Shown: positions 1 through 64,000 of the stretch, piece by piece
Numbering within the stretch: position 1 is the stretch's first letter
How the letters are laid out: the number at the start of each line of letters is the position of its first letter
NCBI RefSeq assembly: GCF_000737315.1
Contig: NZ_JMCB01000016.1
Span: 1-64,000 of the forward strand
Length of the DNA stretch: 64,000 nt
Direction of reading: 5' to 3'
Origin: Hyalangium minutum
Lineage (GTDB): Bacteria > Myxococcota > Myxococcia > Myxococcales > Myxococcaceae
Made by a program: the position numbers and the translations under genes
Notes under the pieces: model-generated
Told to the model about the DNA's origin: nothing
Database searches by the model: none
The model's input: only the letters and a program-made list of their open reading frames with translations

Positions 1-3000
1 CCGGCCAACGGGTCGAGGACCAACAACAACAGGCCGACGTACACGGGCACGGCGGAGCCCAACAGCACGGTGACGGTGATTGTGGACGGCACCTCGGTGG
101 GCACGGTGGTGGCGGACGGCTCGGGGAACTGGAGCTTGCCGCAGCCGACGGCGCTGACGGATGCCTCGCACACGGTGAGGGCCACCGCGACGGACGCGGC
201 GGGGAACACCAGCGTGTCGTCGGCGACCCACACGTTCATCGTGGACACCACGGCTCCCACTGCGCCGGTGGTGACGGCCCCGGCCAACGGGTCGAGGACC
301 AACAACAACAGGCCGACGTACACGGGCACGGCGGAGCCCAACAGCACGGTGACGGTGATCGTGGACGGCACCTCGGTGGGCACGGTGGTGGCGGACGGCT
401 CAGGGAACTGGAGCTTGCCGCAGCCGACGGCACTGACGGATGCCTCGCACACGGTGAGCGCCACGGCGACGGACGCAACCGGTAACACCGGCCCGTCGTC
501 GGCGACCCACACGTTCATCGTGGATACGACAGCTCCGGCTGCGCCGGTGGTGACGGCTCCGGCCAACGGGTCGAGGACCAACAACAACAGGCCGACGTAC
601 ACGGGCACGGCGGAGCCCAACAGCACGGTGACGGTGATTGTGGACGGCACCTCGGTGGGCACGGCGGTGGCGGACGGCTCGGGGAACTGGAGCTTCCCTC
701 AGCCGACGGCGCTGACGGATGCCTCACACACGGTGAGGGCCACGGCGACGGATGCGGCGGGTAACACCAGCGTGTCGTCGGCGACCCACACGTTCATCGT
801 GGACACGACGGCTCCGGCCGCGCCGGTGGTGACGGCTCCGGCCAACGGGACGACCCTCAGCGACAGCACGCCGACGTACACGGGCACGGCGGAGCCCAAC
901 AGCACGGTGACGGTGATTGTGGACGGCACCCCGGTGGACACGGTGGTGGCGGATGGCTCGGGCAACTGGAGCTTTACGCCCGTGGTTCCGCTGGCGGATG
1001 GCCCTCACGCGGTGAAGGCCACGGCGACCGATGCGGTGGGCAATATCAGCCTCGACTCCGCCACCAACACGTTCATGGTCGATACGGGAGGCCCTGCGGC
1101 TCCGATTATCACCGCCCCGGCCAACGGTTCGATCACCAATGACAACACGCCGACGTACACGGGCACGGCCGAGGCCAACAGTACGGTCACGGTGATCGTG
1201 GATGGCACCTCGGTGGGCACGGCGGTGGCGGATGGCTCGGGGAACTGGAGCTTCACGCAGCCGACGCCGCTGGCGGATGCCTCGCACACGGTGAAGGCCA
1301 GGGCGACCGATGCCGTGGGGAACACCGGGCCCGAGTCCACCGCCAACACCTTCACGGTGGACACGGCGGCCCCGGCCGCGCCGATGGTGACGGCTCCGGC
1401 CAACGGCTCGACCACCAGCGACAACACGCCGACGTACGCGGGCACGGCCGAGCCCAACAGCACGGTGACGGTGATCGTGGACGGCACCTCGGTGGGCACG
1501 GTGGTGGCGGACGGCGCGGGGGCCTGGAGCTTCACGCAGCCGACGCCGCTGACGGATGCCTCGCACACGGTGAAGGCCACGGCGCGGGATGCTGCGGGTA
1601 ACACCAGCGCGGAGTCCGCCGCCAACACCTTCACGGTGGACACCACGGCTCCGGCCGTGCCGGTGGTGAGCACCCCGGCCAACGGCTCGACCCTCAGCGA
1701 CAATACGCCGACCTATACGGGCACGGCGGAGCCCAACAGCACCGTCACGGTCATCGTGGATGGCACGCCGGTGGGGACCATCCCGGCCGATGGCTCGGGC
1801 GCCTGGAGCTTCACGCCGACGGCGGGCCTGACGAATGGCCCGCACACGGTGAAGGCCAGGGCGACCGACGCGGTGGGCAACGTCAGCCCCGAGTCCAACG
1901 CCAATACCTTCACGGTGGACACGGACGTGCCCGATGCGCCGGTGGTGCTCACGCCGGCCAACGGCTCGATCACCACCAACAACAGGCCGACCTACAGCGG
2001 TACGGCCGAAGCCAACAGCACCGTCACCGTCTACGTGGACGGCACGTCGGTGGGTACCACGACGGCGAATGCGTCGGGGAACTGGAGCCTCGCGCAGGCC
2101 ACGGCGCTGGCGGATGGCCCGCACGCGGTGAAGGCCACGGCCATGGATCCGGTGGGCAACACCAGCCCGGACTCCGCCACGAACACGTTCACGGTGGACA
2201 CCACGGCTCCGGCCGCCCCGGTCGTCACGGCTCCGGCGGGCGGCTCGACGATCGCCGACAACACACCGGCCTATACGGGCACGGCCGAGGCAGGCAGCAC
2301 TGTCACGGTGATCGTGGACGGCACGGCGGTGGGCACCACCATCGCCAGCGCCACTGGCGCCTGGAGCCTCACGCAGGCCACGGCGCTGGCGGATGGCCCG
2401 CACACGGTGAAGGCCACAGCCACCGATGCGGCGGGCAATACGGGCCCGGAGTCCGCCACGAACACCTTCACAGTGGACACCACGGCTCCGGCGGCTCCGG
2501 TCGTCACGGCTCCGGTGGATGGCTCGACGATCGCCGATAACACGCCGGCCTATACGGGCACGGCGGAGCCCAACAGCACCGTCACGGTCATCGTGGATGG
2601 CACGCCGGTGGGGACCATCCCGGCCGATGGCTCGGGCGCCTGGAGCTTCACTCCGACGGTGGGCCTGCCGAACGGACTCCATACGGTGAAGGCCACGGCG
2701 ACGGACGCGGTGGGCAACGTCAGCGCCGAATCCGCCACCCACTCCTTCACGGTGGACGCCACGATTCCCCCCGCGCCCGTGGTCCTCACCCCGGCGAACG
2801 GCTCGGTGACGAACAACACCACGCCGGTCATCTCCGGCACCTCCGAGGCCAACGCCACGGTGACGATCTACCTGGGCGCGCAGCAGCTGGGCACCACGAC
2901 GGCGGATGCCTCGGGCAACTGGACCCTCACGGTTCCCACGCCGCTGGCCGAGGGTCCGTACGACGTCAGCGCCACGGCCACCAACGTCCTGGGCAACACC

Positions 3001-3330
3001 AGCGAGCGCTCCAACACGAACCGCTTCACCATCGACACCACGCCGCCCGAGGCGCCGGTGATCACCACCCCGGTGAATAACGCGGTGCTGGGCAACAAGC
3101 GGCCGGTCATCTCCGGCACCGCCGAGGCCAACAGCACGGTGACGGTGACGCTCGATGGCACGGTGCTGGGCACTGCCACCACGAGCGCCACGGGGAGCTG
3201 GAGCCTCACGCCCGCAGCGGATCTGGCCGAGGGCCAGCACACGGCGGTGGCCACCGCCACGGACGTCGCGGGCAACACCAGCAGCCCGTCCAACGCGGTG
3301 AGCTTCACCATCGACACGACGCCGCCGGAT
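1..3330 (+). repeat. Intragenic 279-bp tandem repeat array encoding Ig-like domains
   Basis: ccggccaacgggtcgaggacc ends at 21, 300 and 579 (period 279). The first three units are nearly identical; later ones diverge. Confidence 0.9.
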
Positions 3331-3702
3331 ACCACCATCGTCTCCGGCCCCGAGAGCGAGACCCAGAACCGGGACGCCACGTTCGACTTCAGCTCCAACG
3401 AGTCGGGCGTGACGTACGAGTGCAGCATCGATGGGGCTGCCTTCACGGCGTGCTCGGACCCGGTCACCTTCGAGGACGTGGCCGAGGGTCCGCACACCCT
3501 CGAGGTGCGCGCGAAGGACTCGGTGGGCAACGTGGATCCGACTCCGGCCACGGCCAGCTGGACGTACACCCCGCCGCCGTCCGACTGGGCGCTGCTGGGC
3601 AACGGCGTGGGCTGCGCCTCCACGGGCAGCAACCCCTCGTCGCTGGCGATGATGGCTCTGGGGGTGCTGTCGGTGGTGCTACTCCGGAAGCGTCGGCAGT
3701 AA
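1..3702 (+). CDS. Large surface protein with about 12 bacterial Ig-like repeats and a C-terminal MYXO-CTERM sorting signal (5' end outside window)
   Basis: Frame is open from base 1. 93-aa (279-bp) repeats APxAPVVTAPANG...PTYTGTAEPNSTVTVIVDG; C-terminus GCASTGSNPSSLAMMALGVLSVVLLRKRRQ (Gly-Cys, TM helix, basic tail). Confidence 0.92.
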   Translation, partial: PANGSRTNNNRPTYTGTAEPNSTVTVIVDGTSVGTVVADGSGNWSLPQPTALTDASHTVRATATDAAGNTSVSSATHTFIVDTTAPTAPVVTAPANGSRTNNNRPTYTGTAEPNSTVTVIVDGTSVGTVVADGSGNWSLPQPTALTDASHTVSATATDATGNTGPSSATHTFIVDTTAPAAPVVTAPANGSRTNNNRPTYTGTAEPNSTVTVIVDGTSVGTAVADGSGNWSFPQPTALTDASHTVRATATDAAGNTSVSSATHTFIVDTTAPAAPVVTAPANGTTLSDSTPTYTGTAEPNSTVTVIVDGTPVDTVVADGSGNWSFTPVVPLADGPHAVKATATDAVGNISLDSATNTFMVDTGGPAAPIITAPANGSITNDNTPTYTGTAEANSTVTVIVDGTSVGTAVADGSGNWSFTQPTPLADASHTVKARATDAVGNTGPESTANTFTVDTAAPAAPMVTAPANGSTTSDNTPTYAGTAEPNSTVTVIVDGTSVGTVVADGAGAWSFTQPTPLTDASHTVKATARDAAGNTSAESAANTFTVDTTAPAVPVVSTPANGSTLSDNTPTYTGTAEPNSTVTVIVDGTPVGTIPADGSGAWSFTPTAGLTNGPHTVKARATDAVGNVSPESNANTFTVDTDVPDAPVVLTPANGSITTNNRPTYSGTAEANSTVTVYVDGTSVGTTTANASGNWSLAQATALADGPHAVKATAMDPVGNTSPDSATNTFTVDTTAPAAPVVTAPAGGSTIADNTPAYTGTAEAGSTVTVIVDGTAVGTTIASATGAWSLTQATALADGPHTVKATATDAAGNTGPESATNTFTVDTTAPAAPVVTAPVDGSTIADNTPAYTGTAEPNSTVTVIVDGTPVGTIPADGSGAWSFTPTVGLPNGLHTVKATATDAVGNVSAESATHSFTVDATIPPAPVVLTPANGSVTNNTTPVISGTSEANATVTIYLGAQQLGTTTADASGNWTLTVPTPLAEGPYDVSATATNVLGNTSERSNTNRFTIDTTPPEAPVITTPVNNAVLGNKRPVISGTAEANSTVTVTLDGTVLGTATTSATGSWSLTPAADLAEGQHTAVATATDVAGNTSSPSNAVSFTIDTTPPDTTIVSGPESETQNRDATFDFSSNESGVTYECSIDGAAFTACSDPVTFEDVAEGPHTLEVRAKDSVGNVDPTPATASWTYTPPPSDWALLGNGVGCASTGSNPSSLAMMALGVLSVVLLRKRRQ

Positions 3703-3779
3703 GCCGCCTCACCGGAGCCAGGGGCCAAGGGGGCCGCCCAGCGTCTAGAAGGACCTGACGCCTGGACGGCCCCTTCGCG

Positions 3780-5351
3780 TTACACGCGCAAGACCGTGAC
3801 GCTTCGCCCGGAGGCAGTGAGGGCCTGCTCGAAGCGGCCGGGCGGTGTGGCTCGGGACTGCGCTCTGCGGTCAAAGAGGACGAGCACTCCCTCGGGCAGG
3901 CCCAGGCGCTCCAAGTAGCCATCGAGCTGAACCAGGCCATCGGAGAGTGGGTCTGCCTGGTTCTCGCGCCAGAGCTTGAGTTCCACGGCGTGGAGCTGCC
4001 ATCGGCGCTGCTCCTGATCCTGGTACGGCCAGCGCACCAGCAGGTCGATGCGCCCCCGGCCCACGCCGTATTCACGGTCCACGAAGCCTCCGCCGTTCAC
4101 GACGCACTGGAGGAAGGCCATGAAGACGAGCTGGGGTGCCGCTTCATGGTAGGGCACTCCCGCGGTGAGCACCTCGCCGTGCTGCCGCCAGAAGACAGTG
4201 AATTCGCGCAGCAGCCGGTCGAAGTCGAGCCGTCCATCGGGAAGCACGAAGCTCTTGGGCTCTGCCTCGACCTGGATCTCCACCGAGCCTGCCAGCACGC
4301 GAGCAATCACCTCGCGGTAGATGGGGTTGGCTACGCGCAGTGGGTTGTTAACCGCGCACAGGCCCAGGTCCCGCAGGTACTGGACGTCCTCCGAATAGGT
4401 GTCACTGGTCGTGACGTCACCCGCGAGCAGCGGTTCGATGACGCGGCGGACACGCGGGTCATGGAGCTTGGCCATCAACGAGTCCAGGTGGGTGGCTCGC
4501 GCGAGGATGAGGCGCTCCTTGGCCGTCTCCACGTGGTCCACGGAGATGGGCTCGCTCTGCGGGACGGCGAGCTTCTCGGTGAGTTCCCGGGCCAGCGCGT
4601 TGACGAGCCAGGGTTGCCCACGTGTCAGCTCGAAGAGCCGGGAGAGGGCTGGGGCAGAGAAGGCCTGTCCCGTGTCGGCGGTGTACTGGGCACAGAGCTC
4701 CCGGACCTCCTGTGCGGTGAAGTCTCCGAGCCGGAAAGACTCGACCTTGATGTTGAAGGGGCTGGAGGTGCCCAGACGCTCGGGATTGCCGCCGCTGGCC
4801 GCCTTGTAGTCGCGCACATCCCTCAGGCCGCACAGAACGACCGAGGCCGGAAAGAAGGCAGGCCGATCGGGAAAGCCCTCACGGAGCTGGCGCAGCACGC
4901 TAAGGAGGCTCTGGCCACGCAAGGCATCGATCTCATCGAAGAAGAGCACCAGGGGGCGTGGGCAGGCGCGGGCCCAGGCGGTGAGCGCTGCACTCAGCAG
5001 CGAGCTGTTGGGAGCCGCCGGGAAGGGAGGCGGGTGCAGCTCCGAGGGCAGGTGGATCTCCGCGGCGCGGCGGAGGCCCGCGAGGATCGCCCGTTGCGCT
5101 TCGGCGAAGTCATCGCCCGCGGCCTCGCCCGTCTCACAGGAGAAATGGAGCGCGGCGTAGCGGCCCGAGCCTGTGAGGTGTGCCGCCATGGCACGCAGGA
5201 CGGTGGTCTTCCCTGTCTGCCGGGGGGCGTGGACAACAAAGTAACCCGATTGCTCAATCAGCCCCGCCGCTTCGGGGAGTCTGCGCTCCGCGGGAACCAT
5301 GTAGTGCCAGTCCGGGCGGCAGGGCCCAGCGGTGTTGAAGCGGCGTGGCAT
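3780..5351 (-). CDS. AAA-like ATPase with C-terminal PD-(D/E)XK nuclease-like domain
   Basis: Walker A APRQTGKT, Walker B LFFDEID, C-terminal GRGRIDLL...AVELK and QLDGYL. Likely start MPRRFNTAGPC at 5351. Confidence 0.82.
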   Translation of the reverse strand: MPRRFNTAGPCRPDWHYMVPAERRLPEAAGLIEQSGYFVVHAPRQTGKTTVLRAMAAHLTGSGRYAALHFSCETGEAAGDDFAEAQRAILAGLRRAAEIHLPSELHPPPFPAAPNSSLLSAALTAWARACPRPLVLFFDEIDALRGQSLLSVLRQLREGFPDRPAFFPASVVLCGLRDVRDYKAASGGNPERLGTSSPFNIKVESFRLGDFTAQEVRELCAQYTADTGQAFSAPALSRLFELTRGQPWLVNALARELTEKLAVPQSEPISVDHVETAKERLILARATHLDSLMAKLHDPRVRRVIEPLLAGDVTTSDTYSEDVQYLRDLGLCAVNNPLRVANPIYREVIARVLAGSVEIQVEAEPKSFVLPDGRLDFDRLLREFTVFWRQHGEVLTAGVPYHEAAPQLVFMAFLQCVVNGGGFVDREYGVGRGRIDLLVRWPYQDQEQRRWQLHAVELKLWRENQADPLSDGLVQLDGYLERLGLPEGVLVLFDRRAQSRATPPGRFEQALTASGRSVTVLRV

Positions 5352-5384
5352 GAGCAGCCCCCCTGTCAGGCCACTCACCGTATC

Positions 5385-5403
5385 CCCTACCTGAAGGGTA
5401 GGG
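5385..5403. promoter_or_regulatory. Perfect palindrome CCCTACC-TGAAG-GGTAGGG (putative operator)
   Basis: 7-5-7 inverted repeat between divergent genes; related copies at 20742 and 33465. Confidence 0.6.
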
Positions 5404-5494
5404 AAGGCCATTCAACCGGCCGAGGAAGCCCTCTCCCGCCGGGGAGTCCCTTTCCCTCTCCTAAGTCACACGCGGGCTGGTGTAGACACGGAAC

Positions 5495-5938
5495 ATGGCT
5501 GATAAGCGCCGCTTTGATCTCTTTGCCCAGTTCATCACCGAGCGCTTCCCCGCCCCCCGTATCTTCGACATCGCGGGTGGCCAGGGCCGGCTCAATGAAG
5601 CCCTGTCAAAGCTCGGGCGCACTGTCACCACCTTCGACCTGCGCCACAAACACCTACCTGTGCGTTTCGCTCAGCGTGCGTTCACCCTGGAAGAGCCGTG
5701 TGAGGCGGACCTGCTCGTGGGCATGCACCCGGATGGTGCCACCCGAATCATCATCGAATACGCCGCTCTCCACCGGCTGCCTTTCGCGGTGGTTCCCTGC
5801 TGTTCTGATAACAGCATGCCGTACAATCCCTGGATGCGTCACCTCGCGGAGCTGGCTCGAGAGCGAGGCTTTCCCCGGGTGCAGGAACACGTGCTCCCCA
5901 TGGATGGCCGAGCTCGCGTGATCCTGGGGGAGTTGTAA
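5495..5938 (+). CDS. Small class I SAM-dependent methyltransferase-like protein
   Basis: FDIAGGQG glycine-rich motif, TTFD, GMHPD and VVPCC motifs; 147 aa. Confidence 0.65.
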   Translation: MADKRRFDLFAQFITERFPAPRIFDIAGGQGRLNEALSKLGRTVTTFDLRHKHLPVRFAQRAFTLEEPCEADLLVGMHPDGATRIIIEYAALHRLPFAVVPCCSDNSMPYNPWMRHLAELARERGFPRVQEHVLPMDGRARVILGEL

Positions 5939-5950
5939 ACAGAGGGATTC

Positions 5951-8365
5951 GTGCACGTCTTACTCTTGAAGGTGCCACGGCCGCTGGAGCAAGAGCTGGA
6001 GCAGCGCTTCCAGCTCGACGGGGGAACGGCTCTTGCTCTCCAACTGCACCGCGCGGAGCGGCTGGAGGAGCTCTCCGAGTCCCTCGCTCCCTCCCTGGTC
6101 GTGCTGGCCGACCCGGGAGGGCCCCTCGATGAGCTCACCCAGCTCTGCCGCCAGCTCCGTGCCCGCCGCCCCCTCACTCAGTCGCACCTCACGCTCCTGA
6201 CCCAGCGGCCCTCCGCAGACCTCTCGTTGCTGGCTCGCGCGGGCGCGGATGAGTGCCTGGCCCCTCCTGGAGAGAGCTGGGGCGTGCGGCTCACCGCCCT
6301 CCACCGGCGCCTGCACCCGGAGGATCCTCACGTCCCGGATCTCGCCCGCCTGGAGCGGCCCCGGCTCAGCTCCTTGGAGGCGCTCTATGTGCTGCTCTCC
6401 AGCACCTCGGCGGAGATCGGCCATGACTTCTTCCAGCCCCTCGTGTCCCAGTTGGCCTCCGCGCTCCGGGTCTCCAGTGCCCTCGTCGGCGAGCTGAGCC
6501 CCGGTAGAGACAGCCTCAACACCCTGGCGCTCTGCGTGGACGGCGGCTTCCGCCGGAGCGTGTCGTGGCCGCTGCGTGGCACCATCCTGGAGCAGGTGGT
6601 GACGCACGGCAGCCGCCACCTCCCCGAGGGTGTCCGGTCCCACTTCCCGGAGGACCCCGTGCTCCAGCAGCTCAAGGCTGAGGGCTTCCTCGGCGTGACG
6701 CTGAAGGACGCTCAGCAGAAGCCCCTCGGCATCCTCGCCGTCGCGCACACCGAGCCCCTGGACGCCGGCCTCATCGACTACGCCCTCCTGGGCGCACTGG
6801 CGGCCCGTGCCGGCGCCGAGCTGGCGCGCCTGCGCGTCCAGGCCGAGCTGGAGCGCACCCGGGACTTCCTGCGCAACACCCTCAACGCGCTCCCGGATCC
6901 CGTCTTCGTCAAGGATCGCGCCCACCGGTTCGTCATCCTGAACAGCGCGTTCTGCCGCGTCTTCGAGCGCACCGAACAGGAGCTGCTCGGCATGTCCGAC
7001 TACGACTTGGTGCCCGCGCAAGAGGCGGACCTCTTCTGGAAGAAGGATGAGGAAGTCTTCGCCGCCGGGCAGCCCCGGGAGAACGAAGAGACGCTGACGG
7101 ACGGCTCCGGCAGCTCCCGGATCCTCAACACCAAGAAGGCCCCCTTCACCGCGGGCGGGGGCGAACCCTTCATCGTCGGCATCATCCGCGATGTCACCGA
7201 ATGGCGGAGGTTGGAGATGCAACTGCGGCTCACGGACCGGATGGCCTCGGTGGGGATGCTGGCGGCAGGGGTGGCTCACGAGATCAACAACCCCCTGGCC
7301 TATATCTCCTCCAACCTCACCTATGTCGCCGAGCACCTCGCGCACGAGGAGCTGACGCCCACTCAGCTCACGGAGCTGCGCGACGCCGTCCTCGAGTCGC
7401 TCGAGGGGGCCAGCCGGGTGCGCGTCATCGTCCAGGATCTCAAGTCCTTCGCGCGCGCGGACGATGAGTCCCAGGGCTCGGTGGATGTTCACCGCGTCAT
7501 CGAGGGCGCGCTGCGCCTGGTCCGCAACGAGGTCCACCACCGGGCCCGGCTCACACGCTCGTTCGAGCCCGTCCCCGCGGTGCGGGGCAACGAGGCGCGC
7601 CTGGGCCAGGTGCTCGTGAACCTGCTGGTGAATGCCTTGCAGGCGTTCCCTCCGGAGCGCTTGGCCGAGCAGAACAGCGTCAACATCGCCACCCGCAGCC
7701 GGGGCGAGTGGATCCTCATCGAGGTGGAGGACAACGGCCAGGGCATGAGCCCCGAAGTCCAGCGGCAGATTTTCGAGCCGTTCTTCACCACCAAGCCGGT
7801 GGGCATCGGCACAGGCCTGGGGCTCTCCATCTGCAACAACCTCATCCGCATCATGGGCGGCTGGATCGAGGTGCAGAGCAATCCGGGCTGGGGAAGCACC
7901 TTCCGGCTGGTGCTCCCGACCTTCGCGCCGAAGAGCGACGCCCCCGCCGCCACCGCGAGCACCGGGCGGGAGAAGACGGGCGCACAGGGGCTTCGCCGCA
8001 AGGTGCTCCTCATCGATGACGAGCCCGCCGTGGGCACCGCCGTGCGCCGGCTGCTGCGCGACTACCACGAGGTGGAGTCGCTCCAGGACGCGCGCGAGGC
8101 GCTCAAGCGCATTGCCAACGGCACGAAGTACGACGCCATCGTCTGTGACGTCATGATGCCGGAGATGACCGGGGTGCAGTTCTTCATGGAGCTGGAGCGC
8201 AGCGCGCCAGAGCTGGCGCGGCGAACCGGCCTCATGTCCGGCGGCGTGTTCAGCCCCCACGCCATCGAGTTCATCGAGTCCCGCGCCGTCGAGCTGCTCC
8301 ACAAGCCCTTCGAGCGCGAGGGCCTCCGGAAGTTCGTGGAGCGCCTGTGCGCCTCCATCCCCTGA
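5951..8365 (+). CDS. Hybrid sensor histidine kinase (pseudo-receiver, GAF, PAS, HisKA, HATPase, receiver)
   Basis: H-box AHEINNP, DNGQG, FEPFFTTK, GTGLGL, PAS VFVKD, C-terminal receiver IVCDVMMP. Confidence 0.92.
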   Translation: MHVLLLKVPRPLEQELEQRFQLDGGTALALQLHRAERLEELSESLAPSLVVLADPGGPLDELTQLCRQLRARRPLTQSHLTLLTQRPSADLSLLARAGADECLAPPGESWGVRLTALHRRLHPEDPHVPDLARLERPRLSSLEALYVLLSSTSAEIGHDFFQPLVSQLASALRVSSALVGELSPGRDSLNTLALCVDGGFRRSVSWPLRGTILEQVVTHGSRHLPEGVRSHFPEDPVLQQLKAEGFLGVTLKDAQQKPLGILAVAHTEPLDAGLIDYALLGALAARAGAELARLRVQAELERTRDFLRNTLNALPDPVFVKDRAHRFVILNSAFCRVFERTEQELLGMSDYDLVPAQEADLFWKKDEEVFAAGQPRENEETLTDGSGSSRILNTKKAPFTAGGGEPFIVGIIRDVTEWRRLEMQLRLTDRMASVGMLAAGVAHEINNPLAYISSNLTYVAEHLAHEELTPTQLTELRDAVLESLEGASRVRVIVQDLKSFARADDESQGSVDVHRVIEGALRLVRNEVHHRARLTRSFEPVPAVRGNEARLGQVLVNLLVNALQAFPPERLAEQNSVNIATRSRGEWILIEVEDNGQGMSPEVQRQIFEPFFTTKPVGIGTGLGLSICNNLIRIMGGWIEVQSNPGWGSTFRLVLPTFAPKSDAPAATASTGREKTGAQGLRRKVLLIDDEPAVGTAVRRLLRDYHEVESLQDAREALKRIANGTKYDAIVCDVMMPEMTGVQFFMELERSAPELARRTGLMSGGVFSPHAIEFIESRAVELLHKPFEREGLRKFVERLCASIP

Positions 8366-8371
8366 GCGGGC

Positions 8372-9463
8372 TCAGTTGACGTTGTACCAGTGCGCGAAGA
8401 GGAAGAGGAACATGCCCTGTAGCAGCGCTCCCGCGCACACCGAGGGCATCAGCAGCGCGGGGCGCCGGGCCAGCCACGCACCGAGCGGGAGGAACGCGGG
8501 CCAGCAGGAAGCGCTGTAGCGGCCCAGCCCCGCCAGCCCCACCGTCCACAGGGTGAGCATCAGCCCGGCCGCGAACGCCGCCAGCACTCGCCACCGGGGC
8601 TCGCGCAGCAGCATCACCGTGCCCGCAGCGGGCACCAGTGAGAGCAGCACGTAGAGGTACACCTCCAGCGGCAGAGACTGCCCGCGCAGCAGATCCGCCA
8701 GGCCGAACCAGGCCAGGTCCCCCCAGCCCTCCTTGCGGTGCGTCCACCAGGCGAACGGCTCGCCGCGCGTGGCGTACAGGTAGAGCATGTAGAGCGAGGC
8801 CAGCGCGAATGGCAGCACGAGCCCCAGGAAGGCCCGGTGGAGCAGGAAGCGGCGCGGGTGCAGGCCTCGTTCCTTCACCTGCGCGGCGAGCAGGGACAGA
8901 CCCGCGACGATCGTCAGGTGTCTCGCCAGCACCCCGAGCCCGAGCACCCCGCCCGCTGTCACGTGCCGCCCGCGCATGGCCAGGAGCATGGCCCCCGCGC
9001 TGGTGAGCACCATGAGGGACTCGGGATAGCCCGCGGCCTGGAAGAAGGCGAACGGGAAGGAGGCGAAGAGGATCAGCCCCGAGCGCGCCACCTCCTCGCC
9101 CTCGGTCTCTAGGAAGACGCGGTACACCGCGAGCAGCGCCCCCAGCCCCGCGAGGTTCCCCAGCACCACCAGGGCGTGCGGCACCGACAGCCCCGTCACC
9201 AGGGACAGGCCCTTTCCCAGCAGCGGGAAGAGCGGGAAGAAGTTGGTCCAGAAGGGCTCCCGGTACCCCTCGAGCGCGATGTGCGTGTAGTACAGGCAGT
9301 CCCAGCGGCAGAGGCCTCCCAGCGAGGGCACGTCGAGCAGGGGCGGGCCCTCGAAGTGCAGCCGTGGGTCCATGCGCAGCGACCAGCTCGTGAGGGCGAG
9401 GATCGCCGCGCGGGTGAACAGGAACACCCCCACGGGGAACGTGGCCCAGCCCAGGCGGCTCAT
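8372..9463 (-). CDS. PIG-V/mannosyltransferase-like GT-C membrane glycosyltransferase
   Basis: Real ORF begins MSRLGW at 9463; RWDCLYY, NFFPLFPLL, YPESL motifs; many TM helices; ATGA overlap with upstream gene. Confidence 0.82.
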   Translation of the reverse strand: MSRLGWATFPVGVFLFTRAAILALTSWSLRMDPRLHFEGPPLLDVPSLGGLCRWDCLYYTHIALEGYREPFWTNFFPLFPLLGKGLSLVTGLSVPHALVVLGNLAGLGALLAVYRVFLETEGEEVARSGLILFASFPFAFFQAAGYPESLMVLTSAGAMLLAMRGRHVTAGGVLGLGVLARHLTIVAGLSLLAAQVKERGLHPRRFLLHRAFLGLVLPFALASLYMLYLYATRGEPFAWWTHRKEGWGDLAWFGLADLLRGQSLPLEVYLYVLLSLVPAAGTVMLLREPRWRVLAAFAAGLMLTLWTVGLAGLGRYSASCWPAFLPLGAWLARRPALLMPSVCAGALLQGMFLFLFAHWYNVN

Positions 9464-10929
9464 GGGTGCTCCCGCCGCAGCAGGATGCAGTCCTCGTTCT
9501 CGGGCTCCAGCACCTTCGCCCAGCCGCCCTCCCGCTGCAGCGCATCCGGCAGCACGCTGCCCGGGCCCGTCCGGTTCCACAGCACGTAGTCCGGCGAGTA
9601 CCGCGCCAGCGCCTCGCGCCAGCCGGGCAGCCCGTAGACGAACTTGTCGTAGTCGTCGTGGATCTCCTGGGGGAAGGGATCGTTCCGGCTGTCGATGAAG
9701 ACTTTGTACTCGGGGCCGGCGAAGTAGGAGATCGCCCCGCCCATGATGAAGCGGTTGAGCACCTTGCCCGGGGGCAGCGTCTTCAGCGTGTCGAAGCAGG
9801 CCAGCGGGAAGCGGCCGGGGTAGAGGCGCTCGCGCACGGTGGCGGGGTGCAGCGCGGCGGAGACCGCGAAGGCCGCGAGCACCACGAAGGGCCAGAAGGC
9901 GCCGTCCGCCCGCTGGAGCCATGCCGAGGCCCAGCCGTTCAGCCGGTTCCAGGCGCCGCGGACGGCCTCGGGGAGCGCGGAGGGGGCCATGCGCGCGTGG
10001 TGCTCCGCGATGAAGACAGCCAGGAGCAGGGCGGCAAACGGCGCGTGCCGCTGTGCGCCCAGGGAGGCCACCGTGAGCCCCAGGGTCGGCAGCAGGATGG
10101 CCCACGTGCGGGGCCGGGCGCCGCCACAGACGAAGACGGCCAGGAAGGCGAGGGCCAGGTAGTACCGCGCGAAGATCAGCGTCAGGTCCAGCGGCTGCCA
10201 CTCCTCCAGTGTCAGCGTGGAGGCCAGGCGCGAGTGCAGGATGGGATAGAGGTAGATGCTGGGCCCGCTGGGAGACAGCGCCGAGGCGAGGTAGGCGAGC
10301 ACCGCAGCCCCCATGGCCTGGGCACAGCGGCGTCGGTGCGCGGCGTCTCCGCCATCGAGCCAGGCGCCCACGGCGGTAGAGCCCAGCAAGGCCGGGCCGA
10401 GGATCCAACTGCCGTGCAGGTTGGCCCACAGCGCGCACAGCGGGACGAGCAGCCACGGTGCGAGCTGGCTCCCCCGGCGCCAGGCCAGCGTCAGCAGCAC
10501 TGCGAGGGCGAAGAGCACATGGCCCAGGTGGTAGGGCCGCTCCTGGTACCAGGTGAAGGCCTGCGACACGAGCGTGAGGCAGAGCACCGCCAGCTCGATG
10601 AGCCCGGGGGAGGGTGAGGCCGTGCGGATGGCGCGCCAGGCCAGCAGCACGAAGGTGGCGATGAGGGTGGAGATGAGCAACTCGGGGCCCGCCGCGCCGA
10701 ACACACGGAGGGAGAGCTCCGCGAGGATGCCGAAGCCCCACTCATGGGGAACCCAGCCCGCGGTGCCGGTGACGCTGAAGGGATCCTGGCGGGTGAAGCC
10801 ATGCGCGAGCAGCCACCGGCCCCCGGCGAGGTGGAAGAAGAGGTCATAGTTCTTCAGGGGCGACAGAGCGATGGGCAGCGTCACCAGGAACGCCAGCACC
10901 GCCGCCGGGCCGGGGAGGAGTCTTCTCAC
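9460..10929 (-). CDS. Multi-pass membrane protein, probable GT-C fold glycosyltransferase
   Basis: YDLFFHLAGG, HEWGF, WANLHGSW, IDSRNDPF; about 11 hydrophobic segments plus a C-terminal soluble domain. Confidence 0.7.
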   Translation of the reverse strand: MRRLLPGPAAVLAFLVTLPIALSPLKNYDLFFHLAGGRWLLAHGFTRQDPFSVTGTAGWVPHEWGFGILAELSLRVFGAAGPELLISTLIATFVLLAWRAIRTASPSPGLIELAVLCLTLVSQAFTWYQERPYHLGHVLFALAVLLTLAWRRGSQLAPWLLVPLCALWANLHGSWILGPALLGSTAVGAWLDGGDAAHRRRCAQAMGAAVLAYLASALSPSGPSIYLYPILHSRLASTLTLEEWQPLDLTLIFARYYLALAFLAVFVCGGARPRTWAILLPTLGLTVASLGAQRHAPFAALLLAVFIAEHHARMAPSALPEAVRGAWNRLNGWASAWLQRADGAFWPFVVLAAFAVSAALHPATVRERLYPGRFPLACFDTLKTLPPGKVLNRFIMGGAISYFAGPEYKVFIDSRNDPFPQEIHDDYDKFVYGLPGWREALARYSPDYVLWNRTGPGSVLPDALQREGGWAKVLEPENEDCILLRREHP

Positions 10930-11040
10930 GAGTCAGCACTCTAACCGGGGTTGGCGCGAGGGCCGCTTGCATCTCCACGCTCATGCCTGTGGAGTGCCCC
11001 CCGGCGAGCCCGGGCTGGACTGGGACGCCCCGAGGGCCCC

Positions 11041-11994
11041 ATGGCGCCGCAGAAGATCACCGTCCCCCGAGAGGCCGCTGGAGAGCGGCTCGACAAGCAC
11101 CTGTCGAAGCATGTGCCCGGCCTCTCGCTGGAGCGCGCCCGCACGCTGATTGCCCAGGGCCACGTGCGCATCCGCGGCAAGAAGTGCCAGCCCACCCGCA
11201 AGCTCTGGGGCGGAGAGGAAATCGAGCTGGAGCGGCCCCCGCCCCGCCGTCCGAACGCGAGGCGCTCCGTGGAGGGGCCCGAGCTGCCCGTGCTCCACGA
11301 CGATGCGGACCTCGTCATCATCAACAAGCCCCCGGGCGTGGTGGTGGAGCCAGGGGGCCCCGAGGCCTCGGTGGTGGAGCTGCTCGCGGCCCGGCTGTCT
11401 CCCTTTGACGTGGAGGGCCTCGCGCGGCCCGGCGTCGTGCACCGGCTGGACCGGGAGACGAGCGGCTGCCTTGCGCTCGCGCGCACCGACGAGGCCATGG
11501 CCGCGATCGACCGCGCCTTCCAGGAGAAGCGCGTGGACAAGCGCTACTGGACGCTCGTGCTCGGCGAGGCCCCCGAGCAGGGCCGGTTGGAGGGCCCCTA
11601 CGGCCGCGATCCCAAGGACCCGCGCAAGTACACCACCCGCGTCTCCTCCGCCCGCCGCGCGTCGCTGTCCTTCGAGGTGCGCGAGCGGCTCCGAGGCGCC
11701 ACGCTGCTCGAGGTGAAGCTCGAGACGGGCCGCACGCACCAGATCCGCGTCCAGCTCTCCGAGGCGGGACTCCCCGTGCTCGGGGACGCCATCTATGGCC
11801 CGGCGGAGGCCCGCTTGCACCCGGCGGCCCAGGCGCTGGGACGGCAGGCGCTGCACGCGCTCCAGCTCTCCCTGCCGCACCCCTCGACGGGAGCCCTGCT
11901 CCGTGTGGAGGCGCCGCTGCCCGAGGACTTCCAGCGCGCCCTGGCGCTGCTGCGGAGCCCCGGCGGGGAGGGCGGCTCAGGCCTGAGCGGGTGA
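11041..11994 (+). CDS. RluA/RluD-family pseudouridine synthase
   Basis: S4 domain (RLDKHL), NKPPG, catalytic VHRLDRETSG, TGRTHQIRV. Confidence 0.92.
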   Translation: MAPQKITVPREAAGERLDKHLSKHVPGLSLERARTLIAQGHVRIRGKKCQPTRKLWGGEEIELERPPPRRPNARRSVEGPELPVLHDDADLVIINKPPGVVVEPGGPEASVVELLAARLSPFDVEGLARPGVVHRLDRETSGCLALARTDEAMAAIDRAFQEKRVDKRYWTLVLGEAPEQGRLEGPYGRDPKDPRKYTTRVSSARRASLSFEVRERLRGATLLEVKLETGRTHQIRVQLSEAGLPVLGDAIYGPAEARLHPAAQALGRQALHALQLSLPHPSTGALLRVEAPLPEDFQRALALLRSPGGEGGSGLSG

Positions 11995-13608
11995 GCCCTG
12001 GTGGGGCAGGGCGAAGCGGAAGATCGTGCCCTGGCCCAGCGCGCTCTCCACCGAGATCGTGCCTCCGTGGGCATCGACGATGGCCTTGACGATGGAGAGC
12101 CCCAGTCCCACGCCGTTGCGGCGGGCGGGCTCCACCTGAAAGAAGCGGTGGAAGAGGCGGGGCAGGTGCTCGGAGGAGATGCCCGGACCGGTGTCCCGGA
12201 CGCTGAACACCACGCCCGCCGGGTGCGAGTCCACCGAGAGGATGATCTGCCCGCCCGCAGGGGTGAACTTGATGGCGTTGCCCACCAGGTTCGAGAAGAC
12301 CTGCATCATGCGCTCGCGATCGCATCGCACGCGTGCTTCCTGGCCTGCGGGCTCCAGGTGCAACCGGAGCGCCTTCTCCGAGGCCAGCACCGCGTGGCTG
12401 TCGAGCACCTCCTGCAGCAGCTCCTTCGCCCCGTGATGTTCCTGCCGCAGCACCAGCGTGCCCGCCTGGAACCGCGCCAGATCCAGCAGATCCTGGATGA
12501 GATGGTTCATCCGCTCGGCCGAGCGATCGATGGAGTTCAGCCGGGACTCGAGCAGGGGAGGCACCGCGATGGGCAGGGTCCGGCGGATGATCTCGGTGGA
12601 CGTGGTGACCGCGGCGAGCGGGTTGCGTAAGTCATGCGCCACGATGGCCAAGAGCTCCTCTCGCGAGCGGGCCAGCGCCTTCGCCTCGGCGTACAGGCGC
12701 GCCCGGTCCAGCGCCTGCCCACACTGGTGCGCCAGCCCCATCATGAAGGCCCGGTCGTGCGCATCGAACGCGTGGAACTGGCGGAACGAGATCGCCAGAC
12801 AGCCCCGCAGCCCCGTGCTCGTGGAGAACGGCAGCGCCACGCGCGAGCCTCCCACCGTGTTCACTTTGGCCACCATGGGGAAGGCGGCCTCCATCTCGGC
12901 CGTCTCGAGGTAGATCGGCTCGTTGCGGACAATCGACAGGCACATGGGCGTCTGCGCGGAGCTCGGCTGCCGGCGGAAGTTCTTGATGGAGAACTCGGGG
13001 TAGCCCCGGGTATTCACCATCTCCACCGTCTGTCCATCCTCGCTCCGCAGCGCCACACCGCCCGCCTGGGCCTGCAGCGCGTCCAGCCCCTGGTGGAGGA
13101 TGACCGCCGTCACCTCCTCGGGCGTCACCGCGTAACACAGCGCGGCGGTGACCTGCTGGAGCCGCAGCAGGCGGGTATGGCTGGCCATCAGCGTCTGGCG
13201 CGCGCGCAGCAGCGCCTTCACCCAGGCCAGCAGCTCCTCCGCTTCATAGGGCTGAGCGAGGTACCCATCCGCCCCCGCCTCGAGCCCCGTGGTGCGCGCC
13301 AGCACATCCACGTCATTGGCCGAGGTCTGCAGGATGGTGATGGAGCTCGTCTGCGGATCCTCCTTGAGCCTCGCGCACACCGCGTGGCCGCTCAGGTCCG
13401 GCAGCCGCACATCCAGCAGAATGAGGTCCGGCGCCTGGCGGGCCTTCTCGAGCGCTTGCGCGCCCGTCATCGCCTCGAGCACCTCATACCCCGCGCGCTG
13501 CAGCGTGAGCGTGGTGAGATAGAGCGACGCCGGGTTGTCGTTCACGTTGAGGATGCGCGCGCGTTCGTGAGACACGGCCGTATTCTCCCCAAGGGGCATG
13601 AGCCGCAC
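11977..13608 (-). CDS. Hybrid response regulator/GAF/histidine kinase
   Basis: N-terminal receiver LILLDVRLPD, GAF, H-box AHDLRNP, NAIKFT, DTGPGI, GVGLGL. Confidence 0.9.
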   Translation of the reverse strand: MRLMPLGENTAVSHERARILNVNDNPASLYLTTLTLQRAGYEVLEAMTGAQALEKARQAPDLILLDVRLPDLSGHAVCARLKEDPQTSSITILQTSANDVDVLARTTGLEAGADGYLAQPYEAEELLAWVKALLRARQTLMASHTRLLRLQQVTAALCYAVTPEEVTAVILHQGLDALQAQAGGVALRSEDGQTVEMVNTRGYPEFSIKNFRRQPSSAQTPMCLSIVRNEPIYLETAEMEAAFPMVAKVNTVGGSRVALPFSTSTGLRGCLAISFRQFHAFDAHDRAFMMGLAHQCGQALDRARLYAEAKALARSREELLAIVAHDLRNPLAAVTTSTEIIRRTLPIAVPPLLESRLNSIDRSAERMNHLIQDLLDLARFQAGTLVLRQEHHGAKELLQEVLDSHAVLASEKALRLHLEPAGQEARVRCDRERMMQVFSNLVGNAIKFTPAGGQIILSVDSHPAGVVFSVRDTGPGISSEHLPRLFHRFFQVEPARRNGVGLGLSIVKAIVDAHGGTISVESALGQGTIFRFALPHQGSPAQA

Positions 13609-13752
13609 TGCCGAGCCCTCACCGCAACACGGTGAACAGCGTCAACTAGGCCACGAACCGGTATTCCTTACACCCTCTGGGGGGCCGCCTGCTCCCCCAG
13701 CGCTGGAGCGGAGAGCGGTGGGAGGGGAACATTTCATTGGAGTAACAAGGGC

Positions 13753-14709
13753 TCAGGGCTGGCGGCGGCCGTGCTCGTGGGGCTTGAGCAGTCCGTAGAA
13801 GGTACTCATGACCGGTGTAGGAGTGCCCGCCGCGCGGCCTCGGCGCACCACCGAGCCCATCAGCGCCTCCACCTCGATGGGCTTGCCCTGCTCCAGATCC
13901 ACGAGCAGCGAGGACTTCACCTCGGGGTTCACCGCATCCACGGTCCGCTCCAGCGCGTCCATGCGGGTGGTGATGGCCACGCCCTCGGCGGTGGCGACAC
14001 GGGCCACCTCGGCCGCGCCCGCCAGGTACATCTCCCGCGAGGCCGGCACGGACCACAGCCGGCCGAGCGGCAGGCGGGAGCAGCCGGTGATGCCCGCGAA
14101 CGGCGCCAGGAAGATGAGCTTGTCCCAGAGCGTGACGCGCGCGTCGGGCACGGCCTCCACCTGGATTCCAGCCCCCGCGAGCGCCTCCTTCAGGGCGGAG
14201 ACGCGCGGCGAGAGGCGGGAGGTGTCCCCGAAGAACTCTCCCAAGGTGATGCGCTGATGGGTGCCCGTCTGGGTGATGACGCCCGGAGCCGTCACCGCTG
14301 TGGAGATGTAGGCCGAGCCGCCCAGCACCGCCCGCTCGCCCACCACGGCGGCAAGCTCGCCCGGGCTGTCCACGCCGTTCTGCAGGGGGAGCACGGCGGG
14401 CAGGCCCTCGGGGGATTGGGCGGACGCAGCCTGGGAGAGCAGCGTCTTCACCATGGGCAGCGCGGTGACGTTGTCGTACGTCTTCACGGCCAGCATCACC
14501 ACGTCCACGAGACCCACGCGCGTGGCCTCGGACTCGGCGCGGACGCGGACGGTGATGTCTCCGGCGGGGCCGCGGAGCTCCAGCCCCTTCTGGCGGAGGG
14601 CCTCCAGGTGCGCGCCTCGGGCGAGGAACGTCACCTCATGTCCCGCTTGGACGAGCCGTGCACCGAAGTAGCCGCCGACTGCTCCCGAGCCCACGATGGC
14701 AAAGCGCAT
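13753..14709 (-). CDS. panE: 2-dehydropantoate 2-reductase (ketopantoate reductase family)
   Basis: GSGAVGG Rossmann motif, AVKTYD, LQNG, WDKL, SSLLVD...EVE. Confidence 0.85.
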   Translation of the reverse strand: MRFAIVGSGAVGGYFGARLVQAGHEVTFLARGAHLEALRQKGLELRGPAGDITVRVRAESEATRVGLVDVVMLAVKTYDNVTALPMVKTLLSQAASAQSPEGLPAVLPLQNGVDSPGELAAVVGERAVLGGSAYISTAVTAPGVITQTGTHQRITLGEFFGDTSRLSPRVSALKEALAGAGIQVEAVPDARVTLWDKLIFLAPFAGITGCSRLPLGRLWSVPASREMYLAGAAEVARVATAEGVAITTRMDALERTVDAVNPEVKSSLLVDLEQGKPIEVEALMGSVVRRGRAAGTPTPVMSTFYGLLKPHEHGRRQP

Positions 14710-14735
14710 GGCCAGGCGAGGTACATTGCCCGCCC

Positions 14736-15428
14736 ATGAATGTCGAGCATGGCGCGGACCCAGGGCCCCGGTGGTTGTACTTGCATGGCTTCGCCTCGGG
14801 GCCGGAGTCCTCCAAGGGGGTGAAGCTGTCGGCCCACTACGCGCGGCAGGGCATTCACCTGGAGCGGCTGAACCTGCGCCAGCCCTCGCTGGAGCGCCTG
14901 CGCCTGCGCGCGATGATGCGCACCGTGCGCGAGGCCATGGGCGGCGAGCAGGATCGCTCCATCCTCTTCGGATCGAGCATGGGCGGGCTGACGGCGTGCC
15001 GGGTGGCGGAGGAGGACGCGCGGGTGTGCGCGCTGGTGCTGCTGGCCCCGGCGCTCCAGGCCATGGTGCAGCTGCGCCGCCGCGTCGGCGAGGAGGGCCT
15101 GAAGCGGTGGGAGCAGTCCGGCTGGCTGGAGATCCGGGACTACGCCGAGAAGCGGCAGACGCGCATCGACTTCGGCTACGTGCCGGACCTGGAGGCCATC
15201 GAAGCGCGCTCGGGCGGTTGGCCCAATGTGCGGGTGCCCACGCTGCTCATCCACGGCCGCCAGGACGACATCTGCGACATCGAGTTTTCGCGGCAGTGGG
15301 CGCGGGGCAAGCGCCACGTCCGGCTCGTCGAGGTGGACGATGGCCACGAGCTGGGGGCCTCGCTGGGCCTCATTGCCGCCGAGGCCGATGCCTTCCTGCG
15401 GCCCTTCCTGGGGCCAGCGGGGAAGTAA
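14736..15428 (+). CDS. YqiA/YcfP-like alpha/beta hydrolase
   Basis: YLHGFAS oxyanion motif, nucleophile GSSMGG, HGRQDD, DDGHEL. Confidence 0.85.
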   Translation: MNVEHGADPGPRWLYLHGFASGPESSKGVKLSAHYARQGIHLERLNLRQPSLERLRLRAMMRTVREAMGGEQDRSILFGSSMGGLTACRVAEEDARVCALVLLAPALQAMVQLRRRVGEEGLKRWEQSGWLEIRDYAEKRQTRIDFGYVPDLEAIEARSGGWPNVRVPTLLIHGRQDDICDIEFSRQWARGKRHVRLVEVDDGHELGASLGLIAAEADAFLRPFLGPAGK

Positions 15429-15434
15429 GCGCGA

Positions 15435-15737
15435 TTACAGCTTGGGGGAGAGCGGATCCACCTCGGCCAGCAGCTTGGTCATCCGGGCCTCGTCGATGCG
15501 GGAGACGATGCGCTGCTGCTCGTGCACGTCGCGCACCGTCTTGGCCAGGCTGAAGGTGGAGCCCACGGTGAAGAGCATCCCCATGCCGAGGAACGCCTTC
15601 ATCCAGCCATCCACCGGCAGGAACCACACGCCCATGGACGTGACGCCCACGGCGAGGACCCAGGAGAGCCACGTCTGAACGACCCAGGCGTTGCTGTGGG
15701 CGGACTGGATGGCTTGGGTGTGGGGCGTGCGGGACAT
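15435..15737 (-). CDS. YiaA/YiaB-like two-helix inner membrane protein
   Basis: Two TM helices, LAKTVRD, KLLAEVDPL; 100 aa. Confidence 0.75.
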   Translation of the reverse strand: MSRTPHTQAIQSAHSNAWVVQTWLSWVLAVGVTSMGVWFLPVDGWMKAFLGMGMLFTVGSTFSLAKTVRDVHEQQRIVSRIDEARMTKLLAEVDPLSPKL

Positions 15738-15810
15738 TGTTTTTCTCCGGGGTTCGGTTGCGTTGACGAGAGAGACAATGCCTCAGGCCTTCGAAAACTG
15801 CATGGAACGA

Positions 15811-15827
15811 ATCGATTGGGTTTCGAT
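15811..15827. promoter_or_regulatory. LysR-type T-N11-A operator (ATCGA-N7-TCGAT)
   Basis: Palindrome immediately upstream of the LysR gene, between divergent genes. Confidence 0.55.
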
Positions 15828-15839
15828 AACCTGGAGTGA

Positions 15840-16718
15840 ATGATTCAGCTCCAGCGGCTCGAAGGTTTCTACTGGGTGGCGCGGTGCGAAGGGTACGCAC
15901 GGGCGGCGCGCTCCTTCCCGTACCCCATCACCCAGCCCGGGGTTCACCAGCAGGTGAAGCGCCTGGAGGAGGAGCTCGGCGTGCGCCTCTTCGAGCGGGT
16001 GGGGAAGGATCGCGTCATCCTCACGCCCGAGGGCCGCACGCTCTACGACTACGTGGCGCCCTTCCTGGACGGGCTGCCTGCGGTGGCGCGCTCGCTGCGC
16101 TCGGGCGAGATGGGGGGCCGGCTGCGCATCCACGCCTCGGGACACATGCTGCGCTACCTGCTGCCCCCGTGGCTGCGGCGGCTGCAGAGCCAGCGGCCCG
16201 ACATCGAGGTGGAGCTCTTCGAGTCCAAGGTGCCCGCGGTGGCGGCGGTGCGCTCGGGCGAGGCGGACCTGCTGGTGGACCACCTGCCCGAGGTGCCGCC
16301 GGACTTCGAGGCGCGGCAGGTGGGGAAGACGCGCCCGTTCCTCGTGTTCCCCTCCAACCACCCGCTGGTGCGGAAGGGACCGGTGAACCCGAAGCAATTG
16401 GGGGACGAGCCCTTCATCACCTACAGCGCGGACCTTCAGCTGCGGGAGCTGCAGCTGTCCGCGCTCGCGCACCACGGGGTGACGCCCCGGCGGCTGCACG
16501 CGGCGGACTCGTCGGAGACCATTCTGGGCTTCGTGGCGGCGGGGCTGGGGTACTCGCTGCTGGCGTCGCTGCAGCCCAAGGGGCCTCGGGTGCCCGGCGT
16601 GGTGGCGCAGCCCGTCACCTCACCGGCCCGCGAGTTCCCCATCTACGCGGCCTGGCGCAAGAGCGCCCACGCCCACCCACTGCGGACGGTGCTGCTCTCG
16701 CTGGCCCCGGAGCTGTAG
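15840..16718 (+). CDS. LysR-family transcriptional regulator
   Basis: N-terminal HTH ITQPGVHQQVKRLEEELGVRLFER plus substrate-binding domain. Confidence 0.92.
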   Translation: MIQLQRLEGFYWVARCEGYARAARSFPYPITQPGVHQQVKRLEEELGVRLFERVGKDRVILTPEGRTLYDYVAPFLDGLPAVARSLRSGEMGGRLRIHASGHMLRYLLPPWLRRLQSQRPDIEVELFESKVPAVAAVRSGEADLLVDHLPEVPPDFEARQVGKTRPFLVFPSNHPLVRKGPVNPKQLGDEPFITYSADLQLRELQLSALAHHGVTPRRLHAADSSETILGFVAAGLGYSLLASLQPKGPRVPGVVAQPVTSPAREFPIYAAWRKSAHAHPLRTVLLSLAPEL

Positions 16719-16722
16719 GCCG

Positions 16723-17013
16723 TTAGCTGCGCTCGCGGTCCTTCACCACGGCCGGGAGCTGCTCCGGTGCGAACTTCTGCAGGGGCGTGGAGGGGATGCG
16801 GTCCAGCAGCCCGTGCACCTCCAGCTGGTGCTCCAGGTGGGTGACGCGGTCGCGCAGCGCCTGCAGCTGGCCCGCGCCGAGCTGGGCCTCGCGCAGGCGG
16901 ATGAAGGCTTCCACCAGCGGCTTGAGCGAGAAGCGGAGGGTCAGGCCCAGCAGCGGGATGCCGCACGTCATGCCCACCACCATGACGACGACGATGGCCT
17001 CGGTCGTTTCCAT
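16723..17013 (-). CDS. Small single-TM plus coiled-coil hypothetical protein
   Basis: METTEAIVVVMVVGMTCGIPLLG TM segment, then QLQALRDRVTHLEHQL coiled coil; host-like codon usage. Confidence 0.65.
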   Translation of the reverse strand: METTEAIVVVMVVGMTCGIPLLGLTLRFSLKPLVEAFIRLREAQLGAGQLQALRDRVTHLEHQLEVHGLLDRIPSTPLQKFAPEQLPAVVKDRERS

Positions 17014-17123
17014 GAATTGCGTCCTTTGTGGCCTGGCTCCGGAGCGCCAGGCCCTGGGAGTACGCAGCAATGCGGAAACCATTGCAAGAGGCCGCGGCGG
17101 GACAGGCACCTCGAAACGACGAG

Positions 17124-17159
17124 GGCCGGGGAGCCCTGGACTGCGGCTCCCCGGCCCGG
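17124..17159. terminator. GC-rich hairpin downstream of the protease operon
   Basis: gggccggggagcc...ggctccccggccc perfect stem. Confidence 0.5.
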
Positions 17160-17166
17160 GCCTTCA

Positions 17167-17811
17167 TCACGGCATGTCGGAAGGCGTCGCCTGGGCCAGC
17201 GGGACGAGCTGGGTGAGCAGCTCGCTCGCGAGCACCGCGCGGCCCGCCTGGAGCTTCAGCGAGGCGTCATCGGCCAGCGGCGTGAGGCGCAGGCCGTCCT
17301 CGTCGTGGTGGCCGAGGAAGCTCAGGTTGAGGGCGGGGATGCGCACCTCGAAGAAGTCCGAGCCGCGCAGGCTGCGGGCCTTCATGGTGGAGCGGCGCTG
17401 CTTGTCCATGGCGCGGATCTTCTGGGCGCCCCCCATGCGGGCCACCTCCCACCGGCCGTTCACCGACTGGAGCTCCACGGTGGTGCGGACCTGGCCCTCC
17501 ACCTCGACAGGGTAGACGGCGCGCTGCACGTCGGTGAGCAGGCGGCCCGGATCCTCGCCTCGGTACTGCTGGAGCGCGTCCAGGCGGATCATGAACACCG
17601 GGATGGCGTCGCCCAGCTTGCCAGCGCGGGCCTCCTCGGCGCTCTCGAAGCCCAGGGCGCGGTGGTTGTCCTTGGTGACGATGTCCGGCAGCTCCTGGAG
17701 GGCGCGGGCCGCCTTGGCGGCGCGGGCGTCCGAGGCTTGGGCGGCCTGAGCCTGGGCCGAGGTGGAGACGGAGAGAACAGCGAGCAGCGCGGTCAGCAGA
17801 AGGGTCTTCAT
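17167..17811 (-). CDS. Secreted hypothetical protein, partner of the upstream papain-fold protease
   Basis: Sec signal MKTLLLTALLAVLSVSTSAQA; 53 bp downstream of the protease gene on the same strand. Confidence 0.75.
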   Translation of the reverse strand: MKTLLLTALLAVLSVSTSAQAQAAQASDARAAKAARALQELPDIVTKDNHRALGFESAEEARAGKLGDAIPVFMIRLDALQQYRGEDPGRLLTDVQRAVYPVEVEGQVRTTVELQSVNGRWEVARMGGAQKIRAMDKQRRSTMKARSLRGSDFFEVRIPALNLSFLGHHDEDGLRLTPLADDASLKLQAGRAVLASELLTQLVPLAQATPSDMP

Positions 17812-17864
17812 GGCGGTGTGTCCTGAATCAAAAGGGTTGGAAGTTCAGAGGAAAGCGCGGCGGG

Positions 17865-19148
17865 TTACTTCGTCCAGATGGCCGAGATCCGGTCGCCCAG
17901 GCCGCTGAGCTGCGAGAGCCGGTAGCCCGCGTTGAGGCTGCCCACGGAGTTGTAGGTGGACTGATACGTGGCGCTCGTCATGTTGTAGTAGTGGATGAAG
18001 CCGGTGGACGTGGGGTGCCAGATGGCGGCGTAGCGGGTGCCGTTGGCCGTGGGGTACGCGCTGAAGCGCACCGGCCGCAGGCCCTGGCTGGCGTAGTCGT
18101 CGAACTTCGTGTTGTAGCTGGCCTGCGTCATGCCCCAGTACGTGGCGTAGCCGCTGTGCGCCTTCTTCACCCAGGTGGACGCGAACTTGATGCCGTTGTC
18201 CTCGTACACGGCCATGTCCACCTGCAGGTACCCGGCGTTCCACATCTCGCTCCACTTCGCGGACATCTGCGCCTCGGTCAGCCCGAAGTGCGTTTGGAAG
18301 GCGCCCTCGGTCGGCGTCCAGATGACGGTGAAGCGCGGGCCATTCGAGGTGGACAGCACGCTGATCTGCTCCGGGCGCCAGCCCGCCGCCTGGTACGTGG
18401 TGAAGTAGCTCTGGAACTGAGCCCCCGTCATGAGCGTGCGCACTGGGCGGCTGTCCACGTCCTGGAACGAGCCCGCCATGAGCGTGCTGCCGCTGGGCGA
18501 GTACGCCGTCAGCGTCACCGGCCACCGGTCGCGCCAGGCCCAGTAGTCGAAGCAGCCCTGGAAGCTGCCCGAGGGCAGATCATGGAAGTCGCGCCCGCAG
18601 GGAGGGTTGTTCTTGATGTTGTAGTAGTCCGTCCAGTGCTCGTGGTCGCTGCTGCTCACGTACTCGGAGTAGGTGATGTAGTACTCGTCGCCCACGTTCG
18701 GAGCCCACGGATCATTGACGTGCACGTAGTTGTTGGTGCTCGTGGCCAGGTAGCCCTTGGCCACCATCATGTGGCCGCCACCGCCCGTCCATCCCCAGGA
18801 GAAGGCCACGGGCCGGTTGGCGTTGATCTCGCTCACCAGCGAGGCCCAGCTCAGCGTGCCGGTGGTGTTGTAGCTGAAGCCGTACTTCTCGAACTCGGGC
18901 CAGCCGCCCTCCACGCAGGCCGAGGGCGTGGGGCTGTTGCAGCAGTCCGAGCGGCCCAAGCGCCGGTTGGCCTCGTCACACTGCGTGACGCGCGAGGCGC
19001 CCATGTAGTGCATGATCATCGACCCGCTCGCGGCCCAGCACCACATGCTCGTCTGCTGAGGCTCGAGCGGCACCGGCAGGCTGCCCGCGCTCGCGGCGGA
19101 CGCCGCGGTCATCAGGAAGGCCAGCGCGCTTCGCAAAAGGTTCTTCAT
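17865..19148 (-). CDS. Secreted papain-like cysteine protease (C70/C39-like) with C-terminal BTRD1 (polyglycine hydrolase-like) repeats
   Basis: Real start MKNLLRS at 19148; signal peptide; QQTSMWCWAAS (Cys), GGGHMMV (His), VNDPW; repeats GPRFTVIW, GIKFASTW, GTRYAAIW, RISAIW. Confidence 0.82.
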   Translation of the reverse strand: MKNLLRSALAFLMTAASAASAGSLPVPLEPQQTSMWCWAASGSMIMHYMGASRVTQCDEANRRLGRSDCCNSPTPSACVEGGWPEFEKYGFSYNTTGTLSWASLVSEINANRPVAFSWGWTGGGGHMMVAKGYLATSTNNYVHVNDPWAPNVGDEYYITYSEYVSSSDHEHWTDYYNIKNNPPCGRDFHDLPSGSFQGCFDYWAWRDRWPVTLTAYSPSGSTLMAGSFQDVDSRPVRTLMTGAQFQSYFTTYQAAGWRPEQISVLSTSNGPRFTVIWTPTEGAFQTHFGLTEAQMSAKWSEMWNAGYLQVDMAVYEDNGIKFASTWVKKAHSGYATYWGMTQASYNTKFDDYASQGLRPVRFSAYPTANGTRYAAIWHPTSTGFIHYYNMTSATYQSTYNSVGSLNAGYRLSQLSGLGDRISAIWTK

Positions 19149-19200
19149 GGCTTCGTTCTCCCGTGAGGTGTTCCGTGTCTCACTGGCAGAACGGCACCCC

Positions 19201-19247
19201 CCGGGGATCTTCCCGGCGGATTTTCCCGGGGCTTTTTCCGGGGACTC
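19201..19247. repeat. Four imperfect 12-13 bp direct repeats (CCGGGG-N-T tract) upstream of the protease
   Basis: ccggggatcttc / ccggcggattttc / ccggggcttttt / ccggggactc. Confidence 0.55.
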
Positions 19248-19279
19248 GGGCTGAGTGTTTTCGCGAAGTTGGCGCGCGC

Positions 19280-20722
19280 TCAGCGCAAGACTTCCCTCAG
19301 GGCCGTCTTCGCCGCGTGGTAGCCGGACATGCCATGGACCCCGCCTCCCGGAGGGGTGGAGGCCGAGCACAGGTAGAGCCCCTTCACGGGTGTCTTGTAC
19401 GGGTTCATCCGGGGCGCCGGCCGCGTGAAGATCTGCGAGAGCATGTTGGCGCCGCCGGTGATGTCGCCTCCGATGAGGTTGGCGTTGTGGCGTTCCATGG
19501 CGGCCGGGCCCATGACGTGGCGGGCGACGATGGTGTCCTTGAAGCCCGGGGCGAAGCGCTCCACCTGTTGCTCGATGCGGTCCGTGACGTCCAGGTCTCC
19601 GCCGTGAGGCACATGGCAGTACGCCCAGGCGGTCTGCTTCCCGGCGGGGGCGCGGCTGGCATCGAACGGGTACTGCACCAGCAGCACGTAGGGCTTCTCG
19701 GCGTAGCGCTGCTCCCAGGGGGCCTGCTCGGAGGCGGCGAGCTCGTCGAACGTGCCGCCCAGGTGAAGGGTGCCCGCGTCCCGGCAGGCAGCGGCCTTCC
19801 AGGGGATGGGCTCCGACAGCGCCCAGTCCACCTTGTGCACGCCCGGGCCGTAGCGGAACGCCTGGAGGTGCTTCCGGTAGCCTTCGGGCAGCCGGGAGCC
19901 GGCGAGCTTCAGGAGCTGCCGGGCGGTGACATCGCAGAGGATGGCCTTCGCCGGAGGCAGCTCGTCGAGGCTCTCGACGCGCGCGTTCAGCTCGATGTCG
20001 CCGCCCAGGGAGCGGAGGAGGGACGCCAGGGCATCGGCCAGCTTCTGGGAGCCGCCCTTCGCCACGGGCCAGCCTGCCGCGTGGGCGCTGGTGCCGAGCA
20101 CGAGCCCGAACGCGCTGGTGGCCATCGAGTCCAGCGGCAGAATGGAGTGCGCGGCCACACCCGCGAACAGGGCCTTGGCGGGGTCTCCATCGAACCACGT
20201 GTGCGCGAGGCCCCGGGCGGAGCGCAGCGCCATGAGCCCGAAGCGGGCCATGGCGAGGGGGTGCTTCGGGAAGGGATTGAAGGGGCCGAGCAGCTCCGGC
20301 ACGAGCTTCTCCCAGTCGCGCACGAGGGGCCCATAGAGCTGCTTCCAGGCCTCTCCGTCGCGGCCCAGCGTGGCGGCCGTCTCCTCCAGGGAGCGATAAG
20401 CCACGGCGGCGGTGCCGTCGTCGAGCGGATGGGCGTAGGGGGCCTTGGGGAAGACGAGCTCCAGCCCGTGCTCGGCCAGCGGGAGGCTGCGCAGGAACGG
20501 AGAGGCCACGGCCAGGGCCTGGACAGTGGAGCAGATGTCGTGGATGAAGCCGGGCAGCGTCAGCTCGGCGGAGCGGCATGAGCCGCCGACCGCGTCATTC
20601 GCCTCGCGCACCAGCACCGAGCGCCCCGCCTGGGCCAGCACGATGGCTGCCGCCAGTCCGTTGGGGCCTGCTCCGATCACCACCGCGTCGTAGGACTTCG
20701 CCAAGGTAGCCCCCACTCTCAT
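19280..20722 (-). CDS. NAD(P)/FAD-dependent oxidoreductase, phytoene dehydrogenase-like
   Basis: IGAGPNGL FAD motif, HDICS, GGDITGG, LYLCSASTPPGGGVHGMSG. Confidence 0.9.
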   Translation of the reverse strand: MRVGATLAKSYDAVVIGAGPNGLAAAIVLAQAGRSVLVREANDAVGGSCRSAELTLPGFIHDICSTVQALAVASPFLRSLPLAEHGLELVFPKAPYAHPLDDGTAAVAYRSLEETAATLGRDGEAWKQLYGPLVRDWEKLVPELLGPFNPFPKHPLAMARFGLMALRSARGLAHTWFDGDPAKALFAGVAAHSILPLDSMATSAFGLVLGTSAHAAGWPVAKGGSQKLADALASLLRSLGGDIELNARVESLDELPPAKAILCDVTARQLLKLAGSRLPEGYRKHLQAFRYGPGVHKVDWALSEPIPWKAAACRDAGTLHLGGTFDELAASEQAPWEQRYAEKPYVLLVQYPFDASRAPAGKQTAWAYCHVPHGGDLDVTDRIEQQVERFAPGFKDTIVARHVMGPAAMERHNANLIGGDITGGANMLSQIFTRPAPRMNPYKTPVKGLYLCSASTPPGGGVHGMSGYHAAKTALREVLR

Positions 20723-20741
20723 GTGCTGCCTTCTCGCCTGT

Positions 20742-20758
20742 CCTACCTTAAAGGTGGG
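20742..20758. promoter_or_regulatory. Palindrome CCTACC-TTAAA-GGTGGG (second copy of dispersed motif)
   Basis: One mismatch to CCTACC-N5-GGTAGG; lies between the divergent oxidoreductase and Prim-Pol genes. Confidence 0.5.
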
Positions 20759-20908
20759 AGGCCTGAACTTCCCCTTAGGGGTTTTCCGCCGCTCGTGTTG
20801 AGGGCTGAAAATCGGCTCTCTGCGGCGCTCGTTCGATCGCCCGCCTGCTGGACGTTCCCGCGTCCGGGGCTGTGCCGGGCCGGGGATCCGATCCTTACCT
20901 TGGGAGCC

Positions 20909-21844
20909 ATGAACGCGGAGGCGCTGGCCAACCTCGAGGAAGGCGCGAGCGGGGAGCGCACCCTGCGCATTGCAGGCCGCGAGCTGCGCCTGACCCACCT
21001 GGACAAGCCGTTCTGGCCGGAGCTGGGCATCACCAAGGGAGACCTGCTGCGCTACTACGCGCAGGTGGCGCCGGTGCTGCTGCCCCACGTCGCGGACCGG
21101 GCCATGGTGATGAAGCGGTACCCGAACGGGGCCTTCGGGCCGTTCTTCTTCATGAAGCGGGCGCCGGTGCCACGGCCGGAGTGGGTGAAGACGTGCTCCA
21201 TCACCCACGGCTCGGGCAACGTCATCGACTTCCCGGTGATTGGAGACCTGGCGTCGCTGCTCTGGGTGGTGAACCTGGGCTGCATCGACCTGAACCCCTG
21301 GTACGCGCGGTGCGATGACGTGCTGCGGCCGGACTACCTGCACTTCGATCTGGACCCGGGCCAGGCGCCCTGGGAGCAGGTGGTGGAAGTGGGCTTCATC
21401 CTGCGGGACGTGCTCAAGGGCCTGAAGATGCCGCCGCTGGTGAAGACCTCGGGCTCCAAGGGGCTGCACCTCTACATCCCCATTCGCCGGGGCCCGACGC
21501 AGAAGCAGGTGTGGACCATCGCGAAGGCGCTCGCGCAGGAGCTGGCCGCGGCGCACCCGGAGCTCGTCACCGCCGAGTACCGCATCGCCAAGCGCCCCGT
21601 GGGCCGCGTGCTCGTGGACTACAACCAGAACGCGCTGGGACGCACGCTGGCGTCCATCTACTCGGTGCGCCCCACGCCTGACGCCAGCGTGTCCACGCCC
21701 GTGACGTGGGAGGAACTGGAGAAGGGAGCGCGCATCGAGGACTTCACCCTGCGCAACGTGCCCGCCCGCGTGAAGCGCCGGGGAGACCTGTGGAAGCCGC
21801 TGCTGTCCGCGAAGGGGCGGGTGGACTTGGGGAGGTTCCTGTGA
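20909..21844 (+). CDS. ligD: Stand-alone LigD polymerase/primase domain (Prim-Pol, PolDom)
   Basis: LTHLDKPFWP, TKGDLLRYY, MKRYPNG, HFDLDPG, KTSGSKGLH, VDYNQN, YSVR. Confidence 0.9.
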   Translation: MNAEALANLEEGASGERTLRIAGRELRLTHLDKPFWPELGITKGDLLRYYAQVAPVLLPHVADRAMVMKRYPNGAFGPFFFMKRAPVPRPEWVKTCSITHGSGNVIDFPVIGDLASLLWVVNLGCIDLNPWYARCDDVLRPDYLHFDLDPGQAPWEQVVEVGFILRDVLKGLKMPPLVKTSGSKGLHLYIPIRRGPTQKQVWTIAKALAQELAAAHPELVTAEYRIAKRPVGRVLVDYNQNALGRTLASIYSVRPTPDASVSTPVTWEELEKGARIEDFTLRNVPARVKRRGDLWKPLLSAKGRVDLGRFL

Positions 21845-22932
21845 AGCCGCCACGTACCGCCGGGCCTGCCTCGTGGGCAGCGCTGGACTTGCCGCTGACG
21901 CCGCCGTACCCGCCCATGGAGGCGGAGCTGGTGCGGGACATTCCCCCGGGAGACGACTGGCAGTACGAGCCCAAGTGGGACGGCTTCCGGTGCATCGTCT
22001 ACCGGGACGGGGACCACGTGGAGCTGCAGTCCAAGGCGGGCCAGCCGCTGGGCCGGTACTTCCCGGAGCTCGTCGAGGCCGTGCGCGAGCTGTCGCCCCA
22101 GCGCTTCGTGCTGGATGGGGAGATCGTCATCCCGGAGGAGGGCGGGCTCTCGTTCGACGCGCTGCTGCTTCGCATCCACCCCGCGGCGAGCCGGGTGGCC
22201 ATGCTGGCGAAGCAGAGCCCCTCGCGGCTGTACGTGTTCGATCTGCTGGTGGACGCGCGGAGGCAGCTCCTCACCGACAAGCCGCTGATGGTGCGGCGGG
22301 AGAAGCTGGAGGCGTTCGCCTCGCGCTACCTGGAGCCAGCGGGGCAGATCCGGCTGTCACCGGCGACGCACTCGCAGAAGGTGGCGCGGGCGTGGCTGGG
22401 CTCGCAGGGGATGGATGGGGTGGTGGCCAAGCGGCTGTCTTCCCAGTACACGTCAGGCGAGCGCACGGGGATGGTGAAGGTGAAGCCACAGCGCACGGCG
22501 GACTGCGTGGTGGGAGGCTTCCGCTGGGCGGAGCGGCGGGAGAGTGGGGTGGGCTCCATCCTGCTGGGCCTGTACGGGAAGGACGGGCTGCTGCACCACG
22601 TGGGTTACTGCTCGAGCTTCTCGGCGAAGGACAAGAAGGAACTGGTGGAGCCGCTGGAGTCCCTCCGGGGTGCTCCGGGGTTCACGGGCAAGGCGCCGGG
22701 AGGCCCGAGCCGCTGGAGCAAGCGGGACGGGGCCTGGGAGCCGCTGCAAACGCGGTTGGTGGTGGAGGTGGCGTACGACCACTTCAGCCAGGGGCGTTTC
22801 CGGCACGGCACCCAGTTCGTGCGCTGGCGCCCGGACAAGGCGCCGGAGCAGTGCCGCATGGAGCAGGTGCTGCGGCGGCGCTCGCGGGCCGAGGTTCCCT
22901 ACGTGGAACCGGGTGACGTCCACGCCCCGTGA
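21841..22932 (+). CDS. ligC: ATP-dependent DNA ligase (LigC-type)
   Basis: Adenylation motif YEPKWDGFR, LDGEIV, VFDLL, DGVVAK, KVKPQRTADCVV, RFRHG; GTGA overlap with Prim-Pol. Confidence 0.88.
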   Translation: MKPPRTAGPASWAALDLPLTPPYPPMEAELVRDIPPGDDWQYEPKWDGFRCIVYRDGDHVELQSKAGQPLGRYFPELVEAVRELSPQRFVLDGEIVIPEEGGLSFDALLLRIHPAASRVAMLAKQSPSRLYVFDLLVDARRQLLTDKPLMVRREKLEAFASRYLEPAGQIRLSPATHSQKVARAWLGSQGMDGVVAKRLSSQYTSGERTGMVKVKPQRTADCVVGGFRWAERRESGVGSILLGLYGKDGLLHHVGYCSSFSAKDKKELVEPLESLRGAPGFTGKAPGGPSRWSKRDGAWEPLQTRLVVEVAYDHFSQGRFRHGTQFVRWRPDKAPEQCRMEQVLRRRSRAEVPYVEPGDVHAP

Positions 22933-23044
22933 GCTAGGGAGCGCGGACCCGCCTGCACCGCTGGAAGTCGTGGGTGTGATAACCCGTCTGCTGCTCTGGG
23001 AGCGAAAACACCGCCGCAGGCGTAACGCTGTGGAGGTAACGGCG

Positions 23045-23080
23045 GTACCGCGCTCTTGAGTGGGGGGAGGAGCGCGGTGC
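23045..23080. terminator. 11-bp stem hairpin
   Basis: gtaccgcgctc / gagcgcggtgc. Confidence 0.45.
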
Positions 23081-23107
23081 TGCTAGGGATACTTTACTCC
23101 GGGCAAC

Positions 23108-23130
23108 GGGTTCGATTCCCACCGCCTCCA
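23108..23130 (+). other. 3'-terminal fragment of tmRNA (ssrA) or an Ala-type tRNA; candidate att site
   Basis: GGGTTCGATTCCCACCGCCTCCA = T-loop plus acceptor 3' strand CGCCTCC-A (would give G3:U70 with a GGGGGCG 5' end). The 5' T-stem half is broken and no cloverleaf or tmRNA 5' end lies upstream. Confidence 0.65.
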
Positions 23131-23134
23131 TTCC

Positions 23135-23172
23135 GAGAATCCCAGTAATCTTGAAGGGGTGCTGGGTTTCTC
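23135..23172. terminator. Hairpin directly after the tmRNA-like fragment
   Basis: gagaatcccag...ctgggtttctc followed by a T-rich tract. Confidence 0.55.
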
Positions 23173-23206
23173 TTTGGCCTCGTTTTCATCATGTGCCCCA
23201 GTGTAC

Positions 23207-24849
23207 CAGGCCTGCTGCGTTCTCCTGGGTGAGGATGGGAAGAAGGCGCCTGGGAACGGGAGGTTACGCACAGAAGAGGGGGAACGGAATCGGAGACGAC
23301 CTTCCAGGTCGCTGTTCTGATCGCTTCCCTGGTGGGTAGGAAGTGCTCGACACTGAGGGAGCGGACAGAGGAGGAGGGACGGGGCCGGCGAGCCCCATCC
23401 CCCCAATGCCCCGTTCTGCGAGGCACGCGGAAGCGGGGCAGGAGGAGTCGAGCATGAGTGGACTGGGAGGGGACAACAGCGCCGAGTGCTGCAGCAGGCG
23501 CGGGTGGCGTGGGACAAGGCAGTGAAGGACCCGAGGGATGGCCGAGGCAGGAGGCATGGGCACCTGGGGTTGTTGGGGCTGGTGGTGGTGGCCTTCGCGG
23601 TGGGAAAGAAGGGGCTGAAGCAGGTGGCGCAGTTGGCCCAGGACGTGGGGGCGAGGACGCGAAAGCGGCTGGGACTGCCGCAAGCGGTAGTAGGCTCGAC
23701 GCTGTGGCGCTTGCTGGAGAAGCAGCCTGCGGCCGGGTTGCGGGAGACGATGATGGCGCAGGTGCAGCAGGTGCTCAAGGACCCGAGGACGCCGCGACTG
23801 GCGTTTCCCATGGGCGTGTTGAGCCTGGATGGAAAGAGCCTGTGGACCACCCACCAGGGCGAGGTGAAGGGCTTGGAGTCGGTGGCCAACAACGAGGCGG
23901 GCCGCGAGTTGTGGAGCCAGGGGGCGCTGCGGGCGGTGCTCACCAGCGTGGTGGCCGCGCCGTGCCTGGACATGGAGTTTGTCAGCGCCAAGCAGGGAGA
24001 GTCCCCCGCCTTGCGGCAGTTGTTTCCTCGGGTGGTGCAGGCCTATGGCGAGCACTTCGGGGTGGCGACGGGGGACGCGGGACTGACGGCCGCACCAAAC
24101 GCCGCGCTGGTGCGACAGTGGGGCAAGCACTACTGCTTCGGGCTGAAGGCCAATCAACCTACCCTCCATGAGTACGCGGTGCGTGTCATCGCCGCCAAGC
24201 AGTGTCCGGCTCGGGCGCGAACCCAGGAGCGGGCTCATGGCAAGACGGTGGTGCGTGAGCTGTGGACGCCCGCGCTTGAGCCGGGCGAGGTGGACTTCCC
24301 GGGAGCACGCATGCTGCTGCTGGTGCGCCAGCAGCACTGGGGCGACGACGGCACCTGCGAGGAGGAATACCGCTACTTTGTTACCTCCCTGGACACCACC
24401 CTCTTCACCTTCAAACAACTGCTGCGGCTCGTACGGGTGCACTGGGGCATCGAGAACCGGCACCACTGGACGCTCGATGTGGTGCTAGGCGAGGACGAGC
24501 ACCAGCCCTGCCGCCCCACCCGCACGGCACTGGAGGTGGTGGCCTGGTTGCGTGCCATAGCCTTCAACCTGCTCTCCTTCTTCCGCGCGCGTCTTCCTCT
24601 GGAAGGCCGCCACCTCGTGCAGTGGGATCGAGCCTGCGAACTGCTCCGCGACAGCCTCGTCCACGGGCGCAGGCTGGAGACTCTCCTCACTGCTGCCTGA
24701 GGGCTCGCCGGCCCTCCCTCCGCTCCTGGCCGCCACAGCCTTCGTTGCTCACGGCGCTCCGGCCGAGCGGCGGAGCTTTGTCTCAGCGCTCCTCGCTCTC
24801 ATACGGCGCCTTCACGCAACCGCAATCGCCCGACAACGCATCAGATCTG
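23207..24849 (+). mobile_element. Complete ISAs1-family insertion sequence (1643 bp) with 11-bp target-site duplication
   Basis: IRL caggcctgctgcgttctc vs reverse-complement IRR cagatctgatgcgttgtc (14/18); flanking direct repeat ccccagtgtac at 23196-23206 and 24850-24860. Confidence 0.88.
23486..24700 (+). CDS. ISAs1-family DDE transposase
   Basis: LSLDGK, TGDAG, FGLKANQP, VRVHWGIENRHHWTLDVVLGED hallmark; start codon uncertain. Confidence 0.9.
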   Translation: MLQQARVAWDKAVKDPRDGRGRRHGHLGLLGLVVVAFAVGKKGLKQVAQLAQDVGARTRKRLGLPQAVVGSTLWRLLEKQPAAGLRETMMAQVQQVLKDPRTPRLAFPMGVLSLDGKSLWTTHQGEVKGLESVANNEAGRELWSQGALRAVLTSVVAAPCLDMEFVSAKQGESPALRQLFPRVVQAYGEHFGVATGDAGLTAAPNAALVRQWGKHYCFGLKANQPTLHEYAVRVIAAKQCPARARTQERAHGKTVVRELWTPALEPGEVDFPGARMLLLVRQQHWGDDGTCEEEYRYFVTSLDTTLFTFKQLLRLVRVHWGIENRHHWTLDVVLGEDEHQPCRPTRTALEVVAWLRAIAFNLLSFFRARLPLEGRHLVQWDRACELLRDSLVHGRRLETLLTAA

Positions 24850-24934
24850 CCCCAGTGTACTCCTCGGGTGTCTCAAGCCCAGAACGGCGCGTGGCTGGGG
24901 GGGACGGGCCGATCCAACTCGTGCGCCGTGTGCT

Positions 24935-24978
24935 CTCTCTTGGGGGAACTAGGGAATAGTTCATGTTGCCCCAAAGAG
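24935..24978. promoter_or_regulatory. Nested inverted repeat upstream of the hamA-like gene
   Basis: Outer ctcttgggg/ccccaaagag stem enclosing the palindrome AACTA-GGGAA-TAGTT (24947-24961). Confidence 0.35.
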
Positions 24979-25172
24979 GAGGTGGCTCCAGTGGCAGGTA
25001 TAACCAAGGCGAGCAGGCTCTCTTACATGACCTGTCGTCCAAGAGCCGCGACTGGGCGGTTATGCCGGTCGGAAGTGGGCACATTTCCCTACCTGTGCGT
25101 AGAATCTCTTCCCGGAGACTGCTTGGCCCATAGTAATCTGCACTTTTCGCAAACCTCCACCAAGATCAGCGC

Positions 25173-25997
25173 ATGCACTTCTCGGTCATCGCCCAGCAGG
25201 ATACGCCACTGCCAGAAGCCCATCGCTGGGCAGCAGTAACGTGTGGGTGCAAGCCCGATGTCACCCTAGAAGAGGATGCTGCGGCAATGGTGCGGGCAGC
25301 CTACGGCGAGCAGGAATTCTTGGCTCAGCTTGGTCAGGTAGACCCTTCCGTTGCAGCAGACTTCGACCTCTCAAGCATCATGAAGGCATTTGGCCGAGGA
25401 CTACCGGATCCAAAGGCCGAAGGAGACAAGCCTAGGCGGCTTTCAAACTTCCGGGCTGAGACGGCAGAGGTTCTTGCAAAGGCTGCTTTGGCAGACGTCT
25501 ATGCAATTGATTTTCCTATTTCGGAGCAGGCCGGTAAGCAGAACGCGAACCAACCTGTCTTGGGATTCGACGGGTGCGGCTTCGTCACAATAGGCAACTC
25601 GACTGCTCTCGTGTTAGTGACCGTTAAAGGAAGTGACGATGCGAATCGGCCTCCTGCTATCGCTCAAGAACTCATCAAAGAGTGTACGAAAGCACCTAAG
25701 GAGCCAGACAAGCTGTGCCGCACTCTCACCGCGTTACTACTGCGAGTGAAGAGCGCAGCAGTGAAGGCTTCCATCATCAAGATGCTGGAACTTCTGGGGA
25801 AAGCTGTTCTCCCGAAGATTGTCGTTGCTCCAGTACTCGTTCGCGGAAAGATTTCGGCCCATTTAGATGACCTCGGTTCAGTCATGAACGCGGTCGCCAA
25901 CTTTTCCCCTGCCACGACGTATGGACTCGTATTAGGCGTAGGTATTACGCTCGGAGACTTTGGCCACTCAGTCATGTTGAAGGCGAGGGCTGACTGA
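25173..25997 (+). CDS. hamA: HamA-like PD-(D/E)XK nuclease-fold protein (Hachiman-like defence component)
   Basis: Motif order NFRAETAEVLA...KQNANQPVLGFDG...LVTVKGS matches the HamA/DUF1837-type E..D..(E)xK layout; TGATG coupling to the helicase; low GC. Confidence 0.62.
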   Translation: MHFSVIAQQDTPLPEAHRWAAVTCGCKPDVTLEEDAAAMVRAAYGEQEFLAQLGQVDPSVAADFDLSSIMKAFGRGLPDPKAEGDKPRRLSNFRAETAEVLAKAALADVYAIDFPISEQAGKQNANQPVLGFDGCGFVTIGNSTALVLVTVKGSDDANRPPAIAQELIKECTKAPKEPDKLCRTLTALLLRVKSAAVKASIIKMLELLGKAVLPKIVVAPVLVRGKISAHLDDLGSVMNAVANFSPATTYGLVLGVGITLGDFGHSVMLKARAD

Positions 25998-28900
25998 TGG
26001 ACGAGTTCCTCCAACTTGCTGAAGCCCAAGAAGTATCCACCCTCCTGAGCAAGGTTGATACCGCCGAACTTGCTGTTCGTCTGGGCATTGACACAGTAAC
26101 CACTCCACCAAAAGCCGAGGCTCGGCTGCGAGTAGCAGCAGTGACCGCCTTCGCTCAGCGAATTAACGAACTCGGCGGCTCTGACTTCCTTCGCAACGAC
26201 ACAGATGCACTCGACGCTGTACATGAACAGGCTTGGCGTGCGGTGTTCTATAAGTGGACTGGGTACCTCAGTGCCATGGAGGCACAAGGAGCGTCTCCAT
26301 CCATAGACGACCTCATCCTCGCAGTCGCTTCCGGCTTAGCAGCCCGGCGACCAAGCGACGTACGCTTCATGCTCCATCGTCCCTTGGTTGGAACCGCGTT
26401 GGCGAGAGCTGCTACTGCGCAGCCCATGTGGGACCAGCGGGTACGTAACGATATTGGACGGTCGTTAGTACATCTTGTGCGTCAGCGAGATCATGCTGAT
26501 GTCGCAGAATCTGGCGAAGTCATTCGTCAACTAATGGTGAATCAGAAGACTGCTGAATCGCAGCGGTTTGAGCAGCAGAGCACGAAGTCAGGTGCATTCG
26601 GGCTACTTGGCTTATATCACCTTGCTGAAGCGACGATTCGAACATCCGAGTTCCTCCTCTCTGGCGCTGCAGGAAATGGGGAAAGAAAGAATCGAGACTT
26701 TGCCCCACAATTGCGACGCCTTCTCACGCGTGCCGAAGAGTACCTCGAACTTGCAGGAGACCCAGAGGCACTGCTTTGGCTGACCGGTGTGGCACTCGTC
26801 TTGGAATGCATCCGGAGCGATTCTCTCTGGACCCAGGCACGAGGCATTTCAGAAGGTCTCGATGCACTACTCGCAACAATTACTAGCAATGAACGCGAAA
26901 AACCGGTCTTCAGTCTTCTGCCTTCTCAGCAAGAGGCTTTACGTCAGCATCTTCTTGACCCAACCAGAGTCGCTGTTGTCCTTCAAATGCCGACTAGCGC
27001 GGGAAAGACCCTTCTTGCCGAATTCGCGATAGTTCAAGCTTTTGAGGCATATAAGACTGGCACTCGCGCCATCTATCTCTGCCCCACTCGAGCATTGGCA
27101 ACCCAAATTCGTCGGACACTTGGGGAAGACTTGGCGAGAGTGGGTATTCAGGTATCGGTCGCTGGGAGCGCGTTCGAAGAGGACCCCTTTGAACTCGAAT
27201 TGCTTGAATCGTCCGATGGCGTAATTGTTGCCACTCCCGAGAAGCTCGATCTGCTGTTGAGAGCCCATCCTACATGGGCAGAAACACTGCGCCTCGTTAT
27301 CGTAGACGAAGCACACCTCCTTAAAGACTCCGAGCGAGGAGTGCGGTTAGAATTGCTTCTCGCGAACCTCCGTCGTGAGCATCCAGCGACACGCCTCCTA
27401 TTACTCACCCCCTTCGTCGAAAATGCCTCTCAGATTGCAAGTTGGCTTGGCGAAAGCCGTGGGACACCCATTTCGGTCCATTGGCGCCCTTCTCGCGTCC
27501 TTTTAGGCCTCGCAACAATCAAGGGTGGAGGAAAGAATCGTGCACTCACAGTTGAATGGAAGGAACCGCACGAGAGCGCGCGAAAGCCGGACAACCTCAA
27601 AGTGCATGTTGACGTGCCCGCCGGCTTAGTCAACTCCGCTCAAGATCGTGTCGCCTATCTTTATGAACGCTTTAGCAAGCTTGGCACAGTTTTGACAATA
27701 TGCAGCAATTCGCGTGTTGCTGCCGAACAAGTAGCCAGTAAGGTTGCTTTTGCTCAACCCGTGCTGGCTTCGACAACTCCGGCCCTCCGAGTTGCGATAG
27801 CACTAGCCCGCCATGACTATGGTGATGAGAGTCTCCTTGCAAATTGTCTTGAGCGGGGAGTTGCATTTCACCATTCTGCCTTGTCGCCCACTTTGAGGTA
27901 TCTTGTTGAGGACCAGATCCGCGCTGGCACCATCAAGTTTGTGGCAGCAACGTCGACCCTTGCACAAGGAATGAATTTCCCTGTGGCCGCAGTTCTTGTG
28001 CAGTCGGTTCACAAGCCCGAAGGCGCAGGTCCTCTGACGCCAGGAGAGTTCTGGAACATTGCTGGCCGTGCAGGCAGGGTTGGTGTTGCGGACCGTGGTG
28101 TTATTGTCTTCGTCAATCCCCAAGACCGCGAGCACTGGGAGAAATATTCCTCAAGCCTATCGGAGTCGCTCACATCGGCTCTTCTCTCAATTCTTGGGCA
28201 GTTAGGCGACGGGGCCTCGCTCAAAGAGCTTTATAAAAAGCATCCTGAACTCAGGCCTTTCATTCAGTACTTGGCGCATGCTGCCGCAACGTTAGGCCCA
28301 GCGAAGGCCACTGCCGACCTAGAGGAACTCCTCCAAGCAAGTTTGGCTAACAGACAGGTAAAGTCTGGAGTACAAGCACAGCGGCTCAGAACCATTGCTC
28401 GATCCTATCTTAGGGAGATCGGCGGTAAGAATACCGGGTATCTGAAGATTGCGGATACTACCGGACTTGGTTCCTTCAGTTTCGACTCGCTCTTCGCTCA
28501 GATCACGCATGATGAGGTGCTGCGCAGCGGTCCTGGGGAGATTCTGCGCCAGCGGCAGAGAGGGCTTGACCACCTTGTCGATGCGCTCCAATGGCTACCA
28601 GAACTCAACCTAGCTATCGGGCTTGGTGAAGGCCAGATGGATGTGCAAGCCGTCGCACGCATCGTCCAAGGTTGGATGGACGGGTCCCCCATTCATAAGC
28701 TTGCATCCGAATTCAGAGGGAAAGACCTTCCTGAACAGACTCGCAAAGCGGGTGCTTACGTTTACAGCAAGGTATCACAGACCATCTCGTGGGGCGCGCA
28801 CGCTTACCTTCGTGGCTGGAGCATGCGAGCAAATATCGACGTGGATAAGATTCCACCCAAAGATGCCATGCTGCCTACCTATATTCAGTACGGCGTCCAC

Positions 28901-29146
28901 TCTCCCGAGGCGGCGGTGGCCTCTCTTCTAGGAGTACCTAGAGCTTTTTCACAAGCTGTGGGTGATGAATTCCGTCATGCGCACGGCGCACTCACGCCAT
29001 CTGCGGCGTCCAAATTTAAAGCGTTCGTGGAAACGGCCGACGTCGCCCAATGGGAGCGTATTGTGGCTCGGTGTTCGCTAAATGTCCGAGCTGAGGATGT
29101 ACGCATCATCTGGAGGCAAATGCAGGGTATCGCAGAGCGAGGATAA
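25997..29146 (+). CDS. hamB: Ski2-like SF2 DEAH helicase with N-terminal helical domain (HamB-like)
   Basis: PTSAGKT (I), PTRALA (Ia), TPEKLD (Ib), DEAH (II), HHSAL, ATSTLAQGMN (V), AGRAGR (VI); about 300-aa helical N-terminus; low GC. Confidence 0.85.
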   Translation: MDEFLQLAEAQEVSTLLSKVDTAELAVRLGIDTVTTPPKAEARLRVAAVTAFAQRINELGGSDFLRNDTDALDAVHEQAWRAVFYKWTGYLSAMEAQGASPSIDDLILAVASGLAARRPSDVRFMLHRPLVGTALARAATAQPMWDQRVRNDIGRSLVHLVRQRDHADVAESGEVIRQLMVNQKTAESQRFEQQSTKSGAFGLLGLYHLAEATIRTSEFLLSGAAGNGERKNRDFAPQLRRLLTRAEEYLELAGDPEALLWLTGVALVLECIRSDSLWTQARGISEGLDALLATITSNEREKPVFSLLPSQQEALRQHLLDPTRVAVVLQMPTSAGKTLLAEFAIVQAFEAYKTGTRAIYLCPTRALATQIRRTLGEDLARVGIQVSVAGSAFEEDPFELELLESSDGVIVATPEKLDLLLRAHPTWAETLRLVIVDEAHLLKDSERGVRLELLLANLRREHPATRLLLLTPFVENASQIASWLGESRGTPISVHWRPSRVLLGLATIKGGGKNRALTVEWKEPHESARKPDNLKVHVDVPAGLVNSAQDRVAYLYERFSKLGTVLTICSNSRVAAEQVASKVAFAQPVLASTTPALRVAIALARHDYGDESLLANCLERGVAFHHSALSPTLRYLVEDQIRAGTIKFVAATSTLAQGMNFPVAAVLVQSVHKPEGAGPLTPGEFWNIAGRAGRVGVADRGVIVFVNPQDREHWEKYSSSLSESLTSALLSILGQLGDGASLKELYKKHPELRPFIQYLAHAAATLGPAKATADLEELLQASLANRQVKSGVQAQRLRTIARSYLREIGGKNTGYLKIADTTGLGSFSFDSLFAQITHDEVLRSGPGEILRQRQRGLDHLVDALQWLPELNLAIGLGEGQMDVQAVARIVQGWMDGSPIHKLASEFRGKDLPEQTRKAGAYVYSKVSQTISWGAHAYLRGWSMRANIDVDKIPPKDAMLPTYIQYGVHSPEAAVASLLGVPRAFSQAVGDEFRHAHGALTPSAASKFKAFVETADVAQWERIVARCSLNVRAEDVRIIWRQMQGIAERG

Positions 29147-29589
29147 CCTTCCCGTGCATATGATCAGTAGGCTTAATCCAATTGCCTACAGCGGCAACCT
29201 CTACATGTCTGCAGCGGTTCGCACATTCGCAATTCTCTGGGACACCTCCTTTCTGGATGCTTGAAAGACAAAGTCGTCAGCGCTTGAGTCCTAAAGCAGA
29301 ACCCAAGCATCGACTTTCTCATAGAGGTCATATGAAGCGGTCGTTCGGGGCGCAGTTGGAGTTCTGCTCATATGTTCCTTGGCATGGGCTCAAGACAGGC
29401 AGTTCCAAAGTTTCAGGTTAATTGGGCGACTGCAGACTGGGTGAACACTGGCCGATCTTGCCTCTCCTTGGAGGGTGATGGCTCCCTGCAAGGCAGAGCC
29501 AAAGAATTGGATGAAAGACACGGTCTTGCCTTGCTCACTGCTCCTGCTCCGCTTCTGGCGGTGCTCCTGAGAGATAGGAACCACCACCT

Positions 29590-29883
29590 GGACGAGAACG
29601 TGGAACCTCAGAACCCTCTGTTCGAGCTCGCGAGGACTGATCGATTCGATGTGGGCACCGCCGTTGACGACAGTCGGAGATACGACGACGTCGCCTATTG
29701 GCGGATTCGCGGAAGAGAGCAGCAATTGATTGATTTCCTCGGGGGAGCCCGCTCCGACACCGGAGAGCCCTACCAGACCGAGAACGCCGTGCGCGGCGTG
29801 GCAAAAGACAATCCGCAAGGCCGACGCTTCCACGATGCCGCCACGGAACTGTGGGCCCACTTCACCCTTACGCGGGATACTAG
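29590..29883 (+). pseudogene. Orphan C-terminal fragment of a URI/GIY-YIG-like polymorphic nuclease toxin
   Basis: RIRGREQQLIDFLGGARSDTG...ENAVRGVAKDNP..RFHDAATELW. Restoring one G gives WGPLHPYAGY* ending at TAG 29881-29883. No N-terminus present. Confidence 0.6.
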
Positions 29884-29885
29884 AG

Positions 29886-30291
29886 ATGCTGCGGATCTAC
29901 AAGCCGGGCTCGTTCTTGAGAATACCTCTTGCCGACGGCTCTTGGGGGTACGGCCGGGTGCTCAAGTTGCCGCATGATGCCTATTACGATTAATGGTTCG
30001 CCATATGGAGGAGAGAGCGTGGGAACTCATCGGGTGGAGGGAACTGGAGGAGCCGTTTTCTCAACCTATCCTCCACTATACCCAGGACATTGGGAACTTC
30101 CGCGACTGCAGGATCTTCGGCACCGCAGGCAATTCGAGGAGCGCGGAACCCCAAGAGGTATTGGGCTTGAGTACTCGGCTGTCTGGGAAGAGGTGGGAGT
30201 CGAGCAACGTCTGCTCGACTCCTTCATGGGGCGGCCCAACGCCTCGGTGGAGCGCTTGAAGGTGCGCCTGAAACTAGGAGGCTCCCCATGA
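29886..30291 (+). pseudogene. Disrupted Imm26-family immunity gene
   Basis: Three frames join: MLRIYKPGSFLRIPLADGSWGYGRVL..YYD* / VRHMEERAWELIGWRELEE..QDIGNFRDCRIF / GLEYSAVWE..EQRLLDSFMGRPN..ERLKVRLK. Confidence 0.7.
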
Positions 30292-31658
30292 AGCGCTGGG
30301 CGGTTGTGCTGCTGTTCGCATCCCTCGTGGGGTGCACCCCAACGAAGGTCGTCCGCCTGGACACAGGCCAGGGCAGGCCGATCATCCACGTCCCGCGCCG
30401 TGACTTGGGGCCGGTGGAGGTGAGCCAAGAGAAGTTCAAGGAAGCCGTAGCCGAGCACTCCCCCTCCGTGCCAGCCGTGGAGCGGCCTCTAGAATACGCC
30501 GGGCGGTTGTTCGATGTGCCGGAGCGAAGCGGTTGGTTCTGGTACGAAGGCAGGAGTCAGCGGCTCATGGCCTCGGAGCCGGGGAGTACCCCGAACCTGC
30601 GATTGCTGCCCGAGGACGGGGAACTGAAGCGCCGCTACCTGCTGTGGTGCGAGGAACTCTGGGGCGGCGGAGATTGCCTGCGGTTGCTGGTGGACAAGCC
30701 CTTCCTGGATGGGGATGCCAAGTACGCGCTGGCCATGGCCATTGCTCACAGCAAGGTGCTGGGGGCCATGAAAGAGGAACTCGCCCGGATGGTGAACCCC
30801 CAGGCGGTGGTGGCGACCGTAGTGGGCGGCCTGACCATGTACGCAATATTGCTCGCCCTGCCCGAGCCGGTGAGCAAGGGCGTGGCGGCGCTGTTGACGC
30901 TGGGGGCCATCGCCTACCTGGGCTGGGACACGGTATGGCGGCTCATGGATGGGTGGCTGGTGTTGATGAAGGAAGTGGATCAGGCCACCACCTTCGACGG
31001 CATCTCCGCGTCCGGAGAGAAGTTCGGGGACACAATGGGGGAGAAGGCGGCACGAGCCTTCGTCATGTTGGGCACGGTGGCCCTGGGAAACACGGCTTCG
31101 GGGATGGCTGCGACATTGCCGAAGTTGCCAGGGGCCGGGCAAGCGGCGGTGGTGGCCGAGACGCAGCTGAACCTCCGCTTCACGGCCCCTTCTCTGGCCC
31201 AGGTGGAGTCGGTCGCCATCACTGCCGAGGGCGTCACCATCGCGCTGGCTCCCAATGCAGTCGCCATGGTGGCTCGCGACAGTTCAAGCAGCACCGTGGG
31301 AAGATTCAGGGCAGGCACTTACGGTGATCTCAAGAATGCTGGCATCAAGGACGCGCACCATGTGATTCAAGATGCCGCCGTTCGTGAGCTGCCCGGATAT
31401 GACAGTCGTGCAGCCCCTGCTGTTGAACTGAAGGGGCCAGCGACGCGCGTTGGCACTGCACACTATGAGGCGACTCAGGTTCAGCGTCAGGCTGGGGGAG
31501 GGACCTATGCGGACGAGCGCAGGATCGCCTATGAGGCCCTGCGACGCGCGGGACTGTCTCATGAGGAGGCGCAAACGCTGATTGGCCGCGCCGATGACTA
31601 CTTCAAATCGATCGGTGTCACGCCATCAACACCGACCAGAATCCCTGGCAACCGGTAG
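30288..31658 (+). CDS. sitA5: SitA5-like polymorphic lipoprotein toxin with predicted His-containing nuclease C-terminal domain
   Basis: Lipobox LVGC (Cys16), VVRLDTGQG, conserved hydrophobic middle (LLALPEPVSKGVAALLT), low-GC C-terminal domain DAHHVIQDAA...HYEAT...RIPGNR. Confidence 0.8.
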   Translation: MKRWAVVLLFASLVGCTPTKVVRLDTGQGRPIIHVPRRDLGPVEVSQEKFKEAVAEHSPSVPAVERPLEYAGRLFDVPERSGWFWYEGRSQRLMASEPGSTPNLRLLPEDGELKRRYLLWCEELWGGGDCLRLLVDKPFLDGDAKYALAMAIAHSKVLGAMKEELARMVNPQAVVATVVGGLTMYAILLALPEPVSKGVAALLTLGAIAYLGWDTVWRLMDGWLVLMKEVDQATTFDGISASGEKFGDTMGEKAARAFVMLGTVALGNTASGMAATLPKLPGAGQAAVVAETQLNLRFTAPSLAQVESVAITAEGVTIALAPNAVAMVARDSSSSTVGRFRAGTYGDLKNAGIKDAHHVIQDAAVRELPGYDSRAAPAVELKGPATRVGTAHYEATQVQRQAGGGTYADERRIAYEALRRAGLSHEEAQTLIGRADDYFKSIGVTPSTPTRIPGNR

Positions 31659-31669
31659 GAGGCCCCACC

Positions 31670-32005
31670 GTGGACATGAAATTGATGGGTCAGGTTCGGC
31701 GTCTGATAGAGGATCTGGCGGCAGGGCGGTATGCGGAGATCGCCGCGGATGGTCGAGCAGGGCGCCTCACTGAGGAGGAGTTGAGAACGGCTGTCGAGCA
31801 GTATGGGCGGACTCTCGTTCCCTTGCCAGTTGACGGTGAGATGCTTGTAGATGTCTATGCGCAGACGTCTCAGCCGGGTGCGGTCACCCTAGATGTACCT
31901 CTGTGGACCCGGGAGGAAGGCCGCAGCGACCTGACACTTTCGGTGACGGCGATCAAGCAGGGTGAAGCCTACACAGTCGAAGTGGACGATCTGCATGTTC
32001 TTTAG
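31670..32005 (+). CDS. Cognate immunity protein (SitI-like)
   Basis: 111 aa, 11 bp after the toxin with GGAGG RBS; LDVPLWTREEGRSDLTL motif; lower GC like the toxin C-terminus. Confidence 0.75.
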   Translation: MDMKLMGQVRRLIEDLAAGRYAEIAADGRAGRLTEEELRTAVEQYGRTLVPLPVDGEMLVDVYAQTSQPGAVTLDVPLWTREEGRSDLTLSVTAIKQGEAYTVEVDDLHVL

Positions 32006-32020
32006 TGGCTGGTACTGAGG

Positions 32021-33415
32021 TTATCGGAAATCCGGAGGCGCGGACGTGGGCGGCGGTTTGCGGCGCGTGCCCATAGATGGTGCGTAGCAGCGGCCCTTGA
32101 TGAAGACCAAGCTGTTCTTCTCGCACTCCTCGGCATCTTTGGTGGGAACTTCCACCCAGCAGCCTCCGTTGAGGGAAATCTGCTTGGAGCCAGGGCAGCG
32201 GCCTTTCGCATCAGGGGTGAGCTGTCCCGGAAAGGGCTCCGGAGGTGGGGCTTGGCTGATCGTCTTGGGCTGGGAGGAGCTTTGTTCCGGTGGCGGCTGG
32301 GGCTGTGGCGTCGTCTCGCCCAGGTTGGCGGTGTCTCTCTCTGTTCGTTTTGAGAGCGAGGCCACCGGCTCTTCCACGGACTCGATGTGGGATGGCGCGT
32401 GCACGGCCTTCCAGGCCCAAAGCACGAGGAGTGCTCCCGCGAGCACCCATGCGCTCCGGATGCTCCACGACCTCCCGCCCACTCGAGGAGGGATGCGAGA
32501 GCCTCCCGCCTGCTTCTCCACACATGACGCAGCGGCTTCCAGTGCTTCTGCGAGTTCTCTGGCGGTGCCGCGAGCCTCTGGGGACACTGAGAGCATGCGG
32601 ACAATGAGCGCGCTGAGCTGGGCATCCAAGCGCGGATTGAGTTCCTGGGGAGAGGGCAGGGGGAGCGCATCCAAAGTCCAGGCGCCTGCGTCATCCTGTA
32701 GGAGCCCAGCGGTGAAGGGATACTCGCCGGTGACGAGCCGGTAGGCTGTCACTCCCAGCGCGTACACGTCATCCGCGGGTCCGGCCACGTAATGAGCGTC
32801 CTGGGAGTGCTCGGAGCGGCGCTCGAACAGCCACGCTTCGGGAGAGCGGTAGGGCGGAGTCCCCGGCGGCAGGGGCTCCCACGTCAACCTCGCGGCACAG
32901 GGATAGTTGCCGGCGCCAAAGTCCGTCAGCACGGCCTGGCCATCCGAGTGGCGCACCAGCATATTGTCGCCCTTCACGTCCCGGTGCACCGCGCCGGCGG
33001 CATGGGTCGCTTCGAGCGCCCGTGCCAGCTGCGCCAGCATCTGGAGCACCTGCAGGTTCGTGGGGTGGTGCTCGAGCGCCCACGTGTACAGCGGCGTGCC
33101 CTGAATCCACTCCATGATGATGTACGGAAAGAACGTGCCCGATGGGTGCCGCCAGAAGCCATGGCCGAGCAGTCGCGGGATGCTCGGGTGGTGCACGAGC
33201 GACAGCAGCCCCACCTCCCGCATGAAGCGCGGATCCCACGGGCGCATGGCCATCTTGAGAGCCACGGGGCCTGCGGACGCCTGGCCGATGCGGACGGCGC
33301 GGTAGACCACCCCATAGGCGCCGTGCCCGTGGTAGTCCACCAACAGCCAGTCGTGCACCCGGGTGCCCAGGGGAGGACCGAAGAGAAGACCCGTGGGCTC
33401 TGACGCGCGTTCCAT
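32021..33415 (-). CDS. Myxobacterial membrane Ser/Thr protein kinase with Cys-rich C-terminal domain
   Basis: GHGAYGVV, VALK, HRDVKGDN, DFG, DDVYALG; TM segment; C-terminal CPG..GGCW..C..GRCY. Confidence 0.92.
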   Translation of the reverse strand: MERASEPTGLLFGPPLGTRVHDWLLVDYHGHGAYGVVYRAVRIGQASAGPVALKMAMRPWDPRFMREVGLLSLVHHPSIPRLLGHGFWRHPSGTFFPYIIMEWIQGTPLYTWALEHHPTNLQVLQMLAQLARALEATHAAGAVHRDVKGDNMLVRHSDGQAVLTDFGAGNYPCAARLTWEPLPPGTPPYRSPEAWLFERRSEHSQDAHYVAGPADDVYALGVTAYRLVTGEYPFTAGLLQDDAGAWTLDALPLPSPQELNPRLDAQLSALIVRMLSVSPEARGTARELAEALEAAASCVEKQAGGSRIPPRVGGRSWSIRSAWVLAGALLVLWAWKAVHAPSHIESVEEPVASLSKRTERDTANLGETTPQPQPPPEQSSSQPKTISQAPPPEPFPGQLTPDAKGRCPGSKQISLNGGCWVEVPTKDAEECEKNSLVFIKGRCYAPSMGTRRKPPPTSAPPDFR

Positions 33416-33464
33416 GGAGATGCCTCACAGCGCGGAAGGCCGTCGCCTCCCGCTTCTGTGGCAT

Positions 33465-33481
33465 CCTACCTGATAGGTCGG
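33465..33481. promoter_or_regulatory. Palindrome CCTACC-TGATA-GGTCGG (third copy of dispersed motif)
   Basis: One mismatch to CCTACC-N5-GGTAGG; 50 bp upstream of the kinase start. Confidence 0.5.
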
Positions 33482-33534
33482 CAGGGGGAACGGTTTGCTA
33501 CGACACGGTCCGGTGGACCTAGAAGCCGAATGGC

Positions 33535-35766
33535 TCAGCGTGGACCGCCGAGGGTTCGGACGAAGAACAGCTGGATGTCGTCGAAGTAGTAGCGGTCCGC
33601 GGGCGGCCGGGGACCGTGGGGCTCTCCCGGCATGATGAGCATCTCGAAGTGCTTGCCTGCGCGGATCAGCGCGTCGGCCATGCGCATCGTCGTGGAGAGG
33701 GAGGCGTTCACGTCGCTGGAGCCATGCATCATCTTGAGCGGCCCTTGAAGGTTCCCGGCCAGGGCCATGTTGGACCCGGCCTGGTAGCCGGCGGGATTCA
33801 CGCTGGGGAGGCCGAGGTAGGGCTCGTTGATGATCGCCTCCTCCTCCAGCGCGCCCGGGGCTCCCGCGTAGCCCGCCTTGAAGAACTCCGGAGCCATCAG
33901 CATGCCACGCAGGGCGAAGTAGCCGCCCCACGAGTGGCCGAAGATCCCGACACGCTCCATATCCATCCAGGGACGGGTGGTGGCGGCCTGCTTGAGGCCC
34001 GCGACGTAGTCGGGAATCTCGGTCTGGCCGACCCGGCCATAGGTCGCGTCCTGAAAGGCTTTGCTCCGGCCCGGAGTGCCCCGGGGATCGAGCACCATGA
34101 CGATGAAGCCCATCTGCGCGAGGCCCTGTGCGTGGAGCGACGAGGCGGTGCCGATGAAGTTCCAGGGCACGACCGTCATGAATTGTCCTGCATAGATATA
34201 GGCGATGACCGGATAGCGCCTGGCCGGGTCGAAATCGCGCGGCTTGTAGAGCACGCCGTGCAGGGGCGTGGTGCCATCGGCGGCCAGGACGGTGAGTGCC
34301 TCCGGAGGCTTGTAGCCCAGCTCCTCGAGGGCGCTCGCATCGGCCGTCGTGAGACGAAAGCGGGTCTTGCCGTCCGTGGACACCATGTCCCGCAGCCGCG
34401 GCTGCGTCCGAGAGGACCAGGCGTCCACGTAGTAGCTGCCGGAAGGGGAGAAGGCGATCCGGTGGATGCCCGAGCCTGACGACATCCGCTTCAGCGCGCC
34501 GCCCTTGAGGCTTCCCCGGTAGAGCAGGTGCTCGTACGGCGCAGCGCTGTCGGCGGAGGCCAGCAGGAAGACCGCGTCGCCCTTCGGCGCGACGCCGGCC
34601 ACTTGATGGATGGGGAAGGCGCCTCGGGTGACCTGGCGCACGAGCTTCCCTGCGAAGTCGTACAGGTAGACGTGCCGCCATCCGTCACGCTCGGACAACC
34701 AGAGGAAGCCGGTGTCGTCCGGCAGCGGTGTCACTTGGCGTGCCCAGCCCTCCTCGGCGAAGTCCAACCCGGCCACGAAGCTCTCCGGCCGCTCCTCGCG
34801 CAGCACCCGCCGGCGCTTCCCCGAGCCAGGCTCCACCGCGGAGAGGTCCAGCCGCTTGCCGTCGCGCGACATGTGAAGGATCAGCGCCTCTCCGCTGCCG
34901 GGGCGCCAGCCGGCGAACCAGTCATAGGTCTCTTCTTCCAGGGGAGGGATGGGGGTCACGCGGCCGGTGGCCGGTTCGATCACGTAGAACTCCGAGCGCC
35001 CCAGCGGCGTGCCCGTCTTGACGTAGGGAACCAGGGTCACCCGCTCGAGGGCACTCGAGTAGTCCACGATCGGAATCTTGTGAGCGCCGCGCAGATCGTT
35101 GCGCCAGACCATCAGGAAGCGGCTGTCGGGAGACCAGGCCCTCTCGGGAAGCTGCCAGCCGTAGTTCTCCTCTCCGCTGCGTTCGATCCGCGTGCGTCCG
35201 TCGCCACCCAGCACCGCGAAGCCACCATCGCGCTGCACCGCGACGGCTTGACCATCGGGAGCGAGGAGGTTGCCTCGGGACGAGGCCAGGGCAGCCAGGT
35301 CCGTCGGAGCCAGCGCCGTGACGCGGCCATCCGACAGGCCCAGGCCGAAGAAACGTTCCTCGATCCGAAAGACGATCCCCCGCTGGTCCGGAGCGATGGC
35401 GAAGCCCAGCTGGTCCGGCAGCTGAACCGGCTTCCCCATCAGCCGTGAGAGCTGGGTCCGCAGCTCGGCGCTGGGCAGCAGCGGCTTCATGGCTCCGGTC
35501 CGAGCATGAACCAAAATCCAGGTGCCCGCGTCCGGCCCCACCGCCGACCAGAAGATCAGCTGGTCTCCCTCTCGGAGCCATTGCTGCGGGATCAGGCTGT
35601 CGCGAACGAGCTGCGGGAGCCGCAGGTACTGATCGGAGAGGTCCAGCCGCGCCTGCAGCTGCTTGTCCGGCGTGGCGGAGGCTGGAGCACCGGGCTCGAG
35701 CGCCAGCATGGGCGTACCCGCGAGGGTGGTGATCAGGATGCCGAAGCGGAAGAGGAGGCGTCGCAT
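33535..35766 (-). CDS. Secreted S9-family (DPP IV-like) peptidase
   Basis: Signal peptide, beta-propeller, GHSWGG nucleophile, HGSSDVN, GEPHG. Confidence 0.92.
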   Translation of the reverse strand: MRRLLFRFGILITTLAGTPMLALEPGAPASATPDKQLQARLDLSDQYLRLPQLVRDSLIPQQWLREGDQLIFWSAVGPDAGTWILVHARTGAMKPLLPSAELRTQLSRLMGKPVQLPDQLGFAIAPDQRGIVFRIEERFFGLGLSDGRVTALAPTDLAALASSRGNLLAPDGQAVAVQRDGGFAVLGGDGRTRIERSGEENYGWQLPERAWSPDSRFLMVWRNDLRGAHKIPIVDYSSALERVTLVPYVKTGTPLGRSEFYVIEPATGRVTPIPPLEEETYDWFAGWRPGSGEALILHMSRDGKRLDLSAVEPGSGKRRRVLREERPESFVAGLDFAEEGWARQVTPLPDDTGFLWLSERDGWRHVYLYDFAGKLVRQVTRGAFPIHQVAGVAPKGDAVFLLASADSAAPYEHLLYRGSLKGGALKRMSSGSGIHRIAFSPSGSYYVDAWSSRTQPRLRDMVSTDGKTRFRLTTADASALEELGYKPPEALTVLAADGTTPLHGVLYKPRDFDPARRYPVIAYIYAGQFMTVVPWNFIGTASSLHAQGLAQMGFIVMVLDPRGTPGRSKAFQDATYGRVGQTEIPDYVAGLKQAATTRPWMDMERVGIFGHSWGGYFALRGMLMAPEFFKAGYAGAPGALEEEAIINEPYLGLPSVNPAGYQAGSNMALAGNLQGPLKMMHGSSDVNASLSTTMRMADALIRAGKHFEMLIMPGEPHGPRPPADRYYFDDIQLFFVRTLGGPR

Positions 35767-35842
35767 GACCGCAGGGTAGGAAACGGGATCATGCACTACC
35801 AATATCTCTTTCACCCTGGATTCAGACGGATAGCGTCTGGAT

Positions 35843-36736
35843 ATGGAATTCCGCCAGCTTCAGCTCTTCGTCGCCGTAGCGGAGGAGCTGCACTTCGGCC
35901 GGGCCGCTGCCCGGGTAGGGATGGCCCAGCCGCCGTTCAGCCAGCAGATCCGCAAGCTCGAGGCCGAGCTGGGGGTGGAGCTGCTCACCCGGACGAGTCG
36001 CCGCGTGGCTCTGACCCCCGCGGGGAGCCGCTTCCTGGACGACGCCCGGGAGCTGCTGTCGAGGCGCGTGGAGGTGATCTCCACGGTCCGGCGGGCAGCC
36101 CAAGGAGAGACAGGGCCCCTGAGGGTCGGCTTCGGTGCGTCGTCGGCCTTCGGGATCCTCCCTCGCATCGTGCTCCGGTTCCGGTCACGGTTTCCGGAGG
36201 TGAAGCTCGAGCTCGACGATCGCGAGAAGCTGGACGTCGGTGTCGCGCTCAGCACCGGCGATCTGGATCTCGCCATCGTCCGGGCCCCTTTTCGGCATGA
36301 CGGAGTGACGGTCGAACAGCTGCTCCGGGAACGGTTCGTGCTAGCGCTCCCCGCGCGGCACCCCAGAGCGCGCCAGAAGGTCGTTGCCCTGGCCTCGCTG
36401 GCGAGCGAACCCTTCATCCTCTTTCCCCGGCACGCGGCTCCAGGCCTGCACGACACGATCACCAGCATGTGTCTCGGCGCGGGCTTCTCGCCGCTCATCC
36501 ACCAGGAAGCCAGCTCCTGGCCGTCGGTCGTCGGCATGGTGGAAGCGGGGCTTGGGATCACCATCGCGCCGATGTCGGCCCAGGCGCTGCGGCCGCAGGG
36601 AGTGGTGTTCAGGGAGCTGAGCGGCGCCCCTGGATGGGCGGAGCTGGCGGTCGCCTTCCGAGGTCCGCAACTCATGCCTGCGGCGGCGCACTTCCGTGCG
36701 ATCGCGCATGAGACCGTCACGCTGACCCGGGAGTGA
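35843..36736 (+). CDS. LysR-family transcriptional regulator
   Basis: AEELHFGRAA...MAQPPFSQQIRKLE; divergent from the S9 peptidase; ATA-N9-TAT box just upstream. Confidence 0.93.
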   Translation: MEFRQLQLFVAVAEELHFGRAAARVGMAQPPFSQQIRKLEAELGVELLTRTSRRVALTPAGSRFLDDARELLSRRVEVISTVRRAAQGETGPLRVGFGASSAFGILPRIVLRFRSRFPEVKLELDDREKLDVGVALSTGDLDLAIVRAPFRHDGVTVEQLLRERFVLALPARHPRARQKVVALASLASEPFILFPRHAAPGLHDTITSMCLGAGFSPLIHQEASSWPSVVGMVEAGLGITIAPMSAQALRPQGVVFRELSGAPGWAELAVAFRGPQLMPAAAHFRAIAHETVTLTRE

Positions 36737-36809
36737 CGTATGGACCGCGCGGCTCGTTTCATAGTATCCGGCGCGAGGCCAACGTCCTAGGTCCTTTCAG
36801 GGAAAAGAG

Positions 36810-39800
36810 ATGCGACAGGTCTTCAGGTGGATGATCGGGGTCCTCCTCTGCTGCGGCTGTGCGGCAGGACCGAAGCTCGGTGAGACGCAACCGGATGCCC
36901 TGCTGCTGGAGGCGCAGTCCGATTTTGACGAGGCGACGAAGCTCAAGGGGGCGGCCAGGTACTCCGAGGCCCTTGTCCAGGCCCAGCATGCGCTCACGCT
37001 CAGGGAGGCCGTCCTCGTCGCCACGCATCCAGACATCGCCAGCTGTCTGACGCTGATGGGAGAACTGCAGGTACGGCAAGGGGAGATGGACGCTGCCGAG
37101 TCTCTGCTGAAGCGAGCACTCGCCATCCGTGAGGCCGCCCTGCGCCCGGGCCACCCGGACGTCGCCGAGCCCCTCCACCAGCTCGCCCTCCTCTACAGGC
37201 TCCAGGGGCTGTTCGACCAGGCCCGGCCGCTCTACCAGCGCGCGCTGGCCATCCGCGAGGCCGCCCTGGGCCCGAACCACCCCGACGTCGCCCAGTCTCT
37301 CAACGGCCTCGCCGATCTCTACGAGAACCAAGGCTTGTACGGCCAGGCCGAGCCGCTCTACCAGCGCGCGCTGGCCATCCGCGAGGCCGCCCTGGACCCG
37401 AACCACCCCGACGTCGCCAGCTCGCTCAACAACCTCGCCATCCTCTACATGGACCTGGGCCTGCCCAGCCAGGCGGAGCCGCTCTACCAGCGCGCGCGGG
37501 CCATCCTGGAGGGCCGTCTGGGCAAGAGCCACCCCCACGTCGCCGTGATCCTCAGCAACCTGGGCGGCATCTACCTCCACCAGGGGTTGTACGGCCGGGC
37601 CGAGCCGATCCTCCAGCGCGCGTTGGCCATCCGCGAGTCAGTGCTCGGCGTGAACCACCCGGACGTCGCCGAGATCCTCTTCAACCTCGGCAATCTCTAC
37701 AAGCGCCAGGGCTTGTACAGCCGGGCGGAGCCGCTCTACCAGCGCTCGCTCTCCATCGTGGAGAAGGTCCTGGGCCCGAGCCACCCCTTCTTCGCCAACT
37801 CGCTCAACAACCTCGCCAACCTCTACACGGTCCAGGGGTTGTACGGCCAGGCCGAGCCTCTCTACCAACGCGCGCTCTCCATCCAGGAGGCGGCCTTGGG
37901 CTCGAGCCACACCGACGTCGCCAGCTCGCTCAACAACCTCGCCAACCTCTACACGGCCCAGGGCTTGTACGACCGGGCCGAGCCGCTCTATCAGCGCGCT
38001 CTCTCCATCCGAGAGGCGGTCCTCGGCAAGAGCCATCCCAATGTCGCGATGACGCTCGGCAACATCGCCCTGCTGCGTGTGAAGCAGCAGCGCCTCCCCG
38101 AGGCCCTGCTGCTCTACACCCGCGCGTTGACCATCTCCGAGCAGCGTCTGCGGCACGAGGCGCTCGACTTCTCCGAATCGCGTCTGGCCACCTTCCTCCA
38201 GTACCTGCGCGACGACGAGCAGACGCTCTACTCCCTGCTGCGCGCACATTCCTCGGACGCCCGCGTGCAACGACTGGCGCTCAGCGCCTCGCTTCTGCTC
38301 AAGGGCCGCTCCGTCGAGGAGACGGCCCGGATCTCCCGCGCCCTGTACCGCACCTTGGACTCCAAGGACCGCGAGACCTTCGAGCAGCTCCGGAGCCTGC
38401 GCACCCAGCTGGCCGCGCTCTCCTTCGAGGGGTCCGGCGGCCTCTCCCCGGAGGACTACCAGCTGCGCCTCAAGGCGCTGGCCGACGAGGGCGACGCGCT
38501 CGAAGCCGCCCTCGCCACACGCTCCGCTTCCCTGCGCGCGTTCGCTGCCCTGCCTCCCACCGCCGACATCGTCGATCGCGTCGCCGCTTCCCTTCCCAAG
38601 GACGGCGCACTGGTCGAGTTCATCGCCTATGAGGACATGTCCATCGACTTCCTCACGGGTACGCTGCCTGCGACGAGCGTCGGCCAGCCTCGCTACCTGG
38701 CGCTGGTGCTCTTCCCGGATGCGTCCACGCGGGCCTTGGACCTCGGACCCGCCGAGCGCATCGACGTGGCCGCCACGCGCCTGCGCGCCGCCCTGGCCAA
38801 CCGCGATGCCTCCTTCCAGCCCCTGGCCCAGGAGCTCTACCGGCTCGCCTTCAAGCCCCTCCTGCCGCTGCTGGGCCGCACCCGCCGCCTCTGGCTATCT
38901 CCGGACGGGCAGTTGGGGTTGGTCCCTTTCGCCGCCCTCCACGATGGCCGCAGCTACCTCCTGGACTCCTTCGACTTCACCTGGCTCACCTCTGGCAGGG
39001 AGCTGCTCCCGCGTCCCCCCGGATTCTCTCCTTCCTCCTCCGTCGTCGTCCTCGCGGATCCGGACTTCACCGCCGCACCTCCCGCCACGGCCTTGGCCTC
39101 CGGCGACCTGCGTCTTTCGCCTTCCACGCGGTCCGGCGCGCTCGAGCGCTTCTTCTCCACTGTGGACCGGGCTCTGCCGGGCAGCGACTGGGTGCCTCTG
39201 CCGGGCACGCGTCAGGAGGCCCAGGGCATCCAGCGCCTCCTGCCCCAGGCGCAGCTCTTCCTCGGCCCCGAGGCCACCAAGCAGCGGCTGCTCGAGCTGC
39301 CCGCTCCGGGCATCCTTCACCTGGCCACCCACGGCTTCTTCCTGGCGGACACCCCGGCAGTCTCCCCCGCGAACTCGCGCGCTGTGGTGCACTTTGGTGC
39401 GCTCGGAGATGATCCCCTCGCTCCCATCCCCCGGGATCCCCTGCTGCGCTCGGGGCTCGCGTTCGCGGGGGCGCGCGCCGTGGCGTCCGAGGCCTCTGCG
39501 CCTTCCGAGTCCTCGGCCCATGCGACGATCGCCACCGCGCTGGAGTTGGCGGGGCTGGATCTGTGGGGCACCCAGCTCGTCGTCCTGTCGGCGTGCGACA
39601 CCGCCCGAGGCGATGTCCAACCCGGTCAGGGGGTCTACGGCCTTCGACGCGCGCTGGTGGTGGCGGGGGCCGAGACGGTGGTCATGAGCCTGTGGAAGGT
39701 GAGGGACGACTCCACCCACCTGCTCATGAGGGACTACTACCGCAACCTGTTGGCTGGCCAGGGGCGTGCCTCCGCCCTGCGCGAGGCCATGCGCTCGCTG

Positions 39801-39908
39801 AGGGCTTCCCGGCCTCACCCTCATGATTGGGCGCCCTTCATCGTCCTGGGCAGCGGCGCACCCTTGCGTGCCATCTCACCCCAGGCACCCCAGGCGCCGG
39901 GAAGATAG
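36810..39908 (+). CDS. TPR-repeat plus CHAT (caspase-fold) protease lipoprotein
   Basis: Lipobox LLCCGC; about 10 42-aa repeats (HPDVAxSLNNLA.LY..QG.Y..AEPLYQRAL); CHAT His LATHGF and Cys LSACDT. Confidence 0.92.
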   Translation: MRQVFRWMIGVLLCCGCAAGPKLGETQPDALLLEAQSDFDEATKLKGAARYSEALVQAQHALTLREAVLVATHPDIASCLTLMGELQVRQGEMDAAESLLKRALAIREAALRPGHPDVAEPLHQLALLYRLQGLFDQARPLYQRALAIREAALGPNHPDVAQSLNGLADLYENQGLYGQAEPLYQRALAIREAALDPNHPDVASSLNNLAILYMDLGLPSQAEPLYQRARAILEGRLGKSHPHVAVILSNLGGIYLHQGLYGRAEPILQRALAIRESVLGVNHPDVAEILFNLGNLYKRQGLYSRAEPLYQRSLSIVEKVLGPSHPFFANSLNNLANLYTVQGLYGQAEPLYQRALSIQEAALGSSHTDVASSLNNLANLYTAQGLYDRAEPLYQRALSIREAVLGKSHPNVAMTLGNIALLRVKQQRLPEALLLYTRALTISEQRLRHEALDFSESRLATFLQYLRDDEQTLYSLLRAHSSDARVQRLALSASLLLKGRSVEETARISRALYRTLDSKDRETFEQLRSLRTQLAALSFEGSGGLSPEDYQLRLKALADEGDALEAALATRSASLRAFAALPPTADIVDRVAASLPKDGALVEFIAYEDMSIDFLTGTLPATSVGQPRYLALVLFPDASTRALDLGPAERIDVAATRLRAALANRDASFQPLAQELYRLAFKPLLPLLGRTRRLWLSPDGQLGLVPFAALHDGRSYLLDSFDFTWLTSGRELLPRPPGFSPSSSVVVLADPDFTAAPPATALASGDLRLSPSTRSGALERFFSTVDRALPGSDWVPLPGTRQEAQGIQRLLPQAQLFLGPEATKQRLLELPAPGILHLATHGFFLADTPAVSPANSRAVVHFGALGDDPLAPIPRDPLLRSGLAFAGARAVASEASAPSESSAHATIATALELAGLDLWGTQLVVLSACDTARGDVQPGQGVYGLRRALVVAGAETVVMSLWKVRDDSTHLLMRDYYRNLLAGQGRASALREAMRSLRASRPHPHDWAPFIVLGSGAPLRAISPQAPQAPGR

Positions 39909-39986
39909 GCCCACGGCCGCAAAGAGCGAGGTGCCGGATTGCCAGTGAGGCATGGGCGCCCCAGCCTTGATGCAAGGGGGTGTGCC

Positions 39987-40460
39987 ATGGCTGCACCATC
40001 GACTGCGGAGGGCCTGCTTCGGGCGCTCGAGCAGAAGGACCCGGAGGGCTTCCTGTCCTTCTTGGCCGACGACGTCGAAATGTATGCGGAGGACGACGAG
40101 CAGCCGGTTCGGGGCAAGGAGAGCCTGCGGCGCCTCTTCCAGGGAGCCATGGCGGCGATGGACGCGGTGAAGCTCGAACCGCGGGAGCTGGTGCAGGACG
40201 CCAGACACGCGGCGGTGCTAGCGGACACCCGGGTGCGGTTCGGGCGGGATTTGCCGCTGCCCGACGGCAGCAGCCTACCGCTTGCCGGGAAGGCCCTTGC
40301 CGGGCGCGTCGCGTTGTTCCTCGACCTGGACGCGAACGGCAAGGTCACCCGCATGTACCGGATGCGCGACAGGCTGAACGCCCTGCGCCAGCTCGGTATC
40401 TCCCCCGCGGAGATGGAGCGGCTCAGGAGCAGCCTTGAACCGATGCTGCACGCCCACTGA
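39987..40460 (+). CDS. SnoaL/NTF2-like protein
   Basis: FLSFLADDVEM...VRGKESLR...NGKVTRM pattern. Confidence 0.75.
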   Translation: MAAPSTAEGLLRALEQKDPEGFLSFLADDVEMYAEDDEQPVRGKESLRRLFQGAMAAMDAVKLEPRELVQDARHAAVLADTRVRFGRDLPLPDGSSLPLAGKALAGRVALFLDLDANGKVTRMYRMRDRLNALRQLGISPAEMERLRSSLEPMLHAH

Positions 40461-40534
40461 GTGGGCCCTCGGCCAGGGGAGGTGACGGGGATGGGCCCCG
40501 CCACTCCCTGCTGGCCGTGTTCCGCTTGAAGGGA

Positions 40535-43500
40535 TTACGGAGCGAGGAACCAGACACCAACGGTGTTGGTGGTGCAGAGGTTGGCGCCGTCATCCCGCCG
40601 GATGACGATGTACCGCTGATAGTAGCCTTCGAGGCCAGGGTAGTTGCCGACGAGGTATGAGAGCGTGGTCTGGTCGTAGGAGAGAGAGCCGTTCTCATCC
40701 TGCACCCAATTCTTCGAGCCATACACGTAGGCCCGCGAGCTGCCGAGGGGGCCCGATGCAGAGAAACCGAAGGTTCCCGTGCCACCGCTGGGGACCGAGG
40801 TCGTGCTGACCCAGGCCGAGCACGTGACCGCGGTGCAGGATTCGTCGACGGAGCCGTTGCAGTTGTTGTCCTTCCCGTCGCACACCTCGAGAGCTCCAGA
40901 ATACACATAGCGGTTGCGGTCGTCGCAATCCAACCTGTTGTAAGAGTAGCCAGCGGGCGGTGAGCATCCATACGGAGCGGGGCCAAAGACAGCCCCCGAG
41001 GTGCCGTACCCATCCCCATCCGAATCCTGGGTGAAGTACCGAGGCAGGGTGGCGTCATTGTCGTTGCAGTCACTGGAGTCGGCGACGTAGCCAGAGGGGG
41101 CGGGGCAGGCATAGGCCGTCACCGAGGGATTGCCCTTCCCATCCCCGTCCGCGTCCCGGTACCAGGTCTGGGGCGTCACACCCTCATCGATGGACCCATT
41201 GCAGTTGTTGTCCAGTCCGTCGCACAGCTCGGGGGCACCGGGCCTCACGGAGGAACGGGTGTCGTCGCAGTCCAAGGAATTGTTGGAGTAGCCCACGGGC
41301 GCGGAGCACCCATATGGAGCGGGGCCAAAAACAGCCCCCGATTTGCCGTACCCATCCCCGTCCTGATCCGTGGCGAAGTACCGAGGCAGGGTGGCGTCAC
41401 TGTCGTTGCAGTCACTGGAGTTGGCGACGTAGCCGGTCGGCGCGGAGCAGGCCTGGGCCGTCACCGAGGGGTTGCCTTTCCCGTCTCCATCCGCGTCCCG
41501 GTACCAGGCCGTGGTCATTCCCTCGTCGATGGAGCCATTGTTGTTGTTGTCCAGCCCATCACACAGCTCGGGCGCACCTGGGTACAGGGTGGGGTTGGCG
41601 TCGTTCCAGTCACCGGCAGTGGCGACGTAGCCCGCGGGCGCGGAGCAGGCCTGCACGCTCACCGCCGCATTGCCGTACCCGTCTCCATCCGCGTCCCGGT
41701 AGAACGTGCTCTGGCCCCCCGTCTCATCCGTCTGTCCGTCGCAGTCGTTATCCTGGCCATCGCAGACCTCGGCGGAAGGCCCCCGGGTGGGAACGCACTG
41801 AATGGCTCCACTCGTGCAGTAGGTGACACCCGCGGCACACACGCCCACGCCCCCGGTCGAGCACGACACGGCGCCCCCCGGGTTCCCCTCATCCACGGCC
41901 CCCGAGCAATTGTCATCCACCCCGTTGCACGTCTCCGTGGCTCCGGGCTTCACGTTGGGGTTGTTGTCGTTGCAGTCTCCGCCAGTGGCGATGTAGCCCG
42001 CGGGCGCGGAGCAGGCCTGCACGCTCACCGTCGTACTGCCATACCCATCCCCATCCGCATCCCGGTACCAGAGGGAGCCCACTCCCTCGTCGATGGCTCC
42101 ATCGCAGTCGTCATCCACGGCACCCGAGGTGTTACACACCTCCGTGGCTCCGGGATTCACAAGCCCGTTTGCGTCGTTGCAGTCCGTGGCATCCAGCACC
42201 CGGCCCGGAGGCTGTACGCAGGCCTGGACCGAGTCTGCCGGATTTCCATACCCATCCGCGTCGCCATCGAGATGGTAGAAGTCGCCCGCATCCTCGTCCG
42301 TCACCAGGTCGCAGTCGTTGTCCAACCCATCGCAGACCTCCGAAGCCTCGGGATTGACGAAGAAGTCGAAGTCATCGCAGTCCAGGCTGTTCTCCACGTA
42401 GTCCAGGCCGGGAGCCTGGCAACCTTCCACGGGAGAGAGCAGCTCCGCGCCATATCCATCTGTGTCGTTGTCGAAGAAGTAGATGTTCACGAGCTGCGTC
42501 TGGGTCAGCGTCCACCGGCCGGTCAGGGTGCCGTCTCCCAGCTGCCCTTTGTCATTGGCGCCCCAGCCCCAGAATGGGCAGTCGGAGCGCAGCGCCAGCG
42601 CGTGGAAGCCTCCCGCGGAGACCGCCACCGCATCCGTCAGTCCCTGCACGGGCACCGGGCTGGTGCGCTGGGTGATGGTTCCATCCCCCAGCTGGCCCGC
42701 GGTGTTCCGTCCCCATGACCACGCTGCACCGAAGGCGTTGATGGCCAGCGAGAAGTCAGCTCCCGCGGAGATGGCGGTCACAGGTGCCGCCAGCCCCGAT
42801 TGCACCGGCACTGTCTGCGGAGTGGCAGTCGTCCCAATCCCGAGCTGGCCAAAGTTGTTATTTCCCCACCCCACCACCGTCTGGTTGGACAGCAGCGCCA
42901 GCGAGTGGGTACCGCCCGCCGCAATCGCAGTGGCTCCCTGCGCCAGGCTCACCTGGTACGGCGTCATCTGGGTGGAGATGTTTCCGTTGCCAATCTGCCC
43001 AGCGGAGTTACGGCCCCACGTCCACACACTCCCGTTGGTTCCCAGCGCCATCGAGTGATATTGGCCCGCGGAGACAGCCCTGATGCTGACAGGCAGGTTG
43101 ATCCTCACGGGCGTGGAGCGGTTCGTCGTCGTCCCATCACCCAGTTGCCCCGAGACGTTGTAGCCCCAGGCATAGACGCTGCCATCGGCCGCGACCGCCA
43201 GCGAGTGGCTGAGCCCTGCGGCGATGGCCACGGCCCCCCCTGGGATTGTCACCGCCACGGGAGCCAGGCGCAGCGTGGTCGTTCCATCACCGAGCTGCCC
43301 GAAGGAGTTCATTCCCCAGGCCCACACCCTGCCATCCACTCCCAGCGCCAGCGAGTGGGAGTTCCCCGCAGCGATGGCCTTGATGGCAGGAAGCCCCGCC
43401 ACCCGCAGCGGCGTGGAGCTGTTGGTTTGCGTCCCGTGACCCAATTGCCCGCTGTTGTTGAGCCCCCACGTCCACACCGAGCCGTCGAGGCGCAGCGCCA

Positions 43501-43726
43501 ACGAGTGGCTGTTGCCCGCGGCGATGGCCTTCGTCAGCGGGCTGGGCGCGGCGGCCGTGGCCACGAAGTGCTCATCGGCCGCCTGGGCTTGCAGCCCTTG
43601 GCGCTCCTGCGACAGCACCTCGCTCTCGGGAACGGCTCCTTCCGAGAGGTCTCCCCCACAGGCTGTCACCCATAGGCACGAGAGTACTGCCCACAGCATC
43701 CACCCACCCGATTGCTGCCTCTGCAT
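40535..43726 (-). CDS. Lipoprotein with RCC1 beta-propeller and multiple MopE-like putative metal-binding repeats
   Basis: Lipobox WVTAC; 7 RCC1 repeats (AIAAGxSHSLAL..DGxVWxWGxNxxGQLG); repeated YRDADGDGYG and DCND..PGA.E.CDG.DNNCNG. Confidence 0.9.
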   Translation of the reverse strand: MQRQQSGGWMLWAVLSCLWVTACGGDLSEGAVPESEVLSQERQGLQAQAADEHFVATAAAPSPLTKAIAAGNSHSLALRLDGSVWTWGLNNSGQLGHGTQTNSSTPLRVAGLPAIKAIAAGNSHSLALGVDGRVWAWGMNSFGQLGDGTTTLRLAPVAVTIPGGAVAIAAGLSHSLAVAADGSVYAWGYNVSGQLGDGTTTNRSTPVRINLPVSIRAVSAGQYHSMALGTNGSVWTWGRNSAGQIGNGNISTQMTPYQVSLAQGATAIAAGGTHSLALLSNQTVVGWGNNNFGQLGIGTTATPQTVPVQSGLAAPVTAISAGADFSLAINAFGAAWSWGRNTAGQLGDGTITQRTSPVPVQGLTDAVAVSAGGFHALALRSDCPFWGWGANDKGQLGDGTLTGRWTLTQTQLVNIYFFDNDTDGYGAELLSPVEGCQAPGLDYVENSLDCDDFDFFVNPEASEVCDGLDNDCDLVTDEDAGDFYHLDGDADGYGNPADSVQACVQPPGRVLDATDCNDANGLVNPGATEVCNTSGAVDDDCDGAIDEGVGSLWYRDADGDGYGSTTVSVQACSAPAGYIATGGDCNDNNPNVKPGATETCNGVDDNCSGAVDEGNPGGAVSCSTGGVGVCAAGVTYCTSGAIQCVPTRGPSAEVCDGQDNDCDGQTDETGGQSTFYRDADGDGYGNAAVSVQACSAPAGYVATAGDWNDANPTLYPGAPELCDGLDNNNNGSIDEGMTTAWYRDADGDGKGNPSVTAQACSAPTGYVANSSDCNDSDATLPRYFATDQDGDGYGKSGAVFGPAPYGCSAPVGYSNNSLDCDDTRSSVRPGAPELCDGLDNNCNGSIDEGVTPQTWYRDADGDGKGNPSVTAYACPAPSGYVADSSDCNDNDATLPRYFTQDSDGDGYGTSGAVFGPAPYGCSPPAGYSYNRLDCDDRNRYVYSGALEVCDGKDNNCNGSVDESCTAVTCSAWVSTTSVPSGGTGTFGFSASGPLGSSRAYVYGSKNWVQDENGSLSYDQTTLSYLVGNYPGLEGYYQRYIVIRRDDGANLCTTNTVGVWFLAP

Positions 43727-43806
43727 GGCTCAACCTCTCCGCTTGGCGAAAATGGCGGCGGAGACTACGGGCGGTTCACTCTTAGTAAAGTATTTGGGAG
43801 CTTGCT

Positions 43807-43843
43807 GGTGACAAGCGTCACCCTCCTGGTGATTGCAGTCACC
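43807..43843. promoter_or_regulatory. Two tandem GGTGA-N6-TCACC palindromes (CRP/FNR-like), 21 bp apart
   Basis: ggtgacaagcgtcacc (43807-43822) and ggtgattgcagtcacc (43828-43843), between divergent genes. Confidence 0.6.
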
Positions 43844-43947
43844 GCCGGGACGCTGGAAGCGAGCTCCCCGGAGCAGTCCTGGCCTTGAGAGATCCATGGG
43901 TTGCGGAGCCCTCTAGGGTGGCATGTGCGCTGCAGTAGGGAAGCGGC

Positions 43948-44907
43948 ATGATCGACCTCAAGGCCACGGCCCTCTCGTATTCCAGGATGCGTCCGGACGT
44001 TGCTCAGTCCTCTCTCGTCAACCCGAAGCAACTGCTCTCGCCGGGCCCTGTTCAGGACACGGGGGCTCGGGGGCTCCAAGGCACCCTGGGCGCGCCCGCG
44101 CGGGGCCACAGCCTGGTGGATTCGTTCGAGCCCGGTGTCATCAACAAGAGACAGCCTCCGCAGGCCTCGGGTTCTGGCATCCCGAGCGCCAACGACAAGC
44201 GGCCGCAGGGGGATAACCGGTCGGCGGCGCAGATCGTCGACGAGACCCCCGTGCTGAAGAACCTGGGCCGCCAGAAGGACATCAAGTTCGAGCAGCTGTG
44301 CAAGCAGACGGGCATCGATCCCAAGCTCGACCTGAAAGACTCGAAGCAGAACCCCGACGCCGTGTACCGGCTGGCCAAGGTGCTGGAGCACATCGACAGC
44401 TCCAAGTCCTCCAAGGGCGGGGATCGGTCGAGCAAGGTCCAGAACGGACAGGGAGACGGCAACATCGAGGGCATCACCAAGGATGGCGATGCGCGGCACG
44501 GCACGGAGGCCGGCATGGTCAAGGACTTCGCCGAGCAGGGGTACGCCTCGCTGGGCACCGATCACCAGCTGCCGACCACGAATGACACCCACGTCAAGGA
44601 GGACGGGAGCAACAAGGACAACTTCCAGTGGTTCGCCGGGGAGGTGGGCAAGAAGCTCTGGTTCCTGCCGTTGGTCAGCAACGTGCTGACGGGGGTGGGC
44701 AACTCGGAGGGGGGCTTCAAGGGAGTCCTCGAGGGTGCCGCGACCGGTTACCTCAACACCGTGAAGGGAGCCGCGGAGGGCATCATCGGGTCCATCACGA
44801 AGGGCCGCCCCAACCCGGCCTCGATGATCTTTGGAGGCGTCATGGGCGCGCTGGGCAACACCGAGGCCGCTCCGAAACCGGTAAAGGATCTCGCCAAGCT
44901 GTTCTGA
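43948..44907 (+). CDS. HrpK/HrpF-like type III translocator/effector-domain protein (orphan)
   Basis: S/P/Q-rich N-terminus without Sec signal; core DAVYRLAKVLEHID...GDGNIEGITKDGDARHGTEAGMVKDF resembles the HrpK1-type domain as I recall it; Gly-rich hydrophobic C-terminus. Confidence 0.5.
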   Translation: MIDLKATALSYSRMRPDVAQSSLVNPKQLLSPGPVQDTGARGLQGTLGAPARGHSLVDSFEPGVINKRQPPQASGSGIPSANDKRPQGDNRSAAQIVDETPVLKNLGRQKDIKFEQLCKQTGIDPKLDLKDSKQNPDAVYRLAKVLEHIDSSKSSKGGDRSSKVQNGQGDGNIEGITKDGDARHGTEAGMVKDFAEQGYASLGTDHQLPTTNDTHVKEDGSNKDNFQWFAGEVGKKLWFLPLVSNVLTGVGNSEGGFKGVLEGAATGYLNTVKGAAEGIIGSITKGRPNPASMIFGGVMGALGNTEAAPKPVKDLAKLF

Positions 44908-44971
44908 TGCTTTCTCGCTTGCGGCGGCTCGGAGTGTCCCGGCAGGCTTTGCCCTCCTGAAAGGACACTCC

Positions 44972-46636
44972 ATGCACGCCTCGCTGCGCCGCACGGTCAT
45001 CGGACTCGTCGGCTTCATGGCGGCGCTTCCGGCCCTTGCCGCCACGCCCTTGCCCGTTCGCATCAACCCGGCCCGCATCGACGCGGTGTTCAAGGACTAC
45101 AACAGCCCTTCGAACCCTGGCTGTGCCCTTGGCATCTACCAGGACGGCCGGATCCTCTACTCCCGGGGCTACGGCATGGCCGACCTGAACCAGGCCACGC
45201 CCATCACCCCCACGACCCTGTTCGACGTCGGCTCGGTCTCCAAGCAGTTCACCGCCGCGAGCGTCGTGCTGTTGGCCCACGAGGGGAAGCTCGCGCTCAC
45301 GGATGACATCCGGAAGTACCTGCCCGAAATCCCGGACTACGGGACGCCCATCACCCTCGACCACCTGCTCCACCACACGAGCGGGCTGCGCGACTACAAC
45401 CAGCTCCTCTTCTTCAAGGGCTATCACTACGAGGACGTCACGGACGATGACGACGCCCTGGAGGTCATCGCCCGCCAGCGGGGCCTGCGGTTCAGGCCAG
45501 GAACGCGTTTCGAGTACAGCAACACCGGCTACTTCCTGGCGGCGCTCATCGTGAAGCGCGTTACCGGCAAGCCCCTGTCCGAGTTCGCCAAGGAGCGGCT
45601 CTTCCAGCCCCTCGGCATGACCCGGAGCCACTTCCGCGACGACCACACGGCCATCCTGCCCGGCCGCGCCACGGCCTACGCCCCTTCGGGGAAGGAGGGC
45701 TATCAGCTCGACATGTCGAACTGGAACCAGCTGGGGGACGGGCAGGTCCAGACCAACGTCACCGAGCTGGTCAAATGGGAGGAGAACTTCTACAGCGCTC
45801 GCGTGGGAGGGCGTGCCCTCATCGACGCGCTGCAGGAGCGGGGTGCGCTGGACACGGGAGGCAGCACTTCTTACGGCCGGGGGCTCTTCCTGGACTCCTA
45901 CCGCGGCGTGCAGCGCATCCATCATTCCGGGGGATGGGCGGGCTATCGCGCACTGCTGCTGCGCTTCCCCGCGCAGCGCGTCTCCATCGCCGTCCTCTGC
46001 AACCGGGGGGATGCGCGGCCGGACCTCGCCGAGAACGTGGCGGACGTCGTCCTGGGCGACGTCTTCCGAGCGGCCGAGCCGCGGCAGGAGGCGAAGGCTC
46101 CCGCGCCCGTCACGTCGAGCGCGCCGGAGACCCCCACGGGGGACGTCGGCCGGTATGCGGGGCTCTATTACGATGAGGTTGCGCAGCGCACGGTGCCCAT
46201 CCTTCAGCAGAGCAACCAGCTCTTGTTCCGCTACAGGGGGAGCAACCGTCCCCTGCGGTCAGTGGGTGGCGAGCGCTTCGAGATGGAAGGCACCCCGCTC
46301 AGGTTCGCCTTCGCGGACGGGCAGCTGACGCTGTCGCGCGGTGAGGAGACGGTGGGGGTTCTCAAGCGGGTGCAGCCGGCCACGCTCGCGGACGGCGACT
46401 GGAAGCCGCTGGTGGGGACGTATTACAGCCCCGAGCTGGAGACCACCTGGCGCATCGAGCTGAAGGACGGGAAGGCCGTGCTGAAAGGGCGGGCCGTGGG
46501 GACCCATCCGCTCGAGCCCGCCTTCGCCGATGCGTTCACCACGGCCCCCGGCCTCCTGCGCTTGACCCGGGATGGAGCCGGGCGGCTGACGGGCTTCGTC
46601 TTCAGCGACCTGCAGTTCGAGCGCAAGGAGCCGTAG
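44972..46636 (+). CDS. Secreted serine hydrolase (beta-lactamase/PBP family)
   Basis: Signal peptide, SVSK (SxxK), YSN, HSG triad motifs; C-terminal beta domains. Confidence 0.9.
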   Translation: MHASLRRTVIGLVGFMAALPALAATPLPVRINPARIDAVFKDYNSPSNPGCALGIYQDGRILYSRGYGMADLNQATPITPTTLFDVGSVSKQFTAASVVLLAHEGKLALTDDIRKYLPEIPDYGTPITLDHLLHHTSGLRDYNQLLFFKGYHYEDVTDDDDALEVIARQRGLRFRPGTRFEYSNTGYFLAALIVKRVTGKPLSEFAKERLFQPLGMTRSHFRDDHTAILPGRATAYAPSGKEGYQLDMSNWNQLGDGQVQTNVTELVKWEENFYSARVGGRALIDALQERGALDTGGSTSYGRGLFLDSYRGVQRIHHSGGWAGYRALLLRFPAQRVSIAVLCNRGDARPDLAENVADVVLGDVFRAAEPRQEAKAPAPVTSSAPETPTGDVGRYAGLYYDEVAQRTVPILQQSNQLLFRYRGSNRPLRSVGGERFEMEGTPLRFAFADGQLTLSRGEETVGVLKRVQPATLADGDWKPLVGTYYSPELETTWRIELKDGKAVLKGRAVGTHPLEPAFADAFTTAPGLLRLTRDGAGRLTGFVFSDLQFERKEP

Positions 46637-46638
46637 CA

Positions 46639-49600
46639 TCAATGGGGTTGAGTCCGCGCCGGACGCACGAGGGGCCTGGCTCCTGGCGCCACAGGGCAGA
46701 TGCGGTGATCATTCAGGGCATTGATGTGGCCCTCGGCGTTGCCCGTGAACGAGCGGGCATAGATGCCGCCATCGAAGCTCCCATTGCTGAAGTCGATGGC
46801 GGCCTTCGGTGCCAGCACTGTGCCCCAGAAGCCATAACCGTTGGCGGTGACGCTCGTGGCATCCACGAAGTGATAGAGGATGCCGCGCTGATCGATCCCC
46901 CCGCTGAACGCGTGCCCAAAGCCCGTCAACTGGGCCGACGCTCCGCGGATGTTGAGGATCGCCAGCGAGCCCGCGGGCGCTTGAACGGACAGCAGTACGG
47001 CCCCGGTGAAGGCGCTGGCATCCACGTCGAACACATTCACGCCCGGGTCGGAGCCGCTGAGCATGACGCCGCCCCAGCTCTCGCGGACCGTCGCGCCGTT
47101 GGCAGGCAGCGCGGCCAGCCGGGACGACAGCGTGCGAAGTTGGGCACCCCGGGCCGCGAAGTCGATGGGGGTGCCTTGAGACACAGCCCCCCGGATGACG
47201 CTCACCGATGGATCCGAGGAGTAGTTGCCGCCATACCACGCGTCTCCCCAGATGCCGCCGCGTGAGAGGCTCAGGTTGCCTCCCGCAACCAGCGTCTGGG
47301 CGATGGACGTGTCTGGGACTCCAGCGCCCACGGCAAAGTCAGTCATCGTGATGTTGCCGCCGGCCGCTACCTTCCCCTGGACATCGTGCCCACCCGAGTA
47401 GTCCTCCAGCAGGAAGAGGTTGAAGTCGCTCAGCTGGACATCCAGGCAACCGGTATCCCCGCCGCCATCCTCCCCGCCGCCGCAGGTGAATGAGCAACTG
47501 GCACCGTTGCCCGACGCGTCCGTCGCGGTGCACGCCACCTGGTTCCCCGTGGTGGTGCACGTCACAGTGGGCGGAACCCCACAGGAATCCGAGGCCGTTA
47601 CTCCCTCGGCCAGCGCTCCCTCGGCCGGACAGGTTGGCACCGAGGCGGGGCAGTGGAGGACCGGGCCTGTCGTGTCCAGGACCGTCACCTGGGCCTCACA
47701 CGAAGAGGACAGCCCCGTCGAATCCGTGCACGTGAGCGTCACCCGCCGCGAGCCCACGCCGTAGGGGCCCTCGGGAGACTGCACACACGTCACCGTGTCT
47801 GCCGGGTCGGGATCGAGCGAGCCATCGTTGATGGAGGCGTTCACGGTGCCGCACGCTGGCCCCGTCGGGGCCGTCACGCTGCGGCAGCGGGCCACCGGCG
47901 GGTGGTTCACGCAGTACGCGCCGGAGCAACTCGGCCCGTCTGCGGGGTCATCCCAGACGAGCTGCTGAGTGCTGACTGCGGGCTCTGGCATTCCCTCGGT
48001 GAAGGCAAACACCTCCACCGTGTTCCCACAGGCCAGGAGCGGCGCGGTGAACGCGAAGGTGGGATCCGTGCCGCAGGACTGGCACAGCGTGATCTCGGGG
48101 CCGCCGTTGAGCCGGTACCAGACGCGGTCCACTTGGCTGGGGGCGCTCCGCACCACTCCCGCCACCGTGGCCGAGGGGGATTGCGCGCACCCAGGGGTGG
48201 GGGAGATGGACACCGTGAGCGGAGGCACCACCTTGGTGCGCTGCCCGCAGCCAAGCTGCATGGAGATGGGAGCGAAGTTGGCGCTGTTCACCTGGCCCGC
48301 CGCGTTGACCATCAGGGCGCTCGGCGCCAGGGTATAGCTCCCCTGCGGGAGCGTCAGGCGGATCGAACCTCGGGCTGCGGCCGTCTCGTAGGTGCGCGGA
48401 GTCCCGCGCGAGGCGCCCGAAGTCGTGTAGGAGGTCTGCTGCCCGCGCCAGTCCTGCCCCGTGAAGCTGCCGGTCACCGAGACGGTGGGCGCAAAGAAGC
48501 GCGCCTGCGTGTTCCAGTACTCCAGGGAGATCTCATTGAAGCAGTACTCATGATCGACGCGGAAGCGCTCGCCGCCCGCCACCCGCGCGCTGTTCTGCGC
48601 CTGCTGAAGCGTGAGCTCGCCATCGAGGAAGCGGGCGGGATCGTTGCTGTCCGCCGGTGAGGAGGCGAAGTTCAGACGCAGGTAGTCCTGGGTCCACTGC
48701 CGCGGCTCACTGTAGGGGGTCAACAGGATCTGATCATAGACAGACACGAGCTGGCCGGTGGTGGGCTCGAAGCTGCCCCGGAACGCAGTCGCGCTGCCTC
48801 CGCCGTTGGGGTTGGAGGCGCTGAGCATGGAGCCACAGGAGATGCAGTTCGGGCTCCCCGGGGAATCGGAGTCGCTGACCCTGAAAAAGAGGGATTGCAG
48901 CGCGCTCCGAGCTCCCGGGTGCTGCGAGACATAGGGATCCACCAGCCGGAGGGCGCCATAGGCATACGCGGGCCGCATGACGAAGGGGTAGCGTGTCTCT
49001 CCGTCGATGACCCGCGTGACGGGCGTCGTCGCGTTGCCCACCACCACGCCATCATTCGCATATTCGGTGGTGACCGATTGCGCATCGAGGCCCGTCCGAA
49101 AAGCCGCGGACGTGCGCAGCCCGTAATCGCCCTCGAGCAGATCCCCGATGGTCCACCACGAGCTGGGATCGCTGATGGGGGCCAGCGGAGTGGTGTCGAC
49201 CACGGAGCCATACCGGAGGTACCCCGGGTTCGCGGCCAGGGTGTCTTGCCGGTAGGCCGTCTCCCCGATGACCTCCCAGGGCCCCGTCAGGGCGCCTCGG
49301 GGAGGAGGAGGCGGCGGCGGGGGCGGCGGGGGCGGCATCGGGAGGCAGAGGGTCCGGATCTCATCGCAGGCCACGCTCAGATCCGTGTAAAAGAACGAGT
49401 AGTGGAGCCCCTCTTCCGTGCTGAGCCAGTAGATGACCGTCTTCAACGGGTGAGCTCCCGCCGGGAGATAGGCAATGTACGAGCGGCCCTCGGGCTCTGT
49501 CTTCGGGTATCCGGCAAAGCCCCCCACCCACGCTTGGTAGACATCCCGCCGGGTCGCGCACGTCTCATCCGTTCCGCCAATGAGCCGGATGACGCCCATG

Positions 49601-50073
49601 CACTGCTCCAGGGTGACGGTGGACGGATCCGGCTGCTGGCTCCTGGTGCGGACCGTGACCCCCGAGGCCGCGAAGTTCAAGCCGGAGTGGTTCGCGTCGA
49701 GCGAGTACGTCACGCCAGCGTCCCCTCCGGCGCCCGCCTCGACGAGGATCTCGAAGGTGTACTCCCAGGGATGGGTGAACGTGACGGTGCTGGTCGAGGC
49801 GCTATACCCGGACGGAGAGGTGCTGGCTGCGGACACGGAGCCGATCTCCCACCCATCCTCCGCCAGCAGCGTCTGGATCGCCGGGTTCTGGTTGGTGAAG
49901 CGGACCGTGCCCTGGATGCTGTTCGTGGTCAGCTCCACGCCTCCGCTCGCGAGCGGCACGGCCGCGCGCTCTGAGGCCGACTCCAGCGCGTGCTCCTCGA
50001 TGGGGCTGCACGCCAGCAGCCCCAGAATGCCTAAGATTGCCCACCCACAGCTTCGGTATGGCTGCATCATCAT
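46639..50073 (-). CDS. Large lipoprotein with HYR-like and C-terminal choice-of-anchor A domain
   Basis: Lipobox GLLAC; poly-Pro linker; HYR-like VLDTTGPVLHCP; C-terminal DFNLFLLEDYSGGHDVQGKVAAGG...GTVLAP. Confidence 0.78.
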   Translation of the reverse strand: MMMQPYRSCGWAILGILGLLACSPIEEHALESASERAAVPLASGGVELTTNSIQGTVRFTNQNPAIQTLLAEDGWEIGSVSAASTSPSGYSASTSTVTFTHPWEYTFEILVEAGAGGDAGVTYSLDANHSGLNFAASGVTVRTRSQQPDPSTVTLEQCMGVIRLIGGTDETCATRRDVYQAWVGGFAGYPKTEPEGRSYIAYLPAGAHPLKTVIYWLSTEEGLHYSFFYTDLSVACDEIRTLCLPMPPPPPPPPPPPPRGALTGPWEVIGETAYRQDTLAANPGYLRYGSVVDTTPLAPISDPSSWWTIGDLLEGDYGLRTSAAFRTGLDAQSVTTEYANDGVVVGNATTPVTRVIDGETRYPFVMRPAYAYGALRLVDPYVSQHPGARSALQSLFFRVSDSDSPGSPNCISCGSMLSASNPNGGGSATAFRGSFEPTTGQLVSVYDQILLTPYSEPRQWTQDYLRLNFASSPADSNDPARFLDGELTLQQAQNSARVAGGERFRVDHEYCFNEISLEYWNTQARFFAPTVSVTGSFTGQDWRGQQTSYTTSGASRGTPRTYETAAARGSIRLTLPQGSYTLAPSALMVNAAGQVNSANFAPISMQLGCGQRTKVVPPLTVSISPTPGCAQSPSATVAGVVRSAPSQVDRVWYRLNGGPEITLCQSCGTDPTFAFTAPLLACGNTVEVFAFTEGMPEPAVSTQQLVWDDPADGPSCSGAYCVNHPPVARCRSVTAPTGPACGTVNASINDGSLDPDPADTVTCVQSPEGPYGVGSRRVTLTCTDSTGLSSSCEAQVTVLDTTGPVLHCPASVPTCPAEGALAEGVTASDSCGVPPTVTCTTTGNQVACTATDASGNGASCSFTCGGGEDGGGDTGCLDVQLSDFNLFLLEDYSGGHDVQGKVAAGGNITMTDFAVGAGVPDTSIAQTLVAGGNLSLSRGGIWGDAWYGGNYSSDPSVSVIRGAVSQGTPIDFAARGAQLRTLSSRLAALPANGATVRESWGGVMLSGSDPGVNVFDVDASAFTGAVLLSVQAPAGSLAILNIRGASAQLTGFGHAFSGGIDQRGILYHFVDATSVTANGYGFWGTVLAPKAAIDFSNGSFDGGIYARSFTGNAEGHINALNDHRICPVAPGARPLVRPARTQPH

Positions 50074-50207
50074 CCCCTCGCGTACCTCGTCCGAGACACT
50101 ATACGGAGACGGAATTCTCGAAGACCGCCGTCATCTTCGCAGTGAACTTTAGGGCAGGGTCAGGTTGAATGGACAAACCCCTGCGGATGTGTACTCGCTA
50201 TGCGCCC

Positions 50208-50756
50208 ATGGAACTGCTCACTGCCCGCCTGCGTCTGCGCGAGTTCGAAGAGGACGACTGGCGCGTCACCTGGCCCTACGAGTCCGATCCGGAGGTCGTC
50301 CGCTACCAGTCCCACGGGGTCCGCACGCCCGAGGAGAGCTTGAAATACATCCGGGACTCCAGGGCCACGGCCACGGAGAGCCCTCGGCGCATTCATGACT
50401 TGGCGGTGGTGCTTCGCGAGGACGGACGCCTGGTGGGCCGCTGCGGCTTGAAGGTGGTGGACCTCGAGCAGCGCGAGGGCGCGCTCTGGTATGTGCTCGA
50501 CCGCTCGCAGTGGGGCAAGGGCTACATCTCCGAGGCCGCCGAGGCGATGCTGGACTTCGGCTTCCAGACGCTGGGCCTGCATCGCGTGTGGGCGGACTGC
50601 GATCCGCGCAACGAGGGCTCCGTGAAGGTGGTGCGGCGGCTCGGCTTCCGGCTGGAGGCGCACTTCCGCGAGAACGTGTTCCTCAAGGGCGAGTGGTGTG
50701 ACTCGCTCATCCACGCCATCCTCGACCGGGAGTGGGCGGCGCGCCCGAGGAAGTAG
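50208..50756 (+). CDS. GNAT N-acetyltransferase (RimJ/RimL family)
   Basis: TARLRLREF, WGKGYISEA, NEGSVKVVRRLGFRLE. Confidence 0.9.
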   Translation: MELLTARLRLREFEEDDWRVTWPYESDPEVVRYQSHGVRTPEESLKYIRDSRATATESPRRIHDLAVVLREDGRLVGRCGLKVVDLEQREGALWYVLDRSQWGKGYISEAAEAMLDFGFQTLGLHRVWADCDPRNEGSVKVVRRLGFRLEAHFRENVFLKGEWCDSLIHAILDREWAARPRK

Positions 50757-50911
50757 AAGAGCGCGGGAGCACCGGGCTGCCACGAAAATTCCAGGGAGCC
50801 TGGTGCACGTAGGGAAGCCAGAAATTCAGGCGTAAGTTTTTTATGCGGATTTCTGGGATGTCGGCCGGTTCGTCCCCTCTCATGACTGGGTGACGAAGTC
50901 CGGAGGAATCG

Positions 50912-53056
50912 ATGAAGAACAGGCCGGGAATTGTAGTGCTCGCTGCCTCGCTGGCGCTGACGCAGGCGTGTGGCACGAACGAGCAGCAGCCGCAGCAGGA
51001 GTCCGCAGCCCCCACCGTGCAGGTGGACGCGCCCAGGACGGAGGACTCCGCTCGCGAGGATGAGTCCTTCGATGCGCTCTTCCAGGAGGCCGGGGAGGAG
51101 TTCGATGTGCCGCCCGCGCTCCTCAAGTCCATCTCCTTCGTGCAGACGCGCTACCAGATGGTGGAGAGCGCCGAGGAGTTCGAGGGCCGCCCGGTCGTCT
51201 ACGGACTGATGGCGCTCACGGGGGCTCAGCTCGACGAGGGCGCGAAGCTGGCCGGCGTCACGGCGGAGCAGGCGAGGATTGACGCGCGCTCCCACGTTCG
51301 TGCAGCTGCGGCGCTGCTGTCGCGCCACGCGGATGCGCTGAAGGTGGATCGGACGCAGGCGGTGAAGTGGGCACCGGCGGTGGCCGAGCTGTCCGGCATT
51401 CAGAACGAGGAGGGCCGTCGCAGCTTCGTCCACAACGAGGTCTTCCGCGTGGCCCGCCTGGGACTCGGGGCGCTCTCGCAAGAGTGGGGCGTGAGTGGAC
51501 AGGGCTTGGCCGTCGAGGAACTGGGGCAGCAGCGCCAGGGGCTCGCCGGTCCGGACTACGCGCCGGCCGTGTGGCGGGCCTCGCCCAACTACAACTCCCG
51601 GCCCATGGGGGTGAAGATGGTGATCATTCACACCTGCGAGAGCAGCTACTCGGGGTGCTGGAGCTGGCTGACCAACTCCAGCTCGCAAGTGAGCGCGCAC
51701 TACGTGGTGCGCGAGGATGGCGGGGAGATCAGCCAACTCGTGCGCGACGGGAGCCGGGCCTGGCACATCGGCGCCACGTACCAGTGCAGCAACAACAGCG
51801 GGGTGGAGTGCGGGCTGAACGGGAGAAGCTCCAACGACTTCACCATCGGCATCGAGCACGGCGGGTATGCGTCGACGGTGAACTGGCCGGTGGGGCAGAT
51901 CGACGCCTCGGCCCGGCTGCTGTGCGACATCACGCGTGACCACGGGATTCCCCGTGACCGTTACCACGTGGTGGGGCACGGCAAGCTCCAGCCTTACGAC
52001 CGCACGGATCCCGGGTCCAACTGGCCCTGGACGGACTACCTCAACCGAGCCAATGCGCATTGCGGCACGGCGTGCGTGCTGATGGGGGACATCAAGGCGA
52101 AGTACGACGCGGTGAACGGCCCGGTGCTGCTGGGGAAGTGCCAGGCCGGAGAGCTGTCCACGCCGGATGGGGTGGGGCGCTACAACCACTTCGAGCGAGG
52201 CAGCATCTACTGGACGCCGACGCTGGGAGCGCACGTGGTGGTGGGTCAGATCAAGATCAAGTGGGAGCAGCTGGGGTGGGAGCGCAGCGTGCTGGGCTAT
52301 CCCATCACCGACGAGCTGGCGGCGCCGGACGGGAGGGGCCGCTACAACCACTTCGAGCGAGGCAGCATCTACTGGACGCAGGAGTTGGGGGCCTGGGAGG
52401 TGCACGGGAACATCCGTGCGAAGTGGGAGCAGCTGGGGTGGGAGCGCAGCGTGCTGGGCTACCCGAAGACAGGAGAGCTGACGACGCCGGACGGAGTGGG
52501 GCGCTACAACCACTTCGAGAACGGAAGCATCTACTGGACGTCGGCGACGGGAGCGCACGAGGTGCGGGGACAGGTCTATACAAAGTGGGCGGAGCTGGAG
52601 TGGGAGCGCAGCGTGCTGGGCTACCCGCTGACGGACGAGCAGGGAACGCCAGATGGGGTGGGGCGCTATAACCACTTCCAGAATGGAAGCATCTACTTCA
52701 CGCCGGCGACGGGAGCGCACGCGGTAGTGGGTGACATCAACGCCAAGTGGGTGGCGCTGAGCCGGGAGGCAGGGCTACTGGGCTACCCGCTGACGGACGA
52801 GACGAAGACCCCGGACGGAGTGGGGCGCTTCAACCACTTCCAGAATGGAAGCATCTACTGGACGCCGACGACGGGAGCGCGCGAGGTGCATGGCCCCATC
52901 CGGGCCAAGTGGGAGTCGCTGGGCTGGGAGAGGAGCGCGCTGGGCTACCCGGTGCGAGACGAGTACGCCGTGACGGGTGGCCGTGAGAGCGAGTTCCAGA
53001 AGGGCTTCCTCACGCTCAACACCGCCACCAACACCGTCACCGTGCGCATGAAGTAG
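50912..53056 (+). CDS. Lipoprotein N-acetylmuramoyl-L-alanine amidase (Amidase_2) with lysozyme-like N-domain and 6 LGFP repeats
   Basis: Lipobox TQAC; IIHTCE, VSAHYVV, AWHIG, GIEH, VGHG..DPG; six 54-aa [20 protein letters not shown] repeats. Confidence 0.9.
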
Positions 53057-53181
53057 CAGTCCTGGCGGACTCCTGAAGTCCGCCTCGGACGATTGAAGTC
53101 CACTTGCGGCGGGAGAGGACCCATCGCCTCCCGCCGCAAGGCCACACCTCCGCCGGTTCCTCCCTTTCCCCGAGAAGACGC

Positions 53182-54561
53182 ATGCGCCTGTCACGCCCTT
53201 GGCTGTTGTTGTGCGCCCTGACCGTCATCAGCTGTGGTGTTCCCGATGAAGAACCCCGTCCTGTGGATGAGCTGACCGGCCAGGTTCTGCTCGATCTGGC
53301 CGGGGCCTACGACATGCACCGGCTGATGGAGGATGCCGACCTGACGGGTGGAGGTTGGATCACTCCCGCGCAGGTGCAGCAGTTCCTCCAGCAGAAGGGC
53401 TCTTTTCTGGCCGGGTACAGGGACCCCGTGTGGGGCAACAAGACGGCCGCCACGCTCATCGTCGAGCGCTCCCGCGCCTCTGGCATCAGCCCGCTCTACA
53501 TGCTGGCGCGCATCCAGATCGAGTCGGGCCTCATCCAGAGTGGAACCTCGAGCAACCTGGACAAGGCCACCGGTTGTGGGTGTCCGGACAGTGGGGGCTG
53601 CAACACGAGCTACGCGGGTTTTGGCAACCAGGTGGAGTGCGGTGCCGCGAAGATCCGGGGCTACCTGAGGGCGCTGGACGCGGGCGGGACCACGGTCAGT
53701 GGATGGAAGGTCGGCCTCACCAAGCAGACGTCGGACCCCTGCACGGTGACGCCCGCCACCAAGGCCACCGCCGCGCTCTATACCTACACGCCGTGGGTGG
53801 GCGCGTATGCCATGCAATGCGGAAGGACCACCGTAGGGGGTTCCTCGCTCGTGGCCGCCGTCTTCAGCCGTTACAGGACCGATTACAACTGGGGCACCGG
53901 TTGCGTGCTGATGGGGGACATCAAGGCAAAGTACGACGCGGTGAACGGCCCGGTGCTGCTGGGCGCGTGCCAAGCCGGGGAGCTGTCCACGCCGGATGGG
54001 GTGGGGCGCTACAACCACTTCGAGCGAGGCAGCATCTACTGGACGCCGACGCTGGGAGCGCACGTGGTGGTGGGGCAGATCAAGATCAAGTGGGAGCAGC
54101 TGGGGTGGGAGCGCAGCGTGCTGGGCTACCCCATCACCGACGAGCTGGCGGCGCCGGATGGGCGTGGCCGCTACAACCACTTCGAGCGAGGCAGCATCTA
54201 CTGGACGCCGGAGTTGGGGGCCTGGGAGGTGCACGGGAACATCCGTGCGAAGTGGGAGCAATTGGGTTGGGAGCGCAGCGTGCTGGGCTACCCGAAGACA
54301 GGAGAGCTGACGACGCCGGACGGAGTGGGGCGCTACAACCACTTCGAGAACGGAAGCATCTACTGGACGCCGACGACAGGAGCGCACGAGGTGCACGGCG
54401 CCATTCGGGCCAAGTGGGAGTCGCTGGGCTGGGAGAGGAGCGCGCTGGGCTACCCGGTACGGGACGAGTACGTCGTGACAGGCGGCAGTGAGAGCGAGTT
54501 CCAGAAGGGCTTCCTCACGTTCAACACCGCCACCAACACCGTCACCGTGCGCATGAAGTAG
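53182..54561 (+). CDS. Lipoprotein with lysozyme/transglycosylase-like domain and 4 LGFP repeats
   Basis: Lipobox VISC; LARIQIESGLI (ES motif), GFGNQV, TAALYTYTP; LGFP cassette nearly identical to that of the upstream amidase. Confidence 0.78.
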   Translation: MRLSRPWLLLCALTVISCGVPDEEPRPVDELTGQVLLDLAGAYDMHRLMEDADLTGGGWITPAQVQQFLQQKGSFLAGYRDPVWGNKTAATLIVERSRASGISPLYMLARIQIESGLIQSGTSSNLDKATGCGCPDSGGCNTSYAGFGNQVECGAAKIRGYLRALDAGGTTVSGWKVGLTKQTSDPCTVTPATKATAALYTYTPWVGAYAMQCGRTTVGGSSLVAAVFSRYRTDYNWGTGCVLMGDIKAKYDAVNGPVLLGACQAGELSTPDGVGRYNHFERGSIYWTPTLGAHVVVGQIKIKWEQLGWERSVLGYPITDELAAPDGRGRYNHFERGSIYWTPELGAWEVHGNIRAKWEQLGWERSVLGYPKTGELTTPDGVGRYNHFENGSIYWTPTTGAHEVHGAIRAKWESLGWERSALGYPVRDEYVVTGGSESEFQKGFLTFNTATNTVTVRMK

Positions 54562-54593
54562 TTTCGTTCGGTGGACCTCAGAGCCGGAAGTCC

Positions 54594-54692
54594 TCACGGC
54601 GCAGGCTGTACGCGCGCATCCTCCGGAACCGCACGCCGGAAGAGCAGACGCTCGGTCTCCAGGAAGGTCTCGGGTGGCAGGCGGGGCCTCAT
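54594..54692 (-). pseudogene. N-terminal remnant of a RimJ-like GNAT gene
   Basis: RBS GGAGGTGG then MRPRLPPETFLETERLLFRRAVPEDA, after which similarity is lost and a stop follows. Confidence 0.5.
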
Positions 54693-54812
54693 TGAATTCC
54701 ACCTCCTCGCGGAGCGGAAGTCCGGCGGCTCAGCGAGCGGGGGGACGCAGGCTTGCATCGCACTGGGCTTCCGGGGAACCCCTGGCACTCGAATCATGTT
54801 GCCGGTGCCGGA

Positions 54813-56657
54813 ATGCGCAAACCTCTCCTCTTCGTCTCAGGTCTTCTGGCGGCGTGGCTCTTCTCGGCATGCGAGGACGCGGCCCTTTCGGCGCAACCTC
54901 CCGCCGCCGAGGCACTGTCTCCGGAGCCTCAAGGTCCTCCCCAGCCACTGACGGCGGCGAACTGCCGCACGCTGATCACGCCGGTAGTGCGCGCGAGCGG
55001 GGATGATGGCGCGGGCAGCGTGGCGTCCAATACGCAGGATGACGACCTCGTTACGCGCTGGAGCGGCTACGGCAAGGGAGCGTGGCTGCTGCTGGACCTG
55101 GGCGAGGTGCAGCCGCTGACGGGGGCCGCCGTGGCGTGGCACCTGGGCACGGTGCAGCGCAACACCTTCACGCTCTCCATCTCGGAGGACGGAACGAACT
55201 ACACGCAGGCGTACTCGGGCGTCAGCGCGGCAAACACCACGCCGCAGACCTACCTCTTCAGTGCCCCACGGCAGGCGCGCTACGTGCGCATCAATGTGTA
55301 TGGCAACACGCTCAACGACTGGGCCTCCATCACCGAGGCTCGCGCGTGCGGCGAGGAGCGGTCGACGGCGCCCGCCGAGGGGGACTCGGGACCGGTGCTG
55401 CCGCGCCAGCCCTACCTGCAGAGCGTGGGCCAGACGAGCGCCATCGTGGCGTTCCGGACCAGCGTGTCGTGCACGCCCTTCGTGCGCTACGGCCAGGGAA
55501 CGGACCTGTCCAAGACGGCGACGGCGTCCGCGGCAGGCTGGCGGCACGCGGTGAAGCTGACGGGCCTGACGCCGGGGCGGACGCACAGCTACGTGGTGGA
55601 GGCGTGTGGCTCGGTCACCGGTGTGCGGCAGTTCCGCGCCGCCCAGCCCCCGACGAACACGAGCCTGCGATTCACGGCGATGGGGGACTTCGGTACGGGC
55701 GGCTTGAGGCAACAGCAGGTGGTGGATCGTCTCGCGCAGCCGGGCAATGCCGGCGAGCTGCTGCTGGCGCTTGGGGACAACGCTTACTCCTCGGGCACCG
55801 AGCAGGAGTTCCAGGACCGGATGTTCACGCCCATGGCGGCGCTGCTGCGCAAGGTGCCGTTGTTCCCCAGCCTGGGCAACCATGAGTACGTGACGAACCA
55901 GGGGCAGCCGTATCTGGACAACTTCTACTTGCCGGCCAACAACCCGGCGGGCTCGGAGCGCTACTACTCGTTCGACTGGGGCCCCGTGCACTTCGTGGCG
56001 CTCGATTCCAACTGCGCCATCGGTCTGGCCTCCTCGGATCGCTGCACGCTGGCGGCGCAGAAGAGCTGGGTGGCCCAGGACTTGGCCGCCACGCAGCGGC
56101 CGTGGAAGGTGGCCTTCTTCCACCATCCGCCCTGGTCCAGCGGCGAGCACGGCTCTCAGCTGACGATGCGGCGCGAGTTTGGCCCGATCTTCGAGCAGTA
56201 CGGGGTGGATCTGGTGCTCACGGGGCATGACCACAACTACGAGCGCTCCAAGCCGATGAGGGGTGATGGCTTGGCGGGCTCGGGGACGCGGGGCATCACC
56301 TACGTGGTGGTGGGCAGCGGCGGCGCGAACCTGCGGGCCTTCCTGGTCTCGCAGCCGAGCTGGACGGCGTACCGCAACAACACGGACGTGGGCTACCTGG
56401 AGGTGGCGGTGAGCGGAGGGACGCTGAGCGCCAGGTTCCTCACCCCCAATGGCGCGGTGAAGGACAGCTTCACGCTGACGAAGACACTGCCGGCCTCGGT
56501 GGAGCACCCCACGGATTTCTCGGCCTCCTCGCTGGAGACGCCTCCGGGGCCGGCGGACGATCCGGCGCACGAGCCCGCCGGGCTGCGCTTCGAGAAGGTA
56601 CTGCCCCCTGCGAACAGCCCGGAGGCGGTGGCGGACGACGATGTGCCGGCGCGCTGA
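54813..56657 (+). CDS. Lipoprotein purple acid phosphatase/metallophosphoesterase with F5/8 type C (CBM32) domain
   Basis: Lipobox LFSAC; discoidin TRWSG..WLLLDLG..ARYVRI; FN3-like domain; GDFG, GDNAY, GNHE, HHP, GHDH. Confidence 0.9.
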   Translation: MRKPLLFVSGLLAAWLFSACEDAALSAQPPAAEALSPEPQGPPQPLTAANCRTLITPVVRASGDDGAGSVASNTQDDDLVTRWSGYGKGAWLLLDLGEVQPLTGAAVAWHLGTVQRNTFTLSISEDGTNYTQAYSGVSAANTTPQTYLFSAPRQARYVRINVYGNTLNDWASITEARACGEERSTAPAEGDSGPVLPRQPYLQSVGQTSAIVAFRTSVSCTPFVRYGQGTDLSKTATASAAGWRHAVKLTGLTPGRTHSYVVEACGSVTGVRQFRAAQPPTNTSLRFTAMGDFGTGGLRQQQVVDRLAQPGNAGELLLALGDNAYSSGTEQEFQDRMFTPMAALLRKVPLFPSLGNHEYVTNQGQPYLDNFYLPANNPAGSERYYSFDWGPVHFVALDSNCAIGLASSDRCTLAAQKSWVAQDLAATQRPWKVAFFHHPPWSSGEHGSQLTMRREFGPIFEQYGVDLVLTGHDHNYERSKPMRGDGLAGSGTRGITYVVVGSGGANLRAFLVSQPSWTAYRNNTDVGYLEVAVSGGTLSARFLTPNGAVKDSFTLTKTLPASVEHPTDFSASSLETPPGPADDPAHEPAGLRFEKVLPPANSPEAVADDDVPAR

Positions 56658-56707
56658 GTACCGCAGGAGCAGGGATGCGCTTGGCGGAGCAGTCCCCCTT
56701 AGATGAT

Positions 56708-57325
56708 TCAATCCCGCCGGTGTGAGCCGGTCCCGCGAGCGTTGTAGACGGTCGCGCCCGAGCGGCCATATTCGGCGAAGACGGCGATCGCTTCGTCCCG
56801 CAGCACTCCGGAGGAGACCCGGATTCCACGGGCCTCGAGCGCTGCTCTCCAGTCCGCGGGCATGGGCCCTTCATCGAAGCCCGTGAGTGCTTCGCACTCT
56901 GGGCCGTCGCCAGCGATGAGCAGGTGCTTGACTCCCGACCAGATGAGCGCGCCGTAGCACATCGTGCACGGGCGCCAGTTGACGACGAGCTCGAGCTCGC
57001 GGCCCCCCGCAGAGCCCAGGTCCCAGGTGCCGAGGCGGGTCTGGGCGAGCGAGAGCGCCATGACCTCCGCATGCACGGAGGAGAGGCCCGAGCTCAACAC
57101 GACGTTGACGCCGATGGAGACCAGCTCGCCCGTCGCAGGGGCAACGACGAGCGCGGCGAACGGCCCCCCGTTGCCTTCCTTGTAGTTGCGCGCCGCGAGC
57201 GTGTGGGTGAGGCGCACGCGCGCTTCGGCGGTCGGCAGGGGCGTGTTGTAGGTGTGCAACTCCTTCACGAGCCAGTCGGGGAGTTGGGCGTTCACGCGGG
57301 TAGCAAAGGGGTGTGTGGCGTTCAT
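56708..57325 (-). CDS. Zn-dependent nucleoside/nucleobase deaminase (CDA superfamily, GuaD-like)
   Basis: GGPFAA, HAE, PCTMC motifs. Confidence 0.88.
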   Translation of the reverse strand: MNATHPFATRVNAQLPDWLVKELHTYNTPLPTAEARVRLTHTLAARNYKEGNGGPFAALVVAPATGELVSIGVNVVLSSGLSSVHAEVMALSLAQTRLGTWDLGSAGGRELELVVNWRPCTMCYGALIWSGVKHLLIAGDGPECEALTGFDEGPMPADWRAALEARGIRVSSGVLRDEAIAVFAEYGRSGATVYNARGTGSHRRD

Positions 57326-57463
57326 GATCGCTCCTTCCTGGGGTGCTCACGACACTTCCGGCAATAAATGGATTCTGGACGGCCCTCCTTCATGGCTTCT
57401 TGAAGGAAGGATGGAAGGCTTGTTGAGGGGTGGCAAGCTGGTGCGCGCACGCCGGACACCGCT

Positions 57464-58780
57464 TCATGGAAGAAGTGGCATCGGCTCGGGCGCTTGGAGC
57501 AGCACCCGCCGCAGCTTGCTGGCGGCTTGTTCGAGCGTGTGAGGAAGACTCAGGAAGTAGACCTTTCTTGCACCATCTAGAGCCCAGGGGTTGCCCGACT
57601 CTGCTGGGGGCGTGCCTGGCTCATCGGGATTGTAGGGATAAGCCAGTGCACCCCAGCTCAGGCTCCCTGGCTGGCCGTAGCGCGAGAGGTACGCCGCCAT
57701 CTGGTACAGATCTTCGCGCTGCGGGCCTCGCCGCGAGGCCTGGCTGGGGTGTAGCCGCTTGTACTTGGCGTCGAGGATCCCTAGCACCGATGCTTTCTTG
57801 AGGACGAGGGCATCGGGCTTGAGCATGCCCAGGGGCTCAGCGGTGAGTTCACTGCGCAGGAGGGCATCCCAGGCGCTGAAATCGAGAGTCCCGTGGCGTA
57901 CCTCGAAGCTCTCGGCAGCACGGCGGAGTGCGGCCAGTACATAGAGTTCCCAGAGCTCAGCCACGTCGAGCAGCACCCCTTGGCAGGTGCCATCGGCTGA
58001 GGAGGAGGAGAGCCCTCGGCGCAAGGCAATCCGCCGGGAGAGCTCCGCGACTGGCTTGAACGCTGCCGTCAGGGGAGTGTAGCGGACGCGCGCCAACTCG
58101 GCGCTGGAGGGCACCTGGGGGTTCGAGCCGGTGACAGCGATGAGATGCGGGAGCAACTCCGCTGCTCGCGAAGGGAGCCAAAAGCTCTCTGGAACCGGGG
58201 CCATCCAGCGCCTCAGCGCCGCGTAGGCCGAGACGATGGCGCGGGCGGTAGCGTTGTCGAGCGAGCGCTCGCGGCGGAGGGACGCCACCTGGGGGCTGTT
58301 CGCAGCCCGGAGGCGCACGGTCCCGGCAACGTCCAACCGACCACGGACCACCAAGCCTACGCTGGCGCGCTCCGTTCGGAGCGCGGGGAGGCCGTGGCGG
58401 GAAGCATCCACGAAGCCTCGGACCCACAGCGCCGCGAGGAGCTGGACGATGAACGACGCATCCGCCTGCACCTGGCCTGGTGTCTCCACCAGAACCAGAT
58501 TGAAGACATGAGCGAGCCAAGTGCGCAGCGTCTCCATCCCAAAGCGAGGGAGGATGGTCAGGCTGTGGCCCTCGAATAGCAGCTCTCCCACGTAGCGCCC
58601 CGCCCACCAGGTTCCATCCCGCTCGCAGTAGACGATGGGCTCGTCCTCATCGCGCGCCCCGCCCAACGGCATCACGTGCGCCTGCGGCTGGGCCTTGCTC
58701 GCGAGCCGCTGCAGCCAGGTCACTTCGTCCGCCGTGGGCGGCGGATCAAAGGGCGAGCAGTCCTGGACGGAGAGCTTCAC
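57464..58780 (-). CDS. mcrC: McrC-family restriction endonuclease subunit
   Basis: RYVGEL, RGRLDV, LWELYV, KPD...LDAKYK, DLYQMAAY; GTGA overlap with mcrB. Confidence 0.88.
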   Translation of the reverse strand: MKLSVQDCSPFDPPPTADEVTWLQRLASKAQPQAHVMPLGGARDEDEPIVYCERDGTWWAGRYVGELLFEGHSLTILPRFGMETLRTWLAHVFNLVLVETPGQVQADASFIVQLLAALWVRGFVDASRHGLPALRTERASVGLVVRGRLDVAGTVRLRAANSPQVASLRRERSLDNATARAIVSAYAALRRWMAPVPESFWLPSRAAELLPHLIAVTGSNPQVPSSAELARVRYTPLTAAFKPVAELSRRIALRRGLSSSSADGTCQGVLLDVAELWELYVLAALRRAAESFEVRHGTLDFSAWDALLRSELTAEPLGMLKPDALVLKKASVLGILDAKYKRLHPSQASRRGPQREDLYQMAAYLSRYGQPGSLSWGALAYPYNPDEPGTPPAESGNPWALDGARKVYFLSLPHTLEQAASKLRRVLLQAPEPMPLLP

Positions 58781-60633
58781 TCAGAGAGCTCCGGCCGAGC
58801 AGTGAAGGTCGTCTCCAGCCCTTCGAGGGCCTGCTTCCGAACCGAGGCGTCGAGTCCGGAGAGGTACTGTTCCAACAGGGGCTTCAGGGACAGCTTCCAA
58901 AGGAGCCTGACTGGCCAGGTGGGCTCCTTGTCTTTCCAGAGGAAGTACTTCTTTTTCTTCGGTCGGGGCCCCAACTCGTCGAGCAGGAAGGAGACGGCAT
59001 CGAGGAAGTAGGTGTGGCCCACTTCGTACTGCTCACCCAGGGCGGGATCCTGACGGATGCGCTCATTCAGCGCGGATGCGGCCGCCTCGAGCAGCTTGAA
59101 GTCCCCCTCAACCTTTTCCCAGGAGAGCCGATTCTGGCCTCCCCGCTCTCTCCAGCGATGCTCCGCTGCGGAGAGCAGCATCTCGCCATCGAATGGGCAG
59201 GGGAGCCACAGGAAGCGGCGGCGCAGCGCGAAGTCAAACTGCTCGACCGACTGGTCGATGAGGTTCATTGTTCCGATGACATACAGATCTCCCGGGATCC
59301 GTAGCTGCATCGGCTCATCATTCTCATCGAGCCCGGGCAGCTCCACCGGCTGCTCGCGGTCTTCCAAGAGGGAGAAGCACTCGCCCAGCATGCGACTCAG
59401 GTCCGTGCGGTTGATCTCATCGAGAATGAGGACGTACGGGAGCCGGGAGGTGAGGGTTGGTTTCTGCCGGTGACGCTGTATCTCATTGATCAAGCGAAGC
59501 AGGTAACCAGGACGGTACTCGGTGGCGCCTTCCGGTGTGAGGTGCAGTCCCCGGATGAATTCCTCATAGGAGTACGCCGGGTGGAGCTGGAGCCGACGCA
59601 CGTGGGTCTTCATCGCGGCGTCGATGAGCTCCTGCTGCGAGAAGTAGTCAGCTGGGCCCAGCTGCTCGAGGGCGGCGGCTCGGATGATGCGTGCTGCGTA
59701 CTCCTTGGCGCGGAAGGTCTTTCCCGTTCCAGGGGGACCGTAGAGGACAAGCTGCTTTTTGTGACGGATGACGTCGAGGGACGCCCCCTCGTCCTCGTCC
59801 CCCTCCAGGCCACTGATCCAGGTGGCATCCAGGGGGCTGTCGTAGAAGTCGAGCCGCTGCCCCGGCAAAAGCTTCTCCAGGGCCTTCCGGATGAGGAAGA
59901 GCTTCCAGTCTGGCTCGTCCTTGAGCTGCAGAGCCGGGTCATTCTGGAGCTTTTGATCTGCGTCATCCTGAGGCTGGGCCAGCTTTTCGAAGGCCTCGCC
60001 GATCAGCCATTTGTCCCGAAGGCTGGTACTGCGCTCGAACTGATCTGGAAAGAGGAGGTGGAGAAGAATGTGCCGCAGCTGGCGGTTCCCTATGTCCTCC
60101 AGCCCGTCGACGAACTTCATGAAGGCCCAGGGCTCCTGGAGCAGCTTCTCCTGTTCGGGTCGAGGGAGCTTCTTCCAGTCGATCATGAACCGGATCAAGA
60201 AGCCGAGTTCGGCCGGACGGCGGGTATTGTAGTTCTGCCCAGGATTGCCGATGCCGTACTCGAACGCTGTTAGCAACCAGTGCCCTTGGGGGATCGAGTC
60301 ACCTGCCCAGCCCAACACCTGGTTGACGAGCTCTTCCTTCCGGGGACGCCCCACTTTGGAGTGGAACAAGAAGTAGACGGCGATGGCCTCGGCCATGAGC
60401 CGGATGACCTCCGGCTTCTCCTTGCCTACCTGATCCTCGAGTTTCTGTTCGAACCTACGCTGCGTGCCATCCCACGCCTCCACAAAGACGGTGCGCAGCC
60501 TGTTCAGGTTCCCGGTCGACCAGACCGTGGCACCCTCAAAGAGCAGGGAGCCATCTTGAAGCAGGCACTTGTCACGGAACTGACGCGCGGCTTCGTAGAT
60601 CGGGCCTCGGTCCTCTTCGTAGTAGCGAGCCAT
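58777..60633 (-). CDS. mcrB: McrB-family AAA+ GTPase
   Basis: GPPGTGKT, QLHPAYSYEEF, LDEINR, GTMNLID (NxxD), ALRRRF; about 290-aa N-terminal specificity domain. Confidence 0.9.
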   Translation of the reverse strand: MARYYEEDRGPIYEAARQFRDKCLLQDGSLLFEGATVWSTGNLNRLRTVFVEAWDGTQRRFEQKLEDQVGKEKPEVIRLMAEAIAVYFLFHSKVGRPRKEELVNQVLGWAGDSIPQGHWLLTAFEYGIGNPGQNYNTRRPAELGFLIRFMIDWKKLPRPEQEKLLQEPWAFMKFVDGLEDIGNRQLRHILLHLLFPDQFERSTSLRDKWLIGEAFEKLAQPQDDADQKLQNDPALQLKDEPDWKLFLIRKALEKLLPGQRLDFYDSPLDATWISGLEGDEDEGASLDVIRHKKQLVLYGPPGTGKTFRAKEYAARIIRAAALEQLGPADYFSQQELIDAAMKTHVRRLQLHPAYSYEEFIRGLHLTPEGATEYRPGYLLRLINEIQRHRQKPTLTSRLPYVLILDEINRTDLSRMLGECFSLLEDREQPVELPGLDENDEPMQLRIPGDLYVIGTMNLIDQSVEQFDFALRRRFLWLPCPFDGEMLLSAAEHRWRERGGQNRLSWEKVEGDFKLLEAAASALNERIRQDPALGEQYEVGHTYFLDAVSFLLDELGPRPKKKKYFLWKDKEPTWPVRLLWKLSLKPLLEQYLSGLDASVRKQALEGLETTFTARPELSE

Positions 60634-60788
60634 AGTGGTGAATGCAGTGAAGACTACCCGAGGTGACGGTGTCTGGCGCGTGCTTCCTCACTAGCCCCTC
60701 CTCAGTCACATCCCTCAAACTCGGACGCGAGCTGGCCATCGTTTCCAAACCCTGGGGTGAACCGCTTCCGCTGCGCGCCTTCAGGCGC

Positions 60789-61244
60789 TCAGTCAGGATC
60801 GGTGGAACTCAGGGCATCGGCGCACTGGGCCAGCAGCGTGGCGATTCGCGCCGCTTCCGCTGTGCCTAAAGAGGAGATCATGGCGTTCTCGACCTCCTCG
60901 ACGGCCCAATGGGCCCTCGCGAGCACTGCTTTCCCGCGAGAGGTCAGCTCGCTGCGCAGGATGCGGCCGTGCTCGGGGTCCGCCTGTCGGACAAGCAGAC
61001 CGTCGCGCTCCAGGTTGGCGAGGATGCCTTGCATCGTCTGCGGCGTGACGAAGGCGGCGCGCGCCAGGCGGGCGTTCGACATACCGGGCTCCAGCTCGAC
61101 CGCCGAGAGGACCGCGTACTGGGGCGAGGTCAGCCCGAGTGGCCGCAGCGCATCGTCCATTCTCGTGCGCAAGGCGTGCTGCGCTCGCTTGAGTGCATAG
61201 CCAAGCCGCTTGGCCATCGGCTCCGGCATCGATGTCGTGGACAT
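60789..61244 (-). CDS. MarR-family transcriptional regulator
   Basis: LTSPQYAVL, SNARLAR..VTPQTM..LERDGLL winged helix. Confidence 0.92.
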   Translation of the reverse strand: MSTTSMPEPMAKRLGYALKRAQHALRTRMDDALRPLGLTSPQYAVLSAVELEPGMSNARLARAAFVTPQTMQGILANLERDGLLVRQADPEHGRILRSELTSRGKAVLARAHWAVEEVENAMISSLGTAEAARIATLLAQCADALSSTDPD

Positions 61245-61279
61245 GTCAGCTTCCTGATATTATATCAGCCTCCTGATAT
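61243..61279. promoter_or_regulatory. Two tandem MarR-type operators ATRTCAG-N4-CTGATAT
   Basis: atgtcagcttcctgatat (61243-61260) and perfect atatcagcctcctgatat (61262-61279) cover the marR start and the divergent promoter. Confidence 0.75.
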
Positions 61280-61297
61280 TAACGGAGGAGAGGACCC

Positions 61298-62008
61298 ATG
61301 GCCAAGCTGATTGGACCCGGCTTCATTGCGCTCCAGGTGCGTGACCTGGAGGCGTCTCGGCGCTTCTACACGGAGCACCTGGGCCTCACCTCGGCTCCCC
61401 AGAGCCCGCCTGATGCGGTCGTGTTCGATACCCAGCCCATCCCTTTCGCGATCCGTCGGCCGCTGGTCGACCTGGCGCTCGTGAACCAGCTCGGATGGGG
61501 GCTGTCCCTCTGGCTCTCGAGTGACGATGCTGACGGCCTGCATGAGCGGCTGGTGGGCGCGGGAGTGCCCATCCTCTTGCCACCCGCGAATGGACCTTTT
61601 GGACGCTTCTTCAGCTTCCGCGACCCGGACGGCTATGCCATCACGGTCCACACGGCGCGTCAGGCGAATCCGCGCACGAGCCTCGATCCAAGTGCGGGCC
61701 ACCTGACTTTGATCAACACCTTCACGGTCGAGCCGGATCGGGCGGACGAGCTCCTGAAGCTCCTGTCCCGGGCGACCGAGGAGACCATGCGCCACCTGCC
61801 CGGCTTTATCTCCGCCAATCTGCATCTCAGCGGAGACCGCCGCCACATCGCCAATTATGCACAGTGGCGCAGCCGGGAGGACTACGACGCCATGCTCAAG
61901 AACCCCGAGGCGCAGACTCACATGCGCGAGGCGGCTGCGATCGCTCAATCCTTCATGCCCGTGTTGTACGAGCTGCGCGAGGCGCACGCGGCCGGCAGCG
62001 AGCGCTGA
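61298..62008 (+). CDS. VOC/glyoxalase plus antibiotic-biosynthesis-monooxygenase (ABM) fusion protein
   Basis: N-terminal VRDLEASRRFY..FRDPDGY; C-terminal LINTFTV..PGFISANLH..NYAQWRS. Confidence 0.85.
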   Translation: MAKLIGPGFIALQVRDLEASRRFYTEHLGLTSAPQSPPDAVVFDTQPIPFAIRRPLVDLALVNQLGWGLSLWLSSDDADGLHERLVGAGVPILLPPANGPFGRFFSFRDPDGYAITVHTARQANPRTSLDPSAGHLTLINTFTVEPDRADELLKLLSRATEETMRHLPGFISANLHLSGDRRHIANYAQWRSREDYDAMLKNPEAQTHMREAAAIAQSFMPVLYELREAHAAGSER

Positions 62009-62030
62009 CCCGCGAGCGGAGATGTCCCGC

Positions 62031-62732
62031 TCAGCCCATCGGCTGCGCCGAGGCCGGATGCAGCGCACAGGCGGCGGTCCCCGCCAGCACGAGCACACCG
62101 GCCAGAATCAGCGGGATGACCAGCCCGCCATGGAAGACCAGCGCGGCGCCGATGGCAGCGCCCGCGAAGATCGCGGCGACACTGCCCAGCCGACGCGCCC
62201 AGTTGGGATTGGTTCCTCCCGCCAGCGTTGAATCCGCCGCAAGGCCCGTCAGGGTCAACGTGAGGACGGTGGTGGTGACCTCGGGGAACTTGAGCTGGCG
62301 AACCGTGGCATTGCGGAAGCCCATGGCGAGCGCCGTCAGCGCGATGATCGCGTAGAGGGCGGGTCTGGGCGACTGCGACGCGATGTCGAACCCGGTGGCG
62401 ATGATGGCCGCGAGCCAGAGCGACAGCGCCTCGATCATTGCCGCGAGCAGGAGCCAGCGCCGCAGTGGCCTGCCGCTTTGCGCCCTGCCGATCTGCCCAG
62501 CGAGTACGGCGCCGGCCAGGAAGAACAGCATCGCGGAGAGAGAGGGCGTGAAGTGGAATCCCGGCGTTCCGACAACGGCGAAGCCCAGGAACACGATGTT
62601 GCCCGTCATGTTGGCGGTGAAGACCTTGCCGAGTCCGAGCACGCTGACTGCGTCGACCAGGCCCGTCGTCACGGACAGCAGCAGGAGCAGCCAGATCAGC
62701 GGCGGGGCAGCGGGGCGGGTGGGAGGGGACAT
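62031..62732 (-). CDS. YoaK/DUF1275 membrane protein
   Basis: GLVDAVS, FTANMTGN, MGFRNA, TTTVLT. Confidence 0.9.
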   Translation of the reverse strand: MSPPTRPAAPPLIWLLLLLSVTTGLVDAVSVLGLGKVFTANMTGNIVFLGFAVVGTPGFHFTPSLSAMLFFLAGAVLAGQIGRAQSGRPLRRWLLLAAMIEALSLWLAAIIATGFDIASQSPRPALYAIIALTALAMGFRNATVRQLKFPEVTTTVLTLTLTGLAADSTLAGGTNPNWARRLGSVAAIFAGAAIGAALVFHGGLVIPLILAGVLVLAGTAACALHPASAQPMG

Positions 62733-62744
62733 GTCCAGTGCCTC

Positions 62745-64000
62745 TCAGACGGCCCAGCAGCCGCAGCCGAGCGCGCCCCAGAAGCCCTGGACGTCGGCGG
62801 CGGGAACAGGGCTTCCTAGAGCCACGGCATGATCATGGCCATGGAGTGTGCACGCACGCTGGCAGCCGCAGGCCGAGGCCTGCTTCGTGTGCGCCTCGGG
62901 CGCCCGCCAGTAGCCGCCGAAGGTCGCGACCGGCGACCAATCGGGCATCGGCTTGGGCATCGGCGGCGCGAGCTTCGCCTCATCGCCCTCCGCGAAGACG
63001 ATCCTGCCGCCAAGCATGGTCAGCACTGAGCGCAGCGTCGCGATCTGGTCCTCGGGCACTGAGAAGTAATCGTCGGACAGCAACGCCAGGTCGGCGAGCT
63101 GGCCGGCCTTGATCTGGCCTTTCTTCCCCTGTTCGTTCGAGAACCAGGTGTTGGCCTCGGTCCACAGCCGCAGCGCGGTCTCACGGTCGAGCCGGTGGGC
63201 CACGGGGGAGAGGCGCAGGCCACCTACCGTCTTCGAGGTGACGAGCCAGGAGAGCGATACCCAAGGGTTATAGCTTGCGACACGGGTTGCATCGGTGCCC
63301 GCGCCGACTGGCAACCCGGCCGCCAGCATCCGCTGGATCGGCGGCGTCGCCTCGGCGGCCCTGGCGCCATAGCGCTCGACGAAGTATTCGCCCTGATAGG
63401 CCATGCGATGCTGGATGGCGATGCCGCCGCCGAGCGCGGCAATCCGGTCGATGTTGCGCTCGCTGATTGTCTCCGCATGGTCGAAGAACCAGTGGAGGCC
63501 GCTGAGCGGGATGTCGCGGTTCACCTTCTCGAAGACATCCAGCGCGCGTCCGATCGTCTGGTCGTAGGTGGCATGAAGCCGCCAGGGCCAGCGCCGCTCG
63601 GCCAGCAGGCGGATGACGGGCTCGAGCTCGGCCTCCATGCTGGGCGGCATATCGGGCCGGGCGACCCGGAAGTCCTCGAAATCCGCCGCCGAGTAGACGA
63701 GCATCTCGCCCGCGCCGTTATGGCGGTAGGTATCGTCGCCGTCGCCGGGCTTCACTTTCGTCGCCCATGTCGCGAAGTCCTTGAGTTCTTCCTTCGGCTT
63801 CTGCGTGAACAGATTGTAGGCAATGCGCAGGGTCAGCTCGCCGTCCCGGTGGAGCTTCTCGATGATCTGGTAGTCCTCGGGGTAGTTCTGATAGCCGCCG
63901 CCAGCGTCGATCACGCTGGTGACGCCGAGACTGTTCAGCTCGCGCATGAAGTGCCGGGTCGAGTTGAGCTGATACTCGGGCGGGAGCTTGGGGCCCTTGG
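62745..64000 (-). CDS. Amidohydrolase 3 family (YtcJ-like) protein, 5' end outside window
   Basis: WRLHATYD, DHAE, GTDATRV, GQLADLALL; C-terminal CGC..HGH..GFWGALGCGCWAV; frame open to the window edge. Confidence 0.9.
   Translation of the reverse strand, partial: KGPKLPPEYQLNSTRHFMRELNSLGVTSVIDAGGGYQNYPEDYQIIEKLHRDGELTLRIAYNLFTQKPKEELKDFATWATKVKPGDGDDTYRHNGAGEMLVYSAADFEDFRVARPDMPPSMEAELEPVIRLLAERRWPWRLHATYDQTIGRALDVFEKVNRDIPLSGLHWFFDHAETISERNIDRIAALGGGIAIQHRMAYQGEYFVERYGARAAEATPPIQRMLAAGLPVGAGTDATRVASYNPWVSLSWLVTSKTVGGLRLSPVAHRLDRETALRLWTEANTWFSNEQGKKGQIKAGQLADLALLSDDYFSVPEDQIATLRSVLTMLGGRIVFAEGDEAKLAPPMPKPMPDWSPVATFGGYWRAPEAHTKQASACGCQRACTLHGHDHAVALGSPVPAADVQGFWGALGCGCWAV

Follow-up and report, generated by a model that had tools for sequence, protein, structure and literature searches.

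A probable two-gene Hachiman-type anti-phage cassette of a sequence-divergent subfamily in Hyalangium minutum

The window (the whole 64,000-nt stretch of the Hyalangium minutum contig that was analysed) carries a two-gene cassette that is most probably a Hachiman-type anti-phage system, horizontally acquired and belonging to a subfamily that is divergent in sequence. Gene A (25173..25997, + strand; ORF call, AlphaFold, Foldseek and profiles) encodes a HamA-like protein of 274 aa, and gene B (25997..29146, + strand; Pfam, PADLOC, PDB and model) encodes a HamB-like Ski2/Hel308-type SF2 helicase of 1049 aa. The two genes are joined by a TGATG stop/start overlap in the sequence (25995..25999, + strand; TGA at 25995–25997 and ATG at 25997–25999), 1 nt at 25997 being in common, as had been reported in a preliminary description that read the pair as a Hachiman variant. 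The arrangement is that of Hachiman type I (E. coli ECOR31 HamAB, 8VX9, and S. thermophilus HamAB), with a small PD-(D/E)xK gene first and a helicase of ~1000–1170 aa second. The Hachiman reading is borne out by the predicted folds: both models match the two chains of E. coli HamAB 8VX9 best in the PDB, although the identity to these chains is 13–20%. In fold and in profile, A and B are homologous to HamA and HamB, respectively. The helicase family is already known, catalogued as the PADLOC candidate PDC-M23; the HamA-like partner is mostly missed by sequence models.

Protein A falls below the thresholds of the current HamA models. It matches Pfam HamA (PF08878, DUF1837) with an E-value of 0.096 and 13 bits (the cutoff is 25 bits) and PADLOC HamA1 with 5e-3 and 14 bits, below significance; no NCBIfam model matches A, and Pfam finds no extra domain in A, which consists of a single HamA-like domain. 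The AlphaFold model of A (pLDDT 86) nevertheless has HamA (8vx9_A/8vxy_A) as its top Foldseek match in the PDB (E 2.5e-5, prob 1.0, TM 0.54/0.57, 288 aligned columns), followed by the restriction endonucleases FokI, MspJI and EcoO109I; A aligns end to end with the 259-aa HamA. A is thus predicted to have a PD-(D/E)xK restriction-endonuclease-like fold with HamA-specific elaborations, and the layout that the preliminary description had seen in the 274-aa protein (RAETAE, GFDG and TVK) is present; a search that could have found the small ORF to lack this fold or similarity to HamA found both instead. Profiles agree: the A-family profile retrieves HamA 8vx9_A from the PDB (E 4e-5) with the catalytic columns in register, and hhalign aligns the close family of A with an 'EVK' family (99.75%, E 2e-27, 270 columns), 12 of whose 24 sequences match Pfam HamA. 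The same Pfam family is matched by 32 of the 98 profile-detected relatives of A. We conclude that A is a homologue of HamA, a relationship that is recovered at the sequence level only by profiles and agrees with the fold.

The catalytic motif of HamA is D-E(x)K (PMC12278908), and defence is abolished by E138A/K140A in E. coli HamA and by E147A in S. thermophilus HamA (PMC12278908, PMC13064477). The motifs of A read R94-A-E96-T-A-E99, G131-F-D133-G and T150-V-K152. On the model and the alignment, its putative active-site residues are E96/E99 on helix 92–110, D133 at the start of strand 134–140 and T150-V-K152 on strand 143–154. Profile alignment with 8vx9_A places T150 on E138 and K152 on K140 of E. 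coli HamA. The conserved D-E(x)K of HamA is therefore absent from A, being D-TxK here and D-QxK in the subfamily, and the helix Glu, the Asp and the Lys are kept: E99, D133 and K152 are invariant in 98 out of 98 relatives, canonical EVK proteins included. At the ExK-Glu position, 40 subfamily representatives have Q (31), L (3), S (2), E (2), T (1) and I (1), whereas 56 of 58 more distant relatives have E, and the Archangium gephyra orthologue of A also reads TVK. These counts indicate that TVK is a variant of a QVK norm, and that A should not be seen as a protein canonical in all else that has strayed from ExK; the observation that TVK stands where (E/Q)xK is expected was real, but it is better described as a lineage-specific form of the subfamily's own motif. 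Another residue, E170 on the helix after the ExK strand, is invariant in the subfamily (40 out of 40), and canonical EVK relatives carry Q or K there. The window copy of A departs at only three of 58 highly conserved columns, an unremarkable count.

A substituted site can also be read as a lost one. We consider it unlikely that A, in a Hachiman-derived pair, is no longer a nuclease and has become a regulatory or adaptor (DNA-binding) subunit, with the lethal or protective activity supplied by the helicase itself or by an unlinked or lineage-specific partner, for example HamC in Rhizobiales or a host nuclease. In line with this alternative, the metal-binding Glu is replaced in all but two of the 40 representatives (in some of them by Leu or Ile, neither of which can bind metal), some relatives have accessory genes after B (HamC, a Uma2 nuclease, GmrSD), and many DUF1837 domains, among them AbpA and types I-B to I-D, are catalytically dead scaffolds (PMC11914072; PMC12278908). 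But a dead site should not remain as conserved as E99, D133 and K152 are; Gln at the ExK position supports catalysis in Cap4, whose D45/Q58/K60 site is active (PMC11914072); and inactive DUF1837 domains are usually fused to another effector (PMC11914072), whereas A is a single domain and most loci, the present one among them, have no third gene.

For the system as a whole we favour the Hachiman mechanism, which is carried over to A and B by homology with HamAB as regards assembly of the complex, its triggering by DNA damage, nuclease activity and protection, and which would run as follows. B would be a DNA helicase that surveys DNA with A bound to the helical domain at the N-terminus of B, as suggested by E. 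coli and S. thermophilus HamAB. Single-stranded 3' ends or damaged DNA arising from infection would load into B, and ATP hydrolysis by B would remodel the complex and license A as a PD-(D/E)xK nuclease. A would then degrade DNA indiscriminately, leading to abortive infection. Catalysis by A would be retained with a rearranged metal site, in which the ExK Glu (E138 in E. coli, E147 in S. thermophilus) is mostly Gln and is Thr here. It is possible, by analogy, that the acid has been relocated. Cfr10I has an SxK motif plus a distal Glu, i.e. a relocated acid. We give some weight, well short of an even chance, to the idea that the subfamily is a mechanistically distinct Hachiman branch without the ExK Glu, in which either the acid has moved to E170 or A is a non-catalytic licensing or adaptor subunit. 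If the move to E170 is true, it would amount to a migration of the active site as in Cfr10I, which has not yet been described for HamA. Either version of such a branch would throw light on the evolution of the effector site in Hachiman, and would make a case for a new Hachiman type that takes in PDC-M23 together with its unmodelled sister family.

Gene B was described as an intact Ski2-like DEAH helicase with a long helical N-terminus, and this holds. B matches the Pfam families DEAD (2e-25), ResIII and Helicase_C, and its motifs are complete in the sequence: Walker A at 331–338 (MPTSAGKT from 331), DEAH at 437–440 (VDEAH from 436), motif III TPF at 471–473 (LLLLTPF from 467) and motif VI at 687–696. 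In the AlphaFold model (pLDDT 87), residues 1–300 are all-helical, giving a helical N-terminus (~1–300), a RecA1/RecA2 core (~305–720) and a helical C-terminal region. The model has no strands after residue ~722 and hence no C-terminal OB-like barrel, an element confined among HamB proteins to type III-A (PMC13064477). The N-terminal helical domain of HamB binds HamA (PMC12278908); it is absent from Hel308 and Ski2, and B is predicted to carry a domain of this HamB type. All 14 subfamily helicases compared retain Walker A, DEAH and motifs Ia, Ib, V and VI. Motif III, noted before as LTP in place of SAT, reads TPF in the same 14 out of 14 and is a signature of the subfamily. It is no evidence of impairment, since TPF is invariant in the subfamily and the validated E. 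coli HamB, with SAI, is already off SAT.

The core of B gives its strongest sequence matches with Hel308/Hjm, with which it shares RecA1, RecA2 and ratchet (PDB 3e-45; NCBIfam PRK02362 4e-61); HamB is matched in the PDB sequence search at 4.5e-42, and the PADLOC HamB1 models match B at up to 9.5e-72. Such matches would fit a housekeeping or accessory DNA-repair module, in which a Hel308-like helicase and a nuclease act on stalled forks or damaged DNA, and Hachiman itself is DNA-damage-responsive. We regard this explanation as highly improbable. Assignment of B to Hel308 was rejected, as the NCBIfam equivalog cutoffs are missed widely (NF002654, 207 bits vs 887; NF040935, 173 bits vs 1200) and the N-terminal domain is one that B has in common with HamB. 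The full-length architecture of B is that of HamB: the top Foldseek matches in the PDB are 8vx9_B/8vxa/8vxy (E 2e-30, TMq 0.74 over all 1049 aa, 1190 columns), whereas Hel308, which is without the ~300-aa N-terminal helical domain and without a partner nuclease, matches the core only (TMq 0.46), less than half of B. The distribution of the cassette also argues against a repair module: it is sporadic, with 15 loci among 185,579 species genomes in at least eight phyla, and other copies of the pair are found on plasmids and next to restriction-modification genes. A gene for an ATP-dependent DNA ligase, 2 kb upstream of the pair, could be taken to favour repair, but it is outside the transferred block, with an insertion sequence in between.

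A and B are strictly linked, translationally coupled and co-evolving. Wherever a related locus has sufficient DNA downstream, gene A is directly followed by the helicase gene, in many phyla, so that no checkable locus contradicted the proposal that the pair is conserved as neighbours. The reading frames overlap in 15 loci; in the 14 loci other than that of the window they share 1, 4 or 8 nt, or more if the start of the ORF is over-extended. No genes other than A and B are conserved from locus to locus, and the identity matrices of the two correlate (Pearson 0.93, Mantel p ~2e-4).

The cassette has been acquired horizontally, as is indicated by its ~55% GC in a genome of ~68% GC, by the adjoining insertion sequence and by the fact that only 4.04 kb is common with A. 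gephyra. The pair had been judged by eye to be in the mid-50s% and more AT-rich than its flanks; the measured GC is 0.53–0.56 across ~25000–30000 and 0.66–0.72 in the flanks. When the region 22000–32000 of the window was compared by blastn with the A. gephyra locus (L022), the only DNA in common with this orthologous locus was a block of 83.8% identity over 4040 bp. This comparison and the low-GC block give a transferable cassette of 25101..29136 (+ strand), slightly larger than the 25173–29146 given earlier, which is exact for the two ORFs. The A. gephyra copy sits in another genomic context; the foreign GC, the adjoining element and the different contexts of the cassette in close relatives likewise disagree with a housekeeping repair role. 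The insertion sequence is of the ISAs1 type (23369..24727, + strand; Pfam DDE_Tnp_1 and DDE_Tnp_1_assoc), with a transposase ORF at 23486–24700 and imperfect terminal inverted repeats at 23369–23395 and 24701–24727; it is a context of the insertion, outside the A–B system. The neighbourhood in the window is not a defence island: the only further PADLOC match within ~10 kb of the pair is to TPR, in a TPR-CHAT protein. Broken ORFs lie downstream of the pair, and the ORFs there have no Pfam or PADLOC match.

A cassette that is recently acquired, solitary, flanked on one side by an insertion sequence and followed by broken ORFs might be a decaying or selfish passenger without current function in the host, and in one relative (L021) both genes are frameshifted. 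There is, in our view, very little chance of this. Both reading frames in the window are intact, as are all helicase motifs of B, and the deviations at conserved columns are unremarkable. Compared with the A. gephyra orthologue, dN/dS is 0.11 for A and 0.07 for B at a dS of about 0.6–0.8: both genes are under strong purifying selection.

Among catalogued defence candidates, PDC-M23 (cassette CAS_00096, 161 RefSeq instances; Payne et al. 2024 preprint) is the closest to the pair. B matches PDC-M23B (PDLC04531) with an E-value of 4.8e-177 and 589 bits, residues 56–1044 aligning with 53–1059 of 1060, and PDC-M23 likewise comprises two-gene cassettes of a nuclease-like protein and a helicase, embedded in restriction-modification or BREX loci. 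The best PADLOC match of A is PDC-M23A (PDLC04527), and it is weak and partial (E 1.3e-10, 39 bits, residues 97–243 only, 57% of the model); out of 10 relatives of A, six have no PADLOC match at E <= 0.01 and four have weak PDC-M23A matches of 13–19 bits. Because these matches are weak and partial, the A family appears, by sequence comparison, to stand beside the modelled PDC-M23A family as its sister, without clear membership in it. The earlier suggestion of a distinct subfamily that current models do not cover is largely right: A is below the Pfam and PADLOC HamA thresholds, and the helicase family is already catalogued under PDC-M23. The main text of the preprint has 0 occurrences of Hachiman, and in the literature searched there is no mention of PDC-M23 by name; it is a guilt-by-embedding candidate.

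We also compared the pair with AbpAB (8ZUE), which likewise combines a HamA-like domain having a non-canonical site with a Ski2-like helicase, AbpB being a weak sequence match of B (4.5e-8). In AbpA, however, a Cap4 nuclease is fused to the N-terminal side of a dead DUF1837 domain (PMC11914072), whereas A has 274 aa, one HamA-like domain that keeps the helix Glu, Asp and Lys, and no Cap4 fusion; A and B were not assigned to AbpAB.

Hachiman type II has HamC (DUF3223) as a third gene after HamA and HamB. The preliminary description saw no such gene after the pair, and tblastn with three HamC/DCL proteins found none in the 64-kb window (best E >= 1.1); HamC is also absent from the A. gephyra locus, and most subfamily loci consist of two genes. 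But HamC2 or a 'DCL family protein' is encoded directly 3' of same-subfamily pairs in four genera of Rhizobiales and Sphingomonadales (Sphingomonas, Allosphingosinicella, Mesorhizobium and Ensifer; loci L018, L019, L021 and L027). For example, HamC2 (5e-82) immediately follows B in Sphingomonas and Allosphingosinicella, and the 'DCL family protein' follows B on an Ensifer conjugative plasmid. Related loci are often in mobile or defence contexts, their other neighbours including type I methyltransferases, GmrSD/HEC-05, Uma2/PDC-S03, integrases, relaxase/TrbL genes and IS elements.

The cassette is a Hachiman-type nuclease–helicase system of a divergent subfamily. It consists of two forward-strand genes, one encoding a small HamA-like protein of 274 aa (protein A, 25173–25997) and the other a HamB-like helicase of 1049 aa (protein B, 25997–29146), each found once in the window and exactly where the preliminary description had placed them. 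The TGATG coupling it reported is also there (A stops at 25995–25997 and B starts at 25997–25999), and the pair, called AT-richer than its surroundings, lies in a region (about 25000–30000) with a GC content of 0.53–0.56 versus 0.66–0.72 in both flanks. All quoted motifs are present: RAETAE (E96, E99), GFDG (D133) and TVK (T150, K152) in A, and MPTSAGKT, VDEAH and LLLLTPF in B, the last containing the LTP noted at helicase motif III. No HamC gene (DUF3223, or DCL family protein; the third gene of Hachiman type II) had been seen after the pair, and HamC-like sequence is absent throughout the 64-kb window.

Curated sequence models recognize only helicase B above threshold, not A. Protein A is sub-threshold for both Pfam HamA (13 bits; the cutoff is 25 bits) and PADLOC HamA (E 5e-3), has no NCBIfam match, and matches PDC-M23A, a component of a PADLOC phage-defence candidate, at 1.3e-10 over half of its length. 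Direct sequence search against PDB chains returned nothing meaningful for A (best E 1.2, a histone acetyltransferase), so its relationship to HamA in the PDB is recovered only by family profile or fold search. AlphaFold folds A (pLDDT 86) into the alpha-beta-beta-beta-alpha-beta core of PD-(D/E)xK enzymes, and the top PDB matches of this model, over the full length, are the E. coli HamA chains 8vx9_A and 8vxy_A (E 2.5e-5, probability 1.0, TM 0.54/0.57), followed by FokI, MspJI and EcoO109I; the restriction-endonuclease fold and HamA similarity proposed for the small ORF are thus both present. Among 1.84 billion cluster representatives, a profile of the A family picked out 127 proteins (47 below 1e-30), and Pfam HamA matches 32 of the 98 full-length hits. 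The 98-sequence profile reaches 8vx9_A at 4e-5, aligning E99 with the helix Glu, D133 with the Asp of RGED, T150 with E138 and K152 with K140. Comparing 40 close with 24 distant relatives of A (12 of the latter match Pfam HamA), hhalign gave a probability of 99.75% (E 2e-27, 270 columns).

Helicase B is recognized by Pfam DEAD, ResIII and Helicase_C, by many PADLOC HamB models (best 9.5e-72) and, end to end, by PDC-M23B (4.8e-177). Its model (pLDDT 87) matches HamB over the whole protein (8vx9_B, 8vxa_A and 8vxy_B; E 2e-30, TMq 0.74), so the two have in common the N-terminal helical domain of ∼300 residues, which binds HamA and sets HamB apart from the remaining Ski2-like helicases (PMC12278908). 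By sequence, solved structures matched by B include Hel308 (3e-45) as well as E. coli HamB 8vx9_B (4.5e-42); B misses the NCBIfam Hel308 equivalog cutoffs by a wide margin, and the Hel308, Hjm and Pol-theta helicases align to its core only (TMq about 0.46–0.53). That the pair is a repair module is very improbable. The top structural matches of A and B, 8vx9_A and 8vx9_B, are the two chains of one solved complex. We are highly confident that the cassette is homologous to HamAB: the predicted structures settle the matter, and the sequence profiles agree.

All SF2 motifs are kept in 14 of 14 subfamily helicases, and motif III reads T-P-F in every one of them, making TPF a family signature; E. coli HamB, which is experimentally active, reads S-A-I at this motif. 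A defective helicase, as the LTP might have indicated, was therefore rejected. In the AlphaFold model the C-terminal third of B is all-helical and lacks the OB-like barrel, whose presence is confined to one Hachiman subtype (PMC13064477).

The close A family is small, numbering some 40 full-length clusters at 50% identity, but this branch ranges over Myxococcota, Chloroflexota, Cyanobacteria, Planctomycetota, Gemmatimonadota, Bacteroidota, Verrucomicrobiota and Alpha-, Beta- and Gammaproteobacteria. E99, D133, V151, K152 and E170 (codon 25680–25682; 40 out of 40 members) are invariant. The residue two before the Lys, the Glu position of ExK, is Q in 31 of the 40, L in three, S in two, E in two, I in one and T in one, the sole T being that of the window; among 58 more distant relatives it is E in 56 and Q in two, and position 170 is Q, K or other (E in seven only). 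The Q-dominant column and E170 together define a subfamily signature, in which D-QxK is joined by a new invariant Glu on the helix that follows; the TVK of the window is a further variant of this signature. The guess of a distinct subfamily is largely borne out. The catalytic signature of A can be written as RSE..E / GFDGWG / QVKG[ST][DE] / PP...E, and the helicase signature as LLLTPF.

Canonical HamA proteins depend on the corresponding Glu, as shown by the mutants E138A/K140A of E. coli (PMC12278908) and E147A of S. thermophilus (PMC13064477), and catalytically dead DUF1837 domains do occur, fused to other effector domains (PMC11914072). A role of A as a non-catalytic adaptor subunit is nevertheless unlikely: the dead proteins carry a fused effector domain whereas A carries none, and the Cap4 domain of AbpA-type HamA works with a D-Q-K site (PMC11914072). 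Both points favour retained catalysis; A would keep it with a modified metal site, and we consider a putative nuclease activity of the TVK protein moderately probable. Cfr10I has an active site made of SxK plus a distal Glu. By analogy, E170 is possibly a relocated, compensatory acid; alternatively, it could be a HamB-contact residue, as in the alignment it adjoins the third of the segments through which E. coli HamA contacts HamB (residues 159–199, PMC12278908). The series E, Q, T/S, L/I at a position where Ala kills characterized HamA proteins, along with the compensating-looking E170, offers a natural test of how far the Hachiman effector depends on the D-ExK site.

An orthologous cassette is found in Archangium gephyra (protein identity 88% for A and 90% for B), whose A protein also carries GFDGCG and TVK. 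Between the two copies, A has a dN/dS of 0.11 and B one of 0.07 (dS 0.6–0.8), and the A protein of the window departs from the consensus at only three of 58 highly conserved columns, mid-range for the family. The shared TVK, the low dN/dS and the few deviations argue that TVK is not decay; a degenerating copy was rejected from the dN/dS and column counts. The DNA common to both genomes is limited to 25101–29136 (83.8% identity), with unrelated flanks in A. gephyra. That the cassette is a functionless passenger is highly unlikely.

Scanning one genome per species yielded 15 loci, from Chloroflexota, Chromatiaceae, Nannocystaceae, Gemmatimonadota, Bacteroidales, Planctomycetota, Verrucomicrobiota and several Alphaproteobacteria; more were found on metagenome contigs, in A. 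gephyra, Burkholderia gladioli and Laspinema, and on rhizobial plasmids. The helicase directly follows A wherever there is downstream DNA (in 15 loci with overlapping reading frames), so the pair is conserved as neighbours, and only A and B are conserved between loci. Their pairwise-identity matrices are correlated (Pearson 0.93, Mantel p about 2e-4). Elsewhere the pair has among its neighbours type I methyltransferases, a GmrSD/HEC-05 enzyme, Uma2/PDC-S03 nucleases and VapBC, together with mobile functions (tyrosine and rve integrases, relaxase/TrbL genes and IS elements). Hachiman is a broad-spectrum defence system, and a defence function is predicted for the cassette with good confidence.

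A HamC gene (DUF3223, DCL family) directly follows B in Sphingomonas and Allosphingosinicella (PADLOC HamC2 5e-82) and also in Mesorhizobium and Ensifer, tying the subfamily to type II Hachiman, PADLOC's class as summarized in PMC11914072, and the two-gene and HamC-containing forms to one subfamily. It lies at about 10970–11720 in the Sphingomonas, Allosphingosinicella and Ensifer (conjugative plasmid) loci (L018, L019 and L027). The A proteins of L018 and L019 match none of the PADLOC HamA models, and three-gene loci of this kind may therefore escape a Hachiman type II call or receive only a partial one. In a Mesorhizobium MAG (L021, 7001–10917) both homologues are split over two frames (tblastn segments 17–152/153–273 for A and 83–563/562–1045 for B) next to an intact HamC-like gene, which may reflect decay of this copy or faulty assembly.

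PDC-M23 is one of 145 phage defence candidates obtained from guilt-by-embedding (CAS_00096, 161 RefSeq instances); it is not named in the literature searched, and the main text of its preprint (Payne et al. 2024) does not mention Hachiman. By its profile match B clearly belongs to the PDC-M23B model, and this anonymous candidate is now connected to Hachiman. Out of ten A relatives, four give only a weak match to PDC-M23A and the other six lack any PADLOC match at E ≤ 0.01, and the relative on Ensifer plasmid pT173a is named 'hypothetical protein' in RefSeq; the A family is thus effectively unmodelled, in line with the suggestion that it falls outside current models. The Hachiman census was built on DUF1837/HamA sequence models. 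Those models overlook a whole HamA branch, which extends the census, and annotation gains a defined family with catalytic and helicase signatures. The finding is solid, not startling.

In the window the cassette stands alone, 370 bp downstream of a single-copy ISAs1-type IS (23369–24727; transposase ORF 23486–24700, DDE_Tnp_1 and DDE_Tnp_1_assoc) with imperfect 27-nt inverted repeats (23369–23395 and 24701–24727). The Laspinema locus has an ISAs1-type transposase too, but at only 25% identity, so co-mobilization is unsupported. A tRNA-targeted island is ruled out (the window has no tRNA gene), and the direct repeats flanking the cassette are short and at chance level, none convincing. The cassette has no megablast match among plasmids. 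A has no tblastn match among phages, so nothing points to its being phage-borne. The promoter/terminator scan was at chance level (one promoter-like site, 25076–25105, versus 1.7 expected). An ATP-dependent DNA ligase gene (LigD-type ligase domain, 21706–22932) just upstream of the IS and a gene for a 904-aa Peptidase_C70/C39-like protein with BTRD1 repeats (17865–20579, minus strand) lie outside the transferred block.

No other PADLOC system occurs within about 10 kb of the cassette, and a defence-island setting is unsupported, the sole PADLOC-related match nearby being that of a 1032-aa protein (36810–39908) to a generic TPR model. Its TPR repeats and C-terminal CHAT protease domain (1.3e-69) form an NLR/STAND-like architecture, of a kind that has at times been linked to conflict systems. 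Downstream of the helicase, about 1.1 kb (29150–30290; GC 0.55–0.60) absent from the A. gephyra locus holds only short or broken ORFs; among them an Imm26-like N-terminus (29730–29993, E 9e-4), seemingly continued in other frames, is probably a frameshifted immunity-gene remnant. At 30288–32005 lie two genes, one for a protein of 456 aa that has a lipoprotein-type signal (MKRWAVVLLFASLVGC) and no Pfam or PADLOC match, the other, 12 bp later, for a 111-aa DUF7668 protein (E 6e-22), an arrangement that resembles a polymorphic toxin/immunity pair.
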